Origin: Squalus acanthias
Lineage: Eukaryota
Length of the DNA: 64,000 bases
Assembly: GCA_030390025.1 (NCBI GenBank)
Contig: CM059432.1
Coordinates: forward strand, 43,960,001 to 44,024,000
Direction of reading: 5' to 3'
The notes beneath the pieces are model-generated. The model was given only the letters and a program-made list of their open reading frames with translations, searched no databases and was not told the origin of the DNA. The number at the start of each line of letters is the position of its first letter. Positions within the stretch are counted from its first letter, which is position 1. Shown here one piece after another: positions 1-64,000 of this stretch. Both the position numbers and the translations under genes were made by a program.

Positions 1-748
1 TAGTACACAGGAGGCTGGCCCTCTTTGTATAGATAAAGCAACTAAGGTGAGAACAGATATCTTAAACTTTAGATAAGCTTTAGCGGATAAGTCCAGACAG
101 CAATGTTTGGTAAAAATTTGAGGATAGCTGCAAGTAACAGCCCCTTTAGACATCTGTAGGCGTAATGTACTTTGGTGTTACCTGTGAGGTTATAACACCA
201 CAAAAAGCACTGATGTAACCATTTTGTCAATCTTTGGAAAGATGTCCAACATGACATAAATCATTGATTTATAAGCTGTCCGAGTGGAATAAGTGTAACA
301 TGGCTGTCCTAACATGTGCATCTTGAACACTGTGCTCCACTTCCAATTCATAAGGAGGCAGGCAAAAGACAGAAAAGCAAATTTCTGTTGTAGGTATATC
401 ACAGAAGTTACTTTAAGCAGGAACTTAAGCATCAGTATGAAAAGACAATATGAGGTCACAAAGTACATTTTCACTCTCCCAAAAGGCAGTTCACCAATTA
501 ATTAACATTAAAACTGAACAAAAAAAATCAAGACATTTTTGAAACAGGCATGATATAAATAGCATATTGTATTCTAGTGCTTGGGGATATGGAAAATATG
601 TAATCTGTGAACAGCCTATACTTTATCATTGTAAACTATGAGATCTTCTCTTGTTATTTCTTAAATCGCAACCTAAAATGTACATTATTTGCAGTTCACT
701 GCGACAAAGCTGATCTTCAATGTTCATTATCCAATATTGTCAGGTTAC

Positions 749-859
749 TCATAGTACTGCTATCCCATAGTATTGATGGCCTGATTTATTGAAACATTTG
801 TATGAACAAAGCAAGACTCGGACAGGGACAATGCGAACAGGACTGGTCATGCTAATTTC
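749..859 (-). CDS. LRRC69: Terminal coding exon of LRR protein (LRRC69-like): EISMTSPVRIVPVRVLLCSYKCFNKSGHQYYGIAVL*
   Basis: Polypyrimidine acceptor ttttctttttcatctttcag, 111-nt phase-0 exon ending in TGA (749-751). The CSYKCF motif matches the LRRC69 C-terminus as I recall it. Confidence 0.85.
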   Translation of the reverse strand, partial: EISMTSPVRIVPVRVLLCSYKCFNKSGHQYYGIAVL

Positions 860-1954
860 CTGAAAGATGAAAAAGAAAAAATAATATAAATCACGAAACA
901 ATGTTATATACTTGATTTTTTACATAAAAAATGTTTTAGATTAAATCTATAAAGTAAATTGCAGCTGGGACTGAAAATGTGCACTTGAATTACTTTATTT
1001 ATGAAACAACGTTTGTCAGATGATTTGCCACTCAGACCATAAAGAGACAGACTCATGCTATGATGGCATTAATCAATAGAATAGTTTAAAAAGGCTACAT
1101 TTTGCTAAATTATTATTCTGTTTCAATTTCTGACCCACAGGCATATTCCCATATATATTTTTAGTATTATTAATAAACCTAAAATAAAAAAATAAAAAAT
1201 GAGCAATGACTGAGAGATCCATTGGCCCTGAATATCTGCAGGCCATCCATTCTGGCCTAAGTTCCAGGATGCGGCCACTGGTGACCTTCAGTGCTGACCC
1301 CACCAAAGTATGCAGGATCAGGGGGAGGTCACCATTATAATACCAACAGCAGGCACCCACAGCAATAGGGGCACATCACAGGTGCTCACATTATTATTCT
1401 GTTTCAATTTCACTGGGAAGCTGGGGATCCCGGCTGAGGGTCCCCACTCCATCGAAAACATTGTTTAAACAGCCTATCAACCCCTGTCATAAGAGGGCTG
1501 AAATGCTGTTAATGTTTTTCTTAAATCTGCATGGACCCAGTCCACAACCCAGGCCTGTACTCCAGAGTGGACTCTACTTCCACTGGCCACCACACTTGTC
1601 TTCACTTTGCATACTAGCCAGGAATCAGGAGGCTCCTGGCCTGGAAATTCCTTTCATAGGCCTGAAACAGGCACTGGGTCCCCTATTTCCATGTGCAAAG
1701 AGTCTAATGCCTATTTCAGGCATGGGTCCTGGACACCTATGTAGGAGGAGCCTTTACCACGATGGCAGGCAATGTACTTTCAGCGCAGAATGTGCGCACA
1801 CATGCCGCCTGCCATAGTGAACGCTTAATTTATTTCTCTTGGAATCTTCATAAGCTTCTATTCTATCTTATTTTAAAAATCCAATTATTTCATCCAAATA
1901 TCTGCCCCATGTTTATTTATATATGTATGTAATATTTGAAACAAAATATTTTAC

Positions 1955-2128
1955 CTTTGTTACATCAACAAAGTTCACACATTCAAGCCAAGTGTTCAGA
2001 AAGCTTTTTTCACATACAGCGCATATGCTTGCATGATCTAATATTTTTCTCACTTCCGGGTAATATTTAAGAGCTGCATTGAGTGAATTACCCTTCAGCT
2101 CCTCCATGATATACCTTGCTGTAATTTC
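1955..2128 (-). CDS. LRRC69: Penultimate coding exon: EITARYIMEELKG...CAVCEKSFLNTWLECVNFVDVTK
   Basis: 174 nt, AG...GT bounded, phase 0/0. CxxC...WLECVxF motif recalled from LRRC69; lies within ORF 1913..2188. Confidence 0.85.
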
Positions 2129-2504
2129 CTTCAAATTATAAAGAGAATATACAATTAGGTGAGCAATAATGGAATTACATATTCTCATTTCACTTCAGAG
2201 ACATACATACATCTGAATCCAGCTCAGATTAATTAGGAGAAATCTATTGTCAGACTGTGGTGAAATGATTTTGGATAGTTCCCAGTTTCAGTTGCTACTG
2301 CATATAAATCCACATCACATGACTGCCCATAATTCACTAACAATTGTAAGTTGGTAGTTTTAATTAGAGGCCACAAATGGGTGACTGTTGTGAGAAATGG
2401 AAATGCTGTATTAAGGATAAAGCTATCTGCTGATTTCAACTAATAGCATATTAGATAAATGCACTGCATGTTTTGATGCTGAGCTAAATAAACTAGAAGG
2501 TTCA

Positions 2505-3075
2505 TAGTATAATCTATGTTTGTACTGAGTTAGCTGATCACAGCTAGGGAAGCAGTCGGGGACTACAAATGCCCTCACTACCTCCAGGCTAAGGAAGAAA
2601 AGTCAACCGGATCATCCATGCCCAATTGCTATCCAGTAACTTCCGCTGGAGAGTTCTCATACGTTGATGTTAGCGTGCAAGGATCAGGCTTTATGCAATG
2701 CCTGTACAGTTAAGTAGCCCATCAACTAGGGTTGCCAACTCTGTTTGCATGTATTCCTGCAGATATCATCAAAAGACCTTCAACCGCCTCGCCAGTCAAA
2801 CAGCCTTTTTTTCACCATCTCAAATATTTTTGTAACTAATAAACAAAAATGTTCAAAGAAAATTTAAGAAAAGAGACACAATTTTATTTTTATCCTGAGT
2901 TGCTCGTGGCAGTGTCTCTCATTCCTGGAGACTTCAGGATAATCCTGAAGGATTGGCAACCCTACCATCAACACTCACTATATCAACTCAAAAACAGCCA
3001 CTTAACTGAGGTACGGGAGGGCTGCCAATATCTGTGGAACTATACCGCAGCATGAATCAGTGTGTTCAGGTGAGC
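2505..3075 (+). mobile_element. Old SINE-like repeat (TGAGTTAGCTGATC family), interrupted by a hAT MITE
   Basis: Similar to the copy at ~57380-57750 (gctgagttagcta..., caacactcacta, actgaggtac...gggc); boundaries approximate. Confidence 0.5.
2727..2964. mobile_element. hAT-type MITE
   Basis: TIRs TAGGGTTGCCAA / TTGGCAACCCTA and a perfect 8-bp TSD CCATCAAC (2719-2726, 2965-2972). Confidence 0.85.
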
Positions 3076-3594
3076 TGGGGAGAAAATTGATGAAAAAAAC
3101 ACACTGCTGAGTCAGTGCAGAGCAAGGTTTTGCTCATATCCAATCCTTAAAATGCTTCATACAAAGATCAGATGCAAAAAGGCCTTACCTTGATTAACAA
3201 AAAAAATCACCAAAAATTTAGTAAAAATGACAGGATGAGAAAAAGGAAAATACAGTGCTGTTTGTGAAAAGGTTTACACTGGAACACTGGAGTCTTCCTG
3301 GAAATTTAGAAAATGCATGTTTTTATTTTCTTTAAGGCTGGGGCTCTTCCAGAGGATTTTTGTCTGGATGTAATTTTAGCTAATCACTAGGAGGAAAATG
3401 TCTAGAGCATCTGTAGAAAAACACAAGCAATTTTTTCCTACAATTTAGAGGCATGGATTTATTTGAATATCAGTCTCGTCTCTTTCCCCTATGTGCTAGT
3501 TTCCATTTTTCTGTTATCTTTGTGATAATTGGGCTCTTTTACTCGGAGGCCGGGAGGGAGCTGGATTGAGGTGGTGGCGATCAAAGGTGGAGAA

Positions 3595-3880
3595 ATCAGA
3601 GGCCGGGTCAAGGGGTGAGATTGGAGGCCGGGTCGAGGGGTGAGATCGGAAGCCTGGGGGGGCGGGGGGTTGGTGAGATCAGAGGTCGGGTCGAGGGGTG
3701 AGATCGGAGGCCGGAGCAGCAGGTGAGATTGGTGGCTAGAGCAGGGCAGGGGGGAGATCGAAGGCCGGAGCAGGGGATGAGATCGGAGGCCGGAGTAGGG
3801 GATGAGACCGGAAGCAGGGTTGGGGTGAGATCGGAGGCCTCGTGGGGGAGGGGGGATCAGAAGGGTTGAGGGGTGTCCGA
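3595..3880. repeat. Degenerate ~24-bp G-rich tandem repeat (gaggggtgagatcggaggccggg)n within a non-autonomous element
   Basis: About 10 imperfect copies of gagatcggaggcc. Confidence 0.7.
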
Positions 3881-4859
3881 TTGCGAGGGGTTGGTAAAAC
3901 AGTTAAGTTCGATCCACCAGGTATGTGGAAAGGCACTTACCTCCTGAATCCAGCAGTCCTTGTCTCTCTTTAGCCGTCGGGTTAAATTTGAAATGGTGGA
4001 TAAATATGAGGCACGCAGCCTCATTATAATATTTAAATTGCCAACCCACCTGCTTGGAGCTGGTTGGTTGCCCGCCCCTGTCCCACCTCTGTTAAAACAG
4101 GAAGTTGGCGGGTTGGAGGCGGGCTGGTATGGATTCAGATTTTTAACCTCCCACCCCACTCAAACCCGTTATGGCTGACTAACAAACATTAGTGTTTGTA
4201 GGCCAATGCACACAATTTATTTTAAAATTGGCATGTTGCTGGTACCTTTAGGTGGAACAAAATGTGGAGCAAAAGAGGCACAAAGAGTGTAACCACACAT
4301 TAGGCAGAAAAATAATTTTTAACTCATGGGACCTCTGCGGAAGCCAATAGTTAAATAACAGATGCTGCAGCATATTTCACTGGCAGCTGCCCACAATTCC
4401 TAACATATACTCTTGCCAGCTCGCCAGTTGTACAGGAATTTTGCAATTAGGGCATACATTGGGATGTCAGCAATGAGGTCAGTAGGCAGTGGTGGCTGAT
4501 TTAACGTTCTTTTGCTCTGTGAGGGAATAACCTTATGGCATGTCTGTGTTTACTCACAACACCTGCACTCAATTCAGAAACAGCTGATAATACATGTTAC
4601 GTCGCCAGCTATTGGGCTACATGCTGCATTAAAAATAAAATTTGGCTTGCTCAAGATCTGCTTTTGTTGGCTTGTTTTGAATCTACAACAGAAGACCTGT
4701 AAGGCCTCTAGTATTATTACAAGTTCCTGCATCCAATAAAAACCATGTCTATATGCTGCTCCCAGATTCACATTAAAACCATGAGGTACTGCCACCCACC
4801 ACCCCCTGACCATTGCCTCCCCCCTTTCCTGATTGCAGCCTTCCTCCTACACTTTGTCG

Positions 4860-5010
4860 CACCTCTCCCTCCCAATCACTGAACCCCATCTCCCAGTCGC
4901 TGTCCTTGCTCCCGATCGCTAACCCCCCTCTCCCAATCATCCCCCTCCCTCCCGATCACTGACCCCCCCATCCCCTGGTCGCCACCTCCCGATCGCTGAC
5001 CCCACTCTTC
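4860..5010. repeat. Degenerate C-rich tandem repeat (cccgatcgctgacccccc)n
   Basis: Repeated cccgatcgct/cccaatcact units. Confidence 0.55.
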
Positions 5011-5099
5011 CATGATCTATCAGAGGGCCGTTGAAATTCAAATGGTTTTCATTGGGAATCTGCCTAAGGACGCTCGCTGGTCTGATGTAGATGAGATCA

Positions 5100-5362
5100 G
5101 TGGTCTTCGACAGCACTTCCCAAACCCGCGACCTCTACCACCTAGAAGGACATGGGCAGCATGCGCATGGGAACACTACCACCACCATCCTGACTTGGAA
5201 ATATATCGCCGTTACTTCATCGTCGCTGGGTCAAAATCCTGGAACTCCCTCCCTAACAGCACTGTGGGAGTACCTTCACCACGTGGACTGTAGCAGTTCA
5301 AGAAGGCGGCTCACCACCACCTTCTCAAGGGCAATTAGGGATGGGCAATATATGCTGGCATT
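5100..5362 (+). mobile_element. 3' fragment of the same LINE family as 47526-52650
   Basis: Close match to 52330-52610 (cagcac..cccaaacccg...tcaaaatcctggaactccct...gggcaattagggatgggcaata). Confidence 0.85.
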
Positions 5363-6239
5363 GACAGTTTCTGGAAATAACAATCATTAATGTCTTTGAT
5401 TAACTATTATATCTGTGGTGAGCACGATTCAGTCTCAAGAGTGTCATCAGATTTCAAGGGAGTATTTGAATGTTTCACACTCACTTGAGAAGGAGCTAAA
5501 GGATTCTAGGATTTTTGATATGGACTTTGGTGATTGCTCTTAAGGAGGATTAATTCAGTGCGACATTTGCCTAGGAACCATGAGATGGATAAAGTAATGC
5601 ACTTGAAATCCTATATTAAAAGGGTGATGCCTGGGTAAAAGAACATAATGGGTTAAGACAGTCAGCCAGGAAGGATAGCTCATGTGCAGCCTATGCAATT
5701 GAAACAAATTATCGGTAGATTAATTTGGGATCGACAGCAAGGAACAGGTCAATTGCAGTGAAGCACTAATCAAGCAAGGGCTTCTGGGTCATAATTGCCA
5801 GAATCAGAGAGCAAGTTGAATCTGTTTAGATGTCTAGCTGCAGAGAGAGAGGAGGAGGTGACAGCCTAACTGCTAACTTGTTGATTTCATCAAGGTCAAA
5901 ACATGTTCATTCTTGCTTTTGGTTGCAAAATGAGACAAAGGAAAAGATAAGGAGACAGAAAAACAAGTCTATATATGGTATTCTGCCTGGCAACAGACTG
6001 AAAGGAGAGATAAGAGTATAAAACACCCAGGCTTACAACAGGAGAACCACAACATTCAATGGCAAGAACCTGCTCAACTCTCCCAGGACAAGGACTTGAT
6101 CACCCGAAGTTTCCAAGTTATGCTCCCCAGAATAAGGTTGTATGACTACTTTATCTGGTAAAACTGTCATGTCTAAATGTCAATAAAATTAGAAAATATA
6201 GTGTCTTTCTTGATTCTTGACTTTTCGTGCCTGGTAAAA

Positions 6240-6500
6240 GAAAACTCTACAGTGTGAAGATTCATCTGTGCAGATGATCTCTGCATCGCTACCCAATCGT
6301 AAAGATTTGAGGACATTCAGCACATCCTGACTCCGAGTGCACTTGGAGAATACTATCGTACATGGTCTCTGAATGCCAACCCTCGCAAGACACAAGTGTG
6401 TGCCTTCCACTCGAAACACCGTCAGGAAAAGCTCCAGGTAATGTGAGCTAGTACAATCTTTGAGCACTACGAGTACCCAGTGTACCTTAGAGTCAAATTA
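6240..6500 (+). pseudogene. Degraded non-LTR RT fragment (RTE/RTEX-like)
   Basis: Reads ADDLCIATQ...LNANPRKTQVCAFH in broken frames. Confidence 0.5.
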
Positions 6501-7429
6501 GAATCTATAGAATGTGTGCAAAAATCCTTTGCATCAAAAGAGGGGAAATAAAATATCACAATTCAGTTAATGTAATATCTTGATGAGTTCAAACTGTTTA
6601 GTAGACATGATGGAATTAAATTCTTGCCTGTAGTCTGTAATGTATTTATGGTATGCAAACAGTAGCTAATTCACCTGTGACATGCAGTGAAACAAAACTC
6701 CATATCAGTATAGTTACATGACACAATACCAATTCAGTTCAAGCCACATGATTTGATCACAGAAGCCTGCTTCATCTCATTATACTCACTATCCTTTCCT
6801 CTAACTACGCACATATATAAAAATTAACTTGTACTATTTTAAGAATGCAGTATAACTTGAACTGTCTGATTGTAAACAAATAGAGCAAAGCTTGAATATT
6901 TATCATTGTCCTTTGATACGTTACTGCTTCGTAACACATAACAGTCTTTATTACCCTGCGTGTAATAGTTACAATGGGGGGGATTTTAACATCAAAGGAT
7001 GAGTGGGTTTGGTGGGTAATAAAAAGCGCTGAAATTGACAGTGCATTGGGAAGCTGGCTCCAACCTGCCGACTTCCGCATTTCACTGGAGCACGTTTGGC
7101 AGTGTGCGAGAAACCTCCTCGGGAGAGGCGGGTTACCAATTGAAAGCAATTAAGAGGTAGTTAACAGGTTTTTCAACAGGGGTTTTCAACTTTCATTGTG
7201 GGTCCATGGGTTTCCCAGGCTTCCTGGACCTCGCCAGTGAAAGCAAGGCGAAAGTACAGCGGCAATTGAGGGGGCTGAAGAAATGACAGACAAAACATAC
7301 CATAAGTACTGAGATCTCAGACCTGCTTCCTTGCCTAAGTGAAAGGCTTTTGCTCACAGCACTTGTTCGGAGAGTTTGCTTTCAGTACTTTGCAGGTGAT
7401 TTCTACAATTTTGGAGGTGGTTTCTCCTA

Positions 7430-8949
7430 TTTGGAGGTGATTTTCACTACACTGGAGGTCACTCTCACTTCATTGGAGGTCACCCTCACGACACTGGAGG
7501 TCACTCTCACTTCATTGGAGGTCACTCTCACGACACTGGAGGTCACTCTCACTACATTGGAGGTCACTCTCACTTCATTGGAGGTCACTCTCACGACACT
7601 GGAGGTCACTCTCACGACACTGGAGGTCACTCTCACGACACTGGAGGTCATTCTCACGACACTGGAGGTCACCCTCACGACACTGGAGGTCACCCTCGCG
7701 ACACTGGAGGTCACTCTCACTACACTGGAGGTCACTCTCACTACACTGGAGGTCACCCTCGCGACACTGGAGGTCACCCTCGCGACACTGGAGGTCACCC
7801 TCGCGACATTGGAGGTCACTCTCGCGACCCTGGAGGTCACTCTCACTTCACTGGAGGTCACTCTCGCGACACTGGAGGTCACTCTCGCGACACTGGAGGT
7901 CATTCTCACGACACTGGAGGTCACCCTCACGACATTGGAGGTCACTCTCACTTCATTGGAGGTCACTCTCACTACATTGGAGGTCACTCTCACTACATTG
8001 GAGGTCACTCTCACTTCATTGGAGGTCACTCTCACTTCATTGGAGGTCACTCTCACGACACTGGAGGTCACCCTCGCGACACTGGAGGTCACTCTCACTA
8101 CACTGGAGGTCACTCTCACTACATTGGAGGTCACTCTCACTACATTGGAGGTCACTCTCACTTCATTGGAGGTCACTCTCACTTCATTGGAGGTCACTCT
8201 CACGACACTGGAGGTCACCCTCGCGACACTGGAGGTCACCCTCGCGACACTGGAGGTCACCCTCACGACACTGGAGGTCACCCTCGCGACACTGGAGGTC
8301 ACCCTCGCGACATTGGAGGTCACTCTCACTACATTGGAGGTCACTCTCACTTCACTGGAGGTCACTCTCACTTCATTGGAGGTCACTCTCACTTCATTGG
8401 AGGTCACTCTCACGACACTGGAGGTCACCCTCGCGACACTGGAGGTCACTCTCACTACACTGGAGGTCACTCTCACTACACTGGAGGTCACCCTCGCGAC
8501 ACTGGAGGTCACCCTCGCGACACTGGAGGTCACTCTCGCGACACTGGAGGTCACTCTCGCGACCCTGGAGGTCACTCTCACTTCACTGGAGGTCACTCTC
8601 ACTTCATTGGAGGTCACTCTCACTTCATTGGAGGTCACTCTCACGACACTGGAGGTCACTCTCACTACACTGGAGGTCACTCTCACTACACTGGAGGTCA
8701 CTCTCACTTCACTGGAGGTCACTCTCACTTCACTGGAGGTCACTCTCACTTCATTGGAGGTCACTCTCACTTCATTGGAGGTCACCCTCGCGACACTGGA
8801 GGTCACTCTCGCGACACTGGAGGTCATTCTCACGACACTGGAGGTCACCCTCACGACATTGGAGGTCACCCTCACGACATTGGAGGTCACCCTCACGACA
8901 CTGGAGGTCACTCTCACTTCATTGGAGGTCACTCTCACGACATTGGAGG
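7430..8949. repeat. 21-bp minisatellite, ~72 units, consensus (c/t)tggaggtcac(t/c)ctc(a/g)c(g/t)(a/t)ca
   Basis: Uninterrupted 21-nt period; produces the (TTLEVTL)n and (VRVTSSV)n ORFs. Confidence 0.98.
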
Positions 8950-9243
8950 ATTGTGCGTCTGATCTCCACTTTATTAAATCTGTCATATATCAGATCAGCA
9001 TGGGTGCCGCTTATGCTGTTTCACCTTGGACCTTAAATGAGGAGCAAGATGAGCACCAGCATCAACAGCAGCGCACATTGTTGCCCGGGATGGACTCATC
9101 ACAGCAACATTTAGTTAGGTTGCACGACTGAACCCATCTGGCAGCCACAGCTGAACACACTTGCCACCCGCTCCCCCAGCACAAAGCAGTCCTGCAATCA
9201 ACAAAGTATCCCTTTCACAGACACCCATTGCTCAGAACACTCA

Positions 9244-10485
9244 GGACAAGCGTGGATTAATTAAGGAAAGCCAGCACGGATTTGTTCAAGGCAAATTGTG
9301 TTTAACCAACTTGATCGAGTTTTTTCATGAGGTAACAGAGAGGGTTGATGAGGGTAATGCGGTTGATGTGGAGTACATGGATTTCCAAAAGGCGTTCGAC
9401 AAAGTGTCACATAATAGGCTTGCCAGCAAAGTTGAAGCCCATGGAATAAAAGGGACAGTGGCATCATGGATACGAAATTGGCTAAGTGACAGGAAACAGA
9501 GAGTAGTGGTGAACGGTTGTTTTTCGGACTGGAGGAAGGTATACAGTGGTGTTCCCCAGGGGTCGGTTCTAGGACCACTGCTTTTCTTGATATATATTAA
9601 TGACTTGGACTTGGGTGTACAGGGCACAATTTCAAAATTTGCAGATGACACAAAACTTGGAAGTATAGTGAACAGTGAGGAGGATAGTGATAGACTTCAA
9701 GAGGACATAGTCAGGCTGGTGGAATGGGCGGACACGTGGCAAATGAAATTTAATGCAGAAAAGTGCAAAGTGATACATTTTGGTAGAAAGAATGAAGAGA
9801 AGAAATATAAACTAAAGGGTACAATCCTAAAGGGGGTGCATGAACAGAGAGACCTAGGGGTATATGTGCTGAAATCATTGAAGGTGGCAGGGCAGGTTAA
9901 GAAAGCAGTTAAAAAAGCATACGGGATCCTGGGCTTCATGATTAGAGGTATAGAGTACAAAAGTGTGGAAATGATGATGAACCTGTATAAAACACTGGTT
10001 CGGCCTCAACTGGAGTATTGTGTCCAATTCTGGGCACCGCACTTTAGGAAGGATGTGAAGGCCTTAGAGAGGGTGCAGAAAAGATTTACAAGAATGATTC
10101 CAGGAATGAGGGACTTGAGTTACGTGGATAGCCTGGAGAAGCTGGGGTTGTTCTCCTGAGAGCAGAGAAGATTGAGAGGAGATTTGATAGAGGTGTTCAA
10201 AATCATGAGGAGTCTGGACAGAGTAGACAGAGAGAAACTGTTCCCATTGGCAGAAGTGTCGAGAACCAGAGGACACAGATTTAAGGTGATTGGCGGAAGA
10301 ACCAAAGACAACATGAGGAAAAACTTTTTTACTCAGCGAGTGGTTAGGATCGGAATGCAAAAATTTGCAAGGCTACAAGGAAAGGGCAGGGGAGTGGGAC
10401 TAGCTCAAGTGCTCTTGCAGAGAGCCAGCATGGGCTCAACAGGCCGAATGGCCTTCTTCCATGCTGTAACCATTCTATGATTCTA
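9244..10485 (+). mobile_element. 5'-truncated CR1 LINE (RT domain and 3' UTR)
   Basis: QHGF...DFQKAFDKV...[13 protein letters not shown]...KFADD motifs, stop at 10157-10159, ATTCTATG-type tail. Confidence 0.95.
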
Positions 10486-10799
10486 TTTAAGTCTTGTCTT
10501 ACCATTCATCAGAACTGAGAAGGCCAGTTGCCAGGCAGCAGGCAAAAATGGGCAAGACTGGAAAGTGGTGCAAAGGAATAATTTTGTGTGGATCAAAACT
10601 TATACATTAACTTATTGTGATATGTCTAACACACCCATGTGCATATCCTTGTGCAACTAATAATCTTTTATCTTCCTTTTCCTATAACTCCTACGATGTG
10701 CAACCTCTGTGGCTTTAGCAGAGATAGAGGTAGGCTGTTCACTTCCCTGCTCTAACTGCTCAGATGCTCTTGGCTGACATCCTCTGGGTTTTGGAGCCC

Positions 10800-11729
10800 G
10801 TGATCTGTGAGACACAACTATCTGTCTTGATGGTCCCACCGATGTGTGTGTATCTGCGCTGGTGCATGCGTCCTGTGACAGTGCACCCTCAGAGTTAGTG
10901 ACCTCCTCTGAGGAGTTGTCTTCCTCCTCCAGCTCCACCACTTGATGGGCCTGTGGGACATTAAAGACATGAATTAGAACTGTCATGGCAAGAATGTTTT
11001 AACTTACTATTATGCATATGTTTATATTTCACTGGCTGTTGACATCAAGTCAACATGAGTGACTGTTGTATGCCATATGGCTGTGTGATATTTAATTCTG
11101 TCACCAGGTAGCTGGGAGCTCCCCATCTCTCACCACCAGGCACGCCAACACTCTGCTTATTTCAAGTGCATCCTCCTCTGCAGCTGTGAGCATGGTGATG
11201 ATCGGAGGGCCACCTCCGGTTCTCTGGCTCTCCCTGGTGTTCTGCGCTTTCTTCTCCTGCAAGGAGGGAAACAAGAGACCTTTGAGTGAGAGGCATAGAA
11301 TGAGTGGAACGGATAAATGGACAACATCTGTTGAGGGTGACAATGAGGGAGAGGCTTGACATTGCATTAAGATGAGGGTGAGTATCAGTGGGGGATGGTC
11401 AAATGGGGATGTGAGGAAGTGCATAGACAGAGGGATGGATGCATCTGCAAGATACATTGGTGTAAGGAGTGACATGCAGGAGTAGGCTCCTTTCCTGCCC
11501 TCATGTGGTCATTAAATCGCTTCCTGCACTGTATCCAGGAGCGTGGCACCATACTCCTGCTGCTAACCTCCTCTGCTATCTCCAGCCATGCCTTCTTCGT
11601 TAGTGAGGTTGGATTCCTCCTCCCATCAGCAAGGAATAAAACCTCCCTGCGGGCCCTTGCACCTTGCAGCATGAGGTCCAGGGAGGCATCACTAAAGTGA
11701 GGGGCAGCTGTGGAACGTTGAGTCTCCAT
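10800..11729 (-). pseudogene. Harbinger-associated Myb/SANT (trihelix) DNA-binding protein remnant, spliced
   Basis: APHFSDASLDLMLQGARARREVLF...KKAWLEIAEEVSS...RSWIQCRKRFND, followed by the exon EKKAQNTRESQRTGGGPP. Confidence 0.8.
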
Positions 11730-12473
11730 TGTATGCAGCTACCTATCTTTCTCCCATCTCCACAATCCTTCAACTGTCATCTTTGCAGAGTTCCTTTAAA
11801 TATCTCAGCATCACGCCCGCTCGCATTAATTGGTCAGGAAAGAAGGATGTAAATGAGTGGCTGGGTTAAAAAGTCACTAACAGACGCACTGCAGCTACTT
11901 CCATGTTTCCCGCGCGCTACCGGTAGATCCCCCCACCCCGCTCTCAGCACGTCGCCAAGTAAATATTCCGGCCAGTGCTTCATGGTTTATTTTTTGTGCA
12001 CCGGACTAATATTTTAAAAAGTTATCAGCTACTATTTTGTTTTCAATTAACTTCTGATTCCATTGCTTGACTATTGTTAAACTCAATAAAATTTTGTTTT
12101 TGTCATATGTTTTGCGAACATATATTCCTCCTTAGCAATTGTGGTCAATGATGAGTAGTGTGATTACTCTCTTCTACCACCACCCCCCACCGCATGAACT
12201 CCAGTTGTGAAGTTAAATTGGCCACAGAATCAACAGCTGTTACAAATAAATACTGTAATATGGTGACAACTGCACACTGTCCTATAGCTAGACTGCATCA
12301 GCATTTGGAGTCATGCAATAGCAGTGGTGGTTAAATACAGTTTACACTTACAGATTTACATCGCCTTTGCAATTAAAAATGCTGGCAAAGAGAATCAACC
12401 TTTCAAATGTATAATTCCAGCACAGCACAACACCCTGTAAGAATAAAGGACATGCATGAATGAAATTAAGCTT

Positions 12474-12920
12474 GTCAGCTTTAGCTCAGTGGTAGCACTC
12501 TGGCCTCTGAGTCAAAAGGTTGTGGGCTCTATTCCCACCCCAGAAACTTGAGCACATAATCTGAGTTGAAACTTCAGTACAGTATTGAAGGGGTGCTGCA
12601 CTGTTGAAGATACTGCCTTTCGGATGAAATGGTAAACTGAGATTCCATCTGCCACCTTGAGTGGAAGTGAAAGATCCCATGGCACTTAGCGAAGAAGAGC
12701 ATGGGAGATCTCCCAGAGCTGGTCAACATTTATCTCTCAATCAACATCACTAAAACAGATTATCTTGTCATTGATTTCATTGCTGTTTGTGAGGTCTTGC
12801 TATGTGCAAATTGACTGCCACATTTTCTTACATTACAACTACAGCTCAAAGTACTTCATCGGCTGTAAAGCACTTTGGGATGTCATGAAAGGCATTATAT
12901 AAATGCAGATTCTTTCTTCT
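12474..12920 (+). mobile_element. tRNA-derived Deu-core SINE
   Basis: tRNA-like head (tagctcagtggtagcactct...) and Deu core (ttcggatga...aaagatcccatggcact); homologous to 44331-44790. Confidence 0.85.
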
Positions 12921-12935
12921 GTTACTGAACTACAT

Positions 12936-13355
12936 TAAGAACATGAGAAATAGGAGCAGGAGTAGGCCATTCGGCCCCTCGAGCCTGTTCCACAATTCAA
13001 TAAGATCATGGCTGATCTTCTACCTCAACTCCACTTTCCTGCACTATCCCCATATCCCTTGATTCCCTTAACATCCAAAAATCTATCGATCTCTGTCTTG
13101 AATATACTCAACGACTGAGCCTCCACAGCGCTCTGGTGTAGAGAATTCCAAAGATTCACCATCCTCTGAGTGAAGAAATTTCTCCTCATCTCAGTCCTAA
13201 ATGGCCGACCCCTTATTCTGAGACTGTGACCCCTGGTTCTAGACTCCCTAGCCAGAGGAAACATCCTCCCTGCATCTACTCTGTGAAGCCTTGTAAGAAT
13301 TTTGTATGTTTCAATGAGATCACCGCTCATTCTTCTAAACTCTAGAGAATATAGG
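12936..13355 (-). mobile_element. CR1 LINE 3' fragment
   Basis: YSLEFRRMSGDLIETYKIL...FFTQRMVNLWNSL; 3' tail aagaacat. Confidence 0.93.
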
Positions 13356-13542
13356 CATTGGTTATACATAACCACTACAAGTGCAGTGTAATAGTAAAAC
13401 AAGGCACTTTGTAAAGATATTCATTGGTTAAAGAAAATTAACCAACATCCCATTAATCTCCTTGGAGACAGATGGACAACAAAGTATCAAGGCAGACATT
13501 TAAAGACAACGTTAAGTCCCAGTAATCGGTTTGAGACTGATA

Positions 13543-13906
13543 CAGGAAACTCTCTTTTAACCGGCACCCAAATAACCGGAAATCTCTCTTAACCGGCAAA
13601 ATTCTTGAGTAGGTAACCGGGGTTTTCCTTCATCTCTCCTTTAAAAATAACTTTAAAAAAAACCCTGAGGCGTTTGCCTTGTATCGGAGCATGTAGATTG
13701 GGTGGGGAATGTGCAGCCCGGGTAGGCAGCGGACAGGACAGATGGTCAGCTGGCGGTCCCCGGGGAGACGGAGCTCCGAATGCAGGCGCATGTCAGTGTG
13801 TACGGGGCTCTCGTACGTTGGGAGATATAACTCTCCATTATCCGGACTTTTTGATTAACCGGCACCACGCCGGTCCCGTCGGTGCCGGTTAATAAAGAGT
13901 TTCCTG
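13543..13906. mobile_element. Tc1/mariner (Tigger/pogo-like) MITE
   Basis: TIRs CAGGAAACTCT / AGAGTTTCCTG flanked by TA on both sides; subterminal TAACCGG repeats. Confidence 0.85.
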
Positions 13907-14671
13907 TACCAACATCATAGACTTATGTTGCTGGTTTCACATTGCTTTCTGGTAAGGCAATCCATCTCACATAGCTAGCCAAAATTTGATGCACTGCCAA
14001 TTCAATATAACTTCAACCCCAGTTAAATTGCAACATTTGCATCATTGCAACATTAAAACTGCATTGATTAAAAATTGGACCACAACAGACTTCTCCATAA
14101 TGCACTCTCACAGTGGCTCGGAATATAATGGTATTATGATAGATTGATGTGAGATTTGTAAAAATCAACAATCCATCTAATATCAAAATGCTACCAATGG
14201 CACTATTAATCATTAACATTGTACCAATTTGAAATACAAATTTGTTGCTTTCACTTTATTCTTCACTTTCTAAATCATCATCACTTAAAGGTTTATCAAA
14301 GAACAGTTTAAACATATGCCACCAGGTACATAGCCTGGGAATCGCTGGTAAATTGTTGAGTGAAGGGTATCCAGACATCAGTGTCTACCATGCTTATGGG
14401 ATGTCGGAAATGATTTCCAATTGTCAGTATGGCTTACACTAAGAGAGATCAAATCTAACTGCTGCTGGATGGTAAGTGTCAGATTTGCCTCTGGTGTATA
14501 CTCACACGTGATACTCTGAGAATCAATAATAAAACTTGACACACACTTGACTACCAGAACAGAGCATCAGCTGCAGTCATGAATCAAACCCAGACAGCAG
14601 TGGAGTAATGGAAGAAAATGATCCATTATGACAACAGCATTATATCAAGTCATTTTCCCACCTAAATATTG

Positions 14672-15370
14672 TGGCCCGTAATTTCCGATAGGAGGCTTCC
14701 TGCGTGCGGATGCCTCCTATCGGAAAAAAATCTACGAACTTACCCGAGGGCTCCCGAGGTCCGGACACTTCCGCTCCTGGGCCTCTCCACAGTCAAAATG
14801 AGCAGGGCCCACGTATCCCAGGGACGTATGCAGTTCGTAAGCGTCCCTGGGATTACGTGGGCCAGACCAGCCAATAGGAGAAGGGAATCTCCCTTCATAC
14901 TTTTGACAGATAGACCTGTCAAATATATGAATGGAGATCACCCCAAAAACACAGTAAAACATTAAATAAATTTTTTAAAAAACATCACGTTTTTAAAATG
15001 AGTTAAAATTACATTAAATTAAATATTTTAAACAAAAGTTTAATTTTTTGAAAAAAATAATTCGTTTTTTATGGGGCTAAAAATAAACTTACCTTTTTTA
15101 AAGTATTTTTTAATTATAAATGAGTGAATTTTTTAAAAAACTTTTTTTCAACTCTTATGCTGGTAAAAGCAGGTCTTACGCCTGCTTTTACCAGGCGTAA
15201 GATTTCTAAGGGTTTTCAGCGGGCGGAGGTTCTGCAGAAAGGGGAACTCTGCTCACACGGGCCCTTCTCCAGGGCAGGCGTCCGATCTGTCAAGGGCATT
15301 CTTGACAGATTGGAAATGCCGGTTTTCAGCGCATGCGTACACACCCGTAGGCATCGGAAAATACGGCCCA
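14672..15370. mobile_element. Harbinger-like MITE with internal hairpins
   Basis: Ends TGGCCCGTAATTTCCGAT / ATCGGAAATACGGCCCA, 3-bp flanks TTG/TTG; homologous to 37780-38150 and 38152-38943. Confidence 0.75.
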
Positions 15371-15937
15371 TTGTATTCATTTTTTCTTCTCTATTCTCTC
15401 GCAAACACTGTTACTTTTAATTCAGTATTCAAAAGATTGAAAGTTGGAAATGATATTTACATTTCTCCAGCAAAACAAAAATGTAACAACATTGTCTTTG
15501 TTCATGCTTCTCAACTAAATGCCATTTGTACCTGTTTCACTGTAAGAAAACTAGTCTTAGGCATTACAAGCAGGATATAAATGGCTAGGATTCTGCTTCA
15601 GTTTGACAAATGGTCTGCAGTGTATGTTGATAGATCTGAGCCAAAATGGTTACTAAAATACAAGTCTATGCATGGGATACTGAGGTCAATTAGTAAAGTT
15701 CAATAATTCTCTGAATGCAGGCCAAGAAACACAATTCCAGATTCCAGGAAATGTGTTTAATTTGTAGCAAGAGTTGAACAGAGCCCCTGCAATAAACACA
15801 ATGAAAGCTATTCAGAAGAACTATGTTGCTTATCACTCAGTTATAAAGAGAAAATGGAAGACTTCTACACTCACTGCTTAAATTTAAATTAGAAGTCGCA
15901 CAACACCAGGTTATAGTCCAACAGTTTTATTTAAAAT

Positions 15938-15973
15938 TACGAGCTTTCGGAGCTCCGCTCCTTCTTCAGGTAC
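15938..15973 (-). ncRNA. Minimal hammerhead ribozyme motif in a Penelope-like terminal fragment (15890-15973)
   Basis: Minus strand reads tac-CTGAAGA-aggagc gga gctcc-GAAA-gctc-gta, a complete core with stem II and a short stem I. Confidence 0.65.
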
Positions 15974-16454
15974 AGATCTCTGTAGTTGCAAACATTTTTG
16001 TAATTTTATTTTCAGCATTAAAATCCACATCATGTATTTTATTGATTTTTTACATGGATAACAGAAACCAGATGAGTATTCTAAAAGATGTGAGTAAGTT
16101 CAGCAATCAACAACATTATTCATGAAAACATTTTACAACAGAATATGTTGGAAATACACAGGTCAGTCAGCATCTGTAAAGAGAAAGGACAGGATATGAT
16201 GTTTCAGGTTTGTAACCCTTCATCACACCAAGAACATAACCGGTCTGTTCTCTTTACAGTTGCTGATCTGCTGTGTATTTCCAACATTTTATTTTTATTC
16301 AGATTTTCAGAATGTGCATTTTTATTTTACTTTACTGAAGCATTTTATAATTCATCTGCGCAGCTAGCTAGTATCTTTATCAATTTTAATAGCCAGAAAA
16401 TCATTTGGGCACGCAAACATTGCATAAGGTGCACTAATTCATAATATGTATTCT

Positions 16455-16815
16455 GCAATCTAGGCTGAAACTCTAATGTAGTACTGTGGCAGTGCTGCAT
16501 TGTTGCAGGTGTCATCCTTCAAATGAGATGTTAAACATAGGCCTCATCTATCTGTGTGCCAATTCAAGCAGATATTAAAAATTCCATGGCACTATATGAA
16601 GAACAAGAAGCTCTCCCCAAATTGTGGTTTTCCATTCTTCCCTCAACCAATACCACCAAAAACACTCATTTGTCATTACTGTAAATAGGATATTATTGTG
16701 CAAAAATAGCTTAGATAGTCGATCATTGCTTTTCATAGTAATTCATTGTATGTGAAGTGCTTCGAGAAGGTTGAGAGATTTGATAATGTACTATATAAAT
16801 GTAAGATTTTTTTTC
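16455..16815 (+). mobile_element. Old Deu-core SINE fragment
   Basis: Degenerate match to the SINE at 44331-44790. Confidence 0.65.
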
Positions 16816-16959
16816 TTTCTAAACTGACATAAAGTCTAGGATATATAGGATAACAAACAGGCTACATAAAATAGAATATATTGAGGGGTTTAATATGATG
16901 TTATAAAGCACTAAAGTGAAAAACAGTTGATTAACGTCTCGCAACTCTCAAGACATGTT

Positions 16960-17110
16960 GGGGTCATTTTCAACTTCACCGCCTGGGTGGTAACCTGGCA
17001 GAACAGATCAACCGCCATTTCAATGAGATGAATATCAGGCTGATTCTACAGTGGATGGGCGGTCCACTTCACCAGGTTACCGCCCACACAGTGAAGTTGA
17101 AAATTACCCC
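16960..17110. mobile_element. Short palindromic MITE (Harbinger-like ends)
   Basis: GGGGTCATTTTCAACTTCAC...GTGAAGTTGAAAATTACCCC inverted arms. Confidence 0.75.
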
Positions 17111-17827
17111 CATTATATCCTTATAAGAGTGTTATTTTGTAAAGTACATGCAAATAATTAGGACAAGGCATAGGTTCAAACTAGCAAAAGCCAAATTTAG
17201 GACTGATATCAGGAAATTCTCCTTCACACAAAGAGCAGGCTCGAGGGGCCGTATGGCCTACTCCTGTTCCTATTTCTTAGGTTCAATCAACATGTGGAAT
17301 GGAGTTCCAGGTAGGGTAGCTGAGCCAAAATCCCTAAAATGGTAACTGTAACTTCTCTCAGGACAGATGAGCTCTGATATGGGAAACGTGGCCGCTTATA
17401 TTTATCATGTGATTTTGTGAACTGGAATTTCTAGGGTACAAGTTTGTTATATTTTGTATAAGCTTATTTTTTTTTCTTTGACCAGGGGTCAATATCATGG
17501 CAGTCTTCTGTGGCTCAATCATGTAACTTGAACTGAAATGCTATTGTACATGATTTGAGGTGGAACTATATATGGTTTTATTTCACCTTTATCACATGAA
17601 TAGCATACTCGCAGTATATATATATCACAATATTCATATCAAGAAATGTTGCAACTATGAAGCAGCTCAAGCACAAATAAACAGCTAATTGGATTCATTT
17701 CTTTTAGATCCTCAGTGAAGAGGGGATTGGCTCATTACAGTTTTACCTTACTTAATGAATACATGGACTGCCCCCACTGCTGTGCTGTGGTGTGTCAGAA
17801 ATATCTCCAGTAACCTCTAATAATTAC

Positions 17828-17929
17828 CTGGAGAGTTAAAACTTCATTCTGTTGTGTTGACGAAATAAGATGTTTTTTCAACAGTGGATTTTGCTCAAAG
17901 TAGAATTCTTCCAGTTTAAGCTCCAGCAA
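17828..17929 (-). CDS. LRRC69: Internal exon: LLELKLEEFYFEQNPLLKKHLISSTQQNEVLTLQ
   Basis: 102 nt, acceptor ...ttgtaaag and donor gtaatt, phase 0/0; LRR C-cap motif (xNPL). Confidence 0.8.
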
Positions 17930-18449
17930 CTTTACAATTAAAAGTACAAAATAAAAATTATTGTCTTTAGTAAGTGTATGGCAATTACTTTGCTATATTT
18001 ATAATATTTTAAAAGTCCTGTTTGTCACACATATTTTCTGTTTCACACTTTTGTCTTCATACTTTGACAAAGTAAAACAGCAGCCAATCAGGACTGAAGA
18101 GGTAGGGAAGGTATGAATCAAAAGCAAGGTAAGCAACTAAAAAACTTCTAATGAGAACCTGTAATAAGTTATGAAAACAACCAATCCTGAATGGTCCAAA
18201 GAATTCTAATAAAACAAATTAAAAGTAGAAACAAATGAATCATTTTAATTATTCAAAATATTTCTCAAAATATTTTTAAGCCATCAGTTTTTCTCAGTAA
18301 TTGAATTTTTTACTGTCCAAAAACCATGAAGAAAGTCTACCAATGAAGTGAAAGAATGCTACAAGGTTCACATTCACACACAAATTAGAAGTAAACAGGG
18401 CATTAGCATGCTGAAGGGAAGATTCAGGAGCCTACATAGGTCCAAGATC

Positions 18450-20880
18450 ACATAGGATTACCTGGGATATACAGCACAGAAACAGACCATTCGGCCTAAC
18501 CAGTCCATGCCGGCGTTTATGCTCCACTCGAGCCTCCTCCCGTCTTTCCTCATCTAAATCTATTAGCATAACCCTCTATTCCCTTCTCCCTCATATGTTT
18601 GTCCAGCCTCCCCTTAAATGAATCTATATTATTCGCTTCAACCACTCCCTGTGGTAGCAAATTCCACATTCTCACCACTCTTTGGGTAAAGAAGTTTCTT
18701 CTGAATTCCCCATTGGTTTTCTTGGTGACTATCTTATATTGACGGCCTCTAGTTATGCTCGTCCCCACAAGTGGAAACATTCTCTCTGTATCCACTCTAT
18801 CAAAACCTTTCATAATTTTATAGACCTCTATTAGGTCACCCCTCAGCCTTCTTTTTTCAAGACAAAAGAGACCCAGCCTATTCATCCTTTCCTGATATGT
18901 ATATCCTCGCATTTCTGGTATCATCCTTGTAAATCTTCTCTGCACCCTCTCCAGTGCCTCTATATCCTTTTTATAATATGGTGAACTGAACTGCATGCAG
19001 TACTCTAAGTGTGGTCTAACCAAGGTTCGATGCAGGTTTAGCATAACTTCCCTACTTTTCAATTCAATTCCTCTAGAAATAAATCCTAGTGCTTGGTTTG
19101 CATTTTTAATGGCCTTGCTAACCTGTGGCGCAATTTTTAGTGATTTGTGTATTTGTACTCCGAGATCTCTTTGTTCCTCTACTCCACCTAGACTCGCACC
19201 CTCCAAGTGATAAGTAATCTCCTTATTCTTCCTACCAAAATGTAATACCTCACATTTGTCTGTGTTGAACTTCATTTGCCAATTATTTGCCCATTCTGCA
19301 AGTATATTAATGTACTCCTGTAATTTGTTGCAGTCCTCCTCAGTATTGACTACCCCCCTCAATTTGGTATCATCCGCAAATTTAGAAATTGTGTTTTTGA
19401 TTCCAGTCTAAATCGTTAATGTAAATTGTGAACAGCTGTGGTCCCAGCACTGATCCTTGTGGAACACCACTACCCACCTTCTGCCACTGTGTATAGCTAC
19501 CCTTTACTCCCATGCTCTGCTTTGTGTCTTGAAGCCAGCTAGCAATCCATTCTGCTACTTGTCCCCTGACTGCGCATTCTCTGACCTTATTCATTAGTCT
19601 ATTATGGGGTGCCTTATCGAAGGCCTTTTGAAAATCTAGATAAATTACATCTATTGCCTCTTCAAAAAATTCAATAAGGTTGGTCAAGCAAGATTTTCCC
19701 TTTAGAAATCCATACTGACTATTCATTATTATACTTTTCATTTCTGGATGTTCTTCTATTCTCTCCTTTAGTAGGGATTCCATTATTTTTACTACCACCG
19801 ATGTTAAGCTGACTGGTCTATAATTCCCTGGACATGTTCTATCCCCCTTCTTAAATATAGGTGTTACGTTAGCTATCCGCCAGTCCTCTGGCACTACATC
19901 TTTTTCTAACAAATTATTAAATATGTGTAGTAATGCCTCTGCTATCTCTTCCCTAGATTATTTTAAAATGCATGGATGCAATTCATCCAGACCTGGGGTT
20001 TTATCCTCTTTGAGTTTATTAGTTTATTTAATATATCCCCTTTTTTATTTTAAATGCACTTATCTAATTGCTCATCTCATCATCCAATGTCATGTCCACC
20101 TGTTCTATTTCCCTGGTAAATACCGAAGCGAAATAATGATTTAATATTTCTGCCATTTCCCTATCGTTACCTGTGGTATTGTCCTGTCCCTCCCTTAATG
20201 GCCCTATTCCCATCCCAACCTTCCTTTTTTTATTGATGTGCCTGTAAAATATTTTACTATTTTGTTTTATGTTCCTTGATAATTTAATTTCATAGTTCCT
20301 CTTTGACTTCCTAATTTTTTTTTACTTCTCTCCTAATCCCTTCGTATTTTCTCTTATCATGCACTCCTCTGCTGTCTATATACTTAATGTATGCCTCTTT
20401 CCTTACCCTCAATTGTTTCCTTATGTCTTTATTCATCCATGGAGTCTCATTAGTGTTTAGTTTGTTCTTTCCTTTTAGCGGAATATATTTTTCTTGCACT
20501 CTGTTGAAGACCATTTTAAATGTTTCCCATTGTCGTTCTACATCATTGTTTGCCAATATTGTTGCCCATTTTATCTTCCCAAGTTCTATTCTCAGCCCCT
20601 CAAAATCAGATTTTCTCCAATCTATTAACTTGGTTTTTGTTATTCTTATGTCCTTTGTTGTCATCTTAAAGCATATTATATTATGGTCACTATTGCCTAT
20701 ATGTTCCCCTACTTTTACTTCCCTTATCTGCTCTGGCTCATTCCCCATAACTAGATCCAATAGCGAATCCTCCCTTGTTGGGCTTTTTACATATTGGGTT
20801 AGAAAGGAGTCCTGTAGATATTGTAGGAACTCCATTCCCTTATCCCCTTTACTTACCTCTTCTGTCCAATTAATATCGGA
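18450..20880 (-). mobile_element. 5'-truncated CR1 LINE (APE C-terminus plus RT, frameshifted)
   Basis: ORFs 20311-20889 (SDH motif), 19382-19912 and 18550-19362 with CR1 ORF2 motifs. Confidence 0.95.
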
Positions 20881-20986
20881 TGTTCCCAATGTTATTTCAT
20901 GAATTGTGGTAACCTACTGTGTTCTCCACAATTTTGTTCTTCAGAAAGTCCTGTAAAGTGAGATTCCCAAGGAGGAGAAAGACTTA

Positions 20987-22749
20987 TGGCCACGATTTCC
21001 CCTACCTCGGTGGGTCCGGGGCAGGCGACGTCGGTAGCAGGTCCTGACCCCGCTGCTGGCTCCAGCCGGCTCTGTAGAATGATTTTACGTTGATTGGGCT
21101 TGTTAAGCCCGCCCAACGCCTTTGCCGGCCAATTGAAGGAAGTGGCTCTGATGACGTAATTTGATGACGCACCACCAGCCAGTTTCCTTAAAGGGACCAT
21201 GCGCAAATTGATTTTGACAGTTGTGCTGTCAGTGTTCTACAGCATTGAGGTGCTGCAAACACTGACAAGCACTGCACAGAGGTGCACGGCTGCACCCAGG
21301 TTCTCCCATCACACCCTCCATATGCTTATGGATGGAGTCACAGCACGCAGGGAGGTTCTCTTCCCTTCCCATGGGTGGAAGAGACTTCCCCAGGAGATCA
21401 ACGCTGCCTGGTTGTACATTGCAGAGGAGGGCACAAGCAGGGATGTCATCAGGAGGACCAGGGTGCAGTGCCGCAAACCTTTCAATGATCTGAGTAGATT
21501 ACGAAACGTTACTGCAAAGCCACATTCAACCTCATCCTGCTGTGCCTCTCATCACATCCCCATCACTCTGCCTTCCCTACCCTACTCCTGCACATCCTTA
21601 CTCACACCAACTTACCTTGCACCTCCACCAATCCCTCTCTATCTACATTATCACTTCCCCATCTCACTAGCCATCCCTCACACTCATCCTAGTCCAATCA
21701 TACCAACTAACACACAAGGGTAGGCACTTGGATGTTTTAGCCAATGTTCATGTAAAGTTTCTGTTAATGTGGTGTCAAACATTGAAACCTTTATTTTCAA
21801 CACTTTGCGCTCTTGGACAGACCTATGTGCACCTTTGGAAGTGGCTTAGTGAGTTGCAGTGAATGGTGAGACATAACGGTACCCCCCGCAATGGTGATGA
21901 GTGTGAAAGGAATGGCTTGGGCATTGTAGGGATGCTTTATGGTGTGGGTTTGGGGTGGTGCCAACCTGGCACATTGTGTGGCAGCCAGGGTGTACAGCGT
22001 CAAGTGAAGTAAACCTGGCCATGGTGAGGCCATCCCTGGCATCCCGGGCAGCAATGTGGTCGAGTGCTGATGCCCTCTGTCCTGTGCAGCATCAGTTGAT
22101 TGTGGAGAAGGTTGGTGATGTTGTTGGTGCTGCTGGTGTGCCTGGTGCTGCTGGTGTTGGAGCTGTTCGTGATGGATTCTGAGGACCAAGGTGAGATAGT
22201 TTCAAGGGCACTGATGCTGATGTAATAGTTGGCAGGTGAATTTGAGATGACAGAAGCGATCTTTCAATGGTGAGAGAGGTTGTTCCAATGAGGTGACAGT
22301 GGATAGAGAGTTTGCTCCAAACACTTGCAACCTGGATAAAGCTCAATCTGTCTTGCAAATGCAATAAGCTACAGTTTCTGAGCTTGGAAAGTGAACAGCT
22401 CTGAGATGGAAGCTTTTATAGCTGTCAAGTAATGAGATGATCCCATACCGATTCAACTCCCGACTTCCTTACCTGACGTGATTTCCGAACAGTGCGGACC
22501 CTGTGGGCGACCTTGTAAAATGGTACGGTGAGTTCAAAATACTGTTTAATGGGCTGTTAACAAGGTCATAATGACCTAAATTGCCTCCCCGCCGCTGTGT
22601 GTCGGGTCTGTTCAGCCCTGACCGACCTAACATCTGGGAAAGTAGTGTGGTAGCAGGATGATAGCCGGTTCCTGACCTGCTGTCAGGAAAATAAATTCCC
22701 ACCCGACCCGCCACCAAATGCGTAGCTGAGCCCCTGAAAAATTCCCCCC
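20987..22749. mobile_element. Non-autonomous PIF/Harbinger element with Myb/SANT exon (+) and Q-rich transposase-start remnant (-)
   Basis: Ends TGGCCACGATTT / AAATTCCCCCC with TTA TSD; ORF 21199-21723 reads APRFS...AWLYIAEE...RTRVQCRKPFNDL. Confidence 0.8.
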
Positions 22750-22999
22750 TTAGAAGCTGAGCTTCCTGAGACTGATGCACTCAGACATGAGGAGGACACA
22801 GCGGGGTCATAGACAGCTGTGTTGGGAGAGAGCTGTGAGACAAACTCATCAGAGAAACTTTCATTAACATCTGATCATATTATAGCTATCCAACATCTGT
22901 AATAATTAGGATGCTCCACATAATTTAAATATGCAATCCTTCTGAACACTACTATTATGCCTAATCCCTAGGAGACAGTATACAGAATCTCCTGTGAAC

Positions 23000-23960
23000 C
23001 CTATGAAATAATGCACTGGACATCTCGGAATCCGGTAAATATTGCTCTCTCCATTCTGTCACCCAAAGCATGAATGCTACCAGTCAAGGCCTGTACACTG
23101 GAACAGACTGTTCTGTGCGACATAAGCAGAGATTCCTGCAACTGCCATTTGTTCATTGCTGCTCTGCATTATTGGGAATCCCTCTCTGATGTTGCTGCAA
23201 AGGATGATATTGGACTCTGCAACCAGCCTCGGCACCTGCTGTACATTTTCAGAGAGGTTTTGTAATGTCTTCATGGTCTGATGCTCTGCTAGCATCTTTT
23301 GTTTCATGCAGAACACTTGAGATCATTGTCCAAAAACTTTTCAGCTAAGGACTGATGCTTCCACACAGCAACATCCTTCTCCAGTTCCACTGCCTCTTCC
23401 TCTTGTTTCCTTCTATGTTGTGCAGCACTCAGTGTCCACACCTCATCTAAAATATCTATATCCTCAGGAGTGACTCTATCTGGGCTGGTGAGTGCAAGTA
23501 ATAGTGTGAATGACGGTGTGAGTGAATTTGAGCTGACTGTCCCTGCTGTTGAGGGCCCTACCATTGGATCAATGTCGCTCTCTGCCTCTTCGTTCTTGCT
23601 TCCACCTCCTGTGGAGAGAAAAAGACAGAGAAATTCAATGAGTTTCCTGCTATCCACTTTTTCCTTACTGTTCTGTTCATGTAAGGACCTCCTTAGAATA
23701 TGAGTCTCAGAAAACTGAAACCGCTTTTTGATATTTGAACATTAACACTTGGTCTGCACAAACCAACTGTGGGTGCAGGATCTCACATGACTCCTTCCCG
23801 TTGCCTCAACTGACTGAGATTCCAGTATCACAACTTCCTCCTCCACCTCCTGCTGCATTAATGGATGAATATCTGCCGTTCTTCTTCCCTGTAGTTTGTT
23901 GCTCCCATGAGCTGTAAGCAATTTTGTCCTGCATGAGAACAGAGTGCTTGTCACTTGTAA
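23000..23960 (-). pseudogene. Degraded Harbinger Myb/SANT-partner C-terminal exons
   Basis: AHGSNKLQGRRTADIHPLMQQEVEEEVVIL resembles the AHNxxExxxTGGG exon of the copy at 11.2 kb; coiled-coil-like tail. Confidence 0.45.
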
Positions 23961-24067
23961 GCACAGACTGGTTTATTATACAACTATTGGAGAACTCCTC
24001 TCACTTCTCTTATGGAGTTCTCACAGAGAAAAGTATTTTTCAAAGTGAATACATGAATTGTGGATTT

Positions 24068-24133
24068 TCCAGTGATATAATTTAATTGCATAGAAATCTG
24101 TGTAATTCTATGTAATTAAATTATATCACTGGA
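24068..24133. repeat. 28-bp-arm inverted repeat (hairpin) next to the LTR element insertion site
   Basis: Arms 24068-24095 and 24106-24133 match with one mismatch, separated by a 10-nt loop. Confidence 0.9.
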
Positions 24134-24140
24134 GAATTTC

Positions 24141-25771
24141 TGTAGAATTCGCAATTATCGCGATTTCATTTTAATAAGGAGAAAACACAAAGTTTCGTTC
24201 AAAACAGCTTTTTATTTCAGCGGAATGCTGTCAGGTTTAAATTGGACACAAGCAGCCTGTAAAATGGCCGCCGCACCTCGTGACAGAACATTCTAGACTT
24301 TTCAACAGGCAGACAAGATGGCGTTCCAATAAACATTTTTTGCAGGGTCGATAAACGATTCAGCACAGTGAAGACAATACACAGGACATTATGGGTTTAC
24401 AGTATAAACATCGATACTGGAATCGGTCTCCCAGGTACAAAGGAAAGCCATCAAGGGCCCATCCAAAGGACATTAATATGCAAACTCCCAACGGCTCTAC
24501 GATGAGAGAGCCGTTAGCAGGTAGTTATACAGGACACTTGGAAGCCCCAAACCCCTCCAGGGGGAACACCGACCGATTTAACAATGGGAGAAATATTAAC
24601 AGGTACTCAAACATTCAGGAGTAGCCCCGAAACCCATTAAGGACAGAGATCACCCATACAGGACATTTTGGGCGCCAAACCGTTAAACAAAAGAATGGAC
24701 ATTGTAGTTGGGCGGGAAACGGAAGAACTGTGCACTATAATTGCAGGCCCAAACCGTCCATTCGCTCTCTTGCTCTTGGCTCTTGCCTCGTGTTCTTGAC
24801 TCTTGCCGCTTGTTGCTGTTATCATCGTGGCTGCTCCTGTGTTTTATCCGGTCGATTCGTAACCTCGTGGCTGCTCCTGTGTAAAAGACTGTTGCAAAGA
24901 CCTATGTTGGTAGCGGGCAGCGGAACCAAAGGCCCGAGATGAGATGAGATGAGAGGAGAAGAGAAGAAGACCTTATCCATCGCCACGGTCAGTAAATCCC
25001 GACTGCGCCTGTAGGTCGATCAGCCAAGTCTTCTCGACAGGAAGTTTTCTTCGTTAAACTTTTAACAAGACATATTGCATCAACGATAACTGGACTGTGC
25101 AAACACATCGTATCAGTGATATTGACAACGGTGCTCCACCATACCTTGTACCCAACCAACAGAGGTCTTCACTACAGCGGACGGTCCAGCCGACTGACCG
25201 AGCAGCAGAAGCAGTAAACAAGTGGGACCAGGAGATCTCCTGACCAACACGTGGGTGCTGCGGTGAAAAACATCCGATCTGCTATTCGGGATTTCTCCGA
25301 GTTATTACGAGTGGTGAGCATGAGTCTCGGGATCCTACGAAGCTAGTTTAGGATAGACATTGATAGGGGAGGGTTTAAAGATTAAGGATATTTGTAATGT
25401 GTGCCCTATTTACGTTGTGCTGGTCGTTCCTCGTTTCCCTAAGAGTGATTATAACTGTTTGTAAGATTGTACTGTCATTAATCTGTGCATATGACATGTA
25501 TTTCATAATTTTAAGTATCATGCAATAAAGATTTTCCATTTCGTACCGTTCAAACCAAGTCTACATGAGTTTTATCTCCATTACTGCTCTCGCATCTAAG
25601 TCCAGTGTCTAGAACCGTAAGGGAGAGTGATTCGAACCACTCACAGGGGTGTCTAGTGTTCCCAGACTGGCTGGAGACCAGGCCTAGACCCGCACTGACA
25701 TACAGGCTGCACAGAGCCGCGTGAATCTCACAGGCTACGAGACACGCAGGGTCAGGAGAGTATCCCTTACA
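24141..25771 (+). repeat. 5' LTR (1631 bp)
   Basis: Direct repeat of 31752-33400. YY1-like sites at 24261 and 24314, TATAAT at 24736, AATAAA at 25524. Confidence 0.97.
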
Positions 25772-25775
25772 GAAA

Positions 25776-27587
25776 ATGGCGACCGCGGCAGGACACTGGC
25801 AGCGAGAGGGTAGTGTGTTAGATTTTGGAATGACTGTACGAAATGTTATGCAGGAAAAGATAGCGGATTATGTGTTTGGAAAGGTTAATCTAACGAAAAA
25901 GTGGATAAGCGAATTGTTAGCGGATAAGAGCCCACTAGAGGCAGCTGAAAGGTGGACGGATAGTAAGGAGCATAAAAAGGCAGTTGAGAAAGCAGTCTGG
26001 CTTATGTGCTACAAAAGGCAGGTTCAGATTTCAAACCAGACCAATACAGCGCTAACCGCTCGAATCAAGCATCTAGAGGAGGAAATGGAGGAGAAGGTTT
26101 CTGGAGGGGAGGCGCTCATTAAGAGTTTAAATGAGTTACGCCAGGAAAGCCAGGAAGTCTCCAGTTACCTTAAAACAAGGGTAGAGTATCTCGAGTGCCA
26201 GATCACTGAAGCAAAATTAAACGAGAGTAGGATGAAGGAAAGATGTAACCGTCAAGCTGCCCAGATAAGAACTCAAGAAGAGAGCTTAATGGGGGTTAGG
26301 TCGGCGTATAAGTTGGCCCTTGAGGATAAGTTTCAGGGAGCCGACCATAGCGCCTGCGAAAAAGAGATAGAGAGCCTCAAAAAGGCCGTGAATAATGCGA
26401 ACGGCATGGTGTGCCTTATTAATCCGTCGGCACGCCAGCCGCTAGTAAATGAGAGATTTAGAAATTCCCCACCAAGTAAAGCAGAAGAAGTAGTAGCCAG
26501 TGCGCCCTCCGCGCCACCCAGCTATTCAGAAACCTGGGTTAGGGAGGAAGCAACGGAAGAAGCAAAAGAGCCCGTTGAAAAGGAGGTAGAAAAGGGATCG
26601 TTGTATCCAGTAACGGGGATTAAAAGGGGCCCAAGCAGAAACGGTGGGGAAGAACCGGGGGATCTCCTCGGACAGCTGGTGTTGCCTCACAGTTCACATC
26701 AGCTGAGGGCCATGATAAACCACGTAAGGAAGCTGACCGAGATAGACGACCCTTCCGTACATTTCAGGGAAGTTGAGCAAGCCGCAGCCATCAACGGCTG
26801 CGATGATGGGGAGACAGCAAAAATGCTGCTGTTCTCATTAGATAGCTCGGTCCTTCAGTGTCTCTCAGGCGATAGCAAGAGGGGTAATAAAAGTTATGAG
26901 GAATTGAAAAATGAGGTCCTAGAAGTAGTGGGAGCGAACGACGGAGGTCCGTTTGCTAGAGTGGGACAGACAGTGCAGATGGAGGGAGAACCCCCGAAGG
27001 TTTTTGCCGACAGGCTGTGGCCAGTATATGAGCGCAGCTGTCTAGGTGCGCCCGAGCGCGAAGATGTGGAAGGCGCCGCTTTAATTCATTGGCTTAGGTG
27101 CATCATAGCCAACAGTTTACCAGCCGTTAGAGAGCAGGCAAAAGCCTGGTTCGATCCCAATGACCTCAACCTTACGGAAGAGTCGGTCTTGAATCGACTC
27201 ACGTTAGGTTACCGTAACATAAGGGGTATGACGACACGTCCCTTTAAGGGAAGAGTACATGAGGTACGACCCGCAGCCCCGACTCAAAGAGAGTGGCATC
27301 AGGAGGGTAATCGCGCCCCACAGGCAAGTAATGCCTGTTACGGGTGTGGGAAGACAGGGCACTGGCGCAAGCACTGCAGGAACCCTTGGAAGGATTCCAA
27401 GGATAAAAATCCCGCGGTCCGAGCCCAGGCGCCTGTCCCGGCTAAGGAAGCCAAGGCACCCACCTCCCCCGACGACCTCGAAGCAGTGTTAGGAGCCATG
27501 CGCAAGATGGTTTTGAATGCGCGTGGACAGGTGGCGGTCGCAACCGGCCCCGTAGGTGCCGCAGGACCGTCTAATAGTGCCCCATGA
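25776..27587 (+). CDS. gag: Gag-like polyprotein, 603 aa
   Basis: N-terminal coiled coil, PSAPPSY late motifs (26505-26525), helical capsid-like middle region, CCHC knuckle CYGCGKTGHWRKHC (27336-27377); no disabling mutation. Confidence 0.9.
   Translation: MATAAGHWQREGSVLDFGMTVRNVMQEKIADYVFGKVNLTKKWISELLADKSPLEAAERWTDSKEHKKAVEKAVWLMCYKRQVQISNQTNTALTARIKHLEEEMEEKVSGGEALIKSLNELRQESQEVSSYLKTRVEYLECQITEAKLNESRMKERCNRQAAQIRTQEESLMGVRSAYKLALEDKFQGADHSACEKEIESLKKAVNNANGMVCLINPSARQPLVNERFRNSPPSKAEEVVASAPSAPPSYSETWVREEATEEAKEPVEKEVEKGSLYPVTGIKRGPSRNGGEEPGDLLGQLVLPHSSHQLRAMINHVRKLTEIDDPSVHFREVEQAAAINGCDDGETAKMLLFSLDSSVLQCLSGDSKRGNKSYEELKNEVLEVVGANDGGPFARVGQTVQMEGEPPKVFADRLWPVYERSCLGAPEREDVEGAALIHWLRCIIANSLPAVREQAKAWFDPNDLNLTEESVLNRLTLGYRNIRGMTTRPFKGRVHEVRPAAPTQREWHQEGNRAPQASNACYGCGKTGHWRKHCRNPWKDSKDKNPAVRAQAPVPAKEAKAPTSPDDLEAVLGAMRKMVLNARGQVAVATGPVGAAGPSNSAP
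25777..25794 (+). promoter_or_regulatory. Primer-binding site complementary to the 3' end of tRNA-Arg(UCG)
   Basis: TGGCGACCGCGGCAGGAC is the reverse complement of ...GTCCTGCCGCGGTCG-CCA, the 3' end of vertebrate tRNA-Arg-TCG as I recall it; a 5-nt spacer separates it from the LTR. Confidence 0.85.
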
Positions 27588-28709
27588 CTAGAGCCCACGC
27601 AGCCTGCCTACCTGTGTCCTTTTAAAAGACACGCACAGAAGGGGGTCTGCGGTGAGGAGGCCAGGTTAAAAGAGCAGGCCTTGCGGGAGGAGAACGCCCG
27701 CTTAATAGGGAAAATAGATGGGCTGGAAGGGCAGCTTAGAGAGCAGACCCTGCGGGAGGAGAACGCCCGATCAATGGGAAAGTTAGACGTGCTCAGGCTA
27801 GAAGCGCAGCTTAGTGAGATAAAAGCAGCCTACAGGGTAGCCAGGAGCAGGGAGTATGAGGATTTAAAACAGGATAGAAATCTGCAGCCTCCAGCAGGTG
27901 AGATTTCACAGAAACAAGCAGGGGCGGTGGCCTGTCTTAAGGGAGGGGCCAGACCTGCGAGTGGGGAAGCACAGCCCCAGGTAGGACCACAAGGCACACA
28001 GGCAGGCATAGCAGCTTGCATCAGGGGAAGGGACATCCCGGACGATCATGCAGCGTTTTTCTGGAGTTGGGGGTTAGATGACGAGGACCCCAGGGTACCC
28101 TGGTCAGATGAGGATAGTGCAGATGAGCATAGTGATGATGACGGGTGGTTTCTGAGGAACGGTCTGGGAGGATTGGGGCCGCTAGGTAGAGATCCATACG
28201 GGGTGGACACACAAGCTGCAGGTCCCGACAGCAGGAGGAAGGAGCTAGAGGAGGCCGGGCCAGCCGCTATGTGGTTCCCAGAGGTGTGGCCGCCCGCTTT
28301 GAACGTCCAGTCCTCAGGGGAGGCAGAGTTCACGAGTGAAGGGCCGCCTGCTGGGCCGAGCAGGGCGGGGCCCCGAACTGCCAGCCCCGAGGTAAGGGAG
28401 GCGGAGTCAGCGGAGGCGGGGCTGGCGCCTGTGATGGAACCCCAGGTCATCCCGTTGAAGGTCTCGGGACCCGGTCCGTCCGTCACGGAGCCCCCGCCCA
28501 TAGCAATTCCCCGTAGGTCAAGCAGAGTACCCCAGCCCAGGAAGATGTGGTCAGGTCCACAGGCTGCCCCAGGGCGTAAGTTTCAGGTTAAGATAACCCG
28601 GGTAGAGACAGGCCACATCGAAGCAGTAACAGGCTGCGGCAGATCAGAGGGAAGGGTCAGTGCCCTCCCACCGTCGGGAAGAGCTCGCAGCAGCCTTCTC
28701 AGGATTTAA
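27588..28709 (+). CDS. In-frame post-Gag ORF (373 sense codons), probably expressed by UGA readthrough; not Pol
   Basis: Same frame as gag, open from the codon after TGA (27585-27587) to TAA at 28707-28709. TGA-CTAG context; no D(T/S)G, YxDD or HHCC/DDE motifs. Confidence 0.7.
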   Translation, partial: LEPTQPAYLCPFKRHAQKGVCGEEARLKEQALREENARLIGKIDGLEGQLREQTLREENARSMGKLDVLRLEAQLSEIKAAYRVARSREYEDLKQDRNLQPPAGEISQKQAGAVACLKGGARPASGEAQPQVGPQGTQAGIAACIRGRDIPDDHAAFFWSWGLDDEDPRVPWSDEDSADEHSDDDGWFLRNGLGGLGPLGRDPYGVDTQAAGPDSRRKELEEAGPAAMWFPEVWPPALNVQSSGEAEFTSEGPPAGPSRAGPRTASPEVREAESAEAGLAPVMEPQVIPLKVSGPGPSVTEPPPIAIPRRSSRVPQPRKMWSGPQAAPGRKFQVKITRVETGHIEAVTGCGRSEGRVSALPPSGRARSSLLRI

Positions 28710-28973
28710 AGGGGCCGCCCTGAGAACGGGCGGCATTGTAAAGTTATTAGTTTAAGGTTTTAAGTAGTTTTAATAAGGTTAAGTTTGTAGTGTTTTTAAC
28801 AGATGACGACATAATGATGGGAGTTTTAAGGCTAGGTTTAGAGGAAGTCTATTTAGCAAACGTTGAAGTTTACGTGAGGCGAGGTCAGGGGACCCGCTCA
28901 CCCTTCACAAAAGCCAGAGACTTTTTGCGAGGCTGGCTACCTCATTCTATCTGATCACAGGAACCAAGGAAGG

Positions 28974-31325
28974 ATGGAACGACTTCTAGTTTTGCTCGTG
29001 GCAATCGGATGTGGATTGGCCTATCGGGGCCTCACCAAGGATGTCGTGGTGTTTGGATGTTCCGGGGACACGGCCCCCATCGCGGTGGATGGGACCGGAA
29101 GACGGAAGGCAGAAGGGACCAGCACCTATTTCCACAAGGGAAGGTGGCCAGGATGGCTGGGAACGAACTCAACGGAGTATTCCAGCACATCGGGGTTCGC
29201 CTATAAAGAGACTTCTTTAATGTGCCCCAAAGTACGGATCATCGCACCCAGGATCAGCGTCACCGTCGGCAAACGGATTTGTTTGACCTGCAGTGGGAAT
29301 GTCCCATTGAGCCGATGGTGGTGGCTGCGAAAGCTGAGCAAAACTATGAGGAACTCTTCGGTTGAGTGGGAGCGACTGGGTAATAATACCCATCGGACAA
29401 TTACGGGGACAGATGGACAAGTGAAAGTCTGTTGGGACAAATGGTGGGAACCGGATGAGGGGATTTATGTTTGTATGTGGGGGTCAAAGTACGTTTGCCC
29501 CAAAGGCATCTCCATATTCTTTATTAACCAGTGGCAGGATAACGGACAGGGGATGAGGTGGGATGCGAGCACCAGGGGGTGCGGAGCCCCATACTCTCCG
29601 ATCCCAGTAAATGCCACTGAGCTCATTACGCGCCCACGCAAAGCCCCGCCCACGATTCCGGTGGTTGTAACTGAGGAAGAAGGGTGCCCTAAAACTAGTA
29701 AGGGACCCGGGAACGGTTTGGTACTGGTCCCCACAGACCAGATACTATTTCAGGGGGTACATTACGCGGTGGCCTCGGTGATTTTAAATCTCACTGAGGT
29801 ACGGTTACCAGAGTGGTGCCCCAAAAAGACGGAACAGTTGTACCAGGTCCTGTTGACCAAGATGTTCAGGCAATTTTACGAGTTTGATTTTGCAGAAATT
29901 GATAAGACAAGTTTATACACCGCACCGCAGGAAGCTTTGGATCAAGTAGGGAGGCAAAGAAGGGGTTTGGTGAACGATGCGTTCACTGCTTTTAACACAG
30001 GGACATCTGTGGTCAACGCTCTAGACAGTGTGGAGCTGCAGACCCAGATTAATGGTTTAAAAACACAGTTAAAGGATATTCTTACAGATGAGAATAAAGT
30101 GGTAGGGTCGGGTCTGCACGAGGACCAAGCCATGACACTACACTTAAAGGAAATCATAGCAGAGCTGGAGAAACATGCGCGTACGGTAAATGCCCTGATT
30201 AGGGAAGATCGGAATGCATCCGATCAGGCGGCGCAGAACGAGGTGTGCGTGCTTTACGGGGCGTGGTTACTGGGCGAGGGCCGCAGTAATTTGGAGGATT
30301 TAAAACAAGGTTTGGTCCCGTCCTGGATAAGTAACAAACACCTGCGGGCGCTCCACCCTTTTCAGAATGCATTAAGTCCGTGCCAGCTCAGGCTAGCTTC
30401 AGAAGCTTACCCAGTCCCCGTGGACTGCGGACGTTCAAACCATACTATTATGGGAATAGTATTACGCATGCCGGTTTTGGGCAACACAGCAAAGCCCGCC
30501 CCGGTGTATCGGGTAGAGAACATTGGTGTCATTCAGGGGGGAGCCCACATTCGTTATGCAGCGGTTCCACCTTACGTCATCCGCTGGGAGCAAACGATGA
30601 CAGGTACAGATCTCTCTGGTTGTCGTGGCAGGGGAGCACACATAATACTGTGCCCCCAGCACTTGAATGCCTTTTTAACACCACAGTGCGGGTTCAGAAC
30701 GGCTGGCGCCAAGTCCATGAATTGCACCATGGAGGCAATGGCACAAGATCATGTGCCTCCGCAGGTAGCATACATCGGGGGTGGAACATATTGTGTTACC
30801 ACTGCAGCGCAACACTACCAGCATGGAAACCGTAGCCGGTGTCCGGTGAGTGACAGCAGTTTCTGTTTTAAACCCAGGGCTGAAGTTCAAGTAGCACAAC
30901 AGCGAATTATCCCAATCCCTGAACCATCCACTGTTCATCTCACAGTAAAAGAGAATTTTACCGACTTGCAGCGATTTGTCGCACATTTTGGGTACCTCAT
31001 TCCCCCTCTCCCCGAGCATTTAACCAAACTTCTGAAAGCCGTCGCGGTGTCACAAAAGCATTTCTATACATTAGAACAGAAAACCGTCGAGATAGGTACA
31101 GACATTTTGGACATAGTGGTTCCACCGTGGTGGAATCTGTTCACGAATATTGAAGTGCCCTCATGGGTCAGAATAGCCTCCCACATTTTAGTCGTCTGTC
31201 AAGTGTTTATTGTAGTATACCTTTTGTTCATACATTGTAAAAGAGACAAGCGCCTCACCAAGCATGAGAACACGGGAGAGTGGCGAGAACGTTACGTGCG
31301 CGTGCACGATGAGAGCGCAGTGTAA
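28974..31325 (+). CDS. env: Envelope glycoprotein, 783 aa: signal peptide, Ig-like domain, furin site, F-type class I fusion ectodomain, TM anchor
   Basis: MERLLVLLVAIGCGLA signal; C..W..DEGIYVC; RQRR|GLVNDAFTAF (29952-29963); heptad repeat; Cys-rich region; TM IASHILVVCQVFIVVYLLFI; about nine N-glycosylation sequons. Confidence 0.92.
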   Translation: MERLLVLLVAIGCGLAYRGLTKDVVVFGCSGDTAPIAVDGTGRRKAEGTSTYFHKGRWPGWLGTNSTEYSSTSGFAYKETSLMCPKVRIIAPRISVTVGKRICLTCSGNVPLSRWWWLRKLSKTMRNSSVEWERLGNNTHRTITGTDGQVKVCWDKWWEPDEGIYVCMWGSKYVCPKGISIFFINQWQDNGQGMRWDASTRGCGAPYSPIPVNATELITRPRKAPPTIPVVVTEEEGCPKTSKGPGNGLVLVPTDQILFQGVHYAVASVILNLTEVRLPEWCPKKTEQLYQVLLTKMFRQFYEFDFAEIDKTSLYTAPQEALDQVGRQRRGLVNDAFTAFNTGTSVVNALDSVELQTQINGLKTQLKDILTDENKVVGSGLHEDQAMTLHLKEIIAELEKHARTVNALIREDRNASDQAAQNEVCVLYGAWLLGEGRSNLEDLKQGLVPSWISNKHLRALHPFQNALSPCQLRLASEAYPVPVDCGRSNHTIMGIVLRMPVLGNTAKPAPVYRVENIGVIQGGAHIRYAAVPPYVIRWEQTMTGTDLSGCRGRGAHIILCPQHLNAFLTPQCGFRTAGAKSMNCTMEAMAQDHVPPQVAYIGGGTYCVTTAAQHYQHGNRSRCPVSDSSFCFKPRAEVQVAQQRIIPIPEPSTVHLTVKENFTDLQRFVAHFGYLIPPLPEHLTKLLKAVAVSQKHFYTLEQKTVEIGTDILDIVVPPWWNLFTNIEVPSWVRIASHILVVCQVFIVVYLLFIHCKRDKRLTKHENTGEWRERYVRVHDESAV

Positions 31326-31742
31326 TGGGAAAATGGCGTCACTCCCGCTCGCCACGTGCGCCGCGGAAGTTTGTACTCATTGTAAATACGTTGGAAACTC
31401 GACATGTTTAAGAGTTGGGATTTGTTTATTTTGGTGATGGTGTTGATTGTTTGGTTTTTGGGTTTTGTTTTTCCTTCCCTTGAATAAAAGACAAATATAC
31501 AGGTGATGCGTGAGGTATCGGCCTGGTTACGCCGGAAAGGAAAACAAGTGGTGTAAGTTTAAGGGCAAATGATGCCTACGGTGATATAAAATGTGATTTT
31601 CTTGGGAAATAAGGACGACACAGAGACCCTAGTCAAGTTAAAATTTATGGGATTAATTTACTGGATTCGGAGTGAAATCGAGATAAGATTGCTCACCACT
31701 GAGATTTTTTTTGATACGATAAGCGGAGTTATTCGCATCAAC

Positions 31743-31751
31743 AGGAGGGAC
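31743..31751 (+). promoter_or_regulatory. Short polypurine tract
   Basis: AGGAGGGA(C) immediately before the TG of the 3' LTR. Confidence 0.7.
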
Positions 31752-33400
31752 TGTAGAATTCGCAATTATCGCGATTTCATTTTAATAAGGAGAAAACACA
31801 AAGTTTCGTTCAAAACAGCTTTTATTTCAGCGGAATGCTGTCAGGTTTAAATTGGACACAAGCAGCCTGTAAAATGGCCGCCGCACCTCGTGACAGAACA
31901 TTCTAGACTTTTCAACAGGCAGACAAGATGGCGTTCCAATAAACATTTTTGCAGGATCGATAAACGATTCAGCACAGTGAAGACAATACACAGGACATTA
32001 TGGGTTTACAGTATAAACATCGATACTGGAATCGGTCTCCCAGGTACAAAGGAAAGCCATCAAGGGCCCATCCAAAGGACATTAATATGTAAACTCCCAA
32101 CGGCTCTACGATGAGAGAGCCGTTAGCAGGTAGTTATACAGGACACTTGGAAGCCCCAAACCCCTCCAGGGGGGAACACCGACCGATTTAACAATGGGAG
32201 AAATATTAACAGGTACTCAAACATTCAGGAGTAGCCCCGAAACCCATTAAGGACAGAGATCACCCATACAGGACATTTCGGGCGCCAAACCGTTAAACAA
32301 AAGAATGGACATTGTAGTTGGGCGGGAAACGGAAGAACTGTGCACTATAATTGCAGGCCCCAAACCGTCCATTCGCTCTCTTGATTCTCTCTGGCCTCTT
32401 GCTCTTGGCTCTTGCCTCGTGTTCTTGACTCTTGCCGCTTGTTGCTGTTATCATCGTGGCTGCTCCTGTGTTTTATCCGGTCGATTCGTAACCTCGTGGC
32501 TGCTCCTGTGTAAAAGACTGTTGCAAAGACCTATGTTGGTAGCGGGCAGCGGAACCAAAGGCCCGAGATGAGATGAGATGAGAGGAGAAGAGAAGAAGAC
32601 CTTATCCATCGCCACGGTCAGTAAATCCCGACCGCGCCTGTAGGTCGATCAGCCAAGTCTTCTCGACAGGAAGTTTTCTTCGTTAAACTTTTAACAAGAC
32701 ATATTGCATCAACGATAACTGGACTGTGCAAACACATCGTATCAGTGATATTGACAACGGTGCTCCACCATACCTTGTACCCAACCAACAGAGGTCTTCA
32801 CTACAGCGGACGGTCCAGCCGACTGACCGAGCAGCAGAAGCAGTAAACAAGTGGGACCAGGAGATCTCCTGACCAACACGTGGGTGCTGCGGTGAAAAAC
32901 ATCCGATCAGCTATTCGGGATTTCTCCGAGTTATTACGAGTGGTGAGCATGAGTCTCGGGATCCTACGAAGCTAGTTTAGGACAGACATTGATAGGGGAG
33001 GGTTTAAAGTTTAAGGATATTTGTAATGTGTGCCCTATTTACGTTGTGCTGGTCGTTCCTCGTTTCCCTAAGAGTGATTATAACTGTTTGTAAGATTGTA
33101 CTGTCATTAATCTGTGCATATGACATGTATTTCATAATTTTAAGTATCATGCAATAAAGATTTTCCATTTCGTACCGTTCAAACCAAGTCTACATGAGTT
33201 TTATCTCCATTACTGCTCTCGCATCTAAGTCCAGTGTCTAGAACCGTAAGGGAGAGTGATTCGAACCACTCACAGGGGTGTCTAGTGTTCCCAGACTGGC
33301 TGGAGACCAGGCCTAGACCCGCACTGACATACAGGCTGCACAGAGCCGCGTGAATCTCACAGGCTACGAGACACGCAGGGTCAGGAGAGCATCCCTTACA
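31752..33400 (+). repeat. 3' LTR (1649 bp)
   Basis: By eye, about 8 substitutions, four 1-bp indels and one 18-bp indel relative to the 5' LTR; AATAAA at 33153. Confidence 0.97.
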
Positions 33401-34343
33401 TTTCAATTTAATTGTTCCATGTGAACGAGTCTATGCAGTTCATTCCTGCATTGTGGCTCTGTTTTAAATTCTACAGCTGTACCCTCACAATGACTTTCTC
33501 TACCCCCGCCCCAGACACAGCACATCAATTGCTCGTGGAACTCGCACATTTGTCCTGCCCAATAATACTAAATTTAGCTCACCCCATGATTTCTGGCGGA
33601 GTCAGCATTGGGATAATTGGGTGGGTGGAAGTCCCGCCCCACTGCATTTCCAGCAGCAGTTCACAGGACTGAGAATTTCAAGGCCTGTGCTTTTAGTCAA
33701 GGTTTGTATTTTTCAGGTTCTGTTTCTATGGATGTAGTAGTGACAAATGTCGTAAAAAATAAATCTGGACAAAGCAACAATTTCACACAAATAAGAACAT
33801 CTTCAACACCTGTACTCAGTTGGAATGTTGGTTTTGATATTATTATAAGTTTTAGATGCGCATTACTACAGGGCCAATTCCATGCTCCTAGTGGGGAGCG
33901 GCACATGGAGGGAGCACATCATGGTTGCACAGTCCATGGTTTTCGGTCTATTAATTTTAATAGGTGGACAATCACAGCCTGTGCACTCACAATGTACTGG
34001 CTCCCCAGTGGGTGCACAGATTCAGCTCTTGTATCAACCACTCGTGTAATACTAAGACAGAATTTTATCACTGCTATGCTCAAGAGAAGTGACAGTCTGT
34101 AGGACTTAAAATCATTAAAGTTCCTAAATTGAGATGTACCAGTTACATCACATCTGTTATGCAAATTGGAGGCATTAATTTAGTTCAACAACAAAATCGA
34201 AAAGTTTAAAGAAATTAGGAGATAAGGTTCATAGTTGATTGTCTCAGCGAATAAAGGTTAAAAGTTTAAGCACAATAGAAATTGATGAACGATTTAACGC
34301 ATCGTAATACTAATACAGATTATGTTGAAAGAATAGCACTGAC

Positions 34344-34415
34344 CTTTGTTGGGAAAATATTTAACTGATTTCCAGCCACATCTAATACTTTCAAGTTTCT
34401 TAGTATGCACAATTC
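34344..34415 (-). CDS. LRRC69: Internal LRR exon: ELCILRNLKVLDVAGNQLNIFPTK
   Basis: 72 nt, tttccag/gtcagt splice sites, one LxxLxLxxNxL repeat, phase 0/0. Confidence 0.88.
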
Positions 34416-35559
34416 CTGGAAAATAGACAAAAGGTAAAAATTATATTATTTGCTCCTCCCACAATATATCACTGTTATTAGATTCCTTTTCTCTTTAAAA
34501 AGAATGAATGCTTCTCAACTACAATTAGTGACACTCAGTAATCGATTTGACAGGAGGCACAGAGGAGGTTCAATTTTAATTCTCCAGTTTCAGGGCTTAA
34601 ATGTTTTATTTGTGCCAAAAAAATTGTCTATGTACTTGAAGTGCAATTTTATTGAACTGCCTCAACCCGTCTCTCTGAATATTAATAGAAAAACAGATGG
34701 TGCTTCATGACAAGTTCTGATTCTAGTCATGCTATTGAGGGTGGCACTGAGCAAAAGTAAGACAGTTACCCAGGGGGGAAAAAAATCAGTGGGTAAGTCA
34801 ACCTAGGCCTCATAGCAGCTACAATAAAAAAAACAGCAGGCAACCTGGGAGCATGTTACATGCTTGCTTGTTCTTTCACCTAGGAAGTGCTAAAGTGGAA
34901 GGAAATTGAACTAGAAATGAAGGAAAAATAGAATAATTAGTAGGGGATTACTGCTAAATAACAATAACTTGCTTTTTATAGAGTTTTCCAATGCCTCAAG
35001 GTAAATTATTTTAGACTATGTCACAAAGCACAAATCAGTTGTGCTGTTAATACCATATCTCAATCTGGTATTTTTTTTAAAATGTGTAGTGATGCTCATA
35101 ACCAGCAGTAACCTGATTCTACTCATGGCTCAGGAAACCTCATATGTGCTACAACAGTTTCCAAGAAGTTGTGCACTAAACAATTATGAAAACTTACAAG
35201 ATTTATTTTGGCAAATTTGCTGGTTCTATGTTTAATTAGTTTTAATAAAGTAGAAGTGAGTAAAGCTTAAAACAAAGGTAAAATACCACTTTAATGAGCA
35301 GAAAGCAACCGCAGCAGCTGTTGTTCTGATGCATAAATAGACACAGCTGCTTTTGTGTTGGTATGATGGCCTAAAGCTTGATCCCAGTGATAAAGCCAAG
35401 GAACCCTAGATATAGAGCTGAGAAATGTGAAATTATAGTTGCCAGAGCTCAGAGGTAGAGAATAAAAGACCCAAGAGATCCCAGAGATAGAACTGGAAGG
35501 TAGAGGTAGGAGCCAGGAGATTCTGGGGATTGTGCCAGATATAGAAAAACTCAAAAACA

Positions 35560-36240
35560 GAAGATTACATAGAATTACATATAATTTACAGCACAGAAAC
35601 AGGCCATTCAGCCCAACTGGTCTGTGTCGGTGCTTATGCTCCACACGAGCCTCCTCCCATTCTACTTCATTTAACCCGATCAACATATCCTTCTAGTCCT
35701 TTCTCCTTCATGTACTTAACTATTTTCCCCTTAAATGCATCTATGCTATTCGCCTCAACCACTCCATGTGGTAGCAAGTTCCACATTCTAACAACTCTCT
35801 GGGTAAAGAAGTTTCTCCTGAATTCCTTATTGGATTTATTAGTGACTATCTTATAGTTATGGCCCCTAATTTTGGACTCTTCCACAAGTGGAAACATCTT
35901 ATCTAAGTCTACCCTATCAAATACCTTCATAATTTTAAAGACCTCTATTAGGTCACCCTTCAGCCTTCTCTTTTCTAGAGAAAAGAGCCCCAGCCTATTC
36001 AGTCTTTCCTGATAGTTATAACCTCTCAGTTCTGGTATCATCCTTGTAAATCTTTTATGCACCTTCTCCAGTGCCTCTATATTCTTTTTGTAATATGAAG
36101 ACTAGAACTGTACACAGTACTCCAAGTGTGGTTAACCAAGGTTCTATACAAGTTTAACATAACTTCCCTGCTTTTCAATTCTATTACTCTAGAAATGTAC
36201 CCCAGTGCTTTGTTTGCATTTTCTATGGCCTTGTTAACTT
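35560..36240 (-). mobile_element. CR1 LINE 3' fragment
   Basis: RFTRMIPELRG...GDLIEVFKIMK...FFTQRVVRMWN. Confidence 0.92.
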
Positions 36241-36399
36241 GTGAATACAACCTGAAGAATAATAAAGCAGTAAGGTACATAGACACCCAGTAATCATGGA
36301 GAAATTAAAAAAGGAAAATGTGTATTGAAATGAGAGATAGAAGATCAAAGAAAAAGAAACAGACTAAAAGGTAAAAATAGAAAGAGAAAAATATAATAG

Positions 36400-37075
36400 G
36401 GAATAACAGCAGCAACAACTTACGCTTATAAAGCACCTTTAATATGGTAAGATTGTCCAAGGCACTTTGCAGAAGAGAAACAGATGCCAAGCAGTAGGAG
36501 AGTTAGGAAAGATGACAGAAAGCATTGTCAGAAAGATAGATTTCAAGAAAGGCGGGGGAGAAGTAGCAAGCTGAAAGAGTTTTAACATGGAGTTCCAGAG
36601 AGGGGAGATCAGATGGTTTATGACTCTAGTATTGATGATAGGAGGGTGGAGGCCAGAGTCAAAGGACCAAAGGGCATGGGCTTGGGCGTATACCTCGACG
36701 AGGTTGCAGAGGTTGGGGGTGGGGGGTGGGGGGGGAGACAAGGCCATGAAAGGATTTGTAAACAGGGTTGAGAATTTTGAATTCAATGCAATTAGAGCTA
36801 GGTAGCCAATGGAGGCTACAAATACAGACATGATAGATGATCAAGACTTAGTGTTGGACATGATGCGGGTAGTTGATGTTTTGGACAAATTGAGTTTGTA
36901 TAGGGTGGAAATTGGAGAAATTAAGACTGGAGATAATGAAAGTGTGGATAAGGGTTTCAGCAGTAATGGGGTGAGGTAAGGCCATAGGCAGTCAGGATAG
37001 AATATAGATTTGAAATTTAGCTCAAATTCAAACAGAATACCTAAGGTGCAATGCAGAGGAAAGATGGGTATTGAT
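36400..37075 (-). mobile_element. Degraded L2 LINE 3' fragment
   Basis: SLHWLP...IEFKIL..VYKSFHGL..P motif typical of the L2 ORF2 C-terminus. Confidence 0.7.
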
Positions 37076-37224
37076 CCTTTTCTTCTGTTCTGTACTTGAA
37101 TAGCAGTGTAGTCAAACTTTCCCATATGGCTTTTCTGGTATCTGCACCTGACTACCTAAAGAGAGTGTAGCAATTTAAATTGCAACTGAACTTCAGAAGC
37201 CTTTGTACCCATATTTCCTCTTAA

Positions 37225-37670
37225 CTGTCAGCTTGGCTAATTGATAGATAGCACTCTCACCTCTGAGTCAGAAGGTCTTGGTTTCAAGCCCCACTCCATG
37301 ATTTGAGCACATAATCTAGGCTGACATTCCAGTGCAGTACTGAGGGAGAATGCACTGTCGAAGGTGCAAGCTTTGGAATGAGACATTAAAACTGCAACCC
37401 CCACCCCGCCCTGTTTGCCTGCTTAGGTGGACATAAAAGATCCTATGACACTATTTGAAGAACAGCAGGGGAGTTCTCCTGGTCAACAATCACATCTCAA
37501 CCAGCATCTCTAAAACAGATTACTTGTTCGTCTGACCTTGCTATGTGTGAACTGGTTGCTGTGGTTCGCTTACATAATAGTGATGACACTTTAAAAGTAA
37601 TTCATTGGCTGTAGAATGTTTTAGGGCATCCTGCGATCATGAAAGGCACTATAAAAGTGAAAGTTCTTCT
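37225..37670 (+). mobile_element. Deu-core tRNA SINE
   Basis: Homologous to 44331-44790. Confidence 0.85.
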
Positions 37671-37779
37671 TAATAATGTGGGTGCAATTCAGAGGCAGAC
37701 TCAGTAGTGCACCCCCACATACACCCGTTGTGTACCATTAATATTTAAATGAGGCCAGACAGTGCACTTATGAGAACCT

Positions 37780-38943
37780 CTACTTTTAAATTTTTTTTAC
37801 CATTTCTCTGCATTAAATCTACGCACTTACCTGCTGGCTCCGTAGGTCCTGAAACTTGCGATCCTGGGCCTCTCCGGGTCCGTGCGGGCAGAGGCCCAAG
37901 TATCCCAGGGGCGCATGCAATTCGCAAGCGCCCCTGGGATCACGTGGGCCATGGGGAACCAATCAAAGAAGAGAATCCCCTTCATACTTTTGACAGTTCT
38001 CTACGCACAGATCTGTCAAAAGTATGAATGGGGATCACTTAAAAAAGTTAAACATTAAATAATTTTTTTAAAATCACATTTAAAATTAATTAAAATTACA
38101 TTAAATTAAATATTTTAAACAAAAATTTAATTTTTTTTAAAAAATAATTAAAGGGCCGGATATTCCGACCCCCACAGGTGCGTACGAGGTGGGTACGCAC
38201 CCGTAGGGGCCTCACAAGTGCCGGTTTCAGGCATGCGAAGCGCATGCACTAAAACCCGGCACTTCCGATCAGATTATCCGCCTGCCTGGGAAAAGGGCCT
38301 CCACGGGCAGGGAGTTCCGCTTTCTGCACAACCTGCTTTTACCAGGCGTAAGATTTTTAAAGGTTTTCAGCGGGCGGAAGTTGTGCCCGCCCGCAGAAAA
38401 CACTTACAATTCTTGCGCCTGGTAAAAGCAGGCGTAAGGCCTGCTTTTACCAGGATAAGAGTTGAAAAAAGTAAAAGAAAAAATGTTTCCACTGATTTAT
38501 CATTTAAAAATACTTTAAAGAAAGGTAAGTTTATTTTTAGCCCCGTTAAAAACTTTAATTATTTTTTTCAAAAAATAATTTTTTTGTTTAAAATACTTAA
38601 TTTATGTAATTTCAAGTCATTTTAAAAATGTGATTTTTAAAAAAAAATTATTTAAAGTTTTACTATGTTTTGGGGGTGATCTCTATTCATATATTTGACA
38701 GGTCTTCCTGTCAAATGTATGAAGGGAGATTCCCTTCTCTGATTGGCTCCCCATGGCCCATGTGATCCCAGGGACGCTGTGAACCGCCTGCGCCTCTGGG
38801 ATACGTGGGCCCTGTGCACCGGCAGTTTGGAGAGGCCCAGCAACGGAATTCTGCGCCTCCCGGGAGCCCTCGGTCCAGGCGCAGAATTTTCCAGATCGCA
38901 GCCCTCCGCCCGCGGGAAGCCTGCAAACGGAATTTCTGGGCCA
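37780..38943. mobile_element. Two copies of the Harbinger-like MITE family: partial copy 37780-38150 and opposite-orientation full copy 38152-38943
   Basis: Share the cttcatac..tttgacag...ctgtcaaa hairpin with 14672-15370; the full copy also shares ctggtaaaagcagg...cctgcttttaccag. Confidence 0.75.
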
Positions 38944-40111
38944 TTATTTTTACTTACATTGCTCGTTTAGAAAAAAATCACAAACGTGTGCTGTTTCAGT
39001 TTGTAACATCAGCAGAATGGGCAGAGCGGGAGCAAATCTAATTAAGGCAGAGCTTGGGCTATGCTAATGACGTTTATGTAGCTCCACAATTGTACACTGA
39101 AATACACAGCAGACCAAATCATTTGCGAATCACAGTATTCCACAATTGGAGCTTCAGATAGGTTAGTTTCTCCCTCCTCCTAAATCAGATAATTTTACTG
39201 TTGCAGCCTGTGATTTGGCTACAAACTGCCACAGCTGCAATTACCCGTTTATGGTACTAAACAAATGAGAAAAAAAATCAAGCAGTTTAGTTCTTGTTTG
39301 CCACTATAAACATAGCAGTAGAGTTAACTTCAAGGCTACTCCAAGTCAAATTCAATTTTTATTAAACAGTACCCTGGGATTTTTCCTGATGATTTTGGGA
39401 TTAAATTCCATAACTTTGTCCATTGTTCTGTGAAAACTGTAAATGTATTTCATATACATTTCTTTATCTAGATTACATTTTTAAAGCTGAAAATACATAG
39501 CAAGATAGTGTGCAAGATGCATCTATTGGAGGTAGCCATCTAAGCCCTGAGATTCCACAGGGCTACCACTGCTCTCCTACCCTAACTTTGCTAGGAGACC
39601 AGCGGAAGCCCCAGAGAAATGCATAAATGGGCTTTTCTCTAGGGTTTCTGCCAGTTTCCTGCTGGATTTATGGCGGGGAACCAGTGCTCACAGAATTTCA
39701 GGCCCTGGTATTTAGCAGAATGGGGAGGAGAAATAGAGTTTAGCTGCACTTTTGGGTAGACCTGGAGAATGGTCTGGTGTTTAGCATAACTGGAGTGCCG
39801 CTTCTGGCATTTGACTGTATTGCAGTGGGTCTGTTGGAGTTTGCCGCACGGAACGATTCTTTAATCTGGCATCACTGGGAAGCGCAAACTTGATGTTCGG
39901 AATAACAAAAGTTGGAATGTGTGGTTTGGCCCAGTAGTGGATTCTTCGTGTCCTTCAGCAGTGAGGGCAGTGGCAGGGCATGGGCTTCACAGCACTGCAT
40001 GGGGGGAAATCCCATGTCTGGGAGCAATGGTTGGGGACTTTCTGAAAATATTGAATCTGATGTCTTGTGATGGTTCCTGCATACATATCTCATATCTCTC
40101 TCGCTCTCATA

Positions 40112-40492
40112 AAGAAAGAAAAGACTTACATTTATATAGCGCCTTTCATGACCACCGGACGTCTCAAAGTGCTTTTGGAGTGTAGTCACTGTTGAAATGT
40201 GGGAAATGCGGCAGCCAATTTGCGCACAGCAAGCTCCCCCAAACAGCAATATGATAATGACCAGGTAAAATGTTTTTTGTTATGTTGATTGAGGGATAAA
40301 TATTGGCCAGGACACCGGGGATAACTCCCCTGCTCTTCTTCAAAACAGTGCCATGGGATCTTTTACGTCCACCTGAGAGAGCAGACGGGGTCTCGGTTTA
40401 ACGTCTCATCCGAAAGACGGCACCTCTGACAGTGCAGCACTCCCTCAGCACTGCACTGGAGTGTCAGCCTAGATTTATGTGCTCAAGTCCCT
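40112..40492 (-). mobile_element. Deu-core SINE (young, head truncated)
   Basis: Reverse-complement match to 44405-44780. Confidence 0.9.
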
Positions 40493-42435
40493 GTAACACA
40501 CAGCTGTAAGAAGATCTAAACATTCTAATTACTAACTATTTACAAACCGCAGGTGATAATTAGAGCTTTCAAAATACAACTCATTTGTTTTTGTTTGAAA
40601 AAATGAAGTCAAATCATTAGGAAAGATACCAGGGAGAACTTTCAACTTCAGCAGGAGTGGAAAACTTGTGGTATCGATCAACTCCCCATTATACATCCCG
40701 GTCGATTTTCCTTTCCATTGACTTACTTAAGAACATAACATAAGAAATAGGAGCAGGAGTAGGCCATTTGGCCCTTCGAGCCTACTCCACCATTCAATAA
40801 GATCTTGGTTGTTCTTCTACCTCAACTCCACTTTCCTGAACTATCCCCATATCCCTTGATTCCCTTAATATTCAAAAATCTATCGATCTCTGTCTTGAAT
40901 ATACTCAACGACTAAGCCTCCACAGCCCTCTGGGGTAGAGAATTCCAAAGATTCACCACCCTCTGAGTGAAGAAATTTCTCCTCATCTCAGTCCGAAATG
41001 GCCGACCCCTTATTCTGAGACTGTGACCCCTGGTTCTAGACTCCCCAGCCAGGGGAAACATCCTCCCTGCATCTACCCTGTCAAGCCCTGTAAGAATTTT
41101 GTATGTTTGAATGAGATCACCTCTCATTCTTCTAAACTCCAGAGAATATAGGCCTAGTCTACTCAATCTCTCCTCAAAGGACAATACCCCCATCCCAGGA
41201 ACCAGTCTGGTGAACCTTCGTTGCACTCCCTCTATGGCAAGTATATCCTTCCTTAGGTAAGGAGACCAAAACTGCACACAATACTCCAGGTGTGGTCTCA
41301 CCAGGGCCCTATATAATTGCATTAAGACGTCTTTACTCTTATACTCAAATCCACTTGTAATAAAGGCCAACATACCATTTGCTTTCCTAATTGCTTGCTG
41401 TACCTGCAGGTTAACTTTCAGTGATTTGTGTACAAGGACACCCAGGTCCCTCTGAACACCAACATTTCCCAATCTCTCACCATTTAAAAAATGCTCTGCT
41501 TTTCTATTTTTCCTACCAAAGTGGATAACTTCACATTTCTCCACATTATATTCCATTTGCCATGTTCTTGCCCACTCACTTAGCCTGTCTATATCCCCTT
41601 GAAGCCTTCGTGCATCCTCCTCACAAGTTACATTCCCACCCAGCTTTGTATCATTAGCAAACTTGGATATATTACATTTGGTCCCCTCATCCAAATCATT
41701 GATGTAGATTGTGAATAGCTGAGGCCCAAGCACTGATCCTTGCGGTACCCCACTTGTTACAGCCTGCCAACCCGAAAATGACCCATTTATTCCTAATCTC
41801 TATTTTCTGTCTGTTAACCAATCCTCAATCCATGCTAGTATATTACTCCCAATCCCATGAGCCCTAATTTTGTTTCATAACCTCTTGTGTGGCACCTTAT
41901 CGAATGCCTTCCGAAAATCCAAATACACCACATCCACTGGTTCCCCCTCATCTATTCTGCTTGTTACAACCTCAAAAATCAGATTTGTCAAACACGATTT
42001 CCCTTTCATAAATCCGTGCTGACTGCCCAATCCTATTATTATTTTCTAAGCATCCTTAATAATAGATTCTAGCATTTGTCCTACTACTGATGTCAGGCTA
42101 ACTGGTCTGTAGTTCCCCATTTTCTCTCTGCCTCCTTTCATAAATAGTGGGGCTACATTTGCTACCTTCCAATCCTTGGGGAATGTTCTAGAATCTAGGG
42201 AATTCTGGAAGATTAATATCAGTGCATCCACTATCTCTATAGCCACCTCTTTCAAAACCCTAGGATGTAGGCCATCAGGTCCAGGCGATTTATCGACTTT
42301 CAGTCCCATTAATTTCTCCAGTACTATTTTTTTACTAATACTAATTTCTTTGAGATCCTCATTCTTGCTAGACCCTTGGTTCTCCACTATTTCCGTGAAG
42401 TTTTTTGCGTCTTCTTCCGTGAAGACAGACACAAA

Positions 42436-43081
42436 GGGCTGGATTTTGATACTGGGGCGGGTTGGGGTCATGTTATCCACTTTTCGTGTTATCCACCCGA
42501 CTGCAATTGGATGTGGGAGATTGATGCGATTTTCACCTAATTGGGCAATTGAGTTCCAGCATGTGGGAACCCATGACCCAATTAGTGTTTTCAGTCTGAA
42601 AGTCGCCTCTGATGATGTCATCATTGCTGCTGCCTTCAAGGTCTGCAAAGACTGCCTGGCCTTTGCTGTGAGAGGACCTGGAGGCAAAATGAGCAGCAGC
42701 AGCCCTAAGTCTGCTCCCAGATATTTTACTGCTGCCGCCGCCGTCGTAATAGTGAACCTGCAGCTGATAGTCAGCTATCCAAATGTGCTCCCGCCAGGTT
42801 TCACATTCGTGGTTCAGAACAGGCGGCTTCACGTAGAAAAAGGGTTAAAATCACAAAGGCGTTTCAAAATGGCATTAGAGGCAATTTAGTGCTTGTTAAG
42901 GGCCTTAATAGCCTATCCTGCCTCTTAGAGGCGGGACAGAGTCGGGACCAGCAGACACGATTTAATGAAAATTGCATGGAGGCGGGATGGAGGCGGGCTT
43001 GTGCCCGCCTGCCAGTTTTCGCAATTTTAACCCCCCACACGCCTCCAAACCCACCTAAACGGGTCAATGAAAATTCTGCCC
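42436..43081. mobile_element. Harbinger-type non-autonomous element inserted in CR1 ORF2
   Basis: TIRs GGGCTGGATTTT / AAAATTCTGCCC with a 3-bp AAA TSD; removing it restores the CR1 sequence gacacaaagtatttg. Confidence 0.88.
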
Positions 43082-44330
43082 AAAGTATTTGTTTAATTTC
43101 TCTACCATTTCCTTATTCCCCATTATAATTTCTCCTGTCTCAGCCTGTAAGGGACCCACATTTACTTTCACTAATCTTTTCCTTTTTACATACATATAGA
43201 AGCTTTTACAATCTGTTTTTATGTCTCTCGATAGTTTACTCTCATATTCTATTTTCCCTTTCTTTATCAATTTCTTGGTCCTCCTTTGCTGAATTCTAAA
43301 ATCCTCCCAATCCTCAGGCTTACTACTCTTTTTGGCAACATGATAAGCCTCTTCCTTTGATCTAATACTATCTTTAACTTCTCTTGTTAGCCACGGTTGG
43401 ACCACTTTCCTGTGGGGTTTTTGTGCCTTAAAGGAATGTATATTTGTTGTAAATTATTAATTATTAATTCTTTAAATGCTAGCCATTGCTTCTTTACCAT
43501 CATACCTTATAATGTAGTTTCCCAATCTATCAGCCAACTCGCCCCTCATACCTACGTAGTTTACTTTGTTTAGATTTAAGACCCTAGTTTCAGATTTAAC
43601 TAAATCACTTTCAAACTCATTATAAAATTCTATCATATTATGGTCACTCTTCCCTAAAGGCCCCTTTACTGCAAGGTTATTAATTAACCCTTTCTCTTTG
43701 CACAATACTAGATCTCAAATAGACTGTTCCCTAGTTGGCTCCTCAACATACTGATCTAGAAAACTATCTTGCATACTTTCCATGAATTTGTCCACCACAC
43801 TATTACTGGAAATTTGGTTTGCCTAGTCTATATGTAGATTAAAGTCCCCCATGATTACTGTATTACCCTTGTTACATGCGTTGCTAATTACCTGATTTAT
43901 ACCCTGCCTACATTACAACTACTGTTTGGGGGCTAAAAACAACACCCACCAATGTTTTCTGCCCCTTGCTGTTTCTTAGCTGATTCTACTTTTTGATTTT
44001 CCGAGCTAAGATCCTTTCTCTTTACTGTCTTTATCCCATGCTTTATTATCAGGGCTACCCCTCCTCCTTTTCCATTTTGCCTATCTCTTCTAAAAGTGAA
44101 GTATCCTGGAATATTTAGTTCCCAACCTTGGCCACTTTGCAACCACGTCTCCGTTATGGCTATTAGATCAAACCTGTTCATTTCTATCTGCGCTATTAAT
44201 TCATCTATTTTGTTGCGAATGCTTCACGCATTCAGATATAGTGCCTTTAGCTTTGACTTATTTCTATTTTTCCCTGATGTCACCTTAGTCACTGATGCCT
44301 TATTACCTTTTTTACTCTCTCTGTACCTTA

Positions 44331-44790
44331 CTGTCAGCTGTGGCTCAATAGGTAGCACACTCGCCTCCGAGTCAGAAGGTTGTGGGTTCAAGTCCCACTC
44401 CAGGGACTTGAGCACATAAAGCTAGGCTGACACTCCAGTGCAGTGCTGAGGGAGTGCTGCACTGTCGGAGGTGCTGTCTTTCGGATGAGATGTTAAACCG
44501 AAGCCCCATCTGCTCTCTCAGGTGGACGTAAAAGATCCCATGGCACTACTTCGAAGAAGAGCAGGTGAGTTATCCCCGGTGTCCTGGCCAATATTTACCC
44601 CTCAACCAACATAACAAAAACAGATTATCTGGTCATTATCACATTGCTGTTTGTGGGACCTTGCTGTGTGCAAATTAGCTGCCGCGTTTCCCACATTACA
44701 ACAGTGACTTCACTTCATTGGCTGTAAAGCGCTTTGAGACGTTCTGGTGATCGTGAAAGGCGCTATATAAATGCTTTCTTTTTTCTTTTT
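44331..44790 (+). mobile_element. Full-length Deu-core tRNA SINE inserted in CR1
   Basis: A box tggctcaatagg, B box ggttcaagtccc, Deu core, T-rich tail. Confidence 0.92.
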
Positions 44791-47525
44791 CCTGACCCAC
44801 TCTGCTTATTTTTACCCAAAACTCTACTCTGCTCTTGACATTTCTCTCGTTGCTTTTAAATTTACTCTTTCCTGAATCCTCCCACCCGCTTCTTCGTTAG
44901 TTTACAGCCCTGTCTACTGCCCACTTATTCGATTCGCCAGGACACCAGTCCCAGCCCCGGTTTAAGTGGAGCCCGTTCCAACGGAACAGCTCCCTCTTTC
45001 CCCAGTACTGGTGCCAGTGCCCCATGAACTGAAACCCCTTCCTCCCACACTACTCTTTGAGCCACGCATTTAAACCTCTAATCTGTTTGTCCCTATGCCA
45101 ATTTGCGTGTGGTTCAGGTAACAATCTTGAGATTATTACCTTTGAGGTTCTGCCTTTTAATTTGGATTCTAGCTCCTCAAACTCCCTCAGCTGAACCTCA
45201 TTCCTAGTTCTCCCTATGTCGTTGGTTCCTACGTGGACCACGACAACTGGATCTTCCTCCTCCCACTCCAAGTTCTTCTCCAGCCGGGAGGCAACACAAC
45301 TTTCGGAACTCTCGATCGCAGCTGCAGAGAACAGTATCTATCCCCCTGACGATACTGTCCCCTACCACAACTACATTCCCTTTCACTCCCCCCACCTCTT
45401 GCACCGTGGTGCCATGGTCTTCTTGCTCATCCATCTTGCAGGCTTTTCCCTCATCCACACAGGCAGCAAGAACCTCATACCTGTTGGACAAGGGTAAAGG
45501 CTGAGGCTCCTCCAGCACTGCACCTTGCGTCCCTTTACCTGCCTGAGTTGCAGTCACACCCTCCTGTCCCAGACCTGTACCACTACCTAACCTAAGGGGT
45601 GTGACTGCCTCTGGATCAAAGTGTCAAGGTAACTCTCCCCATCCCTGACGCCCCGCAATGTCTGCACCTCAGACTCCAGCTCAAAAACTCTGAGCTGAAG
45701 TTCCTCAAGATGCAGGCACTTACTGCAAATGTGGTTGTCTGGGATCACAATGCTCTCCACAAACTCCCACATGCTGCAGTTGAGGCACACCACCTGCACT
45801 GCCATCCCTATATGACCTTGTTATATTTAATTAAATTTAATTAAATTTGTAATGAGGTAACTTAGTTTGCAGTGTAGTTTCTTGACTACTTACTTGATCT
45901 AGCTTAAGTTAAGGGTACTGAAATTAAATATCTACCTGTAACACAAAGCACTACAAGTAGTGTAGGCAAAAAGCAGCAACTCCTTCCCCCCTCTTCTCCA
46001 AATTCCCACTCTTTCCAAATTCCCAAATAAAACACACTGTTCAAGTCCACTTCGTTTAATCCCGATCTGTGCAGACCGCCTTGCTGCTTGTCTAGCCAGG
46101 TCAATCCTTTCCATTATGGCACTGATTTGCAGAGATACCTGAAGCCAATTGGGCAGTGACAGGTGTATCCATTCAGGTTCCATTAGTGAGCCAGTCTATC
46201 TAGTCAATTTTCAACAGTGCCCTGGAGTACTTCAGACGTTTCTAGTTCAGGTATTGAATTACTAAGTTTGCCACAGAAGCTTTACTTGATTCCTAATTTC
46301 CACTCCCAAGCAAGTCATCTTGGAGTCACTTTGACCCATATACCCCCACCCCCCCACCACCCCAAGGAGGATAGCGATTTGTTGGTGTGAGAAATTAATT
46401 TAGTGCCTTTTTCCGACATGGTTTGGGAAAATAGCTAAGTTGGAGAACAAAGGCTGCTGGGTTTGTTCATGGCTAAAAAACTGCTGGTACAGCAGTTCGA
46501 AACTGTCAACCCAGCAGCTTACACAAGAAGATAGGGATGTCTGATGTGTTATTAGTTCAAGGTCTGCTCTTTGTACATCTTGTGACTGCCAGGCTTGTGG
46601 TTGTAAGGATCCATACCTCCAGACCCAGTAAAATGGTACTGAAGTAAGATTGAGGTGGGGGGGGTGGGAGGGTGAGTAATTGTGCAAAACATACATTAAA
46701 ACCCAATGTAAGGACAGCTAAGGACCCCAGTCAGGCAGAGAACTTGCGGCGATTCATGACAACAGAACCAAGGGATACTGACAAACTAAGTGAGTGGGCA
46801 AGAACATGGCAAATGGAATATAACGTGGAGAAATGTGAAGTTATCCACTTTGGTAGGAAAAATAGAAAAGCAGAGTATTTTTTAAATGGTGAGAGATTGG
46901 GAAATGTTGGTGTTCAGAGGGACCTGGGTGTCCTTGTACACGAATCACTGAAAGTTAACATGCAGGTACAGCAAGCAATTAGGAAAGCAAATGGTATGTT
47001 GGCCTTTATTACAAGAGGATTTGAGTATAAGAGTAAAGACGTCTTATTGCAATTATATAGGGCCCTGGTGAGACCACACCTGGAGTATTGTGTACAGTTT
47101 TGGTCTCCTTACCTAAGGAAGGATATACTTGCCATAGAGGGAGTGCAACGAAGGTTCACCAGACTGGTTCCTGGGATGGGGGGATTGACCTATGAGGAGA
47201 GATTGAGTAGACTAGGCCTATATTCCCTAGAGTTTAGAAGAATGAGAGGTGATCTAATTGAAACATATAAAATTCTTAAGGGGCTTGACAGGGTTAATGC
47301 TGAGAAAATGTTTCCCCTGGTTGGGGAATCTAGAACGTGGGGTCACAGTCTCAGAATAAGGGGTCGGCCATTTAGGACTGAGATGAGGAGAAATTTCTTC
47401 ACTCAGAGTGGTGAATCTTTGGAATTCTGTACCCCAGAGGGCTGTGGAGGCTCAGTCGTTGAGTATATTCAAGATAGAGAGCGATAGATTTTTGAATATT
47501 AAGGAAATCAAGGGATATGGGGAAT

Positions 47526-50500
47526 GGTAGCATAGTAGTAATGTCACTGGGCTAGTAATCCAGAGGCCTGGAAACATAGAAGATAGGAGCAGGAGTAGGC
47601 CATTCGGCCCCTCGAGCCGGCTCCGCCATTCGATGAGATCATGGCTGATCATCCAAACTCAGTACCCTGTACCTGCCTTCTCCCCATATCCTTTGATACC
47701 TTTAGCTTTAAGAATTATATCTAACTCATTCTTAAATATATTTAATGACTTGGCCTCAACTACCTTCTGTGGTAGAGAATTCCACAGGTTCACCACTCTC
47801 TGGGTGAAGAAATTCTTCCTCATTTCTGTCCTAAATGGCTTACCCCTTATCCTTAGATTATGACCCCTGGTTCTGGACTCTCCGACCATCGGGAACATTC
47901 TTCCTGCATCTAGTTTGTCCAGACCTGTCAGAATTTTATATGCTTCGATGAGATCCCCTCTCATTCTTCTATACTCCAGCGAGTATAAGCCCAATCGACC
48001 CAATCTCTCCTCATATGTCATTCCTGCCATCCCAGGTATCAGCCTTGTGAATCTTCGCTGAACTCCCTCCATGGCAAGAACATCCTTCCGCAGATAAGGC
48101 GACCAAAACTGCACACAATACTCAAGGTGTGGTCTCACCAAGGCCCTGTACAACTGCAGCAGGACATCCCTGTTCCTATACTCAAACCCTTTCGCTAGGA
48201 AGGCCAACATACCATTTGCCTTCTTCACCGCCTGCTGCACCTGCATGCTTACCTTCAGCGACTGGTGCACAAGGACACCCAGGTCTCGTTGCACTTCCCC
48301 TTCTCCCAATCTATTGCCATTCAGATAATAGTCTGCCTTTCTGTTTTTGACACCAAAGTGGATAACCTCGCATTTATCCACGTTATATTACATCTGCCAC
48401 GCTTCTGCCCACTCACCCAACCTGTCCAAATCATCCTGGAGTTTCTCGGTATCCTCCTCGCAGCACACACTCCCACCCAGCTTTGTGTCATCTGCAAACT
48501 TGGAGATATTACATTTAGTTCCCTTATCTAGATCATTAATGTATATTGTGAATAGCTGGGGTCCAAGGACCGATCCCTGCGGTACCCCACTAGTCACTGC
48601 TTGCCACTCGGAAAAAGACCCATTAATTCCTACTCTTTGCTTTCTGTCCGCCAACCAGTTCTCTATCCAAGTCAATACCTTGCCCCCAATCCCATGTGCC
48701 TTAACTTTACACGCTAATCTCTTATGCGGGACCTTATCGAAAGCCTTTTGAAGGTCCAAATACACCACATCTACTGGTTCTCCCTTATCTATTTTCCCAG
48801 TTACATCCTCAAAAAATTCCAGTAGATTAGTCAAGCACGATTTACCTTTTGTAAATCCATGTTGACTTTGTCCGATCCTGTCACTGTTTTTCAAGTGCTC
48901 AGCTATTACATCCTTTATAATGGACTCTAGCATTTTCCCCACTACCGATGTCAGGCTTACCGGTCTGTAATTCCCCGCTTTCTCTCTACCACCCTTTTTG
49001 AATAGTGGGGTAACATTAGCTACCCTCCAATCCATGGGTACAGTTCCAGATTCCATTGAATGTTGGAAGATGATCAGCAATGCATCTACTATTTCTAGGG
49101 CCACTTCCTTAAGTACCCTAGGATGTAAATTATCAGGCCCTGGGGATTTATCGGCCTTCAATCCCATCAATTTCCCTAACACCATTACCCTGCAAATACT
49201 GATTTCTTTCAGTTCCTCCCTTTCATCAGACCCTATGTTCTCCAACATCTCTGGGAGGTTATTTGTGTCCTCCTTTGTGAAGACAGAACCAAAATATGCA
49301 TTTAATTGGTCTGCCATTTCTTTGTTCCCCATTATAACTTCCCCCGCTTCTGACTGCAAGGGACCTACACTTGATTTCACTAATCTTTTTCTCTTCACAT
49401 ATCTATAAAAACTCTTACAGGACTAATGATCCAGAGAAGTGAGTTCAAATCCCACCACGGCAGCTGGGGAATTTAAATTCAGTTAATTAAATAAATCTGG
49501 AATAATTACCAGTATCAGTAATAGTAACCATGAAACTATCGAATTGTCATAAAAACCCATCTGGTTCACTAATGTCCTTTAGGGAAGGAAATCTGCCGTG
49601 ACTCCAGAACCACAGCAATATGGTTGACTCTTAACTGCCCTCTGAAATGGCCTAGCAAGCCACTCAGTTGTAACAAACCGCTACGAGAAACAATAAAAAG
49701 AATGAAACCGGATGGACCACCCGGAATCGACCTCGGCACCGGCTACGGACACGGCAATGGCACACCCAGCCCAGTCGACCCTGCAAAGCCCTCCTCATCA
49801 ACATCTGGGGCCTTGTACCAAAATTGGGAGAGCTGCCCACAGACTAGTCAAGCAACAGCCTGACATAGTCATACTCACAGAATCATACCTTTCAGCCAAT
49901 GTCCCAAACACCTCCATCACCATCCCAGGGTATGTTCTGTCCCACCAGCAGGACAGACCCACCAGGGGTGGCGGCACAGTGGTATACAGTCGGGAAGGAG
50001 TGGCCCTGGGAGCCCTCAACATTGACTCCGGACTCCATGAAGTCTCATGGCTTCAGGTCAAGCATGGGCAAGGAAATCTCCTGCTTATTACCACCTACCG
50101 CCCTCCCTCAGTTGATGAATAAGTGCTCCGCCATGTTGAACACCACTTGGAAGAAGCACTGAGAGTAGCAAGGGCACAGAATGTAACTCTGGGTGGGAGA
50201 CTTCAATGTCCATCACCAAGAGTGACTCGGTACCACCACTACTGACCGAGCTGGCCGATTCCTGAAGGACATAACTGCCAGTCTGGGCCTGTGACAGGTG
50301 GTGAGAGAACCAACATGAGAGAAAACCTACTTGACCTCGTCCTCACCAATCTACCTGTCGCAGATGCATCTGTCCATGATCGTATTGGTAGCAGTGACCA
50401 CCGCACAGTCATTGTGGAGATGAAGTCCCGTCTTCACACTGAGGACACCCTCCATCGTGTTGTGTGGCACTACCACTGTGCTAAATGGGATAGATTCAGA

Positions 50501-52650
50501 ACAGATCTAGTAGCTCAAAACTGGGCATCCATGAAGCGCTGTGGGCCATCATCAGCAGCAGAACTGTATTCCACCACAATCTGTAACCTCATGGCCCGGC
50601 ATATCCCTCACTCTACCATTACGATGAAGCCAGGGGACCAACCCTGGTTCAATAAGGAGTGTAGAAGAGCATGCCAGGAGCAGCACCAGGCGTACCTAAA
50701 AATGAGGTGCCAACCTAGGGAAGCTGCAACACAGGACTAAAAGCATGCTAAAAAGCAGAAGCAGCATGCTATAGACAGGGCTAAGCGATCCCACAATCAA
50801 CGGATCAGATCAAAGCTCTGCAGTCCTGCCACATCCAGTCGTGAATGGTGGTGGACCATCAAACAACTAACGGGAGGGGGAGGCTGCATGAATATCCCCA
50901 TCCTCAATGATGGTGGAGCTCAGCACGTGAGTGCAAAAGACAAGGCTGAAGCATTTGCAACCAACTTCAGCCAGAAGTGCTGAGTGGAAGATCCATGTTG
51001 GCCTGAGGTCCCTACCATCACAGAAGCCAGTCTTCAGCCAATTCAATTCACTCCACGTGATATCAAGAAACGGCTGAGCGCACTGGATACAGCAAAGGCT
51101 ATGGGCCCCGACAACATCCCGGCTGTCGTGCTGAAGACTTGTGCTCTAGAACTAGCCACACCTCTAGCCAAGCTGTTCCAGTACAGCTACAACACTGGCA
51201 TCTATCCGATAATGTGGAAAACTGCCCAGGTATGTCCTGTCCACAAAAAGCAGGACAAATCCAACCCGGCCAATTACCGCTCCATCAGTCTACTCTCAAT
51301 CATCAGCACAGTGATGGAAGGTGTCATGGACAGTGCTATCAAGCGGCACTTACTCACAAATAACCTGCTCACTGATGCCCAGTTTGGGTTCCGCCAAGAC
51401 CACTCGGCTCCAGACCTCATTACAGCCTTGGTCCAAACATGGATAAAGGAGCTGAATTCCAGAGGTGAGGTGAGAGTGACTGCCCTTGACATCAAGGCAG
51501 CATTTGACCGAGTGTGGCAACAAGGAGCCCTAGTAAAACTGAAGTCAATGGGAATCGGGGGGAAAACGCTCCACTGGCTGGAGTCATACTTAGCACAAAG
51601 GAAGATGGTTGTGGTGGTTGAAGGTCAATCATCACAGACCCAGGACATCGCTGCAGGAGTTCCTCAGGGCAGTGTCCTAGGCCCAACCATCTTCAGCTGT
51701 TTCACCAATGACCTTCCCTCCAACATAAGGTCAGAAATGGGGATGGTCGCTAATGACTGCACAGCATTCAGCGCCATTCACAAATCCTCAGATAATGAAG
51801 CAGTCCATGCCCGCATGCAACAAGACCTGGACGATGTTCAGGCTTGGGCTGATAGGTGGCAGGTAACATTCGTGCCTCAGAAGTGTCAGGCAATGACTAT
51901 CTCCAACAAGCGAGAGTCTAACCACCTCCCCTTGACATTCAACGGTATTACCATCGCCGAATCCCCCACCATCAACATCCTGGGGGTCACCATTGACCAG
52001 AAACTTCACTGGACCAGCCACATAAATACTGTGGCAACAAGAGCAGGTCAGAGGCTAGGTATTCTGCGGCGAGTGTCTCACCTCCTGATTCCCCAAAGCC
52101 TTTCCACCATCTACAAGGCACAAGTAAGGAGTGTGATGGAATACTCTCCACTTGCCTGGATGAGTGCAGCTCCAACAACACTCAAGAAGCTCGACACCAT
52201 CCAGGACAAAGCAGCCCGCTAGATTGGCACCCCATCCACCACCTGAAACATTCACTCCCTCCACCACCAGCGTACCATGACTGCAAAGTGTACTATCTAC
52301 AAGATGCACTGCAGCAACTCGCTGATGCTTCTTCGGCAGCACCTCCCAAACCCGTGACCTCTTCCACCTAGAAGGACAAGGGCAGCAGGCGCATGGGAAC
52401 ACCACCACCTCCAAGTTCCCCTCCAAGTCACACACCATCCTGACTTAGAAGTATATCGCCGATCCTTTATCGTCGCTGGGTCAAAATCCTGGAACTCCCT
52501 CCTAACAGCACTGTGGGAGTACCTTCACCACACGGACTGCAGTGGTTCAAGAAGGCAGCTCTCCACCACCTTCTCGAGGGCAATTAGGGATGGGCAATAA
52601 ATGTTGGCCTTGCCAGCGACGCCCACATCCCATCAACAAATTTTTAAAAA
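47526..52650 (+). mobile_element. Near full-length CR1-group LINE of a second family (APE plus RT, nonsense-disrupted) with a tRNA-like 5' head; itself interrupted by a CR1
   Basis: [47 protein letters not shown] motif degenerated to VAND; multiple stops. Confidence 0.88.
47573..49420 (-). mobile_element. 5'-truncated young CR1 LINE
   Basis: ORFs 48388-49398 and 47659-48381 are separated by a single stop; RT motifs intact (KFADD). Confidence 0.95.
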
Positions 52651-53444
52651 TGAGGATAGTGCAGTTGAGGTAGAAGATCAGCCATGATCTTACTGAATGG
52701 CGGAGCAGGCTCGAGGGGCCAAATGGCCTACTCCTGCTCCTATTTCTTATGTAACCATTAATAGGAAGAAGTCTGATCACTTTTACATCCTAGGCACAGA
52801 TATTGAGGTTGTACTGTTTATACCTATATATGTTAACAATTGCTTGCAATTGGTAGTGACATTTATGTTTTAGTGTATTGTTTATAATTGGTAATAATAT
52901 TTAAGTTAGGTAGGTTAATAAACCTATCTCTATCGAGTCCAGTGGCCGAACTCTTCTTTTAATCGATACCGAATAGGAGGCTATTCGACCACAGTTGGTC
53001 ATTAGATAACTGGCAAGCATGGGTTTGCGCCCTCATCGGGCACATAGCAGATAAAAGGAACTTAATGAGTGGCATGGTGAACAGTATCATTCCTAACCAT
53101 ACTGTATACCATTGAACAGTCAGAGGTGCAGCGTTCCAGTAACAGCCACTTTCATGTCTGCAGCCCAGAGCCCTGAATATATGAATGCATATTTTCATAT
53201 CCAACCTCCAAGTAACACCTTCCAGCAGCTGTTATCCATATCTGTTATACAGTGGACATCTGCCTTCAGTGGGAGAACCTACACAAGGCAGCATGCAAAG
53301 TATCAGCCAACTTGATATCCTAGATGTCCAATATATTAATTTTTTTCTGCTTGCATCCAGTGTCAACATTCAAGAGTCCCACATGAGGTAAGCACAGGCC
53401 TGGTATAATTCAGGGCACTGCCCAAGCACCAGTAATGTGCAAGT

Positions 53445-53760
53445 CTCAGCTTAGCTCAGTTGATAGCATTCACACCTCTGAATCAGAAGGTTATGGGTCA
53501 AGCAATCTAGGTTAACATGTCAGTGCAGGACTGAGGGAGTACTGAAATGACAGAGGTACTGTCTTTTCGATGAGACATTAAACTGGGGCACAGTGTGCCT
53601 CTTCAAATGGGTATAAAATATTCCATGGCACAACTACAAACAAAAAAAGTGATATCATTGGTCATTCATCCAATTGCTATTTGTGGGATTCTGCTGTGCA
53701 TAAATTGGCTGCCATGTTTGCCTGCATAACAGTGACTACACTTCAAAAGTAGTTCAATTG
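53445..53760 (+). mobile_element. Old Deu-core SINE
   Basis: Degenerate match to the SINE family. Confidence 0.7.
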
Positions 53761-53859
53761 AATATAAAAATCAATAACAAGTAAAGCAATGGAACCTGTT
53801 CTAAGGGTCAGGCTGGAGGGATATAGCAATATTTTAACAACCAACCAGTATTGTTTACA

Positions 53860-55030
53860 AGTAGAAAATCCTGGCTAACAAATCCCCTTGATTTCTTTGA
53901 GAATGTTGCAATAAAATAGATGGTGACACTTCCTATGATATAATTCATTTAGATTTCCAGAAAGCTTTTGATAAAATTCTAGTTAAAAAATTATAATTAA
54001 ACTAAAAGCCACAAGAATCTAGGGTAGAACAAGAGTTTTTTTTTAAAAAACAGTTTTTAAAACAGAATATTCAGGAGAGCTAGGAGCGTAGATTTTATGA
54101 ATTTGTGCTCCCAGCGCAGAGCTTGACGTGATGGGATAATCGGAAATTCATGTGTGGAGGTCAGTACCCCTGTATGATTTTCCATCCATTAAAGCTCTGA
54201 GCCAAGGTGCAAATTTATAAAATCTACCTTATAATGTTGAGCCCAGGGGAGATATTAAATGGAGTCGTGCAAAAGTCAGTACTTGGACAATCAGACAAAC
54301 ACAAAGCAAAATGAACTTTAACACTGATGAATATAAAACAATTACACATAGTTTGAAAAAATATGATAAATAAGTGTACAATGAATGGGACTGAATTAGC
54401 ACAAGGAACCTTGGAAAAAGAGAGCTGGGAGTAATAGCAGACACATTACACTAATTGCCAAGACAATGTGGCAAAGCAATTTAAAAAAATATTATGCTAT
54501 GATATATAGCTCGAACAGAGGTCTACAGAAGGTGTGCCAAAGCTTCACAATGCAGTGGTGAAACCGCACTTAAAGTACAGAGTTTAGTTTTGGTCACCGC
54601 ACCACACCACAAAAATATATATACTTAAAAAAAACTAACGGTTAAAGAAATGTGGAACAAAACTGAGCCCAAGTATAAAAGGGATCAGCTAGGAAGTAAG
54701 ACGAGAGAACCTTGAGCTTTGCAGTCTAGAATGAATGTGGATAAGGGGGGCCTCACTAACATATATAAAATATTGAAGAATATAGATAAGGTAAAGCACA
54801 ATTATGACGTCAAAATATCCTAAGAAAGTAACACCAGAGGATATAAATGAAAAGTAAATTTAGATCAGATATCAGGTAAAACAAGGACTGATAAATGTTA
54901 GGAATAATCTAACTAGCAAGGTAATAATAGACAAAAATGTTGGAGTTATTCAAAATACAATTATTTGCCATGATGGGAGTATTAATATATGAGAGAAATA
55001 AGCATCTTTGGGCTTAATGGCCTTTTCCCA
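53860..55030 (+). mobile_element. Highly degraded CR1 fragment(s)
   Basis: DFQKAFDK remnant (gatttccagaaagcttttgataaa) and degenerate VKPHLKY..FWSP. Confidence 0.6.
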
Positions 55031-55537
55031 TCCCTGCTTTTTCTTAAATTCTATCATGAAATAGGCATTTCTTGTTTTTTTTTAAATGGGACACCATACA
55101 GATATGTTGATCACCCTCAATTACGTAGTAATTTAAGAATATCCCTATTTACTATGACACCAAAATGTTGAATCCACTATCCGTTCCACTAAAAACTCCT
55201 GAGTATTGCTTTTTTGGCTCAGTGACATTGCTGTTATATAAGTAGGTTGTTCCCTCCTGCAAACAATTAAGCTATAATACCAGGGTTGATCATAAAGGTC
55301 ATCTTAGCCCTCTAACCGAGACAACAACAAATTCCAACTATCTGTGGAACAGCTTTCTTTACCAATCCATCGCAGTCTGGAATAAATTGCTAACAGCAGT
55401 TTTCACAAGTGAGCCAAATATTTTGTTAGTAAGCAATTTCACTCTGATTTTTAGCTATGGGACAGCTTATTTGGTTATGTGCAGATTCTTAACATGCCTA
55501 TCATTTTGGGCTGACAGCACACATCAAATTATATATA

Positions 55538-55965
55538 TTAGTTGGTAGCACTCTCACCTGAGTCAGAAGATTGAAGATTCAAGCCCCACTGCAGACTTGA
55601 GCATATAGCTTAGACGGACAGTACTGAGGGAGTGCTGCATTGTCGAGAGGTGCCAGTTTTCAAATGAGATGTTAATTCAAGGTCCTGTCTGCCTGCTCAG
55701 CTAAATGCAATGATATTCAATGACATTGTTTGAAGAAGAGTTGAGAGTTCTCCCATGCGCTGGCCAACATCCCTCCCTCAAAAAACACCACTAAAAACCA
55801 GGTTATCTGGACAGTCATCTCATTACATATTTTTGGACTTCCTGTGCACAAAAATGTTTGCCATGTTTACCTACATATCAAGTACCCAGACTTCAAAAGT
55901 AATCCATTGATTGTAGAGCACTTTGGGACTTCCAGGGATTGAGATAAGACATTTTATAAATGCAA
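55538..55965 (+). mobile_element. Deu-core SINE
   Basis: Homologous to 44331-44790. Confidence 0.8.
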
Positions 55966-56254
55966 ATAACAGAAAATGCTGGCAACACGCAGCAGGCCAG
56001 GCAGCATCCGTGGAGAGAGAAACAGAGTTAACGTTTCAGGTCTGGGACCCTTCGTCAGAACTGGAAAAAGTTAGAGATGTAACAGGTTTTAAGCCTGTTA
56101 CATCTCTAGCTTTTTCCAGTTCTGACGAAGGGTCACAGACCTGAAACGTTAACTCTGTTTCTCTCTCCACGGGTGCTGCCTGGCCTGCTGAGTGTTTCCA
56201 GCATTTTCTGTTATTTCAGATTTCTAGCATCCACAGTATTTTGCTATTGTATTG
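55966..56254. mobile_element. Palindromic Penelope-type non-autonomous retroposon with a hammerhead motif on each strand
   Basis: About 120-bp inverted arms and an 11-bp TSD TATAAATGCAA (55955-55965, 56255-56265). Confidence 0.8.
56118..56154 (+). ncRNA. Minimal hammerhead ribozyme motif (mirror copy on the minus strand at 56026-56062)
   Basis: agtt-CTGACGA-agggtc aca gacct-GAAA-cgtt-aact: full core, stem II, palindromic ACGT stem III and AGTT/AACT stem I. Confidence 0.7.
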
Positions 56255-56495
56255 TATAAATGCAAGTTATTTCTCTCTATCTGTATATAATGGGGTAGAA
56301 TTTCCATCAGAGTTGTCCCAGTTGTCTGATGTAACTTCAGTGGAAGATCCACGAAAACCGGCGTTCACGTCATTTCTCTGGGGTTTCCACAGATCTTCCA
56401 CTGAGGTTACGGCTGATGATCATGAGAATCTCTGTTGAAATGGCATTTATATACAAAATCAATACACTGGAAAATGCTCTATCATAAGAACTTAC

Positions 56496-56691
56496 TTCTG
56501 GAAGCTCCAGGATTTGGTTTCTTGGCACAGAAAGCTTCTTGAGATTAGACAAATATCCAATCTCATGTGGAAGTGATTTGAGTTTATTGTTTGCTAAATG
56601 TAGCTCACAAAGCCGTTGCAATAGACAAAGTTTGCTTGGAATGCTCTCCAGTTGGTTATTGTTCACATTAAGATACTTGAGCTCCTCCAGC
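56496..56691 (-). CDS. LRRC69: Internal LRR exon: (R)LEELKYLNVNNNQLESIPSK...RNQILELPE
   Basis: 196 nt, ttttgcag/gtaag splice sites, three LRRs; phase 2/0 joins the 73-nt exon upstream. Confidence 0.9.
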
Positions 56692-57379
56692 CTGCAAAAC
56701 AAAAATGTGGAATTCATTATTTACAGCGGTACAGTGGTGCCCTCTACAGATCAGACCTTATTTACCTGAGAAAAATTGATCTTAAACTGGATCTAATTTA
56801 ACAGATCTCCCTACGATTTTTCTTTTTGTAAATAGAGGGAAATAACTTTTCTAACAAACTTATTGACATGATGCTGACCTTTTAAGTGTGCTCCACTGCA
56901 TTTTCATACAATAACAGACTCAAAGGGTATCCACTACAGGGGACTATAAAGACTGATATGCCTTACATCTAATCTAATAGTAACCAATTTACAATACAAA
57001 GGAGGCATTTTTTTTTTAAATTAAGAAATAATCAACCTTTTAACTGATGTATCAAGGAACTCACAACAATGCCGAGCTAACCAATGTCAGTGGCAGGCAA
57101 TGTATTGCACACATAGGATATCACTTACGCATGAACTATGTGATCTGTTTATGACCCTTGGGACCAGTTAGATGGACTGAAATAGTCCTGTACATTTCTA
57201 TGTTCCTATGAGCTGCTTGACAATGTTGGTGCATTAATCCAAAAAGTTTCAGACTTTCTGAAAGTTAATGAGTTAATGTCAAGAGCTCCTAATTATTATG
57301 GACTACTTAATAGAGATTCAAGAATTGGTTAAACATACACTGTTTAGACGTCCCTATTATTTAGTGTGCATATACACAA

Positions 57380-57755
57380 CATGGTATGGTACTGAGCCAT
57401 GTAAGCCAGAAAGTCTCAGGTTTAGTTTCCAGTAGGTGCTGAGTTAGCTAATCCAGGGCAGCAATTGGTGTGTCATTACTGATCTCAGTGCCCGGGACTG
57501 GAGACGGGAAAAGCACAATCCACTCAGGGCTCCCACTCCTGATTACTACCCAATGTCAACTGCTGGAAAGTGGCCATGTGAGGACATCAGGTGTGGAAAG
57601 GAATAGGCTTACCTGTGATGCTACTGCCAATGTTGAACAATTGCCAACACTCACTATCTGGGAACACACATGAAGAATAGGCGAGGTACTGGAAGGCGGG
57701 CAATACCTGCAGAACTGTAACCCAGCCACAGTCTTCACCTTCAGGATAGATGGGG
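57380..57755 (+). mobile_element. Old SINE-like repeat (same family as 2505-3075)
   Basis: Shared gctgagttagct and caacactcacta segments. Confidence 0.5.
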
Positions 57756-57844
57756 AGGCAATTGTGGTGATAAACAGTTTTTACTTAATGTGGCAGCTTA
57801 AGAGCTACTACTGTAACAATATAATAGAATGGCAATTCTTCTAC

Positions 57845-57917
57845 CTGTATATTTCTTCAGGCAAAGTTGTTAGCTTGTTGTTACTCAGGTTCAAGAAAAC
57901 TAGGTTTTCTAACCACT
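57845..57917 (-). CDS. LRRC69: Internal LRR exon: WLENLVFLNLSNNKLTTLPEEIY(R)
   Basis: 73 nt, ttttcag/gtag splice sites, one LRR, frame-compatible with the next exon. Upstream exons were not found in the window. Confidence 0.87.
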
Positions 57918-58354
57918 CTGAAAAGACAGAAAAAAATGTGCACTTCTGTAAATGAAAGGAGCCTTAAAAAGTAAATAACAATTGTACAGATTAGCATCTT
58001 AGAAACACACATAAGTTCAATCTTCCCTACTCCGGTAATCTCTCTATCTTCACCATGTAACTGCTCCCTATTTGCCGCAGACTTCTATTTTAACTTCATT
58101 GCACAGCGAATCAAGCTTTCATTCCATCACTGCTGCAGCACAGCTATCCTGGCATTCTTACTGAAAGCAATCTGCTCCCTTCACTTACACTTGGGATGGG
58201 CTCACCACATAACACTCTCAATCCTCATCAACATGAGGCAAGGTTGAGTGGAAACAGCAGACAACCACAGTGGAATAAAAGACAAAAGCCAAGAAGTAGG
58301 TGAAAGGAAGGGGAAACGTTTGAGGCTGGTGAGAGAAGCTTTCTCTCGGTTTAA

Positions 58355-59835
58355 CATCAGTGGTGGGTAAAGTTTTAGAAACAATAATCAAGGAAAAAAT
58401 TAACAGGCACTTGGAAAGGTTTAAGCTAATTAAGGAGAACCAACATGGATTTGTAAAAGACAGATCATGTTTGACTAATCTAATTGAATTTTTTGATGAA
58501 GTAACAGGGAGGATTGATGAAGGGAATACAATGGATGTTGTCTACATGGATTTTCGGAAGGCGTTTGACAAAGTACCACATAGAAGACTGGTTAACAAAA
58601 TTGAGGCTCATGGAATAGGTGGGTCAGTGGCAGCTTGGATAAGGAATTGGCTTAAGGACAGAAAACAGTGAGTTGTGGTAAATGGCTGTTTTTCAGACTG
58701 GAGGATGGTAGACAGTGGTGTTCCCCAAGGGTCAGTGCTGGGGCCACTGCTTTTAAATGACCTGGATATTGGAATAAAAAGTAGAATTTCTAAATTTGCC
58801 GATGACACCAAACTTGGGGGTGTGGCAAACAGTGAGGATGATACCAATCGACTGCAGCAGGACATAGAAAGGCTAGCAGAATGGGCAGATGGAATTTAAT
58901 ACAGAGAAGTGTGAGGTGATGCATTTTAGCAGAAGGAACAGGAAGAGGCAATATACACTTAATGGCACAGTTTTAAAGAGTGTGCAGAGACAGAGGGACC
59001 TGGGAGTTAATGTGCACAGGTCCCTGAAGGTGGCAGGACATATTGAGAGAGTGGTTAGCAAAGCATATGGGATCTTGGGTTTCATAAATAGAGGTATTGA
59101 GTACAAAAGTAGAGAAGTTATGCTGAACCTTTATAAAGCGCTGGTTAGGCCACAACTGGAGTATTGGAGTTCTGACGAAAGGTCATCGACCTGAAATGTT
59201 AACTCTGTTTCTCTCTTCACAGATGCTGCCTGACCTGCTGAGTTTCTGTTTTTATTTCAGATTTCCAGCATCTGCAGTATTTTCTTTTTGTACTGGAGTA
59301 TTGCGTCCAGTTCTGGTCACCACACTTTAGGAAGGATGTGAAGACCCTTGAGAGGGTGCAGAGGAGATTTACCAGAATGCTTCCGGGGATGGGGGAATCT
59401 TAGCTACAAGGACAGGTTGGAGAAGCTGGATTTGTTTTCATTAGAGCAAAGGAGGTTGAGGGGTGATTTGATAGAGGTGTACAAGATTATGACGGGTTTG
59501 GATAGGATCGACAGGGAAAGGCTGTTCCCACTAGTTGATGGTACAAGGACTAGGGGACACAGATTTAAGGTTTTGGGCAAGAGATACAGGGGGAATATGA
59601 GGGAAAACTTTTTTACGCAGTGAGTGGTGAGTACCTGGAACTCGCTGCCGACGGAAGTGGTGGAAGCGGACACACTCAATGTTTTCAAGGGGAGACTGGA
59701 TAGGCACTTGAGGGAAATAAACTTGCAGCGCTATGGGGATAGAGCGGGGGAATGGGACTGATTGGATTGCTCTACAGAGAGCTGGCATGGACTCGATGGG
59801 CCAAATGGCCTCCTTCTGTGCCGTTATGACTCTAA
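58355..59835 (+). mobile_element. 5'-truncated CR1 LINE, disrupted
   Basis: RT motifs across ORFs 58360-59623. Confidence 0.93.
59167..59291 (+). mobile_element. Short hammerhead-bearing Penelope-type insertion in CR1
   Basis: 12-bp TSD ACTGGAGTATTG (59155-59166, 59292-59303); CTGACGA...GAAA core. Confidence 0.85.
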
Positions 59836-61004
59836 GTGATGGAGCTACACATTGGATGACTAAGCAAGGAGTAGTTTTGAGACACATATTTGTAGGGTGC
59901 AGTAGGAATGTTTCAATCTGGCACATGATGGGCACTAGAAATGGGTGTGGCTGTCAACACCTTGGATGATAGAATACCAAAAACAGTCAGCTACTCTTTA
60001 GGATAAAAGATTGATTTTTGTTTTGTACATGACTCGTGATACTAATTTTAAGAATATTGGTTTGTGATAGATATTAATGGTAGATACTGTATCTTTTAAT
60101 TTTCCATTCTTTTCTATGCTTAATCTTTTAATTTGCTATCTGCATATTTATCTATGGGACAATAACAAATATCATGGTTAGATTTACAGTATCTTATACA
60201 AGTAATTACATTAATCGATTGGTAAGTAGGGTCGTTGTGTATGAAATGTTATTGATTTTGTATTGTTGTAAAGGTATACTTATGAATTGATACTGAAATG
60301 CTGAAAATGCATAAGCAGATGATCAGTGTCCATAAAAGACAAAGGCAGTTGGGTTGGTTGTGCATTTCTATTTTTCTTTCAGATTATAGCATTTGTATTT
60401 TTTTTATTTGTACTTTTACATTTGTCTTATTGCCCAAGACCAACAGTCAAGTTTATCAATAGGGTGAGAAACTGAACATCAAATGGAAAAGAAATGGTCA
60501 TGGCCAGCTGTGATAAACCAGCTGAACCACTGGACTCTATACATGGATCTTTCCTTATTTCTGCATGTAGAAATGCCTCCATCAGATCACACCTACAGGG
60601 GACTAGTGAGAAAAATGTCTGGAAGTCGCCAGTTCACATTTGGTCTCTAAAATGAAGTGAACAAGCATTGCAATATGATCCAACATTCACCTCACTTGCA
60701 CACAAGTTGAACGATATTCAGAATTAATTACAAGTTAGAACAGAAGAATCAGCTTACACAATTGCAAGCAACAGCGTAAAAGAAAAAGAAAGACTTGTAT
60801 TTATATAGTGCATTTATGTAATGTCGATGGGAAAATTTCTCAGAGGCTAGAAACAGTGTTGTCCAATTTATTGATGATATTACCTGTCTTTTGCCATTTT
60901 CCATTGGGTACCCAAATCAATAGTAATGACTTGTTGTTATATGGGTTGATTATAATAATTGGGCTAGGACCCTGTAATTAGTGCCTGACCAGGATTTTCT
61001 AGTT

Positions 61005-61955
61005 TAGAATCAGAGAATCATAGAAATTTACGGCACAGAAGGAGGCCATTCAGCCCATCGTGTCTGCGCCGGTCAAAAAAGAGCTATCCAGCCTAATCCC
61101 ACTTTCCAGCTCTTGGTCCGTAGCCTTGCAGTTTACGGCACCTCAAGTGCATATCCAAGTACTTTTTAAATGTGATGAGGATTTTTGCCTCTATCACCCT
61201 TTCAGACAGTGAGTTCCAGACCCCCACCACCCTCTGAGTGAAAAAAGTTCTCAACTCTCCTCTAATCACAACAAAAAAAAAACTCTCCTCTAATCCTTCT
61301 ACCAATTACTTTAAATCTATGCCACCTGGTTATTGACCCCTCTGCTAAGGGAAATAGGTCCTTCCTATCCACTCTGTCTAGGCCCTTCATAATTTTATAC
61401 ACCTCAATTAAGTCTCCCCTCAGCCTCCTCTGTTACAAAGAAAACAACCCCAGCCTATCCAATCTTTACTCATCGCTAAAATTCTCCAGTCTAGGCAACA
61501 TCCTCGTAAATCTCCTCTGTACCCTCTTTAGTGCAATCACATATTTCCTGTAATGTGGTGACCAGAACTGTACGCAGTGCTCTAGCTGTGGCCTAACTAG
61601 TGTTTTATACAGTTCTAGCATAACCTCTCTGCTCTTATATTCTATGCCTCGGCTAAGTAAAGTATCCCGTATGCCTTCTTAACCACCTTATCTACCTGTC
61701 CTGCTACCTTCAGGGATCTGTGGACATGCACTCCTAGGTCCCTCTGTTCCTCCACATTTCTCAGTATCCGATCATTTATTGGGTATTCCCTTGCCTTGTT
61801 AGCCCTCCCCAAATGCATTACCTCACACTTCTCCAGATTGAATTCCATTTGCCACTTTTCTGCCCACCTGACCAGTCCATTGATATCTTCCTGCAGTCTA
61901 CAGCTATCTCCCTCACTATCAACCACACAGCCAATTTTTGTATCATCTGCAAACT
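61005..61955 (-). mobile_element. CR1 LINE 3' fragment
   Basis: FADDTK...WAEKWQMEFN...FFTQRVVGVWNSL; tail agaatc repeats. Confidence 0.92.
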
Positions 61956-62334
61956 AGAACTGGTGCACTGAACAAAACAGTTGTCATGATTCTAAGGCTC
62001 AGAAAATATGTCTTCCAAAAAATCCTCCCTTGAAGCAGCTAGATTCTAGTCAAGTGCATTCATAGCAATTGGAGGAGTTTCATTCAGTATGCTTTGTTTT
62101 GAAACTATCATCTAACTTGTACTTGCTGCTGGGCCAATAAATTTCTCTTCCATAGGGACTGTGCTCTGACATGATGGGGAGGCTTGCGTTTTCCTTTCAC
62201 CCCAAGACTATGCTAGCTGGAGTATAACTCCTGGTAAGGCCGACAAACCAGACAGGTTAAAAGGTAGGAGCCAAACTAAAGACAGTCCACCAATCCTGCA
62301 GGTAGAGGGTAGCAAGTCAGGCTAACAAATGTCC

Positions 62335-62471
62335 CCAGTTCTGACAAAGGGTCATCGACCTGAAACATTAACTCTGTTTCTCTCTCCACAGATGCTGCCT
62401 GACCTGCTGAGTATTTCCAGCATTTTCTGTTTTTATTTCAGATTTCCAGCATCCGCAGTATTTTGCTTTTG
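62335..62471 (+). mobile_element. Short Penelope-type insertion (hammerhead core mutated to CTGACAA)
   Basis: 12-bp TSD TAACAAATGTCC (62323-62334, 62472-62483); same family as 59167-59291. Confidence 0.85.
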
Positions 62472-62899
62472 TAACAAATGTCCATGTAAGAATGCCTTTT
62501 GTTATAGAAAGCACCCAGAGATAAGACTTGCAAATATAAAAATCAAATTTGGAAATCCACAATCTGCTGGATGTAGGCAAGATGATACACCGATTGGAGT
62601 GAAATATCTTGCTCTGGACAAACATCAGTGGAAGAAATGGTTTGCCTTCTGCGTCACTAGGCACACGAGACTCTAATTACCTATGAATCTCCCTCTCCTG
62701 TGCCCTGGTACAACTTAAATCAAGTATAAAAACACCTGAATAAGACAATTTTAAATATTTTAATATGTTCAATACTACCAGTACTGGAATGCAGTAAACA
62801 GCATAACCAGGGCTACAATTTAACAATGACTTGATTGCAGGGATTTTCTGCCCTTTTTACATGTGTAAGTCAGGTGAACCCGAGTGGAAAAGTTCTCAG

Positions 62900-64000
62900 C
62901 CCACTTGTGTACCGGATGCATTTCCAGCAGTGGGATAAAAGGGGATAGGAAGCACGTGCCTGAAACAGGCAGGAGCTTCATTAAAATATTTAAATGTTAG
63001 GCTGCGAACATCCAACATGCAATTGCCTGCCCACACATAATGGTAGCCTTGGGTTGCTCGTGACAGGGAAATACATGGAAATTCACTTAATGGTTTTGTT
63101 TTCTGTTGCCACTTATTTTGTGGAATCTGTGTGGCAATTGCTCTGCTTCTTTCCCCCCCGCCAATAGCTCCATTACTGTCACCAAATAGGTTTCCCAACA
63201 GAAATTCATCATCTCAGCTTTCTACAGGATGAAGTGGACGTCAAACCACTGGTACTGCCACATCTGCATTGACAAATACCTCACTTTTTAGAGGATGAAT
63301 GCATGCAGAAGCTCCAATTCCCAAGGTAGGCTGTGACAACAGACAGGTGAAACAAATACAATAGGTGAATGTCTGACTAGCTGTACACCTGGCTGGTCCT
63401 TTCCAATCATAGTGTGCCATACTTTCAGCAGCATTGCTTGAAAGTAGGCATGGCCTAATTGGATTCATCCACCAACACCCCAGCAACCATATCTGCAGGA
63501 TTTGGTGCATATACCTACTTTGCAATGCCCATTGGGAAATGTTTTCAGAGTCCCGGTCAGCAGGGAATCTCATACCGATCTGCAAGGACCCCGGAACTAA
63601 AATGCAACATGGCCAGTGACAGTAATGGTCAGCTGTGGCCTCAAACCTGCCTCCAGGTATACTGCAGTGCTTGCCCATCCAGATGCTGCCACGGAATGAC
63701 AAAAGGGCCAATCTCCGAGCAACAACCTCGCAAAGCACCATCGCCAATTCAGCAACCATTAAACATTTAAAATTAAGGCCATTGGTTAATGAGGTCAAAT
63801 TTCAGTTTATTATGCAGGATTTTCATCAGTGTTGAAGACTGTAGTTCGCGATTATGGCCTTTTTCCCACAAAAACTGCAAATTACTGGCCTTGGCTATAA
63901 CTACTTCCTGTGGTAGGCCCTCTCGCGTGCCCACCTGAAAGGCTTGGAACATGATTACCACTAGAATACATGCCACCTGCTGGTCACATTTAGCCATTAA
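62900..64000 (-). pseudogene. Possible ancient remnant of an RLE-endonuclease non-LTR element (R2/R4/NeSL-like)
   Basis: Broken frames with PCLL...ESMAHY and VFVNADVAVP, weakly like the CCHC and D-V-x-V-P RLE motifs. Confidence 0.3.

Follow-up and report, generated by a model that had tools for sequence, protein, structure and literature searches.

Defective forms of endogenous retroviruses (ERVs) normally shed env together with most of their other genes. The mouse element IAP 1Δ1 is an in-frame internal ERV deletion in which Gag is fused to a Pol remnant; it is mobilised in trans by full elements, and the fusion is reported to act in cis (PMC6466679). The C and D types of the cattle family ERVK[2-1-LTR] comprise competent and defective forms within one clade, and the same report lists MusD/ETn and KoRV/recKoRV as competent/defective pairs (PMC10924933). 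Here we analyse a 64,000-nucleotide stretch of the Squalus acanthias genome (contig CM059432.1; hereafter the window), which carries a provirus with gag and env and without pol. Sequence comparison identifies this element as the pol-deleted form of a numerous pol-bearing family, not as a separate lineage.

The anatomy of a pol-less provirus was confirmed: LTRs, a 4-bp target duplication, a primer binding site (PBS), a polypurine tract (PPT) and open gag, ORF2 and env, with no enzymes (Table 1). The near-identical LTRs, target duplication, PBS and PPT reported by a first-pass annotation, made from the sequence alone, were all located. Between the two LTRs there are 8 substitutions over 1,627 aligned columns (0.49%), together with four internal indels of 1 nt and a single indel of 18 nt. 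The three long ORFs of that annotation are uninterrupted frames of the + strand, and no significant Pfam match to protease, reverse transcriptase (RT), RNase H or integrase was found in them; among the remaining frames of the element (at least 90 codons) the longest has 178 codons. The CCHC knuckle of Gag lies at residue 521. The PBS-like sequence, which appears to resemble a serine-tRNA PBS, is identical in the pol-bearing copies and in a sister lineage, and the TGA-CTA-G at the gag stop is presumably a readthrough context.

Table 1. Features of the pol-less provirus, in window coordinates
Feature	Position	Strand	Remark
Left target-site duplication TTTC	24137..24140	+	same 4 bases 3' of the 3' LTR
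5' LTR, TGTAG...CCTTACA	24141..25771	+	about 1.63 kb
Candidate TATA-like motif	24736	+	inside 5' LTR
Candidate AATAAA	25524	+	inside 5' LTR
PBS-like TGGCGACCGCGGCAGGAC	25777..25794	+	overlaps gag ATG
gag, 603 aa	25776..27587	+	N-terminal coiled coil, capsid region (by position), CCHC knuckle
gag stop TGA-CTA-G	27585..27591	+	also in pol-bearing copies, there followed by in-frame pol
ORF2, 373 codons	27588..28709	+	in the frame of gag, directly after TGA-CTA-G
First 11 pol codons	27588..27619	+	by alignment to pol-bearing copies
Filler: coiled-coil cassette and short pol-tail-like piece	27620..27953	+	absent from pol-bearing copies examined
Non-enzymatic C-terminal pol tail, in frame	27954..28709	+	begins past the integrase SH3-like region
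Candidate splice acceptor, pyrimidine run and CAG	28943..28960	+	13 nt 5' of env ATG; splicing putative
env, 783 aa	28974..31325	+	F-protein-like layout
Polypurine tract	31742..31751	+	adjoins 3' LTR
3' LTR	31752..33400	+	
Right target-site duplication TTTC	33401..33404	+	

Matched 35-place patterns retrieved 836 pol-less and 1,983 pol-type junctions from the genome, and the reversed control patterns 0. A protease motif followed the pol-less junction in 0 matches and the pol-type junction in 2,011. The pol-less form thus makes up about 30% of some 2,800 junction-bearing copies, across the whole diversity of the family, and one 34-nt junction recurs without a mismatch in 830 copies. All ten pol-type junction stretches that were read belong to the family of the window element (Gag 64-98% and Env 81-99% identical to it), the closest pol-bearing copies reaching 98-99% in both proteins. 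Their order is gag-pol-env with a retroviral PR-RT-RH-IN arrangement, and in six of the ten the pol frame remains open over some 1,500 codons, with protease, RT, two RNase H domains and integrase. Conversely, pol is absent and ORF2 present in 49/49 pol-less copies examined. The pol-less form shares LTR, PBS and PPT with this autonomous form in the same genome, so that the pol-bearing relative which the first-pass annotation proposed to look for does exist. In 25 copies having both ends, the LTR pairs show a median difference of 0.06%, and 23 are bounded by a 4-bp target duplication, with differing flanks. These figures agree with the view of a young, multi-copy element, probably dependent on the helpers present beside it.

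The two forms could not be separated on trees. The gag tree (47 rows) requires 13 changes of form label against a shuffled mean of 13.8, and the tree of the pol tail (48 rows) 11 against 13.2, rows of less than 90% cover and most of a near-identical first set of copies being omitted from both; the starred branches of the gag tree force at least 12 changes between forms. Such interleaving of pol-less and pol-bearing rows on both trees indicates that the forms recombine. The proposal that the element is a lineage and no mere deletion mutant is not supported; pol has been deleted internally from a commoner form of the same family. That proposal had been set against a single internally deleted copy or relaxed gag and env genes: an internal deletion was found, but in many copies, and with gag and env dN/dS far below 1.

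The first 20 copies had been picked by ORF2 similarity, with a bias toward young copies, and integrity and dN/dS were therefore redone on 20 pol-less copies spaced along the first 100 junction matches listed, not chosen by similarity and compared with 16 pol-bearing copies. For gag, dN/dS is 0.27 in the pol-less and 0.26 in the pol-bearing form; for env it is 0.18 and 0.14 over residues 1-240, and 0.07 and 0.06 over residues 241-520. The purifying selection expected for both genes is therefore observed, although, as both forms share one gene pool, it is not assignable to the pol-less form itself. Private variants of the 21 closest copies keep a synonymous bias (env 0.11, gag 0.22). No disabling stop or deletion (insertions not being counted) is common to several of the 49 pol-less copies: 29 stops or out-of-frame deletions in gag and env are private, and the four that are shared belong to compensated indels. 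Of the unselected copies, 12/20 have gag open to its start and 9/18 have env of full length. The decay of both genes after insertion is normal.

ORF2 proves, on comparison with the pol-bearing copies, to be a remnant of pol rather than a frame of foreign origin; some 70% of it corresponds to the start and the tail of pol in the family itself. The left breakpoint of the deletion falls at 27619 relative to every pol-bearing copy aligned. The filler consists of a gag-like coiled-coil cassette, some 75 codons long and containing an internal repeat, and of a short segment similar to the sister lineage's pol tail. Of the "different open frame" placed in the pol slot by the first-pass annotation, then, only the ~75 codons absent from the helper survive. 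ORF2 has no similarity to the window's own Gag, its best ESM Atlas score (0.80) is uninformative, and a search of a protein collection for longer Gag-Pol fusions returned none, which is weak evidence. In the 20 spaced copies the readthrough context is retained in 18 and ORF2 is open through its normal end in 17; the frame is kept across many indels and with several different in-frame right junctions. Its residues show no overall constraint (dN/dS about 0.9) though the frame remains open: dN/dS is 0.67 for the cassette (interval 0.37-1.32, hence no significant amino-acid constraint), and for the pol tail 0.96 in pol-less (n=20) versus 0.84 in pol-bearing copies (n=16). Divergence of the cassette is also lower than that of gag (dS 0.085 against 0.28).

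The element stretch is present in 14 sequencing runs from 5 organisms, no RNA run containing it being on record. Contigs of the four runs examined cover all 30 bins, and in two runs, each from a different organism, single contigs span both the gag stop and the cassette. No splice joint was seen in the contigs of these four runs, and contigs cannot show expression.

The envelope protein looks F-like in layout and embedding. It exhibits a possible Ig-like head (residues 88-167), an RQRR cleavage site (327-330), a cysteine-rich ectodomain of about 410 aa and a transmembrane segment (TM) at about 730-755. The nearest ESM Atlas clusters of residues 240-770 lie among gypsy Env, baculovirus F (Baculo_F) and paramyxovirus F (Fusion_gly), with scores of 0.93-0.95 and 203-209 of 256 features shared. 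In these respects the F-like env of the first-pass annotation holds. The protein has no Pfam match, PF00523 included, its sequence matches no PDB chain, foamy Env included, and both fold predictions were poor (pLDDT 35 and 31), leaving the Foldseek output without meaning. The Env of foamy viruses is likewise F-like (PMC11468914).

Several features suggest that the family is related to the snakehead retrovirus (SnRV; clade Huo, class III), by a hand count against three references and not by a tree. The helper RT carries the motifs LPQG and LDISNGFWSI, as does SnRV, in place of the CPFG of the Loki rows seen; it is identical to SnRV at 109/237 positions (~46%) and to Loki-Sri at 82/237. Over 139 positions compared with all three references, the counts are 70 for SnRV, 53 for feline foamy virus and 49 for Loki-Sri. 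A pol-bearing copy exhibits two RNase H domains (RT_RNaseH, E-value 5e-18; RNase_H, E-value 2e-19), an arrangement common, to our knowledge, to all retroviruses and hence not diagnostic for lokiretroviruses. Ty3/gypsy elements (Metaviridae) have a single RNase H and usually the RT motif PFG, so that the helper's two RNase H domains and LPQG speak against a place among them, as its RT motif and the hand comparison speak against one in the Loki clade. The best PDB match of the helper integrase is a foamy virus, and the nearest named homologues of the element come from cartilaginous fish; two scans of viral contigs for RT relatives found none. As the helper RT is nearer to SnRV, the lokiretrovirus or Ty3/gypsy ancestry first suggested is not supported. 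The accompanying statement that lokiretroviruses were not originally reported from cartilaginous fish agrees with Wang & Han, who report none in the chondrichthyan genomes screened; six such genomes stand in their Table S2 without an asterisk, taken as the mark of Loki-positive genomes (PMC7947760).

Other candidate helpers were rejected. The two commonest integrase-bearing families of an rve search (pol of 1,187 and 1,185 codons) show no DNA or Gag match, and an RT identity of 43-45%. The sister lineage, the Gag of which is 41-43% identical to that of the window family, was dropped as a helper once the pol form of the same family had been found. In that lineage, too, there are env-bearing forms of its own from which pol has been deleted in frame, and also pol-less copies without env.

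The comparison of the two forms shows a single replacement event, in which protease, RT, RNase H and integrase were lost and the cassette was inserted in frame, with the opening codons of pol on its left and the pol tail on its right. We propose the following course. The deleted RNA, which retains LTRs, PBS, PPT, gag and env, would be packaged in particles that receive Gag-Pol from pol-bearing copies in the same cell, and helper enzymes would reverse-transcribe and integrate it; we infer this mobilisation from the shared LTR ends, PBS and 4-bp duplications. The tree pattern points to recombination between co-packaged genomes, by which the cassette would keep moving onto the current gag/env backbone and the right junction would have been remade several times; gag and env may stay intact partly because recombination with helpers refreshes both. 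A further probable reason is that a deleted RNA serving as template for its own Gag and exiting the cell inside an enveloped particle is at an advantage. The ORF2 product would probably appear only as an extension of Gag by readthrough, in which case the open frame counts and the residues do not. We give a probability of about 0.8 to this account as a whole, namely the pol-deleted form of an SnRV-related enveloped family, mobilised by its helpers and recombining with them.

The pol-less form could also be a pure passenger, a defective parasite with no need of its own gag and env, in which the selection signal reflects fresh helper recombinants in each burst. We regard this as a serious possibility, if not the expected one: the like dN/dS of both forms, their interleaving, the low dS of the cassette, as if it had moved between backbones, the 830 identical junctions and the env-less sister copies all fit it, whereas the lack of an amplified gag- or env-broken subgroup among the 49 pol-less copies, the synonymous bias of private variants and the survival of the ORF2 frame through many indels do not. 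It is rather unlikely that a division of labour exists, in which the pol-less partner supplies extra Gag and Env and a readthrough coiled-coil product aids co-assembly in a stable two-form population. Helpers encode their own Gag and Env and so need nothing from the pol-less form, and cassette and tail show no amino-acid constraint; yet the form's share of the copies across the family diversity, the kept cassette, readthrough context and frame, the parallel forms of the sister lineage and the cis-acting fusion reported for IAP 1Δ1 (PMC6466679) would all suit it. An open frame could also simply shield the RNA from nonsense-mediated decay, as the readthrough of murine leukaemia virus protects its RNA. 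That everything holds jointly (a stable two-form population, selection on the form's own Gag, F-like Env and cis-acting readthrough coiled-coil fusion, an enveloped satellite spreading from cell to cell, a separate such design in the sister lineage, and an Ig-like head on an F-type core as an envelope type new for the clade) is a tentative idea, which we would not expect to stand in full. The first-pass version, an independent gag and env lineage of Loki or env-bearing Ty3/gypsy descent in which a new gene occupies the place of pol, is very improbable: the embedding neighbours of Env, the dual RNase H shared with lokiretroviruses and the ~75 codons absent from the helper fit it, but pol-less copies interleave with helpers, ORF2 is mostly pol, RT motifs and identities favour SnRV, a dual RNase H is general among retroviruses, and the foamy Env is F-like too.

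Taken as the helper-mobilised, pol-deleted form, the window element can be compared with known systems. It has a CCHC knuckle and in-frame gag-pol readthrough, neither of which is known from foamy viruses. Like foamy viruses, it would belong to canonical retroviruses with an F-like fusion protein, F-like in its case by layout and embedding (PMC11468914, PMC12390576). With lokiretroviruses it shares the F-like Env layout (cleavage site, fusion peptide, coiled coil, TM) and its helper the dual RNase H; the RT motifs differ, there is no smc gene, and the coiled coil of the element is gag-like (PMC7947760). Zebrafish BHIKHARI is likewise pol-less, recently active and in need of a partner, and keeps a coiled-coil Gag; it has Gag only and no env, is Loki-related and lacks an autonomous partner in the reference genome, whereas here the helper is abundant (bioRxiv 2024.03.25.586437). 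Clade Huo (snakehead retrovirus-like) and CmiERV lineage I of the elephant shark resemble the family in the helper's RT motifs, in occurrence in cartilaginous fishes and in gag-pol-env order with dual RNase H, though the helper RT is only ~46% identical to SnRV; the elephant-shark elements are few and old, against ~2,800 copies with a junction in the window family, many of which have identical LTRs (PMC6001957, PMC4977317, PMC4422223).

No description of this pol-less/pol-bearing family or its layout was found in the literature searched, Repbase/Dfam and most subscription papers lying outside that search. A pol-less form with selected gag and env, at ~30% beside ~2,000 helpers with a ladder-shaped history, makes the needs met in cis and in trans testable by sequence, and the same two-form family makes the rate of recombination between co-packaged genomes measurable. 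The family suggests that F-like envelopes are not confined to foamy viruses and lokiretroviruses but occur also in elements of the snakehead retrovirus type, and that very large ERV families of recent activity can exist in sharks.

The closest parallels are the defective mammalian forms. As in the cattle ERVK D-types, a central segment has been replaced by other retroelement sequence, with probable co-packaging, recombination of the flanks and tight linkage beside the boundary; the D-types have no intact gene and form 85% of their elements, whereas here the defective form is ~30% and has full gag and env. As in IAP 1Δ1, an in-frame internal deletion of an active ERV yields a Gag-Pol-remnant fusion, with mobilisation in trans probable here. 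IAP 1Δ1 has lost part of gag and has no env, and in the window gag is whole and env intact and selected; the window's fusion, moreover, needs readthrough, and a foreign cassette fills the gap. By analogy, the design recalls both IAP 1Δ1 and the cattle D-types, yet it keeps gag and env together.

The Squalus acanthias genome contains pol-bearing copies of the very endogenous retrovirus family to which the pol-less window element belongs. A search with a distant Gag revealed a sister lineage in the same genome, with a Gag 41-43% identical and similar first 11 pol codons. A pattern joining the sister-type pol start to the protease motif gave 2,011 matches, and the corresponding pattern with the window-type start gave none. 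All ten pol-type junction stretches that were read represent the window's own family with pol present, and six of them exhibit an unbroken pol frame of about 1,500 codons encoding protease, reverse transcriptase (RT), two RNase H domains and integrase. In the pol-bearing copies nearest to the window element, identity to it reaches 98% in Gag and 99% in Env. The dependence on helper enzymes proposed in the first-pass annotation is thus supported by enzyme-bearing copies of the same family, with 1,983 pol-type junctions (by matched pattern; some copies have internal deletions) versus 836 pol-less ones (by a 35-place junction pattern).

The LTR pair of the window copy differs by 8 substitutions over 1,627 columns and five indels, and its target duplication is 4 bp long. 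The PBS-like sequence overlaps the gag start. All three long frames, Gag (603 aa), ORF2 (the open frame in the pol slot, 373 codons) and Env (783 aa), are open throughout, and no enzyme domains were found in them by Pfam. ORF2 lies in frame with gag downstream of its stop, after TGA-CTA-G, a readthrough context in other viruses. The LTR divergence (0.49%) makes this copy older than the other copies with measured LTRs: about 2.5 million years at a rate of 1e-9, or about 11 million years at the rate assumed in PMC4422223. The closest named homologues of its proteins are from skate (Gag 51%, Env 79%), sawshark (Env pieces 63-65%), catshark and horn shark, in keeping with a cartilaginous-fish host. 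Two sawshark gene models (P0002, Niban1-like, and P0003, cadherin-related 5-like) start with pieces of a related Env, and are probably annotation chimeras with intronic proviruses. The window provirus appears to be located in an intron of a leucine-rich-repeat (LRR) host gene, antisense to it, with a splice acceptor some 225 nt away.

Features of the window
Feature	Position	Strand	Remarks
Element	24141-33400	+	LTR pair, target duplication, PBS-like sequence, purine tract
ORF2	27588-28709		directly after gag stop
ORF2 cassette (filler)	27620-27953		missing from pol-bearing copies, which match 24141-27619 and 27954 onward
ORF2 pol tail	27954-28709
Weak Ig match in Env	29235-29475		aa 88-167, E = 0.1
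LRR host gene exons	23440-23612, ~23787-23915, 56495-56694	-	LRR_8, E = 2e-9; membership in a single gene assumed
21-bp tandem array, long	7306-9000		reads as 519-codon repetitive ORF; probably a minisatellite
Inverted repeat, 126 bp, near-perfect	55964-56216		1-nt spacer; head-to-head copies of a short repeat
LINE fragments, many	9377-10159, 18550-20835, 40912-52222 and others		presumably CR1/L2-type, from RT-like translations

Since only the cassette is missing from the pol-bearing copies, ORF2 consists of 11 pol codons, a filler and a 250-residue post-integrase tail, and is not the new gene first supposed. Over its first 75 codons the filler is similar to the coiled coil in the sister lineage's Gag (E ~1e-4; 37 nt at 81-86%), and its end is similar to that lineage's pol tail. 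Every one of the 25 aligned open ORF2s has the cassette, which runs into the integrase end through four or more distinct junctions, all of them in frame. Of 20 unselected copies, 17 have an open ORF2 frame; the dN/dS values, however, are 0.67 (0.37-1.32) in the cassette and 0.92 in the pol tail.

With ORF2 as a DNA query, 3,387 candidates were obtained, 92-100% identical in all 40 scored. The window layout recurs in 20 of 20 copies fetched, in nine junction variants, and in 20 copies taken at intervals from the first 100 junction matches listed. Both LTR ends could be placed in 25 copies, mostly from a young set; 23 of these have a 4-bp duplication, and the median divergence within LTR pairs is 0.06% (maximum 0.31%). 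Some pol-less copies stand in tandem, two (L066, L069) each sharing an LTR with the following copy; tandem junction matches also occur at 143.66 Mb and 204.99 Mb of G000:C1, spaced by 7.7-7.8 kb. Nested insertions (L080-L081, L068, L037) are also present: one pol-less copy lies within gag of a pol-bearing relative, another within the junction of a further copy, and a third within the pol region of an unrelated element.

The gag (47 rows) and pol-tail (48 rows) trees are ladders on which pol-less and pol-bearing copies alternate, with 13 label changes (shuffled mean 13.8) and 11 (shuffled mean 13.2), respectively; the idea of a separate gag-env lineage is therefore abandoned. The alternation implies recombination between the forms, because a cassette of single origin could not otherwise be scattered over such trees. 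Retroviral recombination takes place between co-packaged genomes, as shown for the cattle C/D types in PMC10924933. Judged from these trees, the two forms are best regarded as one gene pool. Both are under the same purifying selection, with dN/dS of 0.27 (pol-less) versus 0.26 (pol-bearing) for gag and 0.07-0.18 versus 0.06-0.14 for env. A count limited to stops and out-of-frame deletions, made across gag and env of 49 pol-less copies, gave 29 lesions private to single copies and four shared ones, which are all compensated; broken copies thus seemingly do not found new bursts. This hints at a need for gag and env in cis, although ordinary decay of inserted copies (12 of 20 have an open gag, 9 of 18 an open env) speaks against it, and refreshment of both genes by helpers could produce an identical pattern.

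In 20 stretches of the sister lineage (L041-L060), which is older with more stops, pol is present in four, an in-frame pol-remnant ORF with env in nine, and a partial pol deletion with env in one; in the other six, pol is missing together with all or most of env. The remnant ORF is assembled from other pol pieces than that of the window family, so that the env-keeping pol-less design would have arisen at least twice. The PBS is the same in both lineages, as are the TGTA...ACA ends of the LTRs and the 4-bp length of the duplications wherever these can be read. Two other young, high-copy families (L021-L036, L039) have RTs 43-48% identical to that of the window family: one has a pol of 1,187 codons and no visible env frame, and the other combines a pol of 1,185 codons with a gamma-type env (TLV_coat, E = 1e-16).

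The helper RT exhibits LPQG and LDISNGFWSI, as in snakehead retrovirus (SnRV), and the lokiretrovirus rows consulted in the Wang & Han supplement (PMC7947760) have CPFG instead of LPQG. Hand counts gave 109 identities over 237 positions to SnRV versus 82 to Loki-Sri, and over the first 139 positions 70 to SnRV, 53 to feline foamy virus and 49 to Loki-Sri. These motifs and pairwise counts argue against the Loki or gypsy ancestry initially suggested and tentatively favour clade Huo, which has been described in the elephant shark (PMC4422223, PMC6001957). Env has an RQRR site and about 410 cysteine-rich residues ahead of the TM helix; CX6CC and an immunosuppressive motif were not found in it. In the ESM Atlas it lies closest to clusters of gypsy Env, baculovirus F and paramyxovirus F. 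Because foamy-virus Env is likewise F-like (PMC11468914), Env alone does not point to lokiretroviruses. The weak Ig match recurs in the sister lineage (E = 0.016), and this Ig-like head may possibly be a receptor-binding domain; two structure predictions of Env gave no usable fold.

Like IAP 1Δ1 and the D-type elements of cattle, the window element behaves as a defective form that its own family carries. In contrast to these, gag and env of the window element are whole and selected.

Follow-up and report, generated by a model that had tools for sequence, protein, structure and literature searches.

Does the stop codon at the end of gag in this spiny dogfish provirus end translation outright, or is it a leaky signal that lets some ribosomes into the open frame directly behind it? 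A preliminary description had placed the gag terminator in a readthrough context, with the following frame open and in register, and had proposed that a switch which once produced Gag-Pol now yields a minor Gag-X protein. We examined the locus in its surrounding window (the whole 64-kb stretch of DNA analysed, 64,000 nucleotides), together with its relatives.

A young provirus without pol

The window holds an LTR-gag-X-env-LTR element of 9.26 kb from which pol is absent. Its parts are as follows:

24137..24140, + strand: left copy of the 4-bp target-site duplication (right copy 33401-33404)
24141..25771, + strand: 5' LTR, 1631 bp, ends TGT...ACA, AATAAA at 25524
25777..25794, + strand: primer-binding site, overlapping the gag ATG (25776)
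25776..27587, + strand: gag, 603 aa from ATG 25776, stop codon TGA
27588..28709, + strand: open reading frame X, in frame with gag over 373 codons, ending with TAA at 28709
28974..31325, + strand: env, with signal peptide, possible Ig-like region and RQRR cleavage site; F-type fusion protein
31739..31751, + strand: polypurine tract
31752..33400, + strand: 3' LTR, 1649 bp

The two near-identical LTRs (8 mismatches and 22 gap columns over 1651 columns), the primer-binding site, which we take to pair with tRNA-Arg(UCG), the polypurine tract and the target-site duplication, together with intact gag and env and the absence of pol enzymes, identify a non-autonomous LTR element, and the provirus is young. 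Motifs of protease, reverse transcriptase and the integrase core were found in no frame of the element.

Gag comprises an N-terminal coiled coil, a likely capsid region and a single CCHC zinc knuckle; the knuckle reaches zf-CCHC in Pfam at E 0.31, and a Gag profile matches nucleocapsid knuckles at E 9e-7. Its AlphaFold model is uninformative (pLDDT 42.9) and gave zero Foldseek matches at E 0.001. Env, preceded by a candidate splice acceptor at 28960, finds its best ESM Atlas match in a Fusion glycoprotein F0 / Fusion_gly cluster (0.93; 207/256 features). PF00523 was not matched in Pfam, and the AlphaFold model of Env is likewise uninformative (pLDDT 29.3). The likeness to F0 is not specific to lokiretroviruses, since errantivirus Env clusters score alike.

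The gag stop codon and the frame behind it

Around and behind the gag stop we distinguish the following features:

27585..27591, + strand: TGA-CTAG, type II readthrough context (TGA 27585-27587, CTAG 27588-27591)
27594..27687, + strand: predicted hairpin, beginning 6-7 nt 3' of the stop
27588..27650, + strand: first ~20 codons of X, putative pol leader remnant upstream of the Gag-like segment, boundary approximate
27605..27628, + strand: candidate splice acceptor inside X, pyrimidine tract plus AG
27714..27869, + strand: Gag coiled-coil-like segment, X residues 43-94, matched by the profile of Gag relatives at E 7.9e-7
27962..28709, + strand: Pro/Gly/acidic X tail, probably derived from the 3' end of pol
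28548-28595, + strand: integrase-end-like motif in the X tail, reached in 1/200,000 shuffles, the motif having been chosen after the fact

As originally described, gag ends in TGA-CTAG, a type II readthrough context in the terms used in the available text of PMC4132726 and PMC3542737. From base composition, the chance of TGA followed by CTAG at a given stop is ~0.0013, for a motif picked after the fact, and the plus strand of the 64-kb window holds two copies of TGACTAG. The folding of the downstream hairpin is not significant (z -1.74 over 100 nt and -0.87 over 70 nt; eighth among the 111 windows folded), and we did not take it to be a readthrough stimulator; an Rfam search returned nothing above the gathering score.

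The codons at 27588-27680 read LEPTQ...KEQA without a stop. They had been joined in frame to a 342-aa ORF, and this junction stands; the supposed start of that ORF at 27681 does not, being a TTG, which is no ordinary eukaryotic start and which we rejected as an artefact of the bacterial code. The 977-residue Gag-X ending at 28709 is likewise recovered (603 + 1 + 373 = 977). The first in-frame ATG of X is codon 63, at 27774, where the T at -3 makes for a weak context, and X has the form of the long downstream ORF lacking a start of its own that marks type II readthrough sites. That the first 31 codons are open is unremarkable (29% of 20,000 shuffles); none of the 20,000 left the whole X frame open, and on the plus strand the remaining two frames carry 24 and 22 stops.

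By its sequence, X combines Gag-like with Pol-tail-like pieces and is thus a chimera, not a novel gene. The profile score of the Gag-like segment, which carries a 69-nt internal duplication (27684/27753), was reached in 0 of 1000 shuffles, and the integrase-end-like motif has no other occurrence in the six frames of the window. Protein relatives of X were found neither by word search (proteins of 205-653 aa) nor in the ESM Atlas (best 0.80) or Pfam. Pairwise BLASTP of X against the element's own Gag gave no match, nor is there nucleotide similarity between X and its own gag, so the Gag-like piece is either old or derived from a related subfamily. Taken together, the Gag coiled-coil-like piece and the integrase-end-like motif suggest that X is likely the pol frame remaining after a deletion.

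Conservation of the stop and its counterparts elsewhere

We compared, as proteins, six full-length Gags closely related to this one: those of the skate loci LOC144598870, LOC144592542 and LOC144612253, together with P0011, P0012 and P0042 (37-52% identity, about 50% for the skate loci). Every one ends within one residue of the gag stop found here, 12-13 residues past the conserved motif, as does the present Gag, and skate and other relatives also begin at the same N-terminal start. Thus, the TGA is not a private mutation and its position is ancestral; all six speak against the adverse case named in the preliminary description, a sense codon in other copies. The letters TGA-CTAG were compared in close copies only, and indirectly, distant relatives being compared as proteins; DNA of relatives was not found in viral or metagenome contigs.

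Close copies were followed in runs X6, X13 and X20 (organisms A, B and G), where read depth is present over the gag-X junction bin. Of the 400 differences, the 40 with the best support include none within 27585-27591, and window-private differences near the junction do appear in the same comparison, at 27639 and 27815. In X20, contig depth drops from 40.7 to 10.5 across 27655, and one contig matches X from 27962 onward with 241 different letters before it, a hint of relatives that differ over 27656-27961. X21, the one raw RNA run, contributed 0 reads and so carries no weight either way.

A counterpart of the stop context comes from lokiretroviruses. In the available part of their supplement (PMC7947760), seven entries carry gag as a separate annotation, whereas ~10 others show a single gag-pol fusion. 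Of these seven gag genes, six terminate in TGA-CTA, namely TGA-CTAG in Ofa, Pyo and Sau and TGA-CTAA in Dcl, Lro and Bsp, and the seventh, Tfu, in TGN-CTA. Cne, for which pol only is annotated, has TGA-CTAG too. Read by eye, the frame past these stops leads on to the point annotated as the start of pol or protease. Gag-Pol readthrough as such is well known; for lokiretroviruses, a switch of the type II UGA-CUA kind appears to be unreported, as our literature searches found no published statement of it and the main text of PMC7947760, in the part available, has no mention of readthrough or stop codons.

The likenesses to lokiretroviruses are the LTR-gag-(pol)-env plan, the coiled-coil ('smc') front of Gag, an F-type Env with an RXXR-type site (RQRR here), a gag end in TGA-CTA followed by the pol frame (here X), and an integrase-end motif in Loki Pol that resembles the one in the X tail. 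We also considered X as the Loki 'smc' accessory gene, an identification that was dropped since smc sits before gag in the supplement. In contrast to lokiretroviruses, the present element has no pol enzymes and its Gag carries a CCHC knuckle, which was not seen in the Loki Gag ends inspected in that source. Sequence searches gave zero matches to a named Loki protein, and none of the 20 Gag matches looked up, of 31, is named as ray-finned fish; Wang and Han (2021; PMC7947760) record Loki in none of the six genomes of cartilaginous fish that they covered. Given the knuckle and the lack of ray-finned fish among the matches looked up, the UGA-CUA motif common to both groups may be convergent. The zebrafish BHIKHARI elements Bik-1 and Bik-2, which are relatives of lokiretroviruses, are likewise young and non-autonomous and have a coiled-coil Gag of ~600 aa, but Bik-2 is stated to lack pol and env, Bik-1 has one long ORF, and a readthrough frame is not described in the available text (bioRxiv 2024.03.25.586437).

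Among other retroviruses, an in-frame stop past the Gag zinc knuckle with the pol frame directly behind it (here X) is common to gamma- and epsilonretroviruses, which use Gag-Pol readthrough, and to the UGA junctions of SSSV, ZFERV, RMEV and XtERV-S (PMC3542737, PMC13517186, PMC8278194). Their contexts, however, are UAG-G/R (type III) or UGA-AGA, UGA-CGA and UGA-AGU, and the retroviral contexts given in the available parts of these three papers do not include UGA-CUA; moreover, enzymes lie behind the stop there and none in the downstream frame here. With the type II sites of the alphavirus replicase and of vertebrate AQP4, OPRL1, OPRK1 and MAPK10 (PMC3159437, PMC4132726), the present stop shares UGA-CUAG, a purine before the stop and a possible hairpin past a 6-7 nt spacer, although here the hairpin is not significant and readthrough is predicted from sequence. 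The stem-loop expected of type II sites (UGA-CUA/CGG) begins about 8 nt past the stop.

A probably leaky stop and the fate of a putative Gag-X

The conserved stop position, the pol-like nature of X and the TGA-CTA ends of Loki gag genes argue that UGA-CUA(G) likely represents an inherited Gag-Pol switch, as does the fact that X occupies the pol slot without an ATG before codon 63. With moderate confidence, we put forward that this switch is still leaky and that Gag-X is a minor product, mostly a by-product. The enzyme-coding middle of pol would have been lost and a Gag-like helix put in its place in frame, leaving of pol some 20 leader codons and a floppy integrase tail. A near-cognate tRNA would decode the UGA at roughly 1-10%, a range taken from other genes; in reporters, UGA-CUA alone gives 1.5% readthrough and genes with UGA-CUAG 7-31% (PMC4132726). 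A few ribosomes per hundred would then pass the UGA and make the 977-residue Gag-X, whose frame would tend to be kept, in line with the length changes given below, while its sequence would be weakly constrained, and the element would borrow enzymes from helpers. The earlier proposal is thus supported in part, more as to origin (stop position kept, X pol-like, Loki TGA-CTA before protease) than as to product, X being chimeric rather than a new gene and its substitutions giving no sign of purifying selection.

A rather unlikely alternative is that selection keeps Gag-X as a working protein. Leakage at the stop would then set the dose of a minor Gag that bears a second Gag-type coiled coil and the integrase tail, and this would aid the helper-dependent family in packaging or mobilising its own RNA, much as the Gag-Pol remnant fusion of mouse IAP I-delta-1 does in cis (PMC6466679). 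That precedent is also non-autonomous, and there too a deletion makes a fusion frame of Gag and a Pol remnant; its fusion is constitutive, however, with part of gag removed and env absent, whereas the present element has a whole Gag and an intact env, and its extension lies behind a putative leaky stop. In keeping with selection, 373 codons are open across two inferred junctions, X is found in the runs of organisms A, B and G, and its three length changes, of 69 nt, of 39 nt (shared by all three runs) and of 21 nt, are all multiples of three (p about 0.04), a count resting on 12 of 27 indel rows, the others of which could hold frameshifts. The first third of X also holds only 2 of its 14 listed differences (p 0.10). 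Yet silent changes are not in excess: they number 2 among the 14 substitutions listed for X, where neutrality predicts a fraction of 0.30, whereas gag and env together have 14 silent of 25 (Fisher p 0.017), and the listed substitutions thus show no purifying selection in X. The failure to find a protein relative of X also speaks against selection, and in so young a family, with 8 mismatches between LTRs, the open frame may be merely inherited.

A broader scheme, to which we give slightly less credence still, is that lokiretroviruses and this cartilaginous-fish family share an alphavirus-type UGA-CUA Gag-Pol switch, which a parasitic pol-less branch would have kept to dose a new chimeric protein, whole Gag joined to a second Gag coiled coil and the integrase tail, that helps it to hijack helper enzymes.

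Complex retroviruses express accessory frames via splicing, and X might similarly be reached through the acceptor ending at 27628, or translation might begin internally at ATG 27774, the stop context being incidental; we regard this as improbable. The pyrimidine-rich acceptor at 27605-27628 is one of three candidates within 27500-29000, but none of the eight listed joints is GT..AG, weak evidence given that it is a guess whether X6 and X13 are RNA, and the T at -3 disfavours the ATG. Both routes leave unexplained 14 in-frame codons before the acceptor, behind a readthrough motif common to Loki gag stops. Finally, that the TGA is a private nonsense mutation in one long Gag-X frame, or its context a chance one, is largely refuted already and very improbable, for despite the 29% expectation for 31 open codons and the two TGACTAG copies on the plus strand, all six relatives end at the same place, the stop has no well-supported difference in the three runs (best 40 of 400 differences) and the joint context probability is ~0.0013.

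As for its wider meaning, the UGA-CUA of lokiretroviruses indicates the likely way in which this sister group of retroviruses produces its enzymes. If Gag-X is selected, a helper-dependent element would have put a recoding signal to new use in dosing a new protein; otherwise the site would be a well-preserved fossil of the switch.

The provirus and its neighbourhood

The element is a pol-less LTR-gag-X-env-LTR provirus, in which X denotes the open reading frame behind the gag stop. Its parts, together with reverse-transcriptase frames of the same window, are as follows.

Features of the element and of the surrounding window
24141-33400: LTR element, 9.26 kb
LTRs: 1631 bp and 1649 bp
Target-site duplication: 4 bp, flanking the element
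Polypurine tract: detected in the element
25776-27587: gag, 603 aa
27588-28709: ORF X
28974 (ATG) to 31325: env
9155-10159, 18550-19407, 40912-41799, 48388-49422 and 50984-52222: five frames bearing reverse transcriptase (Pfam RVT_1)

The insertion is young, since the two LTRs differ in alignment at just 8 mismatched positions and 22 gap columns. Within 25772-25794 the gag ATG, 4 nt past the LTR, overlaps the primer-binding site, which we take to be that of tRNA-Arg. A six-frame motif scan of the element detected no protease, reverse-transcriptase or integrase-core motifs. The Gag and Env relatives that carry a species name belong to skate, catshark, horn shark, whale shark and sawshark, Xenopus adding a distant one, so that a cartilaginous-fish host is likely. 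In 20 sequencing runs from 10 studies, on organisms labelled A-G, 57-76% of sampled window words were recovered. Language-model features place Env in the F type (0.93; 207 of 256 shared); in Pfam it did not match PF00523. Env is far better conserved toward its skate relatives (75-80% identity) than Gag (51%), whereas in retroviruses Gag is usually the better conserved, and an exchange of env between subfamilies may underlie this. Between 29200 and 29500, the N-terminal region of Env shows weak Ig-domain matches (E ~1), to JAM-A and to antibody light chains. Among the retrieved relatives, the whale shark models P0023 and P0034 and the sawshark models P0009 and P0010 contain Gag or Env pieces fused together or to host genes (Niban 1-like, cadherin-related 5-like), and are probably annotation artefacts.

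The five reverse-transcriptase frames probably belong to fragmented LINE-type repeats on either side of the provirus. Just upstream of the first, a 21-nt unit repeated about 72 times (7432-8949), with several open frames, reads as a long coiled coil and possibly represents the ORF1 region of a LINE. A near-perfect palindrome at 55964-56216 (126-nt arms, 95% complementary, 1 nt between), with a related copy at 62335-62434, is likely a MITE.

Position and conservation of the gag stop

The gag gene ends in TGA-CTAG (27585-27591) with in-frame open codons behind, and all features of this junction recorded in the preliminary description are present. The 342-aa ORF annotated downstream is indeed an open frame, but it starts with TTG, the first in-frame ATG lying at codon 63 of X. 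The 977 residues calculated for Gag-X, the protein expected if ribosomes read through the gag UGA into X, still hold, because skate and other Gag relatives begin with the same N-terminus, at 37-52% identity. The first 31 codons after the stop are open in 29% of shuffles, weak evidence taken alone; none of 20,000 left all 373 codons open, and the chance of a TGA-CTAG context at a given stop is ~0.0013.

The stop might have been a private nonsense mutation. All six full-length close Gag relatives retrieved, representing three lineages and not six independent ones, stop at the matching place, 12-13 residues downstream of a conserved motif as here, and so the stop is not private; their Gag identities are 50-52% (three skate loci), 45% (the protein P0011) and 37-38% (P0012 and P0042). 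Contigs of three sequencing runs (organisms A, B and G) cover the junction bin. Among the best 40 of 400 differences between these runs and the window copy none falls within 27585-27591, while window-private differences at 27639 and 27815 do appear; no listed contig piece spans the gag stop with 31 letters to either side, which makes this evidence indirect. A fourth run, raw RNA from organism H, contributed no aligned reads. Judged from the aligned relatives, the gag stop is an ancestral position and not one private to the window copy.

Composition of ORF X and a possible role of Gag-X

No relatives of X were found by protein word search, ESM Atlas or Pfam. Residues 43-94 nevertheless match a profile of 26 Gag relatives (E 7.9e-7), a score reached by 0 of 1000 shuffles, a control that is lenient because shuffling destroys heptad spacing; among single sequences, a Gag fragment from whale shark matches this piece best. 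Toward its end, X holds a motif, picked post hoc, that resembles the integrase C-terminal end of lokiretrovirus Pol sequences (PMC7947760 supplement); one of 200,000 shuffles produced this motif, and the rest of the window lacks it. In run X20 (one of the three), summed contig depth, which is not copy number, is 40.7 before ~27655 and 10.5 after it, and one contig begins to match at 27962, behind 241 different letters. This pattern would fit relatives sharing both ends of X but without the Gag-like middle. We would read X as three parts: a pol leader of some 20 codons, a Gag-like helix of about 100 and a pol tail of about 250.

The Gag-like helix part carries a 69-nt duplication; close to the 3' terminus of X (28623-28660), contigs of the three runs, but not the window copy, have 39 nt duplicated in frame. 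With a 21-nt change in X20, all three length changes are multiples of three (p ~0.04, among the 12 of 27 indels listed). Among the best 40 of 400 differences, 2 of 14 substitutions in X are silent (expected 0.30), against 10 of 19 in gag and 4 of 6 in env (X versus gag and env, Fisher p 0.017); stops are not among these changes, too few for that absence to be informative, and the first third of X holds 2 of the 14 listed X differences (p 0.10). The length-change and substitution signals on Gag-X disagree. A disordered tail may serve without sequence constraint. In mouse IAP I-delta-1, a fusion of Gag with a Pol remnant acts in cis (PMC6466679). On these two grounds a function of Gag-X is conceivable, at a rather low probability.

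Predicted readthrough and the lokiretroviral junction

In reporters, UGA-CUA alone gives 1.5% readthrough and four UGA-CUAG genes 7-31% (PMC4132726), and in alphaviruses readthrough rises 3- to 14-fold with a 3' stem-loop (PMC3159437). A predicted hairpin starts 6-7 nt past the gag stop but falls short of significance (z -1.74, rank 8 of 111 windows). A few percent of ribosomes would pass the gag UGA to give Gag-X. The context, the frame, the conserved stop position, the missing enzymes and the Gag-like piece are established from sequence; the production of Gag-X itself we infer. As a minor rival, X could be reached by splicing at a candidate acceptor at 27629, but 0 of 8 contig joints have GT..AG ends, in runs whose RNA status is a guess. 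The gag stop is likely an inherited Gag-Pol readthrough site, leading into a chimeric pol-frame remnant.

For comparison we used the lokiretroviruses, the closest group on record that shares this gene plan (PMC7947760 supplement), counting seven entries with a separately annotated gag gene and leaving out about ten fused gag-pol entries. There, gag ends in TGA-CTAG in Ofa, Pyo and Sau, in TGA-CTAA in Dcl, Lro and Bsp, and in TGN-CTA in Tfu. TGA-CTA is found in six of the seven, plus Cne (annotated for pol only, likewise TGA-CTAG); four junctions came from searching the motif itself, and Dcl, Lro, Bsp, Tfu and Ape (without gag) were located via pol starts. Read by eye, the post-stop frame continues unbroken into the protease active-site motif in Ofa, Cne, Pyo and Sau and into the annotated pol start in Dcl and Lro; in Bsp, whose consensus shifts frame farther on, it reaches the conserved protease N-terminus. 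A similar short peptide follows TGA-CTA in several entries.

The element resembles lokiretroviruses in its coiled-coil Gag front, F-type Env, TGA-CTA and integrase-end motif, but offers no reverse transcriptase to place against them, and the CCHC knuckle in its Gag may count against kinship. None of the 20 (of 31) Gag matches whose sources were looked up is a named lokiretrovirus, and the original reverse-transcriptase-based screen, in the available text of PMC7947760, reports the group in 0 of 6 cartilaginous-fish genomes. At the gag junction the element would work like a lokiretrovirus, a likeness known here from sequence.

The words readthrough, stop codon and frameshift have zero occurrences in the available main text of PMC7947760. 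In its accessible part, a 2026 review (PMC13517186) gives retroviral junctions as UAG-G/R, or UGA-AGA, UGA-CGA and UGA-AGU, with lokiretroviruses unmentioned; the XtERV-S junction is also TGA (PMC8278194). A gag-pol UGA is therefore already known; UGA-CUA at this position, like any paper joining lokiretroviruses to readthrough, is absent from the open literature searched, a scope outside which subscription papers and Repbase fall. Of what is new here, the UGA-CUA junction of the published lokiretroviruses stands on the firmest ground.
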